From positions 14,291,037-14,355,036 of the forward strand of contig OZ316891.1 of NCBI GenBank assembly GCA_973895155.1: a stretch of DNA of 64,000 nt, written 5' to 3'. A model generated the notes under the pieces. That model was not told the DNA's origin and searched no databases. It worked only from the letters and a program-made list of their open reading frames with translations. This DNA is from Marsupella aquatica (taxonomy: Eukaryota; Plantae; Marchantiophyta). The translations under genes and the position numbers were made by a program. How positions within the stretch are numbered: position 1 is the first letter of the stretch; the number at the start of each line of letters is the position of its first letter. Below are positions 1 to 64,000 of this stretch, piece after piece.

Positions 1-3000
1 TCTCCATGATTATTCTGGGTCCTAAGCAAGTTAAAAAGATTGATGTGTACTTGCAGCCATTGATTGATGAGTTGATACAACTGTGGAGAGGAGTGGATTG
101 TTATGATGGACGTCACAACACAGGAGGTTTATCCCGCGTATTTACTCTAAAGGCCATCCTTATGTGGACCATGCATGATTTACCAGGTATGGTAAACCCT
201 TATTTCCTCTAGTACCTAAACCTTGTATTTAATTGCAATTATGCAGATTTTTGCCTTGATGAACCTTATTTTATGAATGTGTTTTCTATGCACTGGGCAG
301 GGTTTGGATATGTTTCTGGATTGCAAACATCAGGCTATCGAGCTTGCTCTACATGTGGACCCGATTTGGAGGGGGTGGCCAGGCCCAAGTCAAGTACTCT
401 GCAAAAAATTGTTTACATTGGTCATACTAAATATCTTCCACCAGACCATCCTTGGAGGAGTGATCCATTCCTTTATGATACTGATGAGGGCCAACCTGAT
501 ATTCGTCCTCAACCTCAGCGGAAGGATCCAGCATATTGGAGAGAGGTATGGGGGAGAGTTCAGGATCCGAGTGATCCATTACCATTATTCAGATGTGGCA
601 TGACCCGTTTGTCTGCATTGTCACAATTGCCATATTGGTCAGATATGCCCATTAATCACTTGTTAGACCCTATGCACATTGAGGGGAATGTGGGGAAATC
701 ATTGATTCGCCATCTATATGGGGAGAAAAATAACAATTGGAGAGAAAGTTGTGAGGAGATGGGGATGCATGGTCTTTTGGGTTTTTGGCCATCTTTGGAC
801 CCCCCTGGTGCTCCCCCTAGCATCCATCCTCCTTGGGTTTTGACAAGGGCAGAGCGCATTGAGTTTCGCAGACGTATTGGGTTGATGAGGTTTCCCACAG
901 GTTATGGTACCAATCTTCGGAAGGCATTTGGGGGGGAGGATTCTCCAAAATGGCCATCTTTCTTGAAGACACATGATTATCATCGGTTGCTTGAACATGT
1001 TCTTCCAGTTGCTATTATTGGATTGGGTAGTGAGGAACTTCGTGATGCCCTTTGGTCATTGGGTAAGCTCTTAAGATGGGTATGTCAAAAGGAGGTACAG
1101 GAGTCCGATGACATTGCTGCTATGGAGATATTTGGAGTAGAGGTTGTCTGCAAGTTGGAGAAGGCACTCCCTCCCTCATTCTTTGATGGTCAGGTTCATT
1201 TCCTCATACATTTAGTGCGCGAGGTTGCAATTGCAGGCCCAGTACATTGTCGATGGATGTATTGGGTAGAGCGTTATATGGGGGTGATGAAGTCATATGT
1301 CTTTAATCGCGCTAGGGTGGAAGGTAGCATTGCGGAGCGTCATCTTGGAGCAGAGAGTATGTTTTACTGTACAAACATAGTTGCCACACTAGATCCTAGT
1401 GCTCCTAGGGGATGGATAGATGAGGCAGCACGAGAGGCTGACTACGAGGATGATAGACTCACTGGGGCATCTGGAGAGCGTCTCATAGGCTCAGCAGAGC
1501 GTTTACAGCTCACAACATTTATGTTGTATAACTCACCCGAGGTTGTCGGGGAGTGGACAACATTTTATGAGGAGGAGAAGCAAAACAGTCGACGCCCACG
1601 ATTATTTCCCAAGTTTCACCCATACATGAAGGAGAAGTTGTTAGAAGTGGATGCCCTGGTGGGTACCGGGGAGAGTGTATTACACTACCCAAACGTGACA
1701 GATAAACTTCGTACCTTGGTTCATGGTCCACTACTTATAGTCACGACTCGGACTGCCATGTGGTCAAAGGGGAGACATTTTCGTGTGGAACGACTTGATG
1801 AGAAGAGGGCGGCTACACAGGATTGTGGGGTAATGGGTTGGTTCACCCAAGATTCCCAGAGTAGCATGTCAAACATGAATCCCATTCGCTCCACCGTGGC
1901 CCATTATGGGAAGATTGAGGAGATCCTAACAGTGAAGTACCATGCACATACTACTTTGGAGGAAGTGGTATTCAAGTGCAAATGGTTCAAGATGAATCTT
2001 GTAGGCCACAATCGTACTTGTGAAGATGATGCATGCAGTTTTACTCGTTTGAAGACATCTGCAAATAGTGTCATCAGTTCCAACTGGAGGTCCTCGGATC
2101 CCTTTGCCTTCCCACATCACCTTGAGCAATGCTTTTACCTACCCTATCCCAATGACCCCGAGTGGTCCATTGTCATGCCGTATATTCCCGGATCACGGTC
2201 CATAGTCCAAGAGAGACCCAACGTAGTTGTAGTGGAAGATAGAGACATACCCCCCATGAGTTAGTATAAATTGTAGACCCCACCATCTTCATGTATATTT
2301 TTACCGGCACTATCTTTTTATCGGCATTCTACGATTTTTCTCATTGTCCACAATTTCATGCAGTATACATATCTATTGCTTAAAGTATGCCCCATATCTG
2401 AATCCATTAATTCCATGCAACCTATACATTGTAAAACACTAAAGTCCCATATGTCCCATTCAAATACCATCGGAAACATATCGGACACACATCAGTACTG
2501 CCAAAGCCAAAAACCCCTTCCCATCCTCAAAGTATCGGATTTTCCGATACTATAAGAATCGGAAGCCACTATCCGATACTCCACAGATCGAACACTTAAG
2601 CCCAAGGCCGAGGAGGGGTCCGATAGAAATTTCAACGGATAATAACCGATACCTAAGCCTTCGCAAATGATTTCCGTTGTAACTAGTATCGCAAAAATAA
2701 GTCCGATAACACTTGTATCGGTAAATGTCCGAAAGCAAACCTATCGGAATTAGCTTTCGATACTATTCTTATCGGACGTCTGAAAAACATGTCGGCTCTC
2801 AATTTGCGATACAGGATATTTCGGACATTGTCCGATATGATGGGGATTGGATAAGGTTTTCGATACAAAAACTATCGGATAGTAATGTCCAATTTTGGTA
2901 GTATCGGAAGTTCCGTAGCTGAGAGTATCGGAACATTTCCGTTGTGTTTAGTATCGGGCGCGTTGAGAAACGCGTGTTTTTAGTATCGGAAAAGTGCCTA

Positions 3001-3013
3001 AAATGTACTAGTG
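1..3013 (+). mobile_element. CACTA (En/Spm) DNA transposon, right part (left end outside window)
   Basis: TnpD-type transposase ORF, many TATCGGA/TCCGATA subterminal repeats at ~2320-2990, terminus ...GTACTAGTG at 3013 (reverse complement CACTAGTAC...). Confidence 0.9.
6..2264 (+). CDS. CACTA TnpD/Tnp2 transposase (Transposase_21, DUF4218, DUF4216-like), 5' truncated by window; intron 187-300
   Basis: Motifs GPKQ..IDVYLQPLIDEL, WTMHDLPG, HLLDPMHIEGNV, LKTHDYH, FFDGQVHFLIHL..E...GPV..RWMY..ERYM..K..V.NRARVEGSI, YGKIEEI, FKCKWF; GT..AG intron joins HDLPG to FGYVSG in frame. Confidence 0.92.
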
Positions 3014-3310
3014 GTAATTGTATCTTCTTGTCTCACGCGCAATCGTATCTTACTTATGAAGTACCAATTACGAGCTAGAGTTTGGGCCTAGCCTTCTAGC
3101 TTCTATGTCGTAGACCCTATACCCTTTGACTAAGGTCACGCGACATGCCTTTAGATCCGTAATTGTATCTTCCTGTCTCACGCGCAATCGTATCTTACTT
3201 ATGAAGTACCAAGTACGAGCTAGAGTTTGGGCCTAGCCTTCTAGCTTCTACGTCGTAGACCCTGTTATCCCTACACCCTCTGACTAAGGTCACGCGACTA
3301 GTCGCGTGCA
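3014..3310 (+). repeat. Two tandem ~145-bp direct repeats
   Basis: GTAATTGTATCTTC(T/C)TGTCTCACGCGCAATCG...AAGGTCACGCGAC at 3014-3143 and 3159-3298. Confidence 0.9.
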
Positions 3311-3671
3311 GGGTAGTGCATTGACTACATTCTGCCTACTTATTGACGGTTGTGACAGGACAATGCAGTTCACGGACGTTTTACTGGCGCTTATTAGCAC
3401 TACTGTCCTCAGTAGTTACTGACTGTCCACTCATTTGTTCTGAGTGGATGTGAAATGATTGATCGTAATCGATTGTGGTCATTCTCATTCATTTGACATG
3501 ACTGACGGACCATGCATAGTCTATTGCCGGTATGTGTGGTACCTCTAGGGTCACGCGACCAGTCGCGTGCAGCGCAGTGCATTGACTACATTCCGCTTAT
3601 TGACCGACGTGACAGGACAGTGTAGTGAAATTGACGGACATGACAGGACTATACGCTTACAGTGATATTCT

Positions 3672-6600
3672 ATGATGTGCAGGATCATAATTATTATGGT
3701 GACATCGACAGTCTGGATCAGGGAAGGCGGACAAGTAATTATAGGCATACGTGAGAAACAGGTTGGAAAAGGTCGCGTGATAAGTCTTGATCCTGCCAGG
3801 GTTTGTCACAATGTTCCTCTTGGGGCGGACAGAGTTCTTCTTCTATTGGAGGAAGTTTTTGACGAGACCATTCTATGCGAAGATGGCAAACTTTTGAAGG
3901 ACATGATTGGGGGTTACCTTGTATGGGAAAGGAATCAGCTTTTTCGAGCTCCCATGGAATCGGAGGATGTGTTTGGCACTGTTGGTGATGATCAAGATCC
4001 AATCAATCAAAATTCTGATGGGAACAACCATAATGAGAGTCGGTCTGGTGTGGAAGTAGTTTTACCAAAGGCCTTGTGGATGGGCATGCCTGTAAAGGTG
4101 GTGGATGAGAACAAGTTGATATTTGCAGTGGCAACTATACATGTTCTAGATCCTGGATGTCACCCTTGGGAATACACATGTGGGAATTCTGATCAACGAT
4201 TTTGTCGAGGGAGCCACCATAGATCATCTGAAGCATAGAGATTGCTTAAAAGCTTGGTCGATGGACCAACTCATTGCCAAGGATGGCAACTTGTTGTCTT
4301 TCCACAACATCAGGCAAGCTGTGGGAGGGAACACATCTCCAACAAGTGGCAAGCGGTCCTACGTCCATAAAAGTAGGAAAAGAAAGAGTCCATCTTCCCA
4401 GACATCTAGAAGAGACACATCTTTGGCACGTCAAGATGTGTTGTTGATAAACACTAAGGACTGTTGTAGTGAACATTGTTGCCAATATTTGGACCGTAAC
4501 TTGGCTATGGCAATTAGGCAAAAGTGGTGGTCAAAATCTTTTGCGGAGCGCAAGGAGGAGGAAATCAAGGCTATTAAAAATACAATACACTTGGGTACTG
4601 AGAAAGGATTCTAGCAGTGGAGGGCAAAGTATTGTGCTTGGAGGCATGGAGAATCATTCATTCAAGAGGAAAGACTCAATTTTATGCCTTGAAGAAGACT
4701 GTGATGGCTGGAATGAACATAGGTACCCATGGTAATGCTGGAAAAAGGCGTATGTCCGAGAAAGTATCTCAAGCGTTCATGTCAATGAAAGAGATTATTG
4801 AGGAGGCAGCTGATCATCATCCAGCCAAGTTGAGAACCATGGCAGATAATGCAAGGATGGTTTTGAGGGAATTGCCAACAAATCTTACTTGGGAGAATAT
4901 TAGAAACAGGGTTAATGTTGTCAACCAGGAGGCTGGTCTTCCTCCAATTTCCCAACCCACCTTGAGTCATCTACATCAGATGTATTTCAGGGAGTTCTCA
5001 TGTCACAAAAAGGGCAACAACTTTTCAAAGTGTACAACTTGTAGTGAGTTGCTTCAACGGAAAGCAAACCTTACAGGAGCTAAGGAAGAGTTAGAGGGCC
5101 TAAGGCGTGACGAGGAGGAACATCACCAAGACCACACACAACAAAGAATGTGCTATCATACCTGGAGATATGAGTCCATCCATCGTCCAAAGGAAGTGTT
5201 ATGCCTTATTCATGATAAGATGGATCATTCAAGACAGCTCTCCCAAGAATGCCCTTCAATCCTAAGCATGTGGATGGTGCCCAAAAGTTCCCAATTACTG
5301 TCACTGGTATCCTTACTCATGGTCATGGTCCCAAGGCCATAGCCCAATATCATGTTGGAGTGTGGCCAGGTGATGTCAACATCACTATTGGGTCAATTGA
5401 TTCAATACTAAGGATGTTGGAAAACCCAAATCCAATGATCAAATCACTTGTGGAGGGGCCAGACTCGACAAGTCTTTTTAAAGACCTCCTTTTTGGGAGA
5501 GCAGATATCTTGGAGGCAAGTGTCCTTAGAGCATTTGAGGATGACATTGCCTACATCTCAAGCCTAGGTACTTTACTCACAATCCTTTAATTTTTTATTA
5601 TTTAATAATATAAGCTCACACACACTGACACTCTACTTTGTCTAGTTGTTGCTCCTCCTAGCCAAGGTTTCATTAATAGGGTTTAAACCCTAAACCCTAA
5701 ATTGGGGTTTAGGGTCTGACTAGGGTTTTGTTTAAAAGCATTCTGAGATTGTTACATTGTGATGCAGCACCTGAGGCACCAAAGTTCAGGCCCCTTCCAC
5801 GAGTATTGAAGCTACAACTGGATAATTGTGCCTCAGACAACAAGAACAGATATATGATGGCTTATTTGTCATTGTTGACGGCAAGGGAGGTGTTTGAAGA
5901 GGTTCATCTTGGTTTTATGGTGGTTGGGCATACTCATGAGGACGTTGACGGTATGTTCGGGCATTTTTCAGAGTCTATGATGCATAACTCCACATACTCA
6001 TTGCCTGAGTTAATGTCCTTGTTCATGAGAGCAAGGACACCCAATGCAGTCCCACATTTTCTACAGGAGGTCCCAGATTTCAAAAACTACTTAGCTCCAT
6101 TCATGTTGAAGGGCCCTGAGGCATTGGTGGGGCATTTAAAACCCAGGCTGTTTAGGTTCTATGTTCGTCATGATAGTATGCCATGCTTCCAATACAAAAT
6201 GAAGTCAACTGATCAGGGATGGTTACCCAAGGAAGGTATTGAAATGTGGTCATGGAAAGATGACAAAAGTCCTCACATCCCAATTGGGGTGCCCAAACGG
6301 CTACCAATGATGGAGTTGAAAATGCTTCCTGAAGTGCTGACAGGGTTGAAGAAGCATGTGTCATTCTTTGAGTTTATTCTCAAGCGAACAAAAGAGGAAG
6401 AACCAAAGCGACGTTGGACAACTCTCATCAATTATTGGAATGACATTGTAGATACTCTACAGGGTGAGCAGGTGCAATATGAACCTGAAGGTGCACACAA
6501 CTTGGAATACGGGTTTTGGCCTTTATCAATATGGAGAGAGCACGTTCCACCAGAATATCGAAATGTGGCATGTGAGTTGGAGGCAACAGTGGATTATGTG

Positions 6601-7029
6601 GGACCAGCAAAAGATAAACCTCCTGAGAGTTTTAACCCTAGGGTTGATGTTGTGAAGGGCTGTTATGTGTTGGTACGGCCGGACGACTCAGACCTGGATG
6701 TTTATCCCGTCCATATGGGGTTAGTTGTTACAGATGTGGTAGAAGGACCAGTGAATGAACAAAACCTTCTTACTCATGTATGTGGCATTGAGTGGTTTAG
6801 ACCATTTATGGCAAAGAAGCAACGTGGTCAATCAGACTGGCAGCCAAGAGAGCGGTGGGCAGATTCTTGGGATAAGAAATGGGAACGTGATCCATCTCCA
6901 ATATACAAGGAAGCTGAGACAATAGATGTTTCCTCTGCCTTGTGGTGTTTCAAAGCACGCAAAGGACCAGTGACAGGGCTGGTAGGATTCCAAAGAATGT
7001 TGCTGTCAAGGCAAGAGACTATCTCTTGA
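3672..7029 (+). pseudogene. Sola-type (DUF7869-like) DDE transposase gene, frameshifted, intron ~5568-5767
   Basis: CC..C and KCTTC Cys clusters, LIHDKMD (first D), LQLDNCASDNKN and FMVVGHTHEDVDGMFG motifs across ORFs 3672-4238, 4180-4614, 4617-5342, 5249-5590, 5728-7029. Confidence 0.7.
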
Positions 7030-7133
7030 CATGCATAGCAAGTGACAAATCCTAGACAGTAATGAAGCATGTAGTTTAGCATACAGTTTAAAAGGCAACT
7101 CAGAATAGTAGTAGCCAGAGAACTCAAGTTTAG

Positions 7134-7725
7134 ACAAGTCTTATCGTCTAAGTTAGTTAGTTGGTTAGTTTATTTAAGATATAATATTAGTTAGTGGGGC
7201 CTTAGTTTGGTGATATTAAGGCATGATATTATTGACATTCAAATGAATGTCCAGTAGACATTGTAATATACAACAATCCTATTAATAAATAATAATTATA
7301 GTTACACCCTCAAGTGAACTCAACTTTCAATGATTTCTGATTTTATATGGTTCCATGCCTGATTGAGTCAAAGCAATAGAAACTAACTAATTAAAGGGTG
7401 ATACTATAATTGTAGGTCACGCACCCTGGTGCGTGTCAATCTTTTTTGTATTCAACCCTATAGTAATTAAATAGACAAGTTAGTTAGTTGGTTAGTTTAT
7501 TTAAGATATAATATTAGTTAGTGGGCCCTTAGTTTGGTGATATTAAGGCATGATATTATTGACATTCAAATGAATGTCCAGTAGACATTGTAATATACAA
7601 CAATCCTATTAATTGTTGTAAAGAAACTAATTAATTAAAGGGTGGTACTTACTATGATTGTAGGTCACGCACCCTGGTGCGTGTCAATCTTTTTTGTATT
7701 CAACCCTATAATAATTAAATAGACA
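7134..7725 (+). repeat. Tandem duplication of a ~250-340 bp AT-rich unit
   Basis: AGTTAGTTAGTTGGTTAG...CAATCCTATTAAT at ~7150-7285 and ~7478-7613; GTAGGTCACGCACCCTGGTGCGTGTC...AATAGACAA at ~7412-7478 and ~7660-7726. Confidence 0.9.
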
Positions 7726-8311
7726 ATTGAAACAATGAATGATAGTTTAATTAAGGATTTGTGCATGGATCAAGAGGTACTTGATGTCATTTAGTGATGC
7801 ATTGTTATAAAGATCTTGCAACAAAACATTTGAAGTTTTTGACTATCCCACCAAATGTTAAAGAGGTTGATCATTCATTAACTAATAATATTTAGATAAA
7901 ATTGGAATTAATCTAATACTTCAATATTCCTTAAATTGGGGTTTAGAGCATCAAAGAGATCAACGGCAGACCATTTTGGTCATCCATAAATGGTAAACGA
8001 GACCCCCTAAAGGCAAAATTTCCCCTATCCCCCAAAAATTCAAATGTGTTTGCACAACCCAAACCAAGGATGCAATGACACGTGGATGAATGAGTTATTG
8101 ACGTGTGGCAGCCCTATATGCTTTACCCTTACATAAAACTACTCGAACCCTATTTTTTAGATTACCTTGGTTCATTATAACATGGAACCCAATAAAACGA
8201 AGGGTTGTTACATTATAAGCGATTATAACTATTATTCAAAAAAGGGATTTAAAAACCCCTTGAGTTGTTCGCACGGGGGGTCCCATATTAGTTAAGCTAA
8301 GGGCCCAGGGG

Positions 8312-11238
8312 ATGTGCGTTGAGGCCTGCCTTGCTCTAATGTTCTACATGTATCCATCTGCGAAAGTTGACGTAAAGTCTTTGGCCCACATGTCGCGACT
8401 AGCTGTTCATATGGGATTTCACAATCATCCCAGTCGACGGGTCTTTTCGAGGGAGGCTGAAAAGGTTGCAAGGTCTCATTTGGAGAAGGGATTCACTGCA
8501 AACCCCATGGCATCCCCAACAGGGATAAAAAACTTTGCGACTGAGACACTGACAAATATATTTTGCGAGGCCTCTATTGAAGAAATCTCTCTTGAAGAAG
8601 AGAAGGAAATTTGGGAGTCCTTGATGGTCGTGGCATCTCCTCAGAAGTTTGCATCCGTGTTAAGGAGTGTCCATCAAGATCAGAAGGGGAAAGGGGAACT
8701 GGAATTTCTTGTGAGGATGCAAAAGTGTATCCGACTGCCTTTTCTTCATAGGTTCTTGCTCCCTGGTCAAGGCTGCCGGGACGAGAGTGCTCATATCTTT
8801 AAAATGACCGTAAAAGGTGATGGGAGTGGTCTGGACCTACTCCGAAGAATAAAACCTGGTGGGTTGTTAGAGGGTTCATGGATAAGTTTTGACGTGATGC
8901 ATCAAAGCACGGCAGATTGGCTTACTTTCAGTTCCCATGTATATGATCATCATTACCGGGCACTTTGCACCATATTCACTTGTGAGCTAAAGGCCGAAGA
9001 TGCAAAATCTCTGGAGAGAGCCTGGCGTTTGATGCTAGAGGTTGCCGATGAAAATGGTTTACAGGATGTTACAATTTGGGGATTCATGGCGGACAATGCT
9101 CAGGCTGGTTGGAATGTTGTTCGAAACGTGTTCTTTGACGGTGTACCCAACCCAGAGCGAGAAAGATCAGATGCCTTTCATTTTTTCCAATCTTTTCATC
9201 GTCATTCTCGAGAAGGTGTGAAAGATGGAAAGCATGGAGAGCACAAGGAGATGTGGGATCATCTTCGGAATGCGCCAACTTTCTTGAAAGCATATCAAAT
9301 CTTGAGGGAAATCGATGACTGGTGGAGGTCTGGCAATTGTCACTCAGGCAAACTTCAGATGCTGCAAGGGTGGCTGTCTTGGTGGGCTGTCCGATGGAGA
9401 CAATGGGGGAACTTCATAAGACTAGTGAGTTATACTCTGCTCTAGGATGCATGTTCCCATTAATAGCGCTCGGCGCTAGTGAAACATGTGTGAGACAGAA
9501 GAGTTCCTTATCCGCAAGAGTAGCCCGAGCGCTAATAATCCGTTTGGCCTATGAGTGATATAAGGACTTCCTTTATTTTGTGTTCAACGGTACTTTACAT
9601 GGAAATATCATCATCAGTTTATTAGCGTCTAGTGCTACTGTTATTTCCATTGTGTTGCCACTTTTGAGTGCAATTTCTTACATATACTAAACCCTTGCGC
9701 GCAATGTTTCAGAGCAAGAGTGCCGAAGAAGCTGGGATGATTCCAAATTGTACTGGTTTGGAATCTAGGCATGCTAGAATGAAAGCATGGCAACATAAAA
9801 AAAGGTTGGTCTGTTTGAAGGATGCAAAACGGACCAAAATAGAGCGGTTGCTCAAATTGCTGCTTATACTGCATACAAAAGGGGATTGAGCAGAGGAACT
9901 GGCCCAACTATTTTTGAGCTTGCCTTCAGATCGGCAGACCTGGCGGGGTCACCGCGTCTCTTTGAGGAAGCCACCAATCTCCTCCTGTCGAACGCTGCTG
10001 AGTTTGATTTGGAAAGAAGCGTTCCATTGAATGGTGATGTTGTAACTCGATCGGTGAAACGAAAAGGACATGCAACTGGGAACGTCTCGGCAAAAGACTC
10101 GCACAGGCATGATACCATCCTTGTTACTTCACCAAATACAAAAGGTTTGAAAAGGAAAAACCTGCATTCCACTGATTTTGAGAAAATGCCTTCTACACCT
10201 TCAGCCGGTGGAATTGATGTGGTCCATAATTTGTCAAAAAGCGATGCTTCTAAGGAAGTTGTGGTCATTGACACACCTTCGCGTCAAGCAATGAGATCCT
10301 CTGTCCCACCTGTGACCCCTGCAAGACCTGTCAAGACTGCATATTGTCATTCGGTTTCCCCAATGGAAAGTGAAGTACCTCCTTGTGCCTGGCAGTTGCG
10401 TCGGACCTCAAAACGGGGTGCGGGTCCAGTGTGTAACGGAACCCTTGGACAGGGAGGGAGTCGTGATGAATGTCAAAATCGAGTAAAGAAGGTAGGCCTT
10501 CCGAATCCAGATGGTGTTGTTGCGATTTCCGTGAGAGGATGCAGAATGTTCAGGGGGCAACCTTATAACGATCAGATATGGTTTTGCCCCAACAACCACT
10601 GTCACCAAAGCACAACAAGGAGAGGAGTCTCAAACATTCCCAATGTTCCTTCACATCTCCCAATTGCCAGAGGGACCAATCTTTCTGGAGCAGAGATTCA
10701 ATTTTTGAAAGAACAAGGACTTATTCTCTCCGAAGGCCATGGAGATGAAATCGAAGCACCGTTGCCTTCTGTGTTATGGATTGATGTCAATCTTTTCCCG
10801 GAGAGGATCAACCTAACTGACCCATCTGTGAGGTGTGCTTCAAGGAACGGGAAGAAATGCTTGCAAAGAGTGCATCTTACCCAAACACATTTGAAGAGAA
10901 TTGAAGCCTCTGAAAAAGAAGTGATGAGCGTCATTGGAGAGAGAGAGATCACGAGTGGAAATGCGTCGGGGAAACAGTTTTGTATCCGAACCCATGAACA
11001 TGAGCGATCAGTCGCCTCTTATTGGGTTCAGATATGTTGTTTCCCATGTTGCTCCTGCGAGGATTTCTACCGTCGGCATACTTATCGGAAGCCTTACATG
11101 CCTTGCAAACATGTGTATTGGGTGTTCAAGAATGTGTTCAAACTGGATGTGCACGATTCGACATTATGTAGCCAGCCAATTCTAACGTTGGGAGAAGTCC
11201 GTTACATACTTGATAGGCAGTTGGGAATGAGAATGTAG
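8312..11238 (+). pseudogene. MULE-like transposase with C-terminal SWIM zinc finger, 5' truncated; intron ~9425-9712; frameshift near 9886
   Basis: HMGFHNHP, SFDVMH, WGFMADNAQAGWN...AFHFFQS (DDE-like core), Trp-rich WLSWW..RW.QWG, SWIM-type CSCEDF...PCKHVYW. Confidence 0.65.
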
Positions 11239-11544
11239 ACTGTTGCTTTATCGTTGAACAACTACAATTGTAGTTTGTCTTTTCTAACGGGCATAAGTGT
11301 GAGTTCTTAAAGTGTTGTCTTTTTAGTATAATACAATACTAGCGTCGAGCGCTAGTATTGTATGACTTTGTTTTGACTTCATATTTTGTTGCAATATATT
11401 GGAGTCCTTGTGTGAAATCGTCAAGAAATTTCCTCTGATGTTGTACAATGGTGGGACCCACCATAATATTGTTCGCACAATTATTGCATATATGGACGCT
11501 AAATACCCTGAAGAGAAGAAAATAAAATGCATACAAGAAAAAAA

Positions 11545-11682
11545 ATACTCGTACAAGAAAACATAAACTCATACAAGGAAACATAAACTCGTACGAGTAA
11601 ATAGATATGCTCATACAAGGAACTTGTTTACTCATACGAGACAAAATTTTGCTTGTACGAGGCAAAATTGGCTCGTATGAGA
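11545..11682. repeat. Short subterminal repeats (CTC(G/A)TAC(A/G)AG), probable right end of the MULE-like element
   Basis: At least 5 direct copies plus inverted copies CTTGTACGAG and CTCGTATGAG. Confidence 0.6.
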
Positions 11683-12777
11683 ATATCTATTTACTATTTG
11701 CTAGCACGGTGGTTATACCCAGCACCATGGAGTGGTAGGGCTAGAACTCCTGATGCTAGATGAATGTACATCTGAAAAAGGATGCAAGTGACTAGAAGCC
11801 AAGTGAGAGCATTGAGATCCATTACCCTACCAAGTAAAGCATTCTTGGCCAGCCTGGTGATTTGGGTGTGGCCTGTAGTACCGGATTGGAAGCCCATAGC
11901 CCGTTCTCTCTCCTCACGACTAGGTTCATCCCATGTACTGGTAGAATGTCGATAAACCAGGCCAGGACCATCACCCTGAAAAGCATGGGCACCAGGAAAA
12001 GACACAAATGTAGGCCAATCAGCACGGGGCTCTCCAATGGTATTGGCTGGATACCAAGGGGCTGGCTCCTATCGTGTAACTGGTTGGCAAGAACTGGCAG
12101 GATCCAAAATCTGGTCCACTGTGAGGTTAGTGTCCCTGGGTGTGTGGTGAAGAGCTAACTCCAGCAAGGAAGGTGGTGCAAGGTTAGTCCAAAAGTTACG
12201 AAGACAATGTGCATAAGAACCACAATGCACTGCATCAATGAGAAGGGGTGGTCCCAAGTAGTGTTAGACCACACTGAAATCCTCTTTGACCTGTGGACGT
12301 TGGTCAAACTGAGATGGAGTATTCTCAATGATGTAACCAATAGCAGGGTAGTGGGCCTGAGCCCAGGTGAGAACCTGAACCAATGCTGTGAAAAGGCCAG
12401 AACAAGAATCATGCAATCCAGCACCGTGACCAACAACTGAAAATCCTTGGCATTCCCAACCAGCTATGATCAAATCAAGGGAGCCAAGAAGGGTTAAGTG
12501 CCGGTGCTGGACAAGCTGGATATCTAGAGGGAAGAAAGAAAAGGCAAACTTCCATGCACTAAATGGAAATTCCTGGGGAAATTGCTCTGAAAATTCCAGC
12601 AGACGGGATTCAGCCACTTGCCTTGCACGTTGTCGTGGGGATTCCTTTTAGAAAGCAAGAATCCATATTATGTTATTTGAGTTTATGTGAAGAGAGTTTT
12701 ACTTAAAAGCTTCATAGTAGTACTATTAGAGCATATATGTTACATCTATATGTAGTATGTACATTTTACAATGGTAC

Positions 12778-12972
12778 ATAGTAGTTCCACCATTTACGCA
12801 TAGTAGTTTTACAAACTAGATGCATAGTAATTCCACCAACTACGTATAGTAGTTGCACCAATTACGCATAGTAGTTTCACCAACTACGCATAGTAGTTGC
12901 ACCAATTACGTATAGTAGTTCCACCAATTACGCGTAATAATTCCACCAACTACGCACGGTAGTTCCACCAAC
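12778..12972 (+). repeat. ~22-bp tandem repeats (TAGTAGTTCCACCAACTACGCA), about 9 copies, in the solo LTR
   Basis: Directly visible degenerate tandem array upstream of the TATA box (U3-like position). Confidence 0.85.
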
Positions 12973-13290
12973 CATGAATAGTACTAGCACACTTATAGGT
13001 GCTTGATGGTTGCCACTTGGCTTCCATCCAAGGGTCAAGGCATCGATCCATGCCCTCTTGGAAAACACAAAGGGGCACTATAAATAAAGTGAAGAGGAGC
13101 ACACTCTCCTCATTCGCATTTATTTGATCTATCGTGTCGGACTCGCAATACTGTAAGGAACTCTTCCCCTCTTGTGCACATGTCTTGTTTATTATTTACC
13201 TCCATGCTTGGGTACTAACTTGATTGTTAGCCTTAAAACTATTTTATGTTTTATGTTTATTAGTCTTGAGATCAATTTAGTGTGCTTGTA

Positions 13291-13497
13291 ATGAATAATA
13301 TGATAAATTGAGTACCTAGAGTTTATCCCCCACCTGCTGTGCCATTTCTCAATCCTTTCTTAATTAGAATTCATTGTCTTAGCAAGCATACCATGAGAAT
13401 GCATCTTCTTTATCATTTTGGGTTTGAGTTAATGGAAACAATTATGAATAGCGATGCACCATTTGTATACCCGATTGTTGTTTATGGAAATGAATAG
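13291..13497 (+). pseudogene. LTR-encoded micro-ORF paralog 1 (68 codons, TGA at 13309)
   Basis: Manual translation MNNMIN*VPRVYPPPAVPFLNPFLIRIHCLSKHTMRMHLLYHFGFELMETIMNSDAPFVYPIVVYGNE aligns with the ORFs at 13525 and 35003. Confidence 0.6.
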
Positions 13498-13524
13498 AAT
13501 GTAACTATTTTTATTTTATATTAG

Positions 13525-13770
13525 ATGGATTTTAATAGACAATCCATAAATGTACCGGAGTTAGATTTGAATAGGCTTCCTAATAATGTGTCTGATTTTC
13601 CTTCATCTATTGACATTAGAGTGGTATGCCGTAAGAAGGTTGATTGTAGAGATGTTTTAGTTAGAAAGTATGGAGATGAAAGATACAATGTTATGCTTAG
13701 GATGCCAGAGCCTGTGATTATATCATCTATGGTAAATCTTAAGATCATAGTCTTTGTTTTCTATAATTGA
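13525..13770 (+). CDS. LTR-encoded micro-ORF paralog 2 (81 aa), unknown function
   Basis: DLNRLP...IRVVCRKK...RKYGDERY...PEP aligns with the 35003-35194 product. Confidence 0.6.
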   Translation: MDFNRQSINVPELDLNRLPNNVSDFPSSIDIRVVCRKKVDCRDVLVRKYGDERYNVMLRMPEPVIISSMVNLKIIVFVFYN

Positions 13771-14729
13771 CTTATCTAATTGTAGGATTCGTTGGAAATT
13801 GCAATCTATGACTTGACTTGGGAAGTAAGTTATGTGAAAAGAGGATAGGCCGATTCGAGGCTTAGTGTGAGGAAGCCGCTCATCGTAGAGTGAGACAAAG
13901 GCTGTGAGAGATATTTTAGAGGATAACGGTGAGAGAAATTGATCGACAAAGGGGATCGCAAGGGTAATGTGAGGTGAGAAAAAACGTATTTTGGAAAGGT
14001 TTCTTCCAAGATAGGAAAAACAAGAGCTCGGTGCTTCCCAAGAACTAAAGATTCCCCCGACAACGTGGATCAATATCCACGTAGATGTACTGCTTCACCA
14101 CCATGCCAAACTGTAGGAGAGCTTCCAGGCCTATAGAAATGCCACCAAAAAGTTCAAGCAATATAAGGCCATCTAGAGGAGGAGTCCATGTAACTGGTGC
14201 GCTCAAGATTGGGGCTATTGGTTGTCCATTGTGCTGCCCAAGGTCTTCAAACTTGCGCAATGCAGCCACCAAAGGTCCATGGGCTGCTTGGAGCCGTTGT
14301 ACCACCTCTGGTTGATGATCCACGTTGCTGGAAAATGCTGCTATATGTGCAGCAGCATGTGCAACAGCCACCTCATCGTCATCCTCCTCAATCCAATCCT
14401 GCAATGGATGGTTGACATAGGTAGTTGTGTGCACTTCTTTCAACACACAGTGGTGAGTCATAGGTGTATGGGCACCATGCAAATCAAGTGGAATGTAGCC
14501 CAAGTGTGAGCCATCAATATGCCAATCAACTCTGTAGTATGCATGCTCATGCCAGTTGTCAATGGTAAAACCTGGTGGGAACAAAACCTCTTGGCCAATG
14601 AGCACATCATACGTAGTGGCATTGGTAACCAAACATCTGACAGGGAAATGCAGTTCCTGATCTGTACCTCCATTAAAAGTGAGAGTGAGTAAAGTAGAAC
14701 TCTCACCTAGCACATCCTCCACAGTGCCA

Positions 14730-16465
14730 CTAGCAGTCCAAATGTGCCACGTACCTGGATTGCTGTAAATTATCAGTCATGACTCCCATCTTCTTGGCAA
14801 ACTGAATGCCCAAGATCACTGGTTGAGCGCCTGTGTCTAGCATGACCACCTGAGGAGTGTGACCCTCCAACTTGACCACTAAATTTCTGTTGTCAACAAT
14901 GGCAATGGTGGTGGAAACTGAAGTCCTGTCACTAGGCACCACTCTCGACAAATGATGAGGTACCTTGTGAAGGGAGTTAGTGTCCACGGTCTTTCCACTC
15001 AACAACATAGCCAGGAAAGATGGAGCAGCATGACCAGAATCAAGTGTAGCTTTGGTCACACAATCAACAGCAATCGGTACTGGGGCAGCCAAACCAGTGG
15101 AAACATGTAATGGAGAAAAAGAAGGTCCAGTATGTACATGAGATTGGACCTCCAAACCTGGTGTCACAGGGGCTGATGAAGAATGCAGTGAACCCTCTAG
15201 CGCTCTGATGACAGCTCTAGCATCCAATTGTAAATCATGGCAACTGATTAGTGGAGTTGTAAGAGTCTGTTGTGCCATACCAGAGGTGAAATGCTCAAGC
15301 AGCTCAGGAGAAACAACTCCCTGTGAAGTGTCAGCAGCACCTGGTGGTGGAATGGATGTAGCTGCAGCTCCCTGCCCCCTCGCCAACAAGGTGCGCTCTT
15401 CAGCAAGTGTGAGTGGCTAAAAAGATTGGGGCATGACAGCCGGAGCTCCCTTGGCTCTAGTCATAGGACTGGCAGCAAGACCATCAACCTTTACAATGCG
15501 GCATGTGGGAGCAGTACGGGAGGCAGCACTGGCCTGCTGGTAAGCAAAATAGGATGGGCAAAATGAATCTGAAAATTCTACTGTAAGGCCATGCTGTGTA
15601 GTAGAGGACAGCACACACTCACCCATATGAGCATCAAATGGCAAGCCCGAGTGGGGTAGAGGTGTTGAACTATCAGTGGTGCCTGGGCCAAGGATGGGTT
15701 GCACGTGACCAGCAGGTAGAGAAGGACCAGCAACGGTAGGTGACTTGCCTTTGATGTTGGCAAGTTGGGCACGTAAGGACTCAAACTCATGAGTCAGAGA
15801 CTGGAGTTGAGTTGCTTGTGCGTTGCGAGCCTCCTTCTGACCTGGTTGCTTCTGTTGCTGCTTAGGTGGTACATGCTTAGGCGGTACATGCTTAGGTGGT
15901 ACATGCTTAGGCGGTACATCATCTTCAATGTTTCATCTTGCTACCTCACAAAGGTGCCCAACTGCATGATTTTGTCAACACTCTTGATTGGGAATTCCAA
16001 TTCAAGAACCTGGAAAAACTCAACCACTGGATCAACAAAGGTAGGGGAATCAATGATGGGAGAAATGCCTGATGTAGCCTCTGCCGGGGCATGTGCCAAC
16101 ACTGTGGGACTAACTGGCGCAGTGGTAGGAACTAGAGTAGGAGGGGAAGTGGCCAGAGCAGCAGCATGGGCTGCAATGGCATTCTGTAATGCTAGTTATG
16201 AGGCAATTGCACTGGCATAGGCAGGGTTAGGCAATTGCGTGACAACAAGCAGCCGTTGAGAGTGCTGCTCATACACATCCAAAGCCTCATGGTGCACATA
16301 CCTGGCTAGCTGCTTAAATGCAAATACATTTGTGAAATTGTTGCCATACTTCAACTCCAATTTGTAAACAATAGTGTAGAAAGTGGATTTGAACTTACGC
16401 AAAGAAACAGTGCATGGCCGCCCGCTGAAGCGCTCAATGCGGCCAGATGAGTGGCTAGCATCCAT
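14730..16465 (-). pseudogene. Degenerate Gag plus retroviral-type aspartic protease of the DNMT retroelement
   Basis: ATG at 16465 (MDASHSSGRIERFSGRP), stops/deletion and 15-bp repeats at ~15859-15918, LDTGA protease motif near 14840, frameshift near 14750. Confidence 0.7.
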
Positions 16466-16748
16466 GCTGTATGTCGGTGAAGCTGGAACAACCACTGATG
16501 CAGAAAGAGTATAGGGCAAAGAAGCGATAGCAGGCTTTGGGGTAGAGGTGAAGCGACCGCCAAATGTAGCAGAAGGATGGTGTGGTGTGGGTGTTGTTGT
16601 TGTTTGTTGACGTCGTCAAAATTGCCAAGACTCCAATGAAATTGGCACCAACGGTCGTGGATCACTCCGCAAGTGGCGGAGTGGTACCTGCGTGTCGGTG
16701 GCGATGAACTGCTACAGCTTGGCTCCTCTGCTGACATGCTGCATGCTA

Positions 16749-16761
16749 ACCCGGGGTGCCA
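16749..16761 (-). other. Putative primer-binding site of the DNMT retroelement
   Basis: Minus strand ...TTTTGTACA tt TGGCACCCCGGGT; cognate tRNA not identified. Confidence 0.45.
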
Positions 16762-17566
16762 AATGTACAAAACGTGTGAACACACATAAAAACCATTACA
16801 AAGAAAAACCGTCAGAGAAAATGATCCTTAAAAGCGCAAATTCAGCTCCCTTTGCATTTGCTTATTATATGCCGAATTGACCGTCCGATGTGTAGACACC
16901 GGACCTGCAGCGGTATGTAGACGTCGGCGGAAAGGACGGCCCCTAAAATCTATACACATCGGGTCCCATTGTGGACCCGGAAAGTGCAACCGTTCGGAAT
17001 GGAAAGCAAGGGAGGCGCATCGATAGGGAAAAGAAATACAAGAAAAATGGGCCCGCCTCTAAGTGTATAGGCAAGCGACCCTATACACAACAATAAAAAT
17101 GGTGCGTGGCCCTATGCTGTCGAGCAAGGCGAAAGAAAAGAATCCAGCCCGAAAGACAAAGAAAGGGCGAGGCAAGGCAGGAGCGAACAGAAAGAAATGA
17201 GCCCCTCTTAATGGCTCTCGAACCCTCCGTAGGGCTTTGTGCCCCCCTTTATGAACTCCTGAAGAGAAGGGAGTGAACTCCCCCTCCCCTAGTCCCCTCC
17301 TTCAATGAAATTGGGCCTCGGGCCCTAGCAAGAGGATTCCTGAGAAGGGAGTCATATGTACTCCCCTTCCCCAATCTTTGAATGCAACATAGGGCTGTGT
17401 GCCCTCTCTTGACACTCGTTCCCCCTCCTTCTTGCTTTTGCTTGTGCTTGGCTGCCCCTCCCCCTGCTTTAATGCTGCCTTGGGCCTCGTGCCCTGCTTG
17501 CACTTCCCCTCGATCCCCTCCTCTAATGCCCTGTAAATTGGGCCTTGTGCTTGGCAGGACTCCCGA

Positions 17567-20058
17567 TGTCGTCGGGGAAAATATTGGACAAATGAAGTGG
17601 AAAGTGCCGGAACAGGGTGACTTGTTTTTAGTTCAGTTTGGAAGGCATCTCTGGTTGTGGTGCGGAAGAAACAATCTGAGTTTAAGTTGAAGGATAATAA
17701 GTCAAAAGAGGAATAAATAAGTGGGAGTTGGAGCTTAGGTTAAAGAAAATTGAGACTTTTATTGTGGAAGTGACATGTGGCGGCCTGGGATAGAAGGATT
17801 CGAATTCATAAGGGTCATGAGGATGAAACGGTGACGCGCACGATGAAGGTTCAGGGGAGGAAAAGGAAAACGGCCGAGTGTATGCGGAGTGTAGGATGGT
17901 TATTGTTGAAAGAGTTGGGCTGTCAAGCGAGTGTGGCGAAGCAGGCAGGATTTTGAGATTGGGGAAGGAAATCTGGGGAGGCATCGTGTATGGTTGGAGT
18001 GGAAGAAAGAAAGGAGATGATGAGCTTGGGATAGGTGAGGTTCAGCCAAAAGAGAATGTTGTTGTGGTGTGGAGCTTCCGGGTAGAGGACACGCAGAGCC
18101 GATTGTGGATGCCTGGTTGTTGTTGGTTGCTGTAGATCTCGTTTTTCTCGGATGAACAGGGCGAGGTGGCTTCAGGTGAAGAAGTGGAAATCGATAGACT
18201 GAGGTGAAGTGTGTGTGTGTGTATGCGATCTGCTTCGGAGCCTTCAAGTGAATAAGGGACTTCAACGGAAAAGAGGAAATGGAAGGTGGGCGATGGTGAG
18301 TATTCGATTGAATCGGAAAAAGAGAAAAAGCAAAAGAAGAGAGGCTATGGTGGATGAGGAAATGCAATTCGGGTGATCAAAAACAAAAACAAAAACAAAA
18401 CTTATATTAATCGTGAAGGAAGGGACGTAAGGGAGAATGAAGAGATTATGAGGAAAGAATGTGAGAAGGGCAAGCGCTGCTGAACGTTAAAGCTACTGAA
18501 AGGTCTCTCGAATGATCAAGAAGAAGCAGTCGAATGTTGATAGCTTTTTGAGAAAGATTATTCGTGAGATTTTGGAAGCAAAGGAGTAAGGGGCGAATGG
18601 TCGATCGTTGATATTGTGAAGGAAAGTTAAGGAGTGCTTTGAAGCTTGAGTAATGGAGGAGGTCGAATTCGGAAGCAGGAACCTTGGGAAAGCATTTGAG
18701 CGAGAGGAGAAGCCGAACGTTTGTGCTGACTCAAAGCAGAGAAGCGGAGGAGAATTAATCGAAGACCGGAGCCTGTCGAGATCATTCGCTCGATATTTGA
18801 GATTGAGGGAGTGGATGAAGAATACAGGGAATGTTTTCTTAGTACGCGGTCGACTGGGGAAGGGTGAAGAGTGGTGATTCACCACTGGAGTGAGGTTCGG
18901 GACTTGTGTTTGGGGCGGCGGAGGATTGAACAGAAGGATGACAGCGGGATTTTTCATTTAGCGCCACGGAGTGGCTGTGGTGACGAAAGGGAAAATTAGT
19001 AAGCGCAGCAAAGGAGACAGGGATCTGGGATGGTGAATGATGAACATTGAGCATTGGAGAAGCTTGACTTTCGTTGTTATCATTTGAGGACTTTTCTTGA
19101 GAGAACAGGTCAGATTGAGATTCAGGAAGAGAAACGGCAGAGATTCTTCATGGTGGAAAAACAAAATAAAACCTGTGTGCTGAAAGTCTGAGCTATGATG
19201 AAGGTAAAGAGGACTGGAGATCAAAGCGAAGAGGACATGTGATAAAGACCCGAGAATGAAGTCTAAGAACGTTGCTGCTGAACGATGATGTGGGAGGTTT
19301 AATTTTGAGGATGACAAGGAGCGATAAGCGATGGAATTGTGGAAGATGATCGGGAGGAAAGAAATTCGAAGGCAAGGAAATAAATTTGCGCTAAAGGCTG
19401 AGTTCGGGAGAAAAAGGGAGACAGGTTGAGGGAAAAGGAACACAACTCACGGAAATTAAAGTAAAGGGACAATCCGCTGCCATGGGGTATGAGGATAGCG
19501 GCCGTAAGTTCTTTTTGCTATGGGACTGGAAACTTGAAGAGAGAAGGAAGGAGAGCCAAGAAGAAGAGTGTAAGAGGAGCGACGATGTGAAGGAAGCTCG
19601 GCGGAGACTAAAATTGTGTCCAACATGTTTGGGGGAACCATCGATGAGCTTGAGGTCGAGACCTGATCTGATGATTGAGCTGAGTTTAGTGGAGAAACCT
19701 GAGTTAGGAGATGAGCCACCGAAAAACACTTTTGTGAACCCAAACCAAACTTCATATTTTTGAAAATGATTGAAATAAAAAGTTGAGTTTGGATTATTTT
19801 ATGTGATCGAAATGATGAAATGCTCTTGTGGTAAAAATGTTTAATTGTTATGGAAATGTGAGTGATGCATCGAATTTAGATGTAAGTAGAAATTTAGTGT
19901 TTTAAGTTAAAATAGCTTAGTGTAATTTCGTATTTAAAATGGAAACTGATTAGGATTAAGAAAGATTAAACCAACTTAAGAAAATACTATGTAAAATCCA
20001 AGTCCCTAAAAGTATTAAAAAGTCTACTTTTATACCGCTTTAAACTGGTCCCCGGACA
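17567..20058. mobile_element. 2.5-kb TG..CA insertion (probable solo LTR)
   Basis: Termini TGTCGTCGGGGA...TCCCCGGACA, near-TSD CCGA/CCAA; removal rejoins GACTCCC..GGGGAGTC and the GGGCCTCGTGCCC-rich flanks. Confidence 0.6.
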
Positions 20059-21243
20059 CCAAGGGGAGTCGACGTGAATTCCCCCTCCCTCTTTAATTCT
20101 TTGTAGGGCCTCGTGCCCTCGATTCTTGCTCCCTCTCCCTTGTTTTAATTGCAACGGCAGGAAGATGACAACGGCATCGGAAAATGGCGAGGCAAAAGAG
20201 TGAGGCGAGATGAAGCAAAAATGGCCGAGAAGGGGAGAAGTGCTGAGGCGAGGCCATGGCACAATGGAAATGGGGAGGAAAACGGGCACGCAGCCCTATG
20301 CAGGTCGCGCTGTAGTCAAATGAGCAAGGCCGGCTCACCGGCAGCCGTGGCAGGAGAATACGAGAAACGGCCCCAAAATCAAAGAAATGGCGATGGCATA
20401 GCGGCAGCAGGTTGCTGCAGTCGGTAGCAATAGTATGAAGGAGGCGGTCGGCCGCGGCAGTTGTAAGGAGGTCGCGCGACGGCCGGGAACAAAAATCCGG
20501 GAACAAAAGCATGGGTTTGGGCCCAAACACATAACACCCATAACTTTTAACTCGCCATTCCAATGCTGCTCAAAGAAATTGCACCAGCTTTGACGGAAAT
20601 TGTATGTACCGGTATGAGCAATCGAGAAGCACAATGTTTGCAATCTTCTTCCCCTCACTGCCAACTCGGGAGTTCTTCTTGAATAAAAGGCGTAAGAGAA
20701 ACAAGTGTACTGAAATCGAATTGAAAACCAGCCGGATGCCAAGATCGGCCGGGAGCATCTAACAAATCATTGTGTGAATCCCGTGTACGGAACCGACGAG
20801 CACTGTCTGAGCTCTGTCAACAGCGATTCAAGAAGAACTGAAAACCAACAAAAAAAAACATGCCCTAAGCAAGCAAAGTCTTGGCATCACACTAACAAGC
20901 GCGTTTGCTTCAAGAATGCCTAGAATTTGCTATAAGAAAATGTTGCTAACTTAAGTAGTACACTAGCCTTAACTACATACCTAGCGGGCATGCGAGGGAC
21001 ATGCTGATGTGCACAAGAGGCACTGTCCCTCGGCATGACAGGGACTCATGTTTGACATGAATGGATAGGATTGAGAGGAGGGTGGCATGCTAGGTGTGGT
21101 CTAGATCACGTTGGGGAGAGGTACTACAAGTGGAGGTGACATCTAGGGGAGAAAAGATAAAATTGTCTTCAGTTGTTTCTAGCTAACAATGATTTCTAAT
21201 CAGACTATCTCGTCAATGAGATTGCTGTTTGAGATGGAGATCA

Positions 21244-21701
21244 AGTAAAGCTACATCATCAGTTATCAGTGTTTTCCATCAGTCAACCTGATAACAGTTG
21301 CCATGTCATCTCAGAGAGGCCGCAAAGTTGCGGCGCCAAAAAAAATTGCTAAAAAAAATTCAATTTTTTTTTCTTAAAATTTGATGGAGACCCGCCAAGA
21401 TGGCTAGGTGTCCGTACGGACACAAAATTTTGTTGGAATTGTTTAAAAAAAATAAAATGGAATTTAAAAAAAAATTAAAAATTTAATTTTTTTCCCATTT
21501 TTTTGTCCGTACCTTGATCTTGGCGAGGTCAGCTGAGATTGAGTCAATCTCAGCTGCCCAGCTGAGATGCGCTGAAGTGCAAAGACCCCACCTCAACTGC
21601 TCAACTGAGATTCAGCAATTTCAAGATGACAAAACTGATAACTGGCATCAACGATCTATATCAGTTATCAGCCACTGATAACTGATGATCCTCGCTACCC
21701 C
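21244..21701. mobile_element. MITE (Mutator-like), ~460 bp
   Basis: Inverted repeat ATCATCAGTTATCAGTG / CACTGATAACTGATGAT near the ends; flanking direct repeat GATGGAGATCA at 21233-21243 and 21702-21712. Confidence 0.65.
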
Positions 21702-22573
21702 GATGGAGATCACACCATAAGATGGATGTAAGATTGCTACATCCAAAACACAAATCTGGACCTGTTCAGATTGGGATTCAGATCCAACCCATTATAATCA
21801 ATCAGTTTGAAGGGATGCAAGTTTTGCAAATTTCAGAAAAATACTAATCCATTTAAAACAAAGATGCAAGATGTAGGTCTAGAGCAAGTTATGCCCGGAT
21901 GGACTGCCAGATTGTCCAGGCATGGCAACTACTGTCTTCCCCCGAACACAGCACCCGGGCGCTATATTCAAATAGTGGGCCAGGGGGTGCTGTATTCGAA
22001 TATAGCGCCCTAGGCGTTGTGTTCAATTTTTTTGACATGGTTTTGGATTTGTCACAAGTGGCGCTGTGTTCGAAAATGGCATTGTGTTTGAAAATGACGT
22101 TGTGTTTGAGTTTAGGCCATTGTGTACAAGGTTAGGAGATTAATGTATTGTGTAAGCACAAACTGAAGTCTTAAATAAAGTGGTTAGGAATGTGTAGGTA
22201 ATTCAAAGGCTGGAATTACACAAGGGAAGCTAAGAGAACAGACCTTGCAAATCATAAGTACCATAAATTTATGACAAACAACAATATTTAAAAATATTTC
22301 CAAAACATCACTATTGTCCACTTAGTGCATGTCATACCATAAGACAATTGTTTGGTTGCCTCAAACAATAACAAGATGTCAAACCAACAATAAAATCAAA
22401 GTAACCATGCAAGGAGACTTGGACAAGTTCACCTAAGTGTGTACTTATGAGAGTTACATAATACGACTCTCATTGAAATAAACCAGTCCTGACATAGATC
22501 TCATAACTCTCATAGTGACACAAGGAACACATGCCCAAGAAAAGTGTCACCTAGCAAGTGTTTTTTGTAAACA

Positions 22574-24535
22574 CTACATCAACCCTTCATTGAGCTGCAT
22601 ACAAAAGTAATTGCCACTTCTTGCCAAATGAACTCGCTTCACAGGTTCCTCCACCTTGTAAACAAAGTTTTGGATGATCTTGCTATCCAGATTGACTTCT
22701 GTGAGCTCAATCTCCCATTCCTCCAATTTTGAAGCTGCAAACACTGCCAAGGTACCTGCCACCATTTCTCCACTCACCATATCAGCTGCAGCGTCATCAT
22801 CAAAAATGTCATCAAGATCAGGACACATTGACATGTGCACCACCAACTTTATGACATACGTGTCAAGATATTCATCCATGTCACTTCCGTGAATACCCTT
22901 GCAACAAAGAAGGCATCTAAATAGAGAGTAATCCTCCTCAAGACAAAACCATGTAGGTGGCTCGATGAGGAGAGTAGGGCGCAATTCTTCACTCTCTTCA
23001 AGTACATGCCCGTATTGTTCACTCCATTCAGCCAAGTCCAAGTCTGCCGCATACAATGCTCTAAGTGGCGGATGTAGGTTTTCCACTACAAATTGTGAGC
23101 TTGGCACCAAGCCACAAACCTGAGAGTACAAGATACATCCATTTAGGATTCATCAAAAAATATATGCCAAAAACCACATAAAATTAAACAAACTTTCATC
23201 TTACCCTAAACGCATTTGCCATGTCCTCCTCACAATTGCCAATCCATGAAAGTGCCCATTCTGCCACCACCTTTGCAGCTGGACCTTTAGGGTTTCCGGC
23301 AGTTGTTTGCATCTGTGGATTACTCAAGGCATCCGCAATGTAAGTGTCATATTGCGTTGCATAATCTGCCTGATAGCTTCGGTTCACTGCAACATCAAGA
23401 GGCTGCAAAAGGGAGGTCAAGTTCGCTGGCACAATATGCACAAACACATTGTAGTCCTCCAGTATCTTTGCATGTGCCTTGGGCCACTTCAGGTGGGGAC
23501 CATATGTGTCAATGATGTACAAAGTGGGCTCCCAGTAGAATTGGGTCTCACCTCGCTTCATCACTGTTTCATTAAAGTGTTCCCAGCATAACCATTCATT
23601 CCACATACCTGCATAGTTACAAATTTGGTTACATTTTGTACAATTAGAAAAAAGTTTATGTACATTCATAAGAAATTAAGAAATAAAATCTCTCCACAAA
23701 AATAAATAATGAGAGAATTGAATTTACCAGTTTGGTTAACTTCAACAAACACACCAAGCGGGACTTCAGGTTTGTTCTTCCGCTTTGAAATTAGAATGTG
23801 TGGCTTCAAATGTTTGCCTTCCCCCTGTTATGGAAAAGGCTATAGTGAACCGTTTATGGCTGGTGCCACCTTTTCTCATCATCACGGTTTGGCTGCCTCG
23901 GGTAGTAATGGTTGACCTTGGCTCTGTCTCATAGTACCGTGGCACCTGGTCCATATTGATAATGTTTTTGGGCTTGATTTTTTAGTGTCAATCAATTCTT
24001 GGCACTCCTGAATGAATGCCCAACACAAATCAGCAGCGTTGTCTAGTAGCTTGCGATCAGTTGTATGTCTCCTTGACACCAGGTCATGTCGCTTTTTGAA
24101 CCTGTCCAACCAACCTGTTGACGCTTTAAATGTCATCAATTCCTCACTTTCTGAGTTGGCTGCCATCCTCTCAGCAATCTTCAAGCCCATCTTAGAGATG
24201 TACAAATCCTTCACCCTCAATCCCTTCTCATTTTGTGCCACGATCCAACTATGAAGCTCCTCCTCCATTTTGGGCATCAATGGCCTCCACCCACCTCCCC
24301 TTAACGTGCGCAATTTTCAGGTTGAGATCTTGTCATCCTTAAGAGAGGCTTGCAACTCTGCCTTTTTCTCATACCATCCTCTCAAAGCCGACCGGGGTAC
24401 TCCAAATTTTTTGGCAAGTGCCCCAAAGCCTTGCCCTTTGATGTTTGGGTCATACTCTCGAATGATGTCCAGCTTGAACTTAAGAGAGTAAGTCCGGCAC
24501 TTCTCGTGTGCTGTCCCACGGGGATGTCTTGCCAT
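22574..24535 (-). pseudogene. pogo transposase (N-terminal HTH, CENP-B HTH, DDE_1), frameshifted, with introns
   Basis: YSLKFKLDII, MEEELHSWI...FKASTGWLDRFKKRH, NMDQVP, YIIDTYGPH, IVPANLTSLLQPLDVAVN. Confidence 0.88.
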
Positions 24536-24994
24536 GGCTGTCAACAAACGGCAGGGGCGGCAATCTGGCACCACCTTTAACACTTCATGTAACAAATCAA
24601 TGGCATGAACGAGCATATGAAAACCTCGGTTCACAACAACTTTAAAACTTTTTGGAGGTACAAAAAATGTATCGCGCATGGAACGATCAATCCATCAGTT
24701 TGGACAACATAGGCTACATAATGTCGGAGTTTGTTCAGGGATTGACGAGAGAATTATTGACGAGAGGGATTGACGAGAGAGTCCATCTTTTCAGAGGGAG
24801 TGAAGGAGTGAGCCAAATGCCTTGCTCTCGAAGCTATCGTAGGAAGAGAGGCTCGAGCAGTAGAAGTGGGAGGTGAGTGTGGATGAAAATTCCGCAACCT
24901 TAAGGACCAGAGGCTGAAGGAGTTTGGAGTGCTCACGGGCCAGCCGAAGACCATCAAGAAGGCGCAGGCCGTGCTACTCCTCTGGATCGAGCTT

Positions 24995-25435
24995 GAGGAT
25001 TTTTAAAATGTGGCCTGAGCTCTTTGAGCATCAGGACCAAAATCTTAGGGCAGCTGCCAAGGGACTGACAATTGAGCTTTGCCGGTGGATTGGGAAGGAC
25101 ACGGATCAGTCCATCCTCTTCAAGAAGATGCGAGACACCACGAGGAAAGAGGTGGAGGCTGAGGTGGAGAGTGTGGCCGGATTTTTGAGGCCAACGAGAA
25201 AGATCAGAGCAGAGTTGGAGATTGATGACTATGAGCTGAAGAAATCCGTGGACATACTCGGGCCCCTGGGCAAGTCCATCTTTTGGGAGGGAGTGACTCA
25301 GGCAGTGCAAGCGGTGTGAAGGGTGTGGAGGCGGGAAGTAAAGGAAATCGTTCATTACAAGGTAGTATAGGGAATATGTTCCGATTTCCATGCAAAACCT
25401 CAACGATGGCACTGCGGAGGTCAGAGACGCAGCAA
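24995..25435 (+). pseudogene. MOR1: Captured fragments of MOR1/XMAP215 (TOG-domain microtubule polymerase) inside the pogo element
   Basis: PELFEHQDQNLRAAAKGLTIELCRWIGKD..SILFKKMRDT..KEVE, EIDDYEL...VDILGPLGKS.FWEGV and LNDGTAEVRDAA match plant MOR1 as I recall it. Confidence 0.8.
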
Positions 25436-26103
25436 TTGGTGTCATGCTACAAATGCCAAAGTCATGGAATGATTCAACTGGAGAAATCCCTGGAGAAGTT
25501 CTGAGGGAGCAGCAGGTGTTGGTGGCGCTCCTCTTGCTTTCAAGGCTGCTTTGCTTCTCTCGCTTCATATGGGATTCTCTCACTCCAAAACATTCCTCAT
25601 TTTTTGGCATACTATGTCTACTGTGAGTCCAATCGAAAGCATGCATAAGGAATGAGCTGTCCTGGTCATTTCTTTCCCATTTGCAAAAATTGAACTTCAG
25701 TTGTCACTGACCTGGTTTACAACTTCACATGTTCATGTCCCGAGCCAGGTAGGAAAGAGATGGACGTACAAGGTGAAGTTGTGCAAACATCAGGAATGTA
25801 TGCTCTGTTCCTGCAATTCCAGGACCTGCAAAAGTAATTCGCATTGCATTAGTTTCAATGTACAGTTCAAAATCCTGAACCACTTCAATTCAATGAAGAG
25901 TTGAATTCTTCACTCACCCCTCCCGTTCCAGCTCTTTGGCCCTTCTCCTATCCATAGCCGAAGACTCCCAGGTTCAGACATGTTGTCTTAAGGCACCCTG
26001 ATGATTTTGTGATGGAGCAAGAACGGTGGTGTGTTTTGTCTCTTTTGTTCCTGTTTTGATTTGTACCGGAAATCGATCACAACGTCAGTTCTGAGTTCTG
26101 AAA

Positions 26104-27120
26104 GTGGCGGGACTGCGGAAGGCATTTGCAAGGAGTCTCATTCTTTGTTTTTCACTTTTGACATGCTTGTTGGTGGCGATGGCAGAGCAGGCTGAGAATG
26201 CTCGTATTGATGTTGCAGCAGACTTTGAGGTTGTCATAGACATAGAGTCATTGGCTGCAAGCACTGAGAATGAGATTCAGGCAAACAGTAAGGTGGAGCT
26301 GAATGCTGAGATGGACCCCAAAGTTGAGATGGATGCACTGGCTTGTGCATTTGAAAAGACAAGAGGCACTTTCGAGGGCATCTATGCTCTGTTGATTCCT
26401 GAAAAATTTAGCCCTGGCCGATTTGACATATTGAAGAAACAATTTGTCCAATGCGGAGGTTCTGTGTGTTACTGGATCAGTCCAATCACTACACATGTGA
26501 TTGCCAAGAATTGACATACTGTTTTGGCAAAATATGATTGGGGAAGTGTGGACTTTTATCACTCAAGTGGGAGAATCAAGTTTGTGAGCTTTGATTGGAT
26601 ATCGTCAAGCCTTTGTGTGGGGAAAGCAGTATCGATCGAGGATTTTGATTTGTCACTTCTAGATAGCCTGACTGAGTTCTCTCCGTCACCAATTCCAGGC
26701 AAGAGAGCCTTGGGGGGTTGACTATCAAAAATCTTAGGGACCATGTGCGATCCAAAATAGGTATTTTTGGCAGATTTTAACTAAATTTTTAAAAAGCGTA
26801 GGAGGCAAAATAAGGTGTTATAAACTCATGTTTATAGAATATTCTTTAATATATAGTTTTTATAAAGTAAAATAGGTTATTAATATTGGAAATAGAGAAT
26901 ATTTTTGGAATATTTTCTTTATAAAATAGGTCTATTTATATTAGGCTAGGATCGCATGTGGTACCCCAAAATATACACTTAGTTAACCCCCCGAGAAGAG
27001 AGCCAAGAGGATCTCTGTCCTATTGCCTAAAGGAAAGCCTGTCACCAATCTGATGAACCAATTTGTAGGAGATAGGTCAGAGTAGAAGTTTACAGATTCA
27101 CTTTCGATCTCACTTGTAAC
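26104..27120 (+). pseudogene. BRCT-domain ORF resembling the DNA polymerase lambda N-terminus; one in-frame stop, MITE-interrupted
   Basis: GTFEGIYALLI...RFDILKKQFVQCGGSV...TTHVIA...VSFDWISSSL.VGK (BRCT F.G, GG, THV, W..S); ORFs 26104 and 26524 share a frame. Confidence 0.65.
26709..26995. mobile_element. 287-bp MITE with 8-bp TSD AAGAGAGC
   Basis: TIR CTTGGGGGGTTGACTA / TAGTTAACCCCCCGAG, AT-rich core; removal restores PIPGKRAKRIS. Confidence 0.85.
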
Positions 27121-27845
27121 TTGGTGCGTTTGCACATTCAGAAGGAAATAAAGTTGTCGACTATGTGTTCTGATCGAGCATTGTCTTGATAAATTGTTGC
27201 TACATGCTGCAAACTGTGGACTGCTGCATTTGTACAGTTTCGAATGTACACTACCTACCAAGCCAACACTGCGCCAACACTACGATGCGCCAACTTTGAA
27301 AGTATGAGCCAACTTTGCACACAATGTTAAAGCTGCACTAAACTCGAACATAGCGCCTCCCTTGAACATAGTGCCCAGGCATTGTGTTAATCTGACACTG
27401 TGTTCGAATAAAAACTACTTTTTGCTTTTAGGGCCCCAAAAAAGTCAAATTCAAACACAACGCCCGGGCGCTGTGTTCGGGGGAAGACGGTAGTTGGAGT
27501 GTTTTAGTTGTTGAGGCTTTAGATGCATTGAAATTGTGATTTTAAGGCTCAACTGGCTAGGCGTACATGGTAATCTGATGGCCTTAGGCCTGGAAGTCAA
27601 CTGGCTCAGTATGGATGATATATGATCTGATGGCCTTGGGCCTGGAAGTTGACAAGACTCCATCCTGTAACTCAAGAAATTCAAAAGTTACCTTCCCATC
27701 TCAAGTAGTCGACAAACTGACAACCTTGTCAAGTCAAGTTTGAAAATGTCAAGTCAGGTTTGGAAAATGCCAAGTACGTTCAGCTTGAAAATTTCTGAAG
27801 CAGCGTTATGAGAGAGTGATCATGTGGGTCAATTGAAAACAGTGT

Positions 27846-27984
27846 ACCATTGGTGGTCTGGCCTTGACGAGACATTTTGGTACACTCCATAGCAGTTTAG
27901 TCAGTCCATGGTGCCACATGCCAAGCATAACCATTGGTGGTCTGGCCTTGACGAGACATTTTGGTACACTCCATAGCAGTTTAG
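27846..27984 (+). repeat. 55-bp direct duplication
   Basis: ACCATTGGTGGTCTGGCCTTGACGAGACATTTTGGTACACTCCATAGCAGTTTAG occurs twice. Confidence 0.9.
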
Positions 27985-30521
27985 GCCCAACTCGCATGTG
28001 AAGGGTCCCAAGAAATGAGACCCTAAACTTCCATAATGTCAGGATATGTATGAACGCGAATTTCATGCAGCATCCCCCTCCAACGCCAATCCTCATGCCA
28101 ATTTTCCTGGGGTCCCAAGGGCAAGGGCCGGAAAGTTTCCGACCCTTGCAGGTCGCGACCTTACATTCCCTAATAAAAAAAATGATTTAGTACACATGTC
28201 AGTCACTGAGGAAAGCAGCATATACAGTGTGTCTCTTCAGTTTCTGGTAGTCACCCTGCAAAGTAGGCCTGCATTCGATCATGCCTGGGAATGGTAGTGG
28301 AGTCAGGCACTTCGAAGCTCTCTTTGAAGTGCTCTCTTGGTATTGCTACCGACCTTGCATCTCACAGAGTGATTGCGCCCCAAAGAGCAATCAAAATTTG
28401 TTTGCGACAACATTGAAATCTTTTGCTCCAGTAGTCTGCGATCAGCACGAGGGATCTCGACTCACAAGGCTAGCTACTGACACTGTTTTTGTCCTTACCA
28501 GGTACTTCTTGAATATACATGACAGCCTGAATGCCGATCTGCAAATTGCAATTTCTCAAGTGTTGGAAGAACTAGTTCACAACGAGACTTCAGTTTAGGC
28601 TATCAACTCAGTCACCCATTTCTAGTGCTTTGCCAAAATGCCACGGATGACTACGGTCATGACTGTCTGTCTACTCAGCCACAGACTCCATCATTGCTGC
28701 CCAATTAAACCTCCATATTCTCAATTTCTGATTACTTCAATCTTTAAGCTCGAGTTCAAAGTCGGGTGTTTCGACCCTTACCATGCACTCCTTCGCATAA
28801 CGTTCCGCTTTTTTGCTGGAGCACCTATGTAATGAAGGAGAGTAGAGGCAAATATATGTTTGTGAGCATCGATGATGAGACCGGGATACATTTACTCGAA
28901 ATTGCTGCATCGATGATGAGACCAGGAGACATTCAGCCGAAATTGCACTGTGAGCAAGGTCGCAAGCTGGCAAGGAGGAAAGAGGACCAAGAGCTCACTC
29001 AGCTGTGGTTCCGTCGCTGTTATCCTAAGGCTTGCTGTCACCGATCTCTTATCGCTCGGGGTCATCATTATTCCTCCTTCGTCGTTCTTGCACCCAGCCA
29101 CCGCCTTTTCTGCTTTTCTTCTTATCCGTGCCTCTGGGAAGCGAATAATCTTTTCGTGCCACGTACAGTAGATTTTGCAACAATCTCCTCCTTTTGTTTA
29201 TGCATTGGAGATCGCTTTTTCAATTAAAGATGCGACTAGGTGACAGAATGCAATCATGATGGGCAAAACCTTGGGGCACTCGTTTGTTCCCGCGGAGCTC
29301 ACGCTGAACAAAATGTTGGGTTTTGGCTATGTTGTGCCCCTTTTTTGTTGTCATGTCTGTCTATTAACTATCTCTGCGAGAGAGTCTCTGGCAAAATGCA
29401 GAAATGCTTCTTCAGAATGATCACCGAGCAACATTCCAGCAACATTCCTGTCTTGTCGTGAGCCCAAGATGCAAGAACCACTCCTGTAGCCATCCTTTGC
29501 GGGATGTTAAGGACCTTTCGATGCTTTGTATTGTTTCATTAGAATTGATGTTTTGATGCTTTGCAAGCAGACAATTCCACCTTTACCCTTAGATGCGGGA
29601 GCCGCTGTGGTGCGTCCCATGGCTCCCTAAACCCAAGAAACCCCCCAGCTCAAGCCGATTCTCGCAGGTTTTGCGCTTGGCAAGGCCGTTTCCGCGGCTT
29701 AGCGGCATGGGACGCTGCTAACCTCCTTCTACTATTACTATTAGCCTTTTACACACATATACTGGACAGATCCTTCATCGGGTCATGAGATACGTAGCCG
29801 GCCTAATCTAGGCCTTCCCTTGTCTTCCTCTCCTTCTGGTTAGGTATGTTTGGATTCCGCCGCCGGAATGATCCCCAATAGGCTTGGTTAAGCCGCTAAG
29901 ACCTCTCTCAGCTCGACACATCCAACTCTCACTCCCTTGCTTACTTTCCTTCCTTCTGGTTGATGTGGGCACTCTTCACACAAGTTAATGCGACACACAA
30001 ATAGCAAAATGACTCCTTCTGACTGAGTCATACCATGCACTTGCCATACAAACAGTACATCTCATACACAAGCTCTGCGAACTAAGCCGTGAGGCCAACT
30101 CTATTCAGCTCTTAGGCATGAGGAAACATGAATATACACAAGGTCACGGTATGACTAACCAAGAGCTTCTCTTACTACTTGATCCCAGCCCGGCTGGTGC
30201 AAACTAAAAACTTGCTAAAGAAGAGGCCCTGAGCTCCCCACTGCCTAGGTACTTATCCTGGTAGTGGATCCACCTAATTCTTTGCAGTGTAAGCCTAACC
30301 TACCTAACAGTAATCTACCTGCCCGAATCTACCTATGTACAGCAAGGCAGGAGCACAAGTGTTGCTCCTACCAGTGGAACCGCAATCCCACTAAGCTAAG
30401 TGTCAGGGCCGCTCCTGGTCCTGATCCTAATCCTAAACTTGGAGATCAGCGCCCGCCCTGCCCACTCACGCCTCCTACCTCCACGTCTGGCCTTCCTAAA
30501 AGGAACGGCGCCATTGCACCG

Positions 30522-33500
30522 TCACGACACCGGTGGTGGATCCTCAATAGACGCCCCCAATGCTTCCTCCGCAACCACTGCCGTTGGTCCGTCCTCTGAC
30601 AGATTACCTGCCTCTGACCGAGTCAACTTTTCATCGGCCTGACTGGGCCCACCCTCGGCTTCGGCATCGGCTCGGGAATCATTCTCGGCTACGGCCTCAG
30701 CCTCGGCTTCAGCCATTGTCTCCCCGGCCTGCTCAAGAGGTGGATCTGGGATACCGACCTCATTACTGAGTAGTTCGGCTTGGGCCGTGCCATCCCCACC
30801 TTTGGTGATAGCGGAATCTATTGCCATGTTCATGCCGGAGGTTGGTGCCGGTTTGAGTACGGCTCGAGAGGTCGAATAACCTCCGGACCCCGAAGGTTTC
30901 CGCTTCTTCTTCTTCACTATCTCCACAGCCTGTTCCTTCCCTTTGCCGCCAATGTCCGGCACCGGGCCGTGTGTCACGGCTGGTCCTTCGGTAATTACCA
31001 CCCCTGGTAACTGGTTTGCCCCAATGGGAGATGGACCTGATGCAGCTAAGCATTTAAATACTGCGGCTTGTTTCTTCAGCCGCTCAGTTTGGTTGTCGGC
31101 CCGCCGCTGGAGGTTCTCCATCTTCCTCGTGATTTCCTCCAACTCCTCCTGGGTCTCATCCAGGTCCTTCCGTGCCTTCTCCAGCTTGTTTTTGGCTTCC
31201 TCCAATTCCCTGTGGGCTTCCTCCAATTCCTTCTTGGTGGTAGCCCTCTCCTCCTAGGTTGCTCTTAGCTCCTTGTCGAGCTCCGCTACGACCTCAGACT
31301 CCATGTTTTTCATCTTGGCATAAGTCTGGTCGAGCTGGGCGTCCTTCTCACGCAGGTCGGCCTTGAAGCTGGCCGTCAGGGACGCAAGCTCCTGCTGTAG
31401 CGCAATAATCCCTTGATAGGATTTCCCTAACTCGGCCTCCTTCTGCTCAAGGGCTCTGAGGATGACCTCGAGCTCTCCCTTCAGCGCCCTCTCCCTTCTC
31501 TGAGTCTCCGTCGTGACCCGGTTGTTGACTGCTATATGGGCCTCCTCTGCGTTTCTCAGCTCCTTCTTCCATTTCTCCCTGTCCTTGATTGCGTCGGCCA
31601 ATTCTCCCTGGGTCTGAGTCAATTTATCCTTGATAATCTGATTATCAGCCTGCGCTTTGTCCAACTGCCCCTGCATGATGTTCAGCTCATGCCGCTTAAT
31701 CTGCAGTTCATCTTGGGCTTTCTTGGCCGCCCTTAGATCTTCAATCTCGGCTTCCATCCTCCTAAGCCGCCGGATGACCTCGTCCTTCTTGCTTCTCTCT
31801 AAAGCCACCGCTTCTTCTAATTGGTGCTTCTCCAACTGCTCCCTATGGAAAAAGGGTCCTACCTCCAACTCCTCCCCAAAGATGCCGAGCGCAAGTTCCC
31901 CACACATCTCACCATACTCCATGGCTCTATTCTTAGCGTAGGTGGAATAAGTAGAAGTGATCGGCATCGCCCATCGCGGCCTCTGCTCCCAAGCCGTCTT
32001 GCGGATCTCTTCAATCGTGGCTAGAGGTTTGCTTCCTTTTTCGGCTAGCCGCCTGATGTCCTCCGACCAATCTCCTCCTGGAAAATCCTTTTCCCTAGCC
32101 AGGGCTGCCTCCTCTTCCTGCCTGATTCGCTCCTGAAATTCCTGCGCCGTCTGTTTTATGCCATCAAAGCTCGGGGGAGCAACATCTGGTGGGGGAGACT
32201 CAGGGCTACTCTGCTGGTTGGGGTCCCCTCGTACTACCCTTGGAAGTGTGGGGATAAACCGGCCACAGGTCCTTACTCCTGGAACGTGATGGTCCGACCC
32301 ATAGCCGGAGTTATCATGGCTGCAGTCCTCCACTGCCTCCTCTACTTCTTGGACTTTTGGCTTCTCCCTCTCTTCTTCGTCGGTAGGAGCTTCAGGCAAT
32401 TCTGCCTCAGATTCAGAGCTTGAGACTCCCACGTACATTCGAACACCCGGCTTGGATTCTGGCCTGATTCTGCTTAGGTTGACCTCTGGGGCAATGTCCT
32501 GTATTGGTGCTGCTGCCGAAGCCGGGTCCAGTGCCGGCTTTTCCTTCTCCAGCATTTTCAGCAGATTCTGTATGCTTGGTTGCTGCATCGGCAAGTCTTC
32601 CTTCCTTGGCCTGAACACCTGCTCGATTGTAGGACTGTCAGGTGGTTGAGGCTTCTCTGCTACCGGCCTCGGTGCTGGAGCTTCCTTGGGTGCCCTTACC
32701 TGCAGGGGAAGTACTGGGGCAAAGGTCTGACCTCTGGCATACCGGCACAACAGCGGCATGTGATAGCCAAGCCGCGACACGCTCCCCATGCCGATTACCT
32801 GCTGCTCCTCCTTTAAGATCTTCTTCAATTGGTTGAGGAGGTACCCATTGTAGTCCCGGCTTGGGTCTGGCCTCTCTGCCAGATAGACCTGTGCCTTGCC
32901 AATCTCTGCCCTCGGCAAGTTACAATGCATGGTCACCCACAAGAAGTCGATCATCTCTCCTATGTGCGGGTTGGTGCAGGTGTTCCGGAAGAAGCCATTC
33001 TTCGTTCATGGCCCGGGGAACGACCGAAACTCCTTGTCAGGCAAGGTCTTCCTGGTATCAACTTTGGTCTTATTGCCTATCGGCAAGCCAAACACTTTGG
33101 CAATCACCTTGGGAGTAAGATAGAAATCCTTCCCATATATCCTCGTGCAATTGGTCTTGGGTTCCCATGACCCCACGAATTCTAATAGGTCTGAATCCGG
33201 TACCTCCGACTTCAGCCATGGTAATCTTACAAAGGCCTCTAAGCCGGATCCGGCCATGAAGCCTTGGTACTTCTTGGTCTGCATGGCCGTAAAGCATGCA
33301 TCCTCCTCCCGTGCAAAATATAGTTGCACCTCCGCTGGTAGGGTTGCCGCCCAGCCTTTCCAGGTGTCATCCCTGGTTGGAATGGCATTAATGGGATCGA
33401 CCTCCTCCTCTTCGGCTTCTCCCTGCCTCCTGCTTTGTTGCTCGGCTGGCTTCTTTGGTGCCGCCGACCTCATTCTTTTTGCCGGGGTGGCTTCATCGTT

Positions 33501-33731
33501 GACGGCTCCGTTCCTCTTCATCTCGGCTGCCGTGGAGGTTTCTCCTAGCACTGTTGCCTGGGTCCACCTTTCCGTGCTACCCTTCAATTCCCAGTGTATG
33601 TCATTGCAATTCTTGATGGCCTCTCGAATGCTGATGATTCTGTCTTCGCAAAACAGAAGATCGTCGAGCTGATTGGAAGTAGGAGTCCACAAGAACTCGG
33701 CCTTGATGAGTTCGTCTCCTAAGAAAGCCAT
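30522..33731 (-). pseudogene. ~1069-aa antisense ORF (plant-transposon/PMD-like N-terminus, acidic linker, long coiled coil); two in-frame stops
   Basis: ORFs 33006-33731, 31254-32954 and 30522-31226 are all one frame, broken only by TGA 33006 and TAG 31254; GLEAFV..W...LLEFV..W......IYGKDFYLTPKVIAKVFGLP resembles Ty3 extra-ORF proteins. Confidence 0.75.
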
Positions 33732-34590
33732 CTTCTACAGCTCCCACAATCGAGCGAGCTCCTGTCATTCTCGAGCTGCCCTTTCTGATTCTTCGTCCTC
33801 GTAAGTCTTGATGTACTCAGTTGCCCGTTCGAACAGACATCCCCAGAAATGTGCCGCTTGATTGACGTTGCTCATACCCTCCTTAGGTCGATCGTCGGTA
33901 TCTACTCTCTCCCCGAGTGCTTGCCTAAGCAGCTGACAGTAGTTGGCCTCCCATAGTCGTCTGCCTATTTTATGCTCGCAAATGAGCCACCATCTCCTGC
34001 AAGTGCTCCTTACCCCTCTCCTCTTCCGGTCCTTTCTCCCGTTGATCCTTCCTAGCCGCCGATGCTTAGCGCGCCCTAACCCTAATCTTGTTTTCACCCC
34101 CAGCGTCCTTACCTCCGGCCTCGGCCCGGGTTCCATAGTCGCCCCTAATTGTTTATATTTTCCTTGTTTTGTCCCTATACTAAGGTGTTTCTAGGGTGCA
34201 CTCCTGCTTTACCCACTTAACTGGCTGAGTGATTCCTGGCTAGGCATCACAGCCGCCAGCTTCTAAGTCGCAAAAATGTGTCGAATATCACTTCTAAGTC
34301 ACAAAAATGTTTGTTGCACTTTCGGAGGCTGCACAATCAGCGATTTCGGAGCTTGCACAATCATGGCTGAACGAAAATTGAATTCCAATGGCTTAGCTAA
34401 GAGCAATACACCCCATAGAGCTATGGACTACCGTCCTGAATCTGCCCTCCAGCTAGATAGGGACCTCCTTGCACAATTTTTGGCCCCTGCTTCTCCCTCT
34501 TTGTCTTTTCATTTGTCTATAATGTCTCTGTCCTCCTCGTCCCTTTGATTTATTGGGGGTCAGATTCGTTTCAGGGGCAGGGACAACGCA

Positions 34591-34872
34591 ATGGCTTCCG
34601 GACATGACTTGGACGACCTTGCAAATGCATATTTGGGGAAGATACAGCAGGCCAAGGATCACTTCACACACCTGGAGTCGATGTTTGTGGAGCAGCTTTG
34701 GCCTGCTGTGCAAGCACAGATGTCAAGCTCCAAAAACCTAGGTCGTGAGGCCCTCCATCTCAAGCAAGAGAACGACAGGTTGAAAGGAGAATACCGCAAG
34801 GTCCGTGGGGAAAACACGGCTTTAGAAACCATGCAATCTGAGGTTGTTCAGATTTTGCAAAGGAGAGCATAG
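34591..34872 (+). CDS. 93-aa coiled-coil ORF within the putative LTR
   Basis: Clean ATG-stop ORF with heptad pattern LKQENDRLKGEYRKVRGENTALE. Confidence 0.45.
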   Translation: MASGHDLDDLANAYLGKIQQAKDHFTHLESMFVEQLWPAVQAQMSSSKNLGREALHLKQENDRLKGEYRKVRGENTALETMQSEVVQILQRRA

Positions 34873-34994
34873 GTGAATTTCCTATGTTCAAGAAATTTCC
34901 TATGTTCAAGAAATTTCCTATGTTCAAGAAGCTCTCCTTTGATATGGTACAAAGGAAATTGACAACCGTAGGTGAATTTCCTATGTTCAAGAAG
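34872..34994 (+). repeat. 18-bp repeats AATTTCCTATGTTCAAGA (4 copies)
   Basis: Three tandem copies plus one spaced copy. Confidence 0.9.
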
Positions 34995-35002
34995 CTTGTA
35001 CC

Positions 35003-35194
35003 GTGATTATGAATTACAAGATGGACCTCAATAGAGTTCCTAGGCCTAATTTTAGTATAGATTGTAATGTTCGGGTGATATGTCGCCAAAAAACTGAGTT
35101 TCGAGCCTTCATCATCAGAAACTTTGGGGAGTCGGCATATACCATGATCATTTCATCCCCGATTCCATTCGTTGTTCCCATGACAATTGAATGA
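35003..35194 (+). CDS. LTR-encoded micro-ORF homologous to 13525-13770
   Basis: DLNRVP...VRVICRQK...RNFGESAY...PIP; lies ~100 bp before the LTR end. Confidence 0.6.
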   Translation: MIMNYKMDLNRVPRPNFSIDCNVRVICRQKTEFRAFIIRNFGESAYTMIISSPIPFVVPMTIE

Positions 35195-35302
35195 TTTCGG
35201 GTAATGATCGTAGTGTTTTATTAGCATGTCGTAGCGCATTGTTCTTCCGACAGACAGAAGCCCGGGCTTTCCCGACATCGCCCACAAACTTCACGACATA
35301 TT

Positions 35303-35320
35303 TGGTGAACTCGACGTGAA
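35303..35320 (+). other. Primer-binding site complementary to the tRNA-Trp 3' end
   Basis: TGGTGAACTCGACGTGAA vs expected plant tRNA-Trp PBS TGGTGAACCCGACGTGAA (1 mismatch), 4 nt after ...CACGACA. Confidence 0.8.
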
Positions 35321-35353
35321 AGATTCGGGGCTGGAGAACCTGCGCACTGTAAA

Positions 35354-37435
35354 ATGACAAACGAGGAAGGAGAAGGAGGACCGTCAATGATGTTTGATGC
35401 ATCAACCATGCAAATGCTTCACGCCTTCAACCTGTACATGAAGGGGCAACAAGCGGTGGAGAAGGAGGCGTTGGCAACCAAAGCACTACAAGCTATCGTC
35501 AACAAAAATGATCAATTCGATGGGCGGAATGTTTCAAAGTACCTGCGTTTCTATACTCGCGAGATGGAGTTAAGCAAAGTACCTGAAAGTGGGATGATTG
35601 CAAGCTTTGAGCTTGCCGTCTTGCCAGAGCTTCGTGAGCAAATCAAGAAGCTGATGGAGAGGCATGGAGAAACCTGGGAGACATTCTCTAGAGCCTTGAA
35701 GGATGAATATTTCATGGAGGATTCAGAGCGAGTCACAAAACGATCCTTTCTAGAATGGGTGACGTGCCCGCAGAAGGGGCTTTTAGCCAACGAACTACTC
35801 AGAGAATTTGATAGACAAGTTTCACAATTGTCTAGAACTGAAAAGCTGACTTTGGAGGCGGAGAAAACCGAGTTATTTCTCCAAGCTGCCGATGCTACAT
35901 TACAAGAGATGTTGGAGCCATTGTTGGAAGACACGACTGAAGAGCGAGGATTGAAGACCAGTTGGAAAGATGTGGAGGAAGCAGTGTCACTCCTAACAAA
36001 GAGGCAGCGGAGGAGAGATAAGATCATGATAAGCAAGAAATCTCCTACTAGACGTTTGGGAGAACCTCGGGTGGAGCCAATACCAAAGTCTACAATTGCA
36101 GCAAGATCAAGTGAGGAGTCAAACATAGAGGAGTTGGTGAAAGGAATGAGGGAGTTGCGCATCAAACTAACAAGATTAGAGGAGAAGGGTCAATCATCGG
36201 AAGCCAAACCTGTACATCGGGAAGGGTTTGTCTCACGATGCATGTGGTGCGATAGCACAGACCATGCTCGAAGTGCTTGTGAAGATTTTAAAGATGCAAT
36301 GAGAAATAATGTGGTCTTCTTCAAAGAAGGGAGAATATGCTCAAAGGAAACTGGTCTCCCGATAAAGACCAACTTTGGTCGAGGAGGAATGAAGAAAGTT
36401 TTGGATGAGATGGCGGCGGCAAATGCAGCGGCATCTGTTGAAGCGGCAGTCTATGGTGCAAAGGTGGAACCTGCAAGACATGAGTGTAAGCAAGCCCAAA
36501 TGACATGCAACAATGTACCAGGAGAAGCAAGCGAGCTATGGCCTTTTGCTAAGAGGTATATGGACAAGGGAAAAATGTCCTTAGAATCTCTATCTCAGGC
36601 TGGCCAAACCATTCAAAAAATCACAGGTTGGAATGATCCAGTTGACTCCTTCTCGGTGCATGCGTATATTGCCCAAAGTCAACATGAGGCATTAGTAGAA
36701 GACAAGCGGAGGAGAACCGAGGCCAATGAAGGACCATCCAAGCGACCGGCAAGGGAGGAAAGAGTGCATGCTGATTCAACTCCACCTCGAGAGGAAATGA
36801 TGGATGAAGCGTCTTCCATGAAGGGGAGGAGAAATCAGTCAAAAGAGAAGGGGAAAGGGCCAACATACAAATTGCAATCCGACATTGAGCTAGCTACAGA
36901 TCTGAAGAAAGTGCTGGAGGAGAGGATTCTCAATGGCAAAGTGGAGTTCACATTGGGCGAAGTGTTGGGTATTGCGAAACGAGAGTTTCATGAAGTCATC
37001 ATTGATATCATCAAAAGAAAGCGTCAGAGTTTGGTTGAACCAGAAGCTACGAGCATACAAGGAATCATGGGAGAAGGAGACGAGAATGTGGCTCTATGTT
37101 ATCAATCATCTAGAGTGCGATTTGCTGATGAGGAGGAGCAAGTGGCTCGAAAGAGTCACTATTTGCGTAATCATTGGGCTAGAGCCACTACGGAAACCTT
37201 GGTGCACATCGGACACTTGGAAGAACCTGTTGTGGCATTGGTGGATTCAGGGTCAGAAATTAACCTCATGTCCAAGGAATTGTTTGACAGAGGGGATTGG
37301 CCTGTCGACAAGGAGCATGGATGGTTGATGAGAGCATCAAACAATTCTAAAGGTAGCTTATGGGGAGCCTGCCCCAATGTTAACATCACGATAGGAGATA
37401 GTGGCAGGACTCATCCTTTCTCGACCCTTGTCTAG
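35354..37435 (+). CDS. Gag (CCHC knuckle) - aspartic protease polyprotein, truncated at ~37398
   Basis: FDGRNVSKYL gag N-terminus, CMWCDSTDHARSAC zinc knuckle, ALVDSGSEINLM protease; homology ends abruptly after NITIGD. Confidence 0.88.
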   Translation: MTNEEGEGGPSMMFDASTMQMLHAFNLYMKGQQAVEKEALATKALQAIVNKNDQFDGRNVSKYLRFYTREMELSKVPESGMIASFELAVLPELREQIKKLMERHGETWETFSRALKDEYFMEDSERVTKRSFLEWVTCPQKGLLANELLREFDRQVSQLSRTEKLTLEAEKTELFLQAADATLQEMLEPLLEDTTEERGLKTSWKDVEEAVSLLTKRQRRRDKIMISKKSPTRRLGEPRVEPIPKSTIAARSSEESNIEELVKGMRELRIKLTRLEEKGQSSEAKPVHREGFVSRCMWCDSTDHARSACEDFKDAMRNNVVFFKEGRICSKETGLPIKTNFGRGGMKKVLDEMAAANAAASVEAAVYGAKVEPARHECKQAQMTCNNVPGEASELWPFAKRYMDKGKMSLESLSQAGQTIQKITGWNDPVDSFSVHAYIAQSQHEALVEDKRRRTEANEGPSKRPAREERVHADSTPPREEMMDEASSMKGRRNQSKEKGKGPTYKLQSDIELATDLKKVLEERILNGKVEFTLGEVLGIAKREFHEVIIDIIKRKRQSLVEPEATSIQGIMGEGDENVALCYQSSRVRFADEEEQVARKSHYLRNHWARATTETLVHIGHLEEPVVALVDSGSEINLMSKELFDRGDWPVDKEHGWLMRASNNSKGSLWGACPNVNITIGDSGRTHPFSTLV

Positions 37436-39587
37436 GCTCGTCCATTCTCGTATGGAGGTTTGTGAGATTAGCGGAGGCTCAGAATTGATAGAAAATTTGA
37501 GGTATTGGCGAGGTCGTCCGCAGTCCAGGGCCTTACCTTGTTTTCGACAGTTAATGGCAAAGTCTCTCTCTCTCTCTGTATATTACTCTTCCCTTACGCA
37601 AATCAAATAGAAGTTCTTCTTTGAAGCTTCCACTGCCTGTGCCAGACCACCGTAGACAGACTGCCTTCTGAGCAAAGTCCTTCATTTCATTAGAATGAAT
37701 CGTCTTCGAAATAGAGTGGACATTTTGGAAAGGCGATGTATCCAGCTAGCTAGTTGTTCATAAGACTCTTTGACTAAGTAACGTTCAACGTTCACAGTCA
37801 TGGTGCTGTTCTTACCTCTGTGAAATTGAAACGGACAGTCAGAGAAAACCTTCCGATCGAAGTGGAAGTTGTCAATCGTGAACTTCCTGATGTCCCCAAG
37901 TCATAGCGCAATTCAGCAAAGCGATGGTGGAGCAGATTAGAGGTGAGCAACAGCGAATGTGAAAAGTCAGAGAAGAGCAGGAGCGCAAGCAGTTTCGGAG
38001 GCAGCATTTTGCAGGGACTCACACGAACTGGCTGCCGTGGCCTGTATAATCTGCAGAGGAAAACGACAAGCTTCGACACGTAACTGAATGTGCAGGTGTG
38101 ACACGTAGCAGCTTGGCAGATTTTGTGGGATAGCAGCCCTTGCTTTTCGCCTGCAGACTCGGGAGTGTTAAGGACGGTCTTCTAACATGCGAGTTGGATC
38201 TTAGTCAGTCCATGGTGACACATGCCAGGCATAACTTTCCATGTCAAGAAGAGCCCTATCACACCAATCTTTACGGGTCCAGTTAGAGACTCTTGCAAAT
38301 TTTAAAATTCAGAGAAAATTCCATGTCAACAGTTAATTCATATCCGTTGGATTTTACTTATCAATGGTTGAGATTGTGCAATGTGCCTTAACACTCGTGT
38401 GATGGCTGAAGACACTCGTGTGGCAAGTGTGAAGAAAATGTTTGGTTCATGTGCAGGAATGATACACATTCTTTGATACTAAATTTAAACAGAAACTTGC
38501 ATAGTACTTTGGGCAATAATTAAAATAAGACAACAAGTTAATCTTAACCATTGATGTTAATTGATCAATGATGAGAATTGTGAAACGTGAATTGATGCAC
38601 AATAAACTCACTTGTGTAAGAATTGTTATGCGTGTGCGAATGGAGCAAGTTAGAATGGTGATGCATGTGAGAGTTGTAACGCATGTCAAATATGTGCTAA
38701 TTGCGTGTCACTCAAAATACTGGTAAAAAGTAATTAAACATGTGCCAGTATTATGGGGCAACTAAGTTGAAGCCAAAATCAACTTGGATCTCAAAAACAA
38801 TTCAATTATTTTTGTTGTACTCAACCAATGGGCTGAAAAATTCTCTACAAGATAGAGGAAAGCTAGGGGAATCTACAGGGGAAGCTAATGTTTGAGCTCT
38901 CCAATTTGTGAATTAAAAATGAATTGATATTCCAAATTTGTCTTAAACCCATCTTACTTAGTTACTTTATGCCTACTTTGACTATCTACGTGAAGCTTTG
39001 TGATTCTGCATTTTCTCCTTACCTAACCAAATGTGCCAAAACTTTGTTGAGAGATAAAAGGAAACTACCTAGGAGAATATTTACTTAAAGTTTGAGCTCA
39101 AACTGAGGTCAAATTTTTGAGTTCAAAATAAAACTGAACCTATACTTGAAATTAGCCCAATGTTACCCTAAGCCAACTTTCCTAAGCAGACTAAGCTAAA
39201 GTTAGGGCCAAAAGAATCCAATTAGTGAGATTTATCATTTTCTGTTACTCAATCAAATGGGCTGAAAACTAGGGGACATCTGTGCCTAGATATATGATAG
39301 TGAGTTACAAAATTTAAGATACAAACAGACTTCACCTTACTTAACCAAATCAGTTGAAAATTTTGTTGAGAGAAGAATAGCTAGTAAGGGGATACCTCCA
39401 TTTTATGTTACGGAAACCTTAGTACCCTAAGCCAACTTTACCTAAGTTGAGTAAGTCAAAGCCACGTTCATAATTTAGGTCATGTCTTTGCATTTTTAAT
39501 TATAAAAAAATGGTGATGAGAAAAAATGTTCAGATGATGTTAATTTAGTGTTGGGAATTTTGAAAAGTTTACTATACCTTATCAAAT

Positions 39588-39840
39588 GATTTTAAAGTTA
39601 CAAACCCTGGGGTCAAACATTACACAAGCCCTTAAGGATGTGTTCACAAAAGAATTTTAATTTGCAACCGTATCAATTTTAAAGTTACAATTGGGGTCAA
39701 ACAGTACATCGACCCTTGCGGATGTGTGCACCAGAATGCCTTAACTTGTAACCTTTTAATTTTAAAATTATAATTGGGGTCAAAAAGTACACTTGCAAAT
39801 GTGTGCAGCATGATGCCTTAACTTTTAATCTTCTTGATTT
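39588..39840 (+). repeat. Three degenerate ~85-bp tandem repeats
   Basis: TTTTAAA(G/A)TTA(C/T)AA..GGGGTCAAA..TACA...GATGTGT repeated. Confidence 0.75.
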
Positions 39841-40299
39841 TTAACGTAATGGCTTGTTATGTTAAGAGTAGTATCAAATGTTGATCTTGCTTGTGTTATT
39901 TCTATTGGAAAATGAACAAAAGGAAATAACTCTCAAACTTAAGTTTTCTTCTGCTTTTCTTTGTAGCAAAGCTCCTTAGATAGAGTATTAGTGTTTACAT
40001 TTTCTTTATTTGTTAAGATTTGAGATTTACAAGACAAATATGAAGCTCCAATTTTCTGGTCAAATAGTACACAAGTTTAGATCTGAATATCAGAATGTTG
40101 AAAATTAGAACTTTATATTTTCTTTTATTCACAAATAATTATCACAAATCAATATACTAGAGGTGAAATCTTGGAACGACAAAAATGTTTGATATTGGTT
40201 TATCACACAAAAATATCAGCAATCACAACTGTTAACCATATAGAGAGAAGAGAAAGAAATCAAACCTGTATTTCAAGTGTTGTAATAATGTTGAGTTGG

Positions 40300-41080
40300 C
40301 TATTGATTGCCAAATAATTTGTAAACTCTCCCAAGCTTCCCTAGCAACCAAGAATAAAATGTTCATCTCAAGAAAGGGTCAACTGGCTCAAGAATTGAAA
40401 GGTCATTGGGCCACTTCACAACTAATAAAATCTATACAAATTGTAATCATCACACAAACATGCAATCATACAAACTTGCCTGGTCACATGATGAGAGCCC
40501 TACCAAACATACTCGACCACTTGATGTCCGCCTCCAAGCTTGAATGCCTCATGTAAACTCTCCTCACACCTAGTGTGAAGTATGTTGTAAAACTCACTAT
40601 AATCCTCCCTAGGCACACCAAAAGCGTCATGAGTCAAACCTCCAATCAATCTGCACAAGCTCCCAAACATTGAATACAACATCACTAATATTCTATCCAA
40701 CCTATTTTTGTTCAGTTTATCAGAGTTGTTAATCTTTACATAATGTAGAAACCTACATTTAATAATAAGAAAAGTACAATTTATTATAGAATCTACATCA
40801 TGCAAGAAAATAAGTGTTCATACTCCCATGAAAGTTGGTCTATATATATACAACCTCTCTCTCCACAACACTTGTGATGATTCTACACTTATGGTTTTTG
40901 TTTCCACTTGCCATGATATCAGGATAATGATGAAAATTTTCTTTTACTAGTACATATTAACAAATTGAATCTTCAAACTAAGTTGCCCAAGATAGTATTA
41001 CAAATAGTTATAACTAATGGCTCAATCCAAGCCATCATTTTTCTTGTGGCATACTCTTGTTATTGTAAATGAGCTTTTGA
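40300..41080 (-). pseudogene. Highly degenerate PIF/Harbinger transposase remnant
   Basis: GGLTHDAF and EFYNILHTRC...EAF followed by KW-like segment resemble the DDE_Tnp_4 core (G.THD; FN..HS..R..IE.AFG.L..RW). Confidence 0.5.
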
Positions 41081-43543
41081 TGTCATTTTTATAAATTTAA
41101 TCTAATGCATGTAAATTTAATATAAATTTACAACACTCCTCTGAATGCACTTTGGCTATATAAGTTATGTGAAAGAATTGAGCTGGACCCATATACTAGT
41201 TATATCTTTAAGAGAGAAAAAACGCTGCCCAGAGTACTCTTCCAATGCCCAAGGCACAGGTCTCCCATATATATTCATATAGTCTGAAGGCTCACATGGG
41301 CATTCAGTGATGCGTTGCCACGTCTGCCCTTAGCCAACTGGTGAGGTGGAGCCACTCCTTCTACTTGATGCTAGTCAGATTTTGCCTTTTGTCTTGGTTG
41401 ACATTATTCCCCAAGCCCATGATCCTGCTTGGACCCCGTGTCTAACTCTTGCTTATTAGTGGACAACAAGAGATTAAAACTTTTTCTTCCATATCATTTA
41501 ATTTAGACTTATATTTGTATGACAGCATCATAGTTCATTTGGAATCCTAAGATGGTTTGGAGCTAAGGAATAATTTATGGTGGATCTGGTCTTCCAAAGT
41601 TGGACAATGCACAACGCACTACAGTCCTACAGACAGTAATTTTTCTGGTAACAAATTATTTATATGTTAGACTATGCTTGTGAGTAAGGATGGCATGAGA
41701 GTCTATGTACAGGGAACCCTTCACGTGGCGAGCTCTAGAAATCCCTCATCTAGGAGGATGACAACTTTCATCCCATTTATAGGAATTGGATTAATGTCTG
41801 GAATCCTGATTTTATCTAGCATCTGCCAATAACATGGTTTGGAACTAAAACTATAACCTATGGTGGGTATCTGGTTTTCTTGATGCCTGTCATGATTTTT
41901 CTCTTGGTACATTTCACTACGTTTATGGAGAAGAGTGCACACTGAAGATTTGGATAGGCTCATTATGAAATTTCTCCTCTATTTTTATAAATATATTAAA
42001 AATTAAATTTTTTAGGCTTTTAAGTGTATTAAAGTATTGGTTTCAGAACATTATTGGCACTACTAGCCCCTCAAAACTAGAGCAAAAGCCGTGTTTTTTG
42101 GGCCCAATGGTCCACCATGCCCCCGTAAAAAGGACATTACTATATTCAAAATTGGCCCATGCACATGGCATTATCAAAATGCCAGATTGTACAATTGAAT
42201 GAAAGCACACATGCTGATGAAAGGGCCATGTGCTCTATAAAAAAGGTATCAGGTTAATGGTCAAAACTCTTGTGCTACGGTATCAAGGTTTGACGAGTGG
42301 TCATTACCCTATTGCGTTTGCATATCCTGTGCAGACCACAAGCCTAAAACTCCATGGAGAAAAGGCTATTCTATCCAGCAGATCTAATCTGATGAAATAC
42401 CTAAAGGATAGTTGGATTTTGTGATCTGATTGTACACAGTAGCAGATTTATATGATTGACAGCAATCCAGGAAAGGCCAATCAAGCCCTGTCCGAATGTC
42501 AATAGACTGATTTGGCAGCAAGTGATAAATAGGCACTAAAACTCCCTTCGGCAGAGGTTGGACGGCCTAGATCTCACAACGAGACCGCATCTGTCGATTA
42601 CGCATTCCATACAGTCCAGGCCTAGTGGCAGCTGCGGTTGGACGTGGGTGTGGGGGATTGAGGGCCGAGGGGCGGAACGATTCCAAGTTTCCAACCCCGT
42701 CCTTAAATATCTTCACACAAATTCACGGCCAGGATCTCCTCCTCGCATACAGGGAAAGAGCCTGGCCGTCCATAATCGAAGCCCGCAACGCGACTCCCGA
42801 GTCCCGATTCCCGACGATGGAGAATGTGGTGTCGTCACTCTTGCGGGGGAAAGCTTGCAAGTTGCAACAGGGTTTGACTGAGACTCGGAGAGTCTGGGTT
42901 AGGACTTAGGACAAAGTCCATTACTCCGCAAATGTAATAAAGCAAGAGGGACACTTGTTGAACCTAAACATAGATTAAAGAGTTTTTGAAGTCAATTTCA
43001 TTTGGGAGTCTCAAACGTCACATGAAGGGGAAAAAGTCTCAGGCTGATGGGGGTGGAATTTTAGAGCCGGACTTTGGTCTTATGTTGTTCTTGTCAGTTG
43101 CCACCATTTCCATAAAAGTCTTGTCCTATAATTTTTTCCAGGGCAGGTATTAGGTAAGGACTGTTTGGGCTATGATTCTAGTACCTGTTCCCGTCTGCCG
43201 CCGATCAGCATTTACCCACTTTCTGGTCACAGGGTTACCTTGAAAGCCACAAGCAAACCTATCCAATAGAGGACACACTTGTCCTCTTTCTGCTCCGGAG
43301 CATGTGGTTTTGGGTAGAGTAGCCATAAGGGAACAATCCCCAGGGATCCAAGAAGGACCAGACCGGGAGGGAGAGAGGGTTGCACCAAGGCCCCAAAATG
43401 GACCAGCCAGGGGCTGAGGAGAATCCATGACTCCCACCACTACATCCCACCACACATATATACACATACCCTTTGCACCCCTTGCGTGTGGAGGGTGGGG
43501 GGGGGGGGGGGCGCATTGAAGTTGGGACCTCTCAGTGCTAAGC

Positions 43544-43685
43544 TCATTCCCTGGCCAACTGATAAAAGCCAGTTGGTTTACTGTTTCAAACTTGTGCGAT
43601 CAGTGCATTGACGTTCATTCCCTGGCCAACTGATAAAAGCCAGTTGGTTTACTGTTTCAAACTTGTGCGATCAGTGCATTGACGT
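43544..43685 (+). repeat. Perfect 71-bp tandem duplication
   Basis: 43544-43614 identical to 43615-43685. Confidence 0.95.
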
Positions 43686-44642
43686 TGGCACAAAAATCCG
43701 GACTGCTCAAATGTGTCAATGCCTCTCAAGAATCACCAGTGCCCTTCACAAAAACCATGAGTGTCTTGTATGAAAATTTCCGGTGCCCTTCACAAAAAAC
43801 CATGAGTGTTTTGTATGGAAATTTCCCAGAGCGCTGAACGAGAAAAACGAGAGAAAGAAACTGGAAACAGCAGGTTGATGAAAGTCCATATTAAATACAG
43901 TTCCCTTGAAAGAAGGAGTCAAAGTTTGGATCACCTGTGGTGGTGATCCAGAATTCTAGACAAAACTCCACATCAGTTGGGCCCACTGCTTTGTATTTGG
44001 ATGGCCCCCTCGTTCTTCTGAAGCTACCACTTGGATGGCCCTCAAGTTCTTGTGAAGCGAACACTGCAGCCTTTTGCGCTCATTCGCTGGCCCAAATTGA
44101 ATCACGCTCCTTTTTCACTGATTCCATGGTCCAGAAAAAGGACATGAGAAGAAGCAAAATGGGCACTGAAATATCGTAAAAGCCACAGTGACTTGTTCCA
44201 ATGAAAGTCGTCGTCCTCCATCCGAAGCTCCGAACCGTCTATGAGACAAATCGATGGCATCCGAGTAGAAAGTGGTTATTTAACGAGTGAAGTTTGAATT
44301 AAACTACACTAGTTTTGCAATGAGCGAAGCCGACAAACGGTGGATTCGATCGAGCGCAGAACCGATCTTCAGTCGAGGGGTACAGTTGTAAAACGTACTG
44401 TAGTCCGAGAGCAACGGGAGGTGCCATCCGATTCGCTGGCGAAGAGAAATGAACGAAAGCGATTTAGAGAGGTAGTGCAACAAGCAATCATGCAAAAAAG
44501 CATTGGCGGGTAGATGTGATTTGGGCATTCGAAGAGCAATTGCATCAGGTGCGAGAGAGAGATTCGCAGTCCGGTGGGACCACGGCGGATGCTGTGGGGC
44601 ATCCCAACCGGACCTGACCCGACAGCAAATCATCAAGCTAAG

Positions 44643-44757
44643 GAAAGGTGTGTGCACATAAATGGGAGGAGATCTAAACAGTCACCACACTATAGCGACT
44701 GAAAGGTGTGTGCACATAAATGGGAGGAGATCTGAAACAGTCACCACACTCTAGCGA
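44643..44757 (+). repeat. 58-bp tandem duplication in the P450 proximal promoter
   Basis: GAAAGGTGTGTGCACATAAATGGGAGGAGATCT(G)AAACAGTCACCACACT occurs twice. Confidence 0.9.
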
Positions 44758-44810
44758 GCTAGAGCTCAGCCACTTCAGCTGAGCTAAAGCTGAGGTGCTT
44801 GAATTCGTCT

Positions 44811-44818
44811 GTATAAAT
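44811..44818 (+). promoter_or_regulatory. TATA box of the CYP707A-like gene
   Basis: GTATAAAT followed by a GA-rich 5' UTR, ~250 bp before the ATG. Confidence 0.5.
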
Positions 44819-45069
44819 TGGCTCGCAGAGGGTGAGAGAGAGGGAGATAGACAGAGAGGGAGACAGAGAGCGCGTGCAGCGAAGGCTTCTCACATTGGGT
44901 ACTAGAAATCGATACTAGAAATCCGAATTCTTCCGATTTTAGAGCGGGCTGAGAGAGTCGTTTGGACTGAGCAGCTTGTTAGGACTTGAGAGGGGTGAAG
45001 AGCGGGGTGAAGAGCGGGGTGAACGGTTTGTCCATCACTCTGCAAACAGTGCTGATGGGCCACTTCGAG

Positions 45070-46528
45070 ATGGAACTCGTGTGGGCGATTCTACTCGGAA
45101 TTATCCTGGTGGCATTATTCCTTCGAGTGCGAAGGAGCCGGGCTCGCGCCAAGCGATTGCCGCCTGGAACCATGGGATGGCCGTTCTTCGGAGAGACACT
45201 GGAGTTCTATTCGGTGCATCCGAATGAATTCTTCTCCTCCAAGCAAGCAAGGTGACAGTCAACCTATCCTGCCCGACCACCCTGCTCAATGGCTCAATCA
45301 ATCCTGGTGGCCGCAAAGCCTGAGCTCAACGCCATTGTTAGAGAAAGTTACAGCACGATCTAGCTTTTTCAGTCCTCGAATCGAATGAAGGATGGACTTT
45401 GACATGACTCTAGAAATTGTTCTGATTTTATTTCTCTGTCATAAGTCAATTCGGGATCGATGTGCTAGCGAGCTGGTCCTGAATGCGAACGATTCGGTCA
45501 GCCAGACAATGCATACTCTAGAGCTATGTAAAGAACATATCAAAATGCTCCCGAACTTCTTTTATGTCGTTCGTTTTCACATTTCTCTCTCGAGACTGAA
45601 TTGTCCAGGCTATCTGGAGACATTAATTACTACTGCATGGCTCTGGAAAGCTTCCAACAAAGCCAGAGGATGTCATTGTGTATCAACGAATGGGTTTGGA
45701 ATTAGTTAGATCTCTTCTTTCCCTTTACAAATGAATCTCGTCTTAGAGGACTGCCTATGCAGCACTGCCGCGTGAGCCGAAGAAATCAGTGGAGCTAGTA
45801 GGTTGAGTGGGTCACATAAATGTTCACTGGATGCACGCATTGACGTCTGACGGTATTGTTATCGGTGGTTATGGACCTTTCAATTAATAGGTTCGGCGAA
45901 ATTGTGAAGACCCACATCCTCGGATGTCCAGCTGTCATGATGGCAAGTGCGGAGGCGGCCAAGCTTGTGTTGCTCTCTGAAGCCAGAATGTTCAAGCCCA
46001 CGTACCCCCAAAGCAAGATGACGCTAATTGGGAAGAGCGCCGTTTTCTTCCAGCAAGGAGAGTTCCATCAGCGTCTGCGTCACCAACTGCAGTCCTGTTT
46101 CAGTCCCGAGATTGTTCGTGGGTCGCTCGGCCAAATCGAAGGATTGGTTTTGAACCTTCTGAAATCCATCGAGGACCGCGACATCAGCGCATCCGCGGAA
46201 ATGAAAAATGTTCGTATTCTCTCTCCTTCCCTAAAAAATTATCATTTCGTGAGTATGTCAATGCTGAGAGTACGGTACTGAAGAATTTGATCGTGCTTGC
46301 CTTCGTATTCTAGGCTCTAACTCTTACGGTTGCTGCTGGGTGTTGCAGTTTACTTTCGATGTCGGAGTCACTCTTGCCTGTGGTGGCTACGAAGGGATCG
46401 ACAAGGAAGAATTCAAACGTGCTTATCATACTCTGGAAGCTGGTTACAACGCATTCCCTATCAATCTTCCCGGAACCGGCTTTAATAAGGCAATGAAGGT
46501 AGTTGAAGCCCCTCTTTTTTTCATTATG

Positions 46529-46592
<64 letters not shown>

Positions 46593-48545
46593 AAATTGGT
46601 ATTGAAATTGAGTATAAACTCTGCAATTGGCCGAACATCTCGTACCAACTTCATTTGATAAGTTAGAAGCGGTGCAGTTTCGCTTGCCAACTAGCCTGGC
46701 ATCAGCATTGGTTGGACTCTTAGAACATTCTCACGAATCCTACACCCACACAACCGACAGGACATAGATTCCATCAGCCTAATAAGCCTTCATCATTTCT
46801 TTGCAGGCTAGAAATCAATTAAGCACGATGGTCGCCAAGCTGATCGCAGACAGGGAAGCAAGTGGTGTATCACGTCAAGATGTGTTGGGAACACTTCTGG
46901 AACAGAAATTTCCGCTGGATCAAATTGTAGACAATGTCATCGGAGTTATTTTCTCTTCTCAACATACTACCGCCAGTGCCATAACCTGGGTGATAAAGTA
47001 TCTCTCCATGAATCCGTCTCTACTCGCGGAAGTCAGGGTATGTTTCCTGCATCAGTCGATCACCTTATGTAGACGCAGTGGTTTAGCTGGACCGGATTGA
47101 TTGTAGCAAGCGTCTGAATCTTCGGGCGTCTTGAGTGTGCCAGTCCTGCGCTTCAATTGTTCGCGTTCGCTTACAATTCACCTCGGAAATGTGCTCAATA
47201 AAATTCTTCTGCTGCCCAGGCTGAACAAGACGCTGTGCTGGCGTCGAGGGCCTCTGATGTTGACGGACTACAGTTGGCCGACATTAAAAGCATGCCTCTC
47301 ACTTCACGGGTAAGCACTTCGCATTTTGAAAAACTTAATTGCATTCGTAACTTTTGCTCTTGAGCAGAGCCGTTCAGTCACAGCAATCGCCTGATCAAAT
47401 AACTGGAAACCGTCTTAATATCTAGCTATAAACAAGTACACGGCAAAACCTACTAGTTTTTATTTTGTTCGATCGATTAGTACTTACTAGTTTGACGACA
47501 AACAAGTACAGAGGAAAACCTACCCTACTTGATTTCATTCCGTCAATTAGTATGGTACTTTGACGACATGAATCCTGACCGTATCGATGACCCGGTCGCA
47601 CTTACTGCAACTGTAGTCAAATGCATCACACGTGCTCCATGTTCTAAATCCCCTGATAGTCTTTGTATTGTACGGTGATTTTCATTCTCAAGAATTGTAC
47701 CGGATAGTGGCGGCTAAGTAAACTGACTCGATTACAGCTAACATCCGAATTGGTGAAACAATCTTGCAGGTTCTTCAAGAGACTCTGAGACTGGCTTCCA
47801 TTTTGTCGTTTACTTTTCGAGAGGCTACCGAGGATGTCGAGTACAAGGGATACTTGATTCCCAAAGGCTGGAAAGTCATGCCACTTTTCCGAAACATACA
47901 CCACAACCCCGAAATCTATCCGGACCCCTACAAATTCGACCCCTCTAGATTTGAGGTAACCAGTACTGTACGTTGATTGATACCGTCATATGAGACTGAT
48001 CATGATATTTGACAGTTTAATCTGCGTGCTTGACATTCCTTTCTACATGTCGACGAGCATAAATCACACGGATTTCCGGGCTTGCGCTCTCGATCAATGA
48101 CTGACACATTGGCACATGTTTGTGGTGTGACGTTCAGAAACCTGTGAAGTCTAATTCCTTCCTGCCCTTCGGCAGTGGGGCGCACTCGTGCTTGGGTAGC
48201 GAGCTGGCAAAACTCGAAGTTTTGACATTAGTTCATCATCTCGTAACGAAATTTAGGTACGTTTACGGTTATCTTCTCTTCAAATCTCTCTGTTGGAAGG
48301 ATATATCGTGGAATGTTTGGTTTTTCATCGGCGTCGGGATCTTCTATACCATTCGCGTCTTAGGCTGAAATGGATTGAGATCTGCTTGCTTACGAGTACT
48401 TGTCCACACCGCTGAATTTCTAAATGTATTTGTGACGGCAAATTGCAGGTGGGAACTTCTGGAACCCAAATCTGGGCTTGATTATAGGCCCTTTCCCATT
48501 CCAAAAGATGGCTTGCCCATGCGCATCACACGGAGGGAGTTTTAA
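45070..48545 (+). CDS. CYP707A: Cytochrome P450, CYP707A-like (ABA 8'-hydroxylase family); exons 45070-45251, 45891-46209, 46349-46498, 46807-47037, 47220-47309, 47770-47955, 48138-48256, 48449-48545
   Basis: LPPGTMGWPFFGET, KTHILGCP, FKPTYPQSK, ETLR, KGWKVMPLFRNIHHNP, FDPSRF, heme motif PFGSGAHSCLG; all GT-AG junctions in frame (alternative in-frame ATG at 45055). Confidence 0.9.
46531..46589 (+). repeat. (AG)n microsatellite in P450 intron 3
   Basis: ~29 AG units. Confidence 0.95.
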
Positions 48546-51516
48546 TCTTCGTGATAATGATGAAACGCTATTTTAAAGCCTGAGCTCCCGGCCTTCGCAG
48601 GGTTTTGCATCACTTTGCGCGTCGAAATGACGGCTGTTTGACTCGATAAGCAGCCTTCACAGTACTTCTTCTAGAACCTGTGAGAACAGATCAAAGCAGG
48701 TCAATCCTGTTCATATCATTGCAACACGGCGCCCTCCTTCAGTAGACTCCTTCAAACTCGGTTCCTGTATCTTAATTGCATAGCCAACGTCCAGTTGGTA
48801 TGCCAATTGGTACGCCATAATGCTGGATGAAAGTTACTGTAGGTATTTAAGGCAGTCCGATCTAACCATTGGTACGCGTGTTGGACAATTGTCGTACCAC
48901 TAGTTAGATTTTGGACATTCAAAAGGCTGAAACTGTACAGTTAGATTGCTAGGAATTACAAAACTCACAACCCTCGCGGCTCTAGTTACGGTCTGTGCTG
49001 GTTGGGATATTTAGAATATCTGCAGCGGGGTTTAAATTCGCTCCAGAGCTGATATGTGTAGTGTACCATAAGGTAGAAGCAGCACCAGCGAAAGAGCGGG
49101 AAGTGCCTCCGTGTCCGCTGAAGCTGCACGGCTATTCGGCTTCGAGTTTTTGATGAGAGAAATCTGAGAGTTGAGAATCGTTTAAGAGATCGCTTCCCTG
49201 TTTAGGGTGTTAGTGAACACACGTTTCTTGACTCTCCATATATCCAGAAAAGTATACACATTCAATTGAGTAAAGTTCTCACGGAACATGAACAATTGGT
49301 CACGGACAAGATTTATTTCTATGACTATTCTTCGCTTGCATAGCGCAGAACCCATGAATGTTGGTGATCGTGCACCGCCGCGTTCCTCGTGGTGCAATGC
49401 GCAGCTCCTAAAAAGGCCGATCATATATGACACGCAATAACTATGATTGTGTTCCGAATGAATGGCAGCGTTTCGTCGCTACTAATGACCACTACGGAGA
49501 AGACTCTTGATTCATGTGAACTCCCACTCGTGACACTTTTCAAAATATCAACACTTCACGTGCCGAATGGGAGTGCATTGCTCTACAGCTGTTTTCGTCG
49601 TGTTGCAGCTTAAAAAAGGCGAGGAGCGCTTTCCGGTGACATGAAAGTTTGCATCGGCTTTTTACCGGATCCTACTTTCTTGAACTCTAATGCATTATAC
49701 CCATTCCCTGTCATCTCTCGGGGCAGTAGGTGAAAGCTAGTCTTTAAACATAATGCCTTTCTCCGGTCTCCGACAAAAAATCTTCGCAACTGACAAACAG
49801 TCTTTAACATGAAAGACATTGTCTTCATTTGATTGGTTCGCAAACCGGTCAATAGATATTTAAGTTAATATTTGAGGAACAGCTCATGATGATGTGGGAA
49901 AACTCCATCGTTACTTAATTGCGTGCACGCGTTCAGTTCGCTCCTCGCTTCGCTTGACACGACTTCAGATCGCTTCGCTTGACATGACTTCAGCGCTGTG
50001 CTAATTAAACTGCCGTAGTTAATATCCTGTTGCTTTTGGCAGACGCCAGCTTTGTTTTCGTACGTCAAAATGAAGAAAGAGTGTGAGATTTCATTACGTT
50101 TTACTCATCTCAGGTCAATGCCACTAGAATAGCTGACGATCACACCTTTTCTTTCGATTGCGAAGGGGACAGCGGAAACATAAAATTATATAGCCCTCGG
50201 GCGATTCATGCTCAGCGGTTGTCGCTCCTTTTGCCGGATCGAGCGAATGTTGCTATCCAGCTGCTGACCAAACAAAATTTGATTCAATTGCCTACCCGGG
50301 TGAAATTTTCAAGTCAATGGTTATACAGGATGAGACGGTCTGTGTATCGTTCTACCTGAAACACATGGGCCTTGTTCGAGCTTTTGATGCAGGTCTTCAG
50401 GTTCTCGATGCAAGATGAGCGTGGCGATGCGTTCTCCGCTATTCCCGTCTCGAACCCGAAACGAGCCATGAAACATCTCCTAAAATCGAAGGATAGCACC
50501 GTAAGCGCTGCTGAGCCAAGCAATCATGGGTCTAAAATTTGGGGTTGAATTACAAAGTAACACGCTCTCTTTCGAACCCATCAGGACCCCAGTGCACTTG
50601 CTTTTCAGAATGCTCTACAGTTTTCGGGTCATGGCTAAGTTCAGGTCCCGTGAGCTGACAGCCTTTCTCCTTCCTTCGTAGCTAATCCTTGGGCCCGCAC
50701 AGTTGTCTTCCAGTCCACAACTCAATGGACACACCATTGCGACGAACAGCATCGTTGTGTCAGCTCAACGAATCGGAAATTAACTCGATCTGCTACGCCA
50801 GTTGGGTCTCTTTGCAATCACTACAATCGACACCATCAGCTTTCCACGACCATTCGACCGTTTACCATTTTAAGGGGATTAAATAAATAATGTCACATGC
50901 ACAGTCGCGGACAACATCCACAGTCTAGTCTAAATTGTCGCAAGTGGCGGCATTGGTGATGTAAATATTGCGAGCCTCAATTAGCCTATCGACCAATCTG
51001 AGAACCGCCGCATCCAACGGACTCTTTCGCCATACCAAGTGGGGAAAAGATATGTGTATGGCGTCATTGGGCTCTCTCTCCCTACCTTTTCTCACATCAC
51101 TCTCCTGTTCATTTTCATTGTCCATCTACTGACAGTAGGGGTCCATATTTAAGAACGGTAGTGAGGGCCAACTGGACGAAAGCTTGGACAGGATTTGGAG
51201 AGTTGCACAAATGATGCTTCTGCAAAAGATATGGGGTATGCTAGAGAATCATATCAGGTCCCTTCCAAATCCAATCTCTCATTTTCAATAGGCAGAAGTG
51301 GAGAAATTTGCTTGGTGGGTCCCCTACTACTTAATTCCTGTGAAGATTCTTCTCTAAACTTTCTACTTTCTGAGTTTCTGTGCTTTATGGAAGAGAATGC
51401 CCACAGCTGTGCAAGTTGATCATACCAGTGCAAAAGGGCAGAAACCCCAAACCCCCAAACCTTGAGGCTCTAAAAACAAGGACACTTTGGGATTTGTAAT
51501 CTACCTGTCTCGTGGT

Positions 51517-51697
51517 AAAGAAAAGTTAATCTCAACTCGCATGAAGTTTGAGTTTGTCTTCTAGTGTGTGGGAAGAAAGGACAAAATGAATAAGAAACAG
51601 TAAGAGTGGAAAAGAAAAGTTAAATCTCAACTTGCACGAAGTTTGAGGCGTGTGGGAAGAAAGGAGAAAACGAATGCAAAATAGTAAGAGTGGAAAA
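51517..51697 (+). repeat. Two ~85-bp tandem repeats
   Basis: AAAGAAAAGTTAA..CTCAACT..GAAGTTTGAG..GTGTGGGAAGAAAGG..GTAAGAGTGGAAAA occurs twice. Confidence 0.8.
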
Positions 51698-54600
51698 TAT
51701 TTCAGGGATTAAAGTGTTCACCAGGGCATTAATAGCCCCTCAAACCTAACCTCAGATCTTTTTGGGGGACATTACAGCGCAATGCCTTGGAACAAGGGTC
51801 TTGTATACAGAGACCAGTTTGGGGAGACAAATTTGGCAGTATTTTCTTGGTGGGTGTCTCAAGGTTCTGGTGTGGAGCAGGTGGCATCCCCAAATCCTGC
51901 TACAAAAAAACAGAAGTGAGTAGAAGTGGGAGGGAAAACATCACAAGGTAGAGGCAGCTAATGTTTGGGCAGGATGTGGTTGTGTACCAGTGTATTTTTT
52001 AACGTTTTTACTTTTTTGCCGGTGGCGAATGTCCAGTGTGGAGGAGAAGATGCTCAAAATATTCCTAATCTGATTATTTTTCTGACCGTCAGATCTCCCT
52101 GTGATTAGGTGGAACAATGGCAGAATTGAGACAGAAAAATAATAGCAAATTTTGCCAAAAATGGCAAAAGCATTCTGGGGAGGTGAAATTTTGGGGAGGT
52201 GGAATTTGGCAAAATTTTTCCACTAAAAAAACGCTGTTGTGTACCCCCATGGCTAGTTTTTTTGAAAATTCCTGGTAGCCTTATCATCCCTTTTGGTCAC
52301 AAACAGAAGCAATGATGTTTTTAACAAGAAACAAACACAAATGTCTGTTTGATGCAAGACAAGTAAAAATAATACTCCCACGAATTGTAAAAAATTTAAA
52401 AACCTGAAAAGTTAAAACAGCAAACAATGGGGTAAAATAAAATAAATGATTTGACGTCTTGGTAGTGAAATATGAGCATTTTACATCAACTGCTTTGTTT
52501 TTTTTTGTGCAAGTTTCTGAAAAGGCCAACCATTACAAATTTAAAAGTTAGAACCACTTGGGCTCCATAGTGTCAAACAAAATAATCATAATCTCTTTAG
52601 TACTAGACCAACTGTCACACTATCATGTCCATCTAAAATCTAGAGAAATTCAAAAACTGATAATCTTCTTAGTACTCAATGAAATATTTGAATGTTAGGC
52701 TGATTGGAATGCTTTTTCTAAAATGTTTCTAAGAAGATTTCATTGAGCAATGAGTGAGAAATTCAGAATGATTTTTGTTGACAACATAGCTAGTCTTTGC
52801 TTAAGTGACTTCACCCTAGTCAACGAGGGAAGATACTATGGCCCTGAGATTGTCACATTGGAGAATGTGACGGTTCTCCTCACCCTTGGAGAAGGGCAAG
52901 AGAGGGGGGGAGCACCTACTATGAGGAGGAGAGCACGCTGGAAATAGGGAGGCAAAGGTGGAGTGGGACACCCAAGGAAGGCAGAACCTTGGCTTAGAGG
53001 GCCAATGGAGCTGATTGAATCTGTCCGAAGGTGATGGAAGCCATCTGACTCTTTAATGTGATAATCTCAGGGTGGTAAGATTTCTCGTTGCTAACAGGGT
53101 TAAGTAAGTAAAAAATGTGGCATTGTAATTACTAATCAAAAGTCATGTCAAATGATCATATTCCCATCATGTCTCCCAGTTGGGCAGTTTGATATATTTA
53201 AAACAATTTAAAATATTTTGTTTACTAAATATGTTCTAATTGACAATATATATGTCACCATTTAGTATATGAATGACAAGGTCCCCAAGGTAATTAATCC
53301 GTGGACCCCCATGTTCATCCAAGGAATGAGTTTGATAAATTGAAATCAATTTTCTACAAGGCGGTAACCGATGGTTTTGAGTCTCCCAGTGATCTTGGTG
53401 TATGCTCGTACCAAAGAGAATGCTCGAAAAGATAAAGGAGATCAATCTGGTTGAGATGATCTCTTTGGTTCATCAAACCAGAGGTCGAATGTGTCAGAAT
53501 TTTTTGGACGGTTTTTGCTCAAACATTGGAGAAATCGTGTTTCTATCATTCCTGATTGATTGTGAGTTACGTTGAGAATTATCGCCACAAGACAGACTGG
53601 AGAACATCACTCAACTGTTGGCTAAAGGGTGCTTGTCATTTTGGTGGGAAGAATGCACAAAACTGACAAGTCATCACTTCACATACAGGTTTTGTAATTT
53701 TTTTAATTTAAGAAAGCTATTGTGTGAGGGGGAGACCAACAATTGTTTCTTTGACACTGAGGCTACATTTGGCGTCAGCCTATGTTCAGAGTGAGCTTCG
53801 TTGAAGCCTAGAGGGACGCGAACAATTCAAGTCAGGAAGCAAACGTTGCGGGCAAGCAATGACAACGTAATCAAAGAAATCAATTTGCAGTGGCTAAGTT
53901 TGTGACAGTGACGGGATTGTGATGTCTCTTAATAGAGAAAAGGTTTCCAATGAGTCTCGGATTGACAATTTTTGTCAAGTTCCAAATGAGTTTTTGAATA
54001 TCTTTGTCTTTCCAATGAGTGTGACAATAAATTTTTTTGATCATGAGTTCATGAATTCTTTTAGCTTTTCAACATTAAGTCCAACATTGACAAATTTCAT
54101 GTCAAATTTTGTCACGGTATTAAAGAGATCATGAGATTTTCAATCTCTCTAGTTTTCTAATGTGTGACATTGGAAGTATTCGTCAAGAATTAAAGAGATC
54201 ATGAGTAGGTGAATTTCTCTAGCTTTCCAATGAACTTAACATTGATAGATTTTGTCAAGTATTAAGGAGATGATGAGTTTTTAATTTTGCTCTAGCTTAG
54301 TTTCCAATGAATGTGATTTTGAGAGATTTAAAAATAATTTAAAAATACAACCATTTTGATATAAAACACTGATATATCATTGACAATCATTTGAATGGTA
54401 ATTTTATTTTACCAAATGACATCTATTCCTTTCTATTCTATTTTTTTTATGTTCAATATTTACGGCATGGCGCCCCAAAAATTACACTTCTTTTGCCACA
54501 AACAGGAATGTGTCCTTTTGTTACTGTCATAATTAAGATCTTTCCTGTTTGTGGCTGGTTGTGTTGATGTGGCGCAACCTTGTGGCAGGGAATTTGCAAG

Positions 54601-56320
54601 AGACTTCTCATGGGGGTCCGTAACTAGGAGAGCCATATACAGAAATAGTGATATTTTTGTAAATAGAATAAAATCCATGACAACATTATTGTAAATTCAA
54701 ACATCTTTTGTAAACAGAATTAGTTCGTGGACCCCTTGGCTAATAAAATCAGGGGGAAGAGTCAATCTGAGCCGTCTCCATTTCTTATCTCCGGAAATCT
54801 CGTCCGTCCATCATAATGGCCAATCTATGGCTCAAAAGAAATATCTCAAATAGATCTATGGATGGGTTCTGTCCGTTTTTCAAATGGGTTAATATTTTTC
54901 AAATGAAAAATTAAACAAATCCAAGCCTTCCTAGCCGTATATTTTGTTAATTTTACGATCTTTGCCGTTCATGTTGTAATGCCTCTAGAAATCTTATTCA
55001 TCCATGTTAGAAGACGATCTAGGGTGCAAAAGATAGATCTCAATGAGATCTACGACTGGGTATTTTTTGTTTTGAGAATGAGTAAATAATTTTGAGTATA
55101 AAATTTCGATGAACGTTCAAGATTCCAGTGATTCCTCCTCCCCGATCTTGGGTTTCTATGTGCTCTTCTCAGCATTAATGGCCGTACAATACGAGAGGTC
55201 CTTACATACCGGGAGTTGCAGTTTAACAAGGAAGTTATCAAGTTAGTTATTAGTCATTATTTATTATATGAAAAATATTTTTTATAAATATTTGAATTTA
55301 AGTTTTAAAATTGGAAATGTAACTAAAACGATTACATAGTGATAGTTTTAACCATCTTGCTCTTTGCATTTCCAATGTTTTTATTTTTCTTTTCATGGCA
55401 TGGCGTCCCAAAATTTACACCCAAATTGACACAAACACGAATGAAAACTAGAAATTTGATTCACAAAACCAACGAGTCTTGTTTGTTGCGATTGTTGTTG
55501 ACGTGACACGCTGTGGTGTCAGGAATTTTGGAAGGGAACTCTAGTGGGGTCCATAATAAAAACCATGACAATATTCTAAATTCAAACATCTTCTGCCAAT
55601 ATAATTAGAAACTGATATTTAAAACCCTACTTTAAAGATAATGAATGGTTCGGATTTCTCGAACTCGCGGGAACGGCCACATGGGTATCCAGTGGGTAAA
55701 GGCACGAGTTAACGCAAAGCTAGTAAACGATAAACGGAGTCTTCTTGCTAATTGCGTCTTTTGCAGCTAAGCCTCGCTCGACCGCCATCGCGGAGCTTGC
55801 CTCTCCACAGAGCCCTGCTCCTCGCCACAGATCCGCAGTGGTGAGTGCAATCGTCAGTTTCTCTCGTTCATGCCACTTTTCTGCTTGAGATGGATTTGAC
55901 AATATTTTCATTCATCGAGTGATGTGCACTTCCTCCGATTTCACTTTCTCCGTTCACTTCTGATCAATCAGCAATGGCCCCCTCTAGCGAATGTGTGGAT
56001 CGGAGGTTTTGGTTTCCCTCGTTTCATTTTAATTAATTTCTCTTCGCGTAGAATTGTATTCGGTTCAAAGGCCAGGGCTTGGCTTTCTTAGAGGAAGAGT
56101 TATGGTAGTCTGTCTTGACATTGATTGATGCACTCCGAGGTGATGTCAGGCGAGCTCAATTCATCGCTGCAGGGGAGCCCCTATGTTCTCCTAATTTCAA
56201 TTTTATATTGGATTTTGGAAGAGATTGATAAGCCCTTATAAACCTAACAGGACTTTGTCATACTCCCCGCAGCCCGATCGGATGCGCAATCTGTAGAGCT
56301 CTCTCACGATATTTTCAGGC

Positions 56321-58899
56321 ATGGCGCACATTGTAGTCTTCCCTTCCTGCTCCAGTGTGGTCCGGCAGCACGTCACGGAAACCAGCAGAAATGTCACATT
56401 CAGCTCGTCGCCTTGGAGTGGAAATTGTAATCGTTACCGAAACGTAGCCCTTGGCTCATCTGGCCATTTCACGGGTGGGTACCTGGTCTGCTGGTATTAT
56501 AGTTAAATTCTCTGATCGCAAATTCAGTCTCAACAACTCTCAGAATTTTATTCGGTGATAACTTTCAGTTGAATTGTCCTGTTTGTGGCCAATCAAAGAC
56601 AATTTCGCTTTGCAGGACGAGGCTTGGAGGTTTTTACTTCTATTTCTCGCAGTCAGTCAATTGGTCTCCAACTGAGAGTGTCTGCAGAAGCTGGGCCGGA
56701 TGTCGAAGTCGTACGAGACGAGGTAGGGCGACCTTACCCATGCTCCTTGCTTTCGTTACAGTCTTGAAAAAATTGAAGGTCAGACCATTCGTTCGAGTGC
56801 CTACGATTCGAAATCAACCCTCTAAACGTTCCTAATCGACACTAGAAGGTTAAGAGATGTATGAAATCTAGGGTTTAGGGTTTAGCGTTCTGTCAGCAAA
56901 AGGAAGGATGGAGGAATGCTACAAATGATTTATATCATAGGAACCTGCTAGAACTGCATGCATATCGATACTTGAAGTTGAAGAGAAAAGTGGGTGAGAT
57001 TTTGGGGAGGGTTTAGCCCGCGTAGGGCATACATGAGCTGGTTTTCTCCGTTTCATTTCTGAAGAGGCATTAATTTTCTTTTTCGGGTAGGAATGGGAAA
57101 GGCTTATGCGAAAGCAGACTGCTGAGCGGGAGCGACAAAGGGAGGAGGACCGGGAAGCTGAACGATCGAAGGAAGCGGCATATAAGAGCATGACCAAAGA
57201 GCTGCAGAACTTCCCACAAGAAGAACTCAAAGAGGCGAGGAAGTTTGTGGCCAGCTTGATCAGAGCTGGAGAGAAAGTTGAGGAGGTACTGTAGTATTGT
57301 GAGATGAAGGTGCCTTACTTTGAACTGATACATATGGATCCGTCCTCTCATGGCCAGCTTCCCATTCCCGTATGACTCATGATGAATACCTGCTGGCGAC
57401 ATTTACTGCACAAAAGTGAAGAGAAAATCCATGAAATCTTGCATTTGTTGGAAAGTCTTGCTGCTTTCTGATTACAGTCAAGGTTTGCAAACAGACTTTT
57501 TATGAGTACCAACCAATTCGACAAGTCAGCTGCTCCCATGTCCTAAATCCTAACGGATTCTGGCGAGTTTTCTTGCAGATGATAGTGGAGGCAGCAGACA
57601 ATGGCGAGCTTACACCCCTGGTTTTGCTCGTAATTAAGAACCGTTTGGATCTGGCACGTCATGATGTAAGTCTTGTTTGTGTACTAAATTTTGGACTAAG
57701 AAGAAAGCTCACTTTCTCTGTCATTGATAAAGCTCAGCGTCGGAATATAGTTATCCATATAATGTACGCTTCGAAACATTCTTGCTGACTTTGTCTCTGG
57801 AAACCTTGGGGAATGCTTTGCGTTACTCTGCCCACATGGTAATCAACGTAGGCTTGTGTTTAAATAAAAGGACCACATTAACTGTAACCTTGATGCTACT
57901 TTACTTCTTCTGTGGGAATGTCAAGTACTTCTGAGATTTAAAATGACTATCAATTTGGTTTGTGGGACTTCGTCTGTTTTTCAGGATGAAAGAGATGCGG
58001 CTCAGGCCCTTGATCTGTTGTATCGCCGTGTTGAGGTACATGCCTTCTTTGTCAACAAAATGATTTTATGCCGATAGTATGCCGGAGCCTTTTCCCACCT
58101 GCTCTCGTTCAAACCTTTCACGGATATTGTTGGTGTTTAGTTCCCACGAATATTGCTAGGCGCTGTTGCCTTGATTATAGCTGTATTGCGATCCTCTATA
58201 TCCTGTTAACTTGCTACGTCCAGGCATTTCAAGCAAGTTATTCGATATTGTGCGATTATGATCAGTACCTCAAAGCTAATCGACTTGTTGGGGTAATAAG
58301 ACACTAGTTCCGATTTGAATGTATTGCAGACAGAAATGTTGTCTAGGCAAGCGTCACCTGCTATGCAGCTCTTGAATGAACTTTTACATCTCCATGATGG
58401 AATCAGTCGTGAAGAATGGTTGCGACGCTCGCGCCTGATCATGCAGCAAATCTTCCCCCCTGAGGATGCTTTCAGTATCCTGGGAGGCCCAGCCTTTGAT
58501 ATGAGCAACGTAAGTACTTTTGTTCCTTCCAGAGATAATGTTTGTAGAACAGTCGTCTGCATCAAAAGTCCAGTTCTTAAGTTCCTTTTGTTCTTGAAAT
58601 GTCCAGGACATCATTAATTGGATGATGTCAGTTACTCAATTCTGTCTTCTCACAATGATGCACTTGATTGGCAGCAACATGGTCCCATCGAGATGCCCGA
58701 AGAAGACGATAATATACTGCTGCGCATCGACTTTATTCGTGAGGTTGATGACTTCGTCTCAGAGTTGCAAGCTCAACCAAAGATAGAGCCTTTGCAAGGG
58801 TTTGATGCTCCTTCTGTTGCCATCCGCCTTCGTCAGGAAGAAAGAATTAGAGCCATAGAACAGGTCAAAGACTTACGAAACTTGGCTATCAAACTATAG
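56321..58899 (+). CDS. PAC: PALE CRESS chloroplast protein; exons 56321-56474, 56616-56721, 57091-57285, 57579-57665, 57985-58035, 58330-58509, 58675-58899
   Basis: EW..RKQT, FPQEELKEARKFVASLIRAGEKVEE, GELTPLVLLVI.NRLDLAR.DDE.DA..ALDLLYRRVE.E, ASPAM.LLN.LL, LLRIDFIREVD; transit-peptide-like N-terminus. Confidence 0.92.
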
Positions 58900-59609
58900 A
58901 GGTGGCTCCTGTGCATTGCTTTATCACTTCTGTTAATATACACATATATTCTCAGAAAGGCATTCAGTGTACATGAAGCATGACAATATCATTGATTTGT
59001 GTCCATGATGTGCGATTGGGAAAGATCTTCTGTGATGATGTTCTATTTGTCGCATCATGTCTGATGATGCCATTGCAGATGAAAGTTTAGTGGTCTTCTC
59101 TGAAGAGAGGAGAGTTTTAGCTCAACATCTTCCACAATTGTGAGGACATACCGGAATTGTTGATGGCCGCTTTTGCAGAATTTGAAGGCCTGACGAGAAC
59201 AAACACCAGATAAGTGGTTTTAGGGAACCAAGAGTTGTGATAGGCAGATTGCCATTGTGCCAAATTATACATCCTTTGATGTAGCAATGAAAGACAGTAG
59301 CCTTTGTAGCATGAGCTCTTGCTTGCAATAGCCTCCTCGCAGAAAATCTACCTTTCACCTAAGAGAAGATAGTGTTGCTAGTACTAGAATCCCACTCGCA
59401 GAAAATTAACCGGCTACAAACTGGTAGAGTTGGCCATCTCCACAAAAAGACACTAGACCTAAGGCCCCTGTATTCTTTACGAACGCAAAGGATGACACCC
59501 ACAAAAGACACTAGCTTTGGAGAATTAATGTCATGACGACAAGAATTCTCATCCTACCTCCCTATGTTATATCTTTGGCAGTGTCGTGATATATATAGGT
59601 GCTGACTAC

Positions 59610-59757
59610 CATACTTGAAAATCAGATCATACAATTCAAGAAAATAATTTATGCATTTTTGGCTGATCACTCTTTGTCCACAGAAATTTCATACTTGAAA
59701 TTTATATCACACAATTCAAGAAAGAATTTTATGCAATTTTGGCTGAATCACTCTTTT
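59610..59757 (+). repeat. Two ~79-bp tandem repeats
   Basis: CATACTTGAAA....ATCA.ACAATTCAAGAAA...TTTATGCA.TTTTGGCTGA.TCACTCTTT occurs twice. Confidence 0.8.
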
Positions 59758-61154
59758 TCCTCATAGTTTTTGCTACATTTGGCACAAATCATGAAAGTAT
59801 ACAACTGATAATAATGAATGTTTGAGTCTATTAATAAACTTAAAGTGTTTCTTAGCTTGGTAAATGTTATAGTCGTTGGAGCATTTCTGTCTACTCATGG
59901 TTATTTTCAAAATTGATCAGTCAAATAAAAAAATCATATTATTTACTGAAAACACTCATATCAATCACAATTTATTCAAAGGTTATCTTCTTGTACCCTT
60001 TTCTTTGTTTTCAAGTGTTACTATTTAGTTTTTCATTATGTTTATAGTTACACGGGTAGTTACAGGGCTGAACTATTTTTTTTTGCCTTGCCTCAAACAC
60101 AAATAATCACTTTTGGTTGTTCTTGCATAAAGAATTGCTCTTGTTTGTGAGAAATAGTGCTACTGCAGTTGTATGCGCTTCCAGGGATTTTGAAGGAGCT
60201 TCCCATGGGGGGCCGTCAAAAATTACAATCAATCAATCATTTGCTAACAAAGTGGACAGTGGACATGATGTGCAATGATCACAAGAAAAGATGCATTTCA
60301 TGTTTCTTAGATCAACAAATGACATCAAATGTTGATAATTAATGATGTGCTCTTTAGGCCTAGGTACTTTAAGTTAGCCAACTAAACATAGACTTTTCTA
60401 AACATCAAACCAATCAAATGAAAAAGATTGGAGGGAGTGAACCAAAAATAAAAAAACATGAGATAAGATTGGGGCCAAAAACAAGAAACAGGTGGAAGGT
60501 TGGGTGGGCAGGAGGGGAACAAATTGGGGTTGCAAGTTTAGGTTCAATAAGCATCATATACATAATTTTCTAAACATTTTCTACCACAAAAAAATTGGGA
60601 TTGCAAGCTTAGGTTCAATAAGCATTACCCCAAACAATGGCCCAACACGAAAAGACGATCAACGCGATTATTTTTAAACCACCACTCTTCCTTGTCGAGT
60701 TAGTTCTCTGGCTTGACTGTGAACTCATCTCGCTTTGTTGGGAATGTTTGGCTTGAAGTGCCACCAGATGACATCCAGGTACAGTTTGCATAATAAGGTA
60801 CAAAGGAGGTCTATGTAGCATCCTTGGTGAGTCAAAGGGTGGTGCTTGAGCCAGCTTGGAAAATGAGCTCCAACAACATTTGTGGGAGAACATGTAGTAG
60901 TTTACTCACAAGGGTAAAAGCAGGCTGGGATCCACAACTAATTAGCAATTGAGCCATATGGACCATGACTGAAGTAGTAAGAACACCCTTACTGGACAAC
61001 CTTTTTGAATGGGGTGTTGACCAAACCCAATACTTAAAGAGCAAAAAGTCATGTCCATTCACTCTGGTGTTCTTGAGTTTTCAGGCAATGGATTTTTACC
61101 AAACCCAATAGCTTAAATGCAAAAGTTATGTCCGACCCATTCACTAACAAAATG

Positions 61155-61450
61155 TAGTAACCTATGGTCTAATAAGGACTGCTTGCAGTAACCAAACCCA
61201 ATTACCTATGGTCTAATAAGGACTCCTTACACTAACCTTTGGAGATGGTGAAATAAGGACTTCTTCCACCAACCAAACCCAGTATCTTATGGTCTGATGA
61301 AGACTCCTCCACTAACTAAACCCAGCAACTTATGGTCTAATGAAGACTCGTGCCACAGAACCAAACCTACCGTAGTAACCTATGCTCTTGTAAGGACTCC
61401 TTTGCGCTAACCAAAGCCAGTTAACCTTTGGAGATGGTCTAGTAAGGACA
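61155..61450 (+). repeat. Degenerate ~40-45-bp minisatellite
   Basis: AACCAAACCCA..(A/T)ACCTATGGTCTAAT(A/G)A(G/A)GACT repeated about 6 times. Confidence 0.8.
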
Positions 61451-61541
61451 GTGGCGTACCCACCCAAGCCAAGCGGTACTGTCGAGTAGTCGATTGCCCG
61501 AAGAAGAATTTGTGGCCCAAATACTAGCTCTCATCTGCGTG

Positions 61542-61726
61542 GCTCTGTTTTGCTCTGTTCTGCTTTGCTTTGCTCTGTTCTGCTTTGCTTTGCTCTGCTC
61601 TGCTCTGTTCTGCTCTGCTTTGCTCTGCTCCTCGTCGCTGCAATTCATTCCTCAGGTCCGACCTTTTCAGAAGCATCCAGAAAATCTCGGTGACGGACAA
61701 GAAGACTGGTATGGTCATCTGTCATT

Positions 61727-61770
<44 letters not shown>
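61542..61770 (+). repeat. Pentamer (CT(C/T)TG/TTCTG) and (CA)/(GA) microsatellites in the APX 5' region
   Basis: Directly visible at 61542-61630 and 61726-61770. Confidence 0.9.
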
Positions 61771-61775
<5 letters not shown>

Positions 61776-61972
61776 AACATCGTCAGCAGTAGTGAAGTCT
61801 TCGGTGTTTCCTTGAAATTGGGTAATTGATTGCTTGCGTTTCTTCCCTGCGTCCCCCCAGGGTTGCTTTGCGCTGGAATTTGGTTACGTGTATGAAATGA
61901 TGTGACGGGTCTTTGGTTGTTCTTTTGAATTCACCAGAATAGAATTCAAGCGCAGGCGGAAGTCAAGGAAGG

Positions 61973-63948
61973 ATGCCGGCCCCCGTGGTAGATGCTGCGT
62001 ACAAGAAGAGCATCGAGAAGGCACGCCGCGAACTGCGTGCCTTCATTGCCGAGAATAACTGTGCTCCTCTGATGGTTCGGCTAGCGTAAGTTCTTTCTTG
62101 GAGCTGACCTCCTGACCTTTTCTGTTGCCACTCACTTGCCTACCATGACTGATCGCGCGGAAGTAATATCCTGTTCTTTCTTTCTGTCACTCCAGAGGTC
62201 TGTCTGTCTGTCCTTGATCTTCATCAAGGAAGTTAGCCATTAAGCCAGACTAGTGTTCTGAGCCAAGCCTCTCAGCGAGCGGCATTCAGGCCGGACAAGG
62301 CCCAAGTCATACGAGTCCAGCATTGGACTGGACTGGACTGGACTGAACTGGACTGGATGGACGGACTATCTCTGCTGCCTCTTTTCGTGTAGAGTGAAAT
62401 TGCGGAAGGGAGGAAGAATTGATGGATAATCGAGTGCCGCAGTCTCTTGCACAACCTTCTTGGACTGAAATTTTGCAGTAATCATGAAGTTGTCCGCAAA
62501 GTGGGGCAGACTGTTTGTTCCCCTCTCCTCGCCTAAATTCTGTCTCGTCTACAGAGACTGTCAAAGTGGACGATATCATGATCCTGACAATGCATACCTT
62601 TTTAACTGCCGTGAGAGTGAGCACCTAATGCCACAAGCGAAATTCTGTTTTCCGTTTCTCTTCCAATAAATTTTTCCCGACGACAGAAACTCTGCCTCGA
62701 CCCAGAATCTTTTCTGATCTTTCGAGTCTCACGCCAAGGGAATATATCTGAATCTATTGTCAAGGACAACTGGCTTGTTCTCGCTCTAGAGTTGGTCTTC
62801 TAACTGAACTAACCAACTACAGGCACTGATACATGCTCAGTGCCCGTCCGCACGAAATGTCTCCATTTGCGGAAAACGACCTTACTTGGAGTGGCTGAAG
62901 TTTCTTCACAAATGGAGAAGTGCTATCTCATAAGATAGAACTCCGTACAGATCAATATCTAGTAGTGTGTAATTGATCTGTAGCTCTTTTAGCATTTTTT
63001 TGCTGCTCCTAATGCTGTTGTTTGTTTGGAGATATGCAGGTGGCACGATGCGGGCACTTATGATGCCAATACAATGACTGGAGGAGCTAACGCGTCGATC
63101 CGCAGTGAGCGGGAGTACACACATGGAGCCAACGCTGGCGTAAAGAAAGCAATTGATTGGATGGGTGAGGATTGAGCATTCTGGCCATACTATCTACCAC
63201 CTTGATTCAAAAGGGAAAGGAGTGTAAGCGAGAACAAAATATCAGTCCATGCTGTTCACCTTGGTTTCTTTCTCTCACTCGCTTGAAAGTTCTTTTTATA
63301 CTCAACAAGCATAACAAGCTTTTGGACAACTACAGTGGTTAGCAAGATGTCAAGTCATAAGAACTTAATGAATTTTGAACATCTATATTCTTAATTGCAT
63401 TTGGCATTCTCATTACTTACTTTCTCAGTTGAACATCTATATTCTTAATTGCATTCGGCATTCTTATTACTTACTTTCTCAGTGGTCATCTTTTTTCAGA
63501 GGACTTCAAAGTCAAATACCCAAACGTGACTTACGCGGATCTTTACCAGGTTGGTACTTGTCATGCCTGTTTCCACAGAAGTTACAGTTAAGGCAGTGGC
63601 CATGCTTTTTGAATATCGTCCCGTGAAGAGGTGGTTTACATGCGTTGTAGTGTTTAACTGATTCTGTTTGGTGGTGATGATTGGAGTGGACGTTCTTAAT
63701 TCAGTTGAACCTTTTCATAGAACCAGTATCCCTAGATCTTTAAAGAATAGAGAACATTATATCCAAGACTGCGTTGACAGCCTCTGAAGAGCGGGTTATT
63801 TTGTGATGGAAATGGTTGAGTGGCTCTATGTGTGAACATTCCAAAGCATGTACAACAGTCGGTAATGTCAACTGGATTGCAGTTAGCTGGCGTGGTAGCG
63901 GTTGAGGTGACTGGAGGTCCTACGATTGAGTTCATTCCTGGCCGTAAG
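61973..63948 (+). CDS. APX: Ascorbate peroxidase (cytosolic/peroxisomal type), 5' part; exons 61973-62085, 63040-63164, 63500-63549, 63883-63948, continues beyond window
   Basis: [43 protein letters not shown]...[36 protein letters not shown]. Confidence 0.93.
63378..63484 (+). repeat. 54-bp tandem duplication in an APX intron
   Basis: TTGAACATCTATATTCTTAATTGCATT(T/C)GGCATTCT(C/T)ATTACTTACTTTCTCAGT occurs twice. Confidence 0.9.
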
Positions 63949-64000
63949 GTTTGTGGTGTCCTCTACTTCACTTCTCCTAGGAAAGCTGAAGTTTGGCCGG

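What the first reader, a model, noticed from the sequence alone, without database searches (positions are those of the whole stretch)
11694..16764. LTR retroelement encoding its own C5 DNA methyltransferase directly after the protease
Seen: gag, then LDTGA protease, then a complete ordered C5-MTase motif set (I FGGI, IV AGWECQ, VI IEN, VIII R.FWTNL, IX-X ERERAMGF/LLG). Removing the solo LTR (TSD ACGT) restores VDIDPRARQVAES with no frameshift in the MTase, and the protease C-terminal half reads in frame into it. Established: DNMT-carrying retrotransposons were reported in dinoflagellates and the charophyte Klebsormidium (de Mendoza et al. 2018). Inference: this is such an element in a land-plant genome, and the protease-released MTase could methylate the element's cDNA or target DNA. 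The catalytic motif is WEC rather than the usual PC.
Basis: partly seen in the sequence, partly recalled or inferred. Interest (0 to 1): 0.85.

Follow-up and report, generated by a model that had tools for sequence, protein, structure and literature searches.

The report
Dead Gypsy retrotransposon carrying DNMT3 methylase
This is a broken, truncated copy of a multi-copy Gypsy jumping gene that carries a DNMT3-like DNA methylase domain between its protease and reverse transcriptase; the design was described in one alga in 2018, the same family turns up in liverwort and moss genomes, and intact copies likely use the enzyme to methylate their own new DNA copy.

Summary
The minus strand holds gag, a protease and a C5-methyltransferase in unpermuted motif order, split by a 1,432-bp TG..CA insertion with a 4-bp duplication. 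The copy is dead: a protease frameshift, two stops in the methylase, a gag deletion, and no RT, RNase H, integrase or 3' end. Contigs from four runs join across the insertion. Relatives read gag-PR-DNMT-RT-RH-INT (27 of 80 loci), the order of Klebsormidium KnitGypsy-Dnmt3 (de Mendoza 2018). Named relatives occur in Calypogeia (74% identical), Sphagnum, Marchantia and Closterium; chlorophyte relatives carry the domain after RNase H. A relative's domain folds like DNMT3A/B (Z 29.9) and evolves under constraint like RT. WEC is a common family variant (83 of 210), not decay. The 5' end likely lies at 21040, not 16764, beside a self-priming complement. Relatives have split repeats A..B-A-B and 4-bp duplications. 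Verdict: a new member of a known kind, extended to land plants; enzyme activity is untested. This scan noted the family before, in a moss and elsewhere in this genome.

The parts
20685..21040 (-). Likely 5' terminal repeat (A1) of the element, beginning with the same TGTCATG motif as the relatives' left ends
   Evidence: Sequence against relatives' termini. Summed contig depth in run X1 is about 100,000 at 20725-21046, as over the coding region, and 224 in the next bin. That this repeat belongs to the same copy as the gag 4 kb away is inferred.
20826..20839 (-). Predicted self-primer segment (5' end of the RNA), one arm of a 14-nt perfect complement
   Evidence: longest inverted pair in the 541-bp region is 14 nt; the largest in 300 shuffles was 12. 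It aligns weakly (E 0.11) to the equivalent site in the relatives' A repeat.
20671..20684 (-). Predicted primer-binding site directly after A1, complementary to 20826-20839; no tRNA-type site seen
   Evidence: same arrangement in relatives.
16746..20670 (-). Long, lower-copy 5' leader with internal repeats; may hold captured or nested DNA
   Evidence: Depth mostly 150-3,800 in X1; joints skipping about 2.5 kb between 17509-17566 and 20083-20088 in single contigs.
15911..16465 (-). gag N-terminal part, with stops at 16198 and 15943; about 190 residues (zinc knuckles) missing after it
   Evidence: tblastn 61-63% identity to P0137 and P0004; alignment jumps from P0137 residue 185 to 377; stops.
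14751..15833 (-). gag C-terminal spacer and protease N-half with LDTG (14840-14829); stop at 15419
   Evidence: PF13975 E 1.5e-4, below the curated cut-off; 43-44% identity to relatives.
14063..14755 (-). Protease C-half, linker and DNMT motifs I-II in one open frame; frameshift against the N-half near 14750
   Evidence: ORF 14045-14776; 67-68% identity to P0137, P0132 and P0004.
12631..14062 (+). Nested 1,432-bp insertion, likely a solo LTR of another Gypsy family in the opposite orientation; TG..CA ends, 4-bp target duplication, internal 22-bp tandem array
   Evidence: repeated in the runs; in run X5 the loose ends behind 14062 begin like a tRNA primer site (resemblance judged from recall).
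11766..12630 (-). DNMT3-like C5-methyltransferase, motifs IV (GWECQ), VI (EN), VIII, IX and X; premature stops at 12266 and 12071
   Evidence: PF00145; 74% identity to Calypogeia fissa CAM6101866.1 and 40% to Klebsormidium KFL_009030040; 52 of 58 conserved columns kept.
11596..11765 (.). Truncation point (protein similarity ends at about 11765, other copies depart at 11720), followed by a 100-bp palindrome (11596-11695) of an unrelated repeat; RT, RH, INT and the 3' repeats are absent
   Evidence: (loose ends at 11720 in X2 and X3); no 3' terminus with a matching duplication found.

Best explanation
This is a dead, 3'-truncated copy of a multi-copy Ty3/gypsy family whose intact members encode a DNMT3-like methylase inside the polyprotein, between protease and reverse transcriptase; the enzyme is likely packaged with the RNA, likely freed by the protease, and likely methylates cytosines (probably CG) in the newly made cDNA before it integrates. 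Shown: architecture, multi-copy and multi-species linkage, conserved catalytic Cys/Glu-Asn/Arg columns, constraint on the domain, split repeats, 4-bp duplications, a self-priming complement. Predicted: a DNMT3 fold. Inferred: packaging, cleavage, activity, substrate, and the benefit (new copies arrive already marked like host DNA). The life cycle inferred from relatives is self-primed reverse transcription giving [B-A]-internal-[B-A], then end joining, then integrase cutting at the inner CA-NN-TG joint to leave A..B-A-B.
For: 27 of 80 metagenome loci read gag-PR-DNMT-RT-RH-INT (the best 80 of 565 confirmed stretches). P0391 from Klebsormidium has the same order. Cys, Glu and Asn of motifs IV and VI are invariant in 66 of 66 aligned rows; Cys is kept in 79 of 80 decaying loci. 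Median omega among loci is 0.36 for DNMT, 0.35 for RT, 0.48 for PR; window against loci gives pN 0.22 and pS 0.77. The model of L004's stop-free domain has pLDDT 96; best matches are DNMT3A/B/C, TM(query) 0.74 and Z 29.9, rmsd 2.4 A over 270 residues, against HhaI at Z 25.4. Sequence order of hits: DNMT3A 4e-9, DRM2 0.017, HhaI 0.007. De Mendoza 2018 showed CG activity for SymbioDIRS-Dnmt3 and proposed cDNA methylation from the position in Pol.
Against: No activity data exist here for this family; KnitGypsy-Dnmt3 gave no methylation in yeast (inconclusive). The motif IV proline is replaced by Glu in this sub-lineage, with unknown effect. No cleavage site was identified. Omega values use non-independent pairs of mostly decayed copies (only L004 is stop-free from motif I to X, 1 of 80). 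Gypsy elements without a DNMT transpose well (18 rows lacking it form their own starred clade). No host DNMT3 or DRM rows were available for the trees. A symmetric two-ended circle should also give A-B-A..B insertions, yet 0 of 29 left ends have B in front.
Confidence: 0.55

Rival explanations
1. The domain is kept as a DNA-binding or structural module with weak or no catalysis, for example helping the integrase pick or hold the internal CA-NN-TG joint.
For: No activity of KnitGypsy-Dnmt3 in yeast; Pro-to-Glu change in motif IV in 83 of 210 domains; in the relatives examined the DNMT occurs with split repeats; the domain sits at two different places in Pol.
Against: Cys, Glu, Asn invariant in 66 of 66 rows and motif VIII arginines in 64 of 66, a pattern that fits catalysis; human DNMT3B also failed in the same yeast assay.
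Confidence: 0.17
2. The enzyme acts at or after integration, methylating host DNA around the target site or the fresh insertion as part of the integration complex, together with the C-terminal PHD finger.
For: In chlorophyte-type relatives the DNMT lies between RNase H and integrase; many full polyproteins end in a PHD finger (PF00628).
Against: In the window's lineage it lies before RT, far from integrase; flank methylation was not measurable here.
Confidence: 0.18
3. The domain methylates the element's RNA rather than DNA.
For: It would be packaged with RNA; the idea was raised for LINE-borne DNMTs by de Mendoza 2018.
Against: Fold and sequence point to DNMT3, with no DNMT2 entry among the listed hits.
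Confidence: 0.05
4. A one-off capture of a host DNMT3/DRM gene, or a chance nesting of fragments in this genome.
For: The window copy is fragmentary and lies among other repeats.
Against: Colinear gag-PR-DNMT in Calypogeia, Marchantia, Closterium, Klebsormidium and the metagenome loci; no introns; unpermuted motif order excludes DRM; the window groups 100/100 with element-borne domains (no host rows in that tree).
Confidence: 0.01

Closest known systems
KnitGypsy-Dnmt3 of Klebsormidium nitens (de Mendoza et al. 2018, PMC5890265; seen: first part of the text, passages, sections 9-11, term search of 3 supplement files; Fig. 4c and the supplementary figures not visible)
   Same: DNMT3-like domain in the Pol ORF; order PR-DNMT-RT-RH-INT (P0391); Gypsy domains; split DIRS-like repeats (paper legend; relatives here); purifying selection.
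   Different: Host range includes liverworts and mosses; 40% identity; WEC instead of WPC; self-priming complement, 4-bp duplication and inner CA-NN-TG joint are not described in the parts of the paper I read; the window copy is dead.
SymbioDIRS-Dnmt3 and SymbioLINE-Dnmt of Symbiodinium (same paper)
   Same: Retrotransposon-borne C5-methyltransferase; the DIRS type is DNMT3-like and has A..B-A-B repeats.
   Different: Tyrosine recombinase or LINE instead of DDE integrase; activity was shown only for the DIRS type.
EpiLTRs of Euglena and Cymbomonas (bioRxiv 10.64898/2026.05.21.726589; passages seen, supplements closed)
   Same: Ty3/gypsy elements with a DNMT domain.
   Different: Their DNMT is sister to DNMT4 and comes with a DAM domain and chromodomain; the preprint keeps them apart from streptophyte Gypsy-DNMT3.
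Tf1/Sushi and plant Tcn1 self-priming Ty3/gypsy elements (Neumann 2019, PMC6317226; passages seen)
   Same: No tRNA primer site; a complement between the RNA 5' end and the site behind the 5' repeat.
   Different: Those are chromoviruses with ordinary LTRs; 'methyltransferase' and 'methylase' occur 0 times in that survey.

Membership tests
C5 cytosine methyltransferase (PF00145) | Profile match and motifs I, IV (Cys), VI (EN), VIII (RxR), IX, X | tested here: met
   24.3 bits against cut-off 22; 52 of 58 conserved columns kept, one motif VIII arginine changed in this copy.
C5 cytosine methyltransferase (PF00145) | Methyl transfer to cytosine in DNA | not testable with these tools
   The window copy is broken; no assay possible.
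DNMT3 family | Closest sequence and fold among solved enzymes is DNMT3 | tested here: met
   Tested on relative L004.
DNMT3 family | Placement in a tree with host DNMT3, DRM, DNMT1 and bacterial enzymes | not tested
   No host sequences were returned by the searches; the trees hold element-borne domains only.
DRM (domains rearranged) | Circularly permuted motif order VI-X then I-V | tested here: not met
   Order is I, IV, VI, VIII, IX, X; the defining order is recalled, non-rearrangement of Dnmt3 is stated.
Streptophyte Gypsy-DNMT3 (KnitGypsy-Dnmt3) | DNMT inside the Pol ORF, order PR-DNMT-RT-RH-INT | tested here: met
   PR-DNMT in the window; full order in 27 of 80 loci and in P0138, P0187; the same in P0391.
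Streptophyte Gypsy-DNMT3 (KnitGypsy-Dnmt3) | Gypsy RT, RNase H and DDE integrase in this copy | tested here: not met
   Lost by truncation in the window; present in close relatives.
Streptophyte Gypsy-DNMT3 (KnitGypsy-Dnmt3) | Split direct repeats A..B-A-B | tested here: inconclusive
   Met in relatives (7 loci with A..B-A-B; 18 of 36 loci with any B show B-A-B). The window keeps only a likely A1 at 20685-21040.
Streptophyte Gypsy-DNMT3 (KnitGypsy-Dnmt3) | DNMT groups with the Klebsormidium element | tested here: inconclusive
   Window, Klebsormidium, Closterium, Marchantia and unnamed DNMT-before-RT rows lie on one side of a 93/91 branch against the DNMT-after-RH rows; order within that side is unresolved and the tree is unrooted (36 of 64 rows).
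Streptophyte Gypsy-DNMT3 (KnitGypsy-Dnmt3) | Purifying selection on the DNMT | tested here: met
   Omega 0.36, like RT 0.35; window against loci pN 0.22, pS 0.77.
Canonical two-LTR tRNA-primed plant Ty3/gypsy | Two identical LTRs at the ends and a tRNA primer site | tested here: not met
   Relatives have A at the left end and B-A-B or B at the right; a self-complement rather than a tRNA site follows A1.

The most novel reading that the evidence does not exclude
One old green-plant Ty3 lineage, from chlorophytes to mosses and liverworts, combines its own DNMT3, self-priming and integration from a ring opened at an internal CA-NN-TG joint; the methylase marks the CpG-bearing side of one of the two joints and so tells the integrase which to open, which would explain why only the A..B-A-B form is seen.
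Probability: 0.12. Interest if true: 0.88.

Novelty: new member of a known kind. Interest (0 to 1): 0.47.

Why it matters
Gypsy-DNMT3 elements were described from one alga and their enzyme was not shown to be active. Their presence in Marchantia, Calypogeia and Sphagnum, including gene models in the tractable Marchantia polymorpha (Mp4g09160, Mp8g17980, Mp6g11220), makes the open question of why a transposon carries the enzyme class that silences it testable in a model land plant. It also warns that some annotated bryophyte 'DNA methyltransferase' genes are transposon parts. The split-repeat anatomy points to an unusual integration route.

Tried and rejected
No whole genome was held, so copy number and intact copies in this genome were not counted; summed contig depth is not a copy number. 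No RNA holder was listed. The representative search used a DNMT-RT-RH query, so about half of the 150 rows were multi-RT proteins without a DNMT. The window's TGTACA/TGGCACC at about 16765 as LTR end and primer site: rejected, since depth and the terminal motif point to 21040 and relative L037 has a similar TGTACA inside its leader. A search for a displaced 3' terminus with matching duplication gave 3 one-mismatch hits against 1.95 expected. CpG observed/expected is 0.23-0.32 in the coding parts against 0.33-0.64 in five other repeats of the window, but in 4 relatives the flanks are more depleted than the element; it does not tell host from element methylation. Phage methylases match only weakly (best 4e-9, 24%). 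The Atlas named only PF00145 clusters, two of the top three mostly viral. The PHD query did not hit the loci. The self-priming complement is 11-15 nt in only 7 of 26 left repeats; the other 19 give 5-9 nt, some through decay or a shifted end call. Trees used subsets: 64 rows after dropping 43 of 68 DNMT-after-RH rows, 36 of those 64, and 28 of 83 RT rows without a full DNMT, some of which are truncated carriers. Literature searches that found no report of this family in land plants; the library lacks most subscription papers, and unseen supplements of PMC5890265, PMC12344493 and the 2026 preprint may include land-plant rows.
Full report
1. Observation. The minus strand carries gag (16465-15911), a spacer and protease with LDTG (14840-14829), a linker, and a C5-methyltransferase in the order I, IV, VI, VIII, IX, X. 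A 1,432-bp insertion at 12631-14062 with TG..CA ends and the same four bases on both sides splits the methylase after motif I. The flanks align to consecutive residues of intact relatives, and contigs in all 4 runs laid join across it. The methylase piece passes the PF00145 cut-off. The copy is dead: a frameshift near 14750, stops at 16198, 15943, 15419, 12266 and 12071, about 190 gag residues missing, and nothing after about 11765; no RT, RNase H or integrase query hit the window. Loose ends at 11720 in two runs show that other copies go on with different sequence there.

2. Relatives. The methylase half, read with X at its stops, found 8 longer and 155 similar-length proteins. The nearest named one is Calypogeia fissa (CAM6101866.1, gag-PR-DNMT-RT, 74% identity); Sphagnum compactum and S. 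jensenii fragments are also named. A second search from P0138 added Marchantia polymorpha Mp4g09160, Mp8g17980, Mp6g11220, Sphagnum fallax, Klebsormidium nitens KFL_009030040, Monoraphidium and Scenedesmus; Closterium came. Two layouts exist: DNMT between protease and RT (window, Calypogeia, Closterium, Klebsormidium) and DNMT between RNase H and integrase (Scenedesmus, Monoraphidium and many unnamed rows). The Marchantia and S. fallax proteins form a second, WPC-type sub-lineage only 30-39% identical to the window, so land plants hold at least two branches. In the DNMT tree the window sits with Calypogeia and P0002 at 100/100, and the two layouts are separated by a 93/91 branch (36 rows, unrooted, no host enzymes, many rows of unknown taxon). 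In the RT tree the DNMT carriers lie apart from a starred clade of 18 RTs without DNMT.

3. The enzyme. Among 210 domains, motif IV reads WPC in 89, WEC in 83, another form in 12 and was not matched in 26 (redundant copies and the window included). WEC occurs in Closterium and Monoraphidium too, so it is a family variant. Cys, Glu and Asn are invariant in 66 of 66 aligned rows; the window keeps 52 of 58 conserved columns. Among 80 metagenome loci (best 80 of 565) median omega is 0.36 for the DNMT, 0.35 for RT, 0.40 for RH, 0.48 for PR; window against loci gives pN 0.22 and saturated pS 0.77 (pairs are not independent and most copies are decayed). The one locus that is stop-free from motif I to X (L004) folds at pLDDT 96 and matches DNMT3A/B/C best, as does its sequence. 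Activity is not shown.

4. Element anatomy. 27 of 80 loci read gag-PR-DNMT-RT-RH-INT. Seven show A..PPT-B-A-B, with A about 290-313 bp and B about 170-185 bp; 18 of the 36 loci with any B show B-A-B, 17 show a single B and one B-A. Ends are TG..CA with a 4-bp duplication, perfect in 8 of 14 elements with both ends, off by one base in 4, unresolved in 2. L009 and L023 share their flanks but differ in B-A-B against B, which fits later loss by recombination or an assembly collapse. B2 starts at the same base as B1, directly after the purine tract, and 18 B|A joints fit CA-NN-TG (the pattern asked for two bases). Behind A1 there is no tRNA site but a complement to the bases about 30 nt after a TATAA, 11-15 nt long in 7 of 26 copies. 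The window has the same left-end motif at 21040, where contig depth falls from about 100,000 to 224, and a 14-nt perfect complement not reached in 300 shuffles. Self-priming is known from Tf1/Sushi and Tcn1 (PMC6317226, passages).

5. How it likely works. Inferred: RNA from A1 to A2 is self-primed and copied to [B-A]-internal-[B-A]; the ends are joined; integrase opens the inner joint to give A..B-A-B. Integrase cleavage of 2-LTR joints is reported for foamy virus and HIV (PMC1180852, PMC1905944; search listing only). Against a plain symmetric ring, 0 of 29 left ends have B in front. The DNMT is made in the polyprotein, so it would be present where the cDNA is made, and most likely methylates it (0.55). 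Rivals are methylation at the target site (0.18), a binding role (0.17), RNA (0.05) and one-off capture (0.01).

6. Known and new. De Mendoza 2018 (PMC5890265; part 1 of the text, passages, sections 9-11 and a term search of 3 supplement files read) describes KnitGypsy-Dnmt3 with the DNMT in Pol, DIRS-like repeats, purifying selection and an inconclusive yeast assay. The window's family has that design. Later papers mention it only as a streptophyte case (PMC12344493 and bioRxiv 10.64898/2026.05.21.726589, passages). Eight searches found no report in land plants, within the limits of the library and of supplements I could not see. This scan's own notes, read after my analysis, report the same family in a moss and the split-repeat idea on other pieces of this genome, which they call a liverwort; they are unchecked and not independent support.

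7. Verdict. A real feature and a new member of a known kind, with a useful range extension to bryophytes and chlorophytes; this copy is non-functional. Interest 0.47.

Noticed in passing
P0348, P0350, P0361 (Marchantia Mp4g09160, Mp8g17980, Mp6g11220) and about 24 unnamed proteins: A WPC-type sub-lineage in which the ORF often ends soon after the DNMT, so RT may lie in another frame and the methylase may be made at gag levels; annotated as host genes.
   Followed up: partly
P0247, P0401, P0196 and about 100 other proteins: Chlorophyte-type relatives carry the same DNMT between RNase H and integrase, so the domain has moved within Pol; I found no description of this layout.
   Followed up: partly
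window 12631-14062: The nested insertion ends in the same seven-base terminal motif as the DNMT family and also makes a 4-bp duplication; it is depleted in CHG (o/e 0.34), unlike the host element (about 1.1).
   Followed up: partly
L009 and L023: Same insertion site with B-A-B in one contig and a single B in the other.
   Followed up: no
L036 9282-9967: A second, inverted B-A-B block 4 kb from the first element's end.
   Followed up: no
window 213-2264 (+): CACTA-type transposase ORF (Transposase_21, DUF4218, DUF4216).
   Followed up: no
window 5713-7029 (+): DUF7869 ORF, likely a transposon protein.
   Followed up: no
window 8264-11238 (+): Repeated element with two long ORFs, the second ending in a SWIM-like Cys/His motif (by eye); it lies next to the truncation point.
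   Followed up: no
window 21926-27496: Inverted arms (48 nt, 85%) around a pogo/Tc5-type transposase (HTH_Tnp_Tc5, DDE_1).
   Followed up: no
window 30522-37435: A second Gypsy-like gag-protease ORF with DUF4100 (35309-37435, +) beside long antisense coiled-coil ORFs without a Pfam hit.
   Followed up: no
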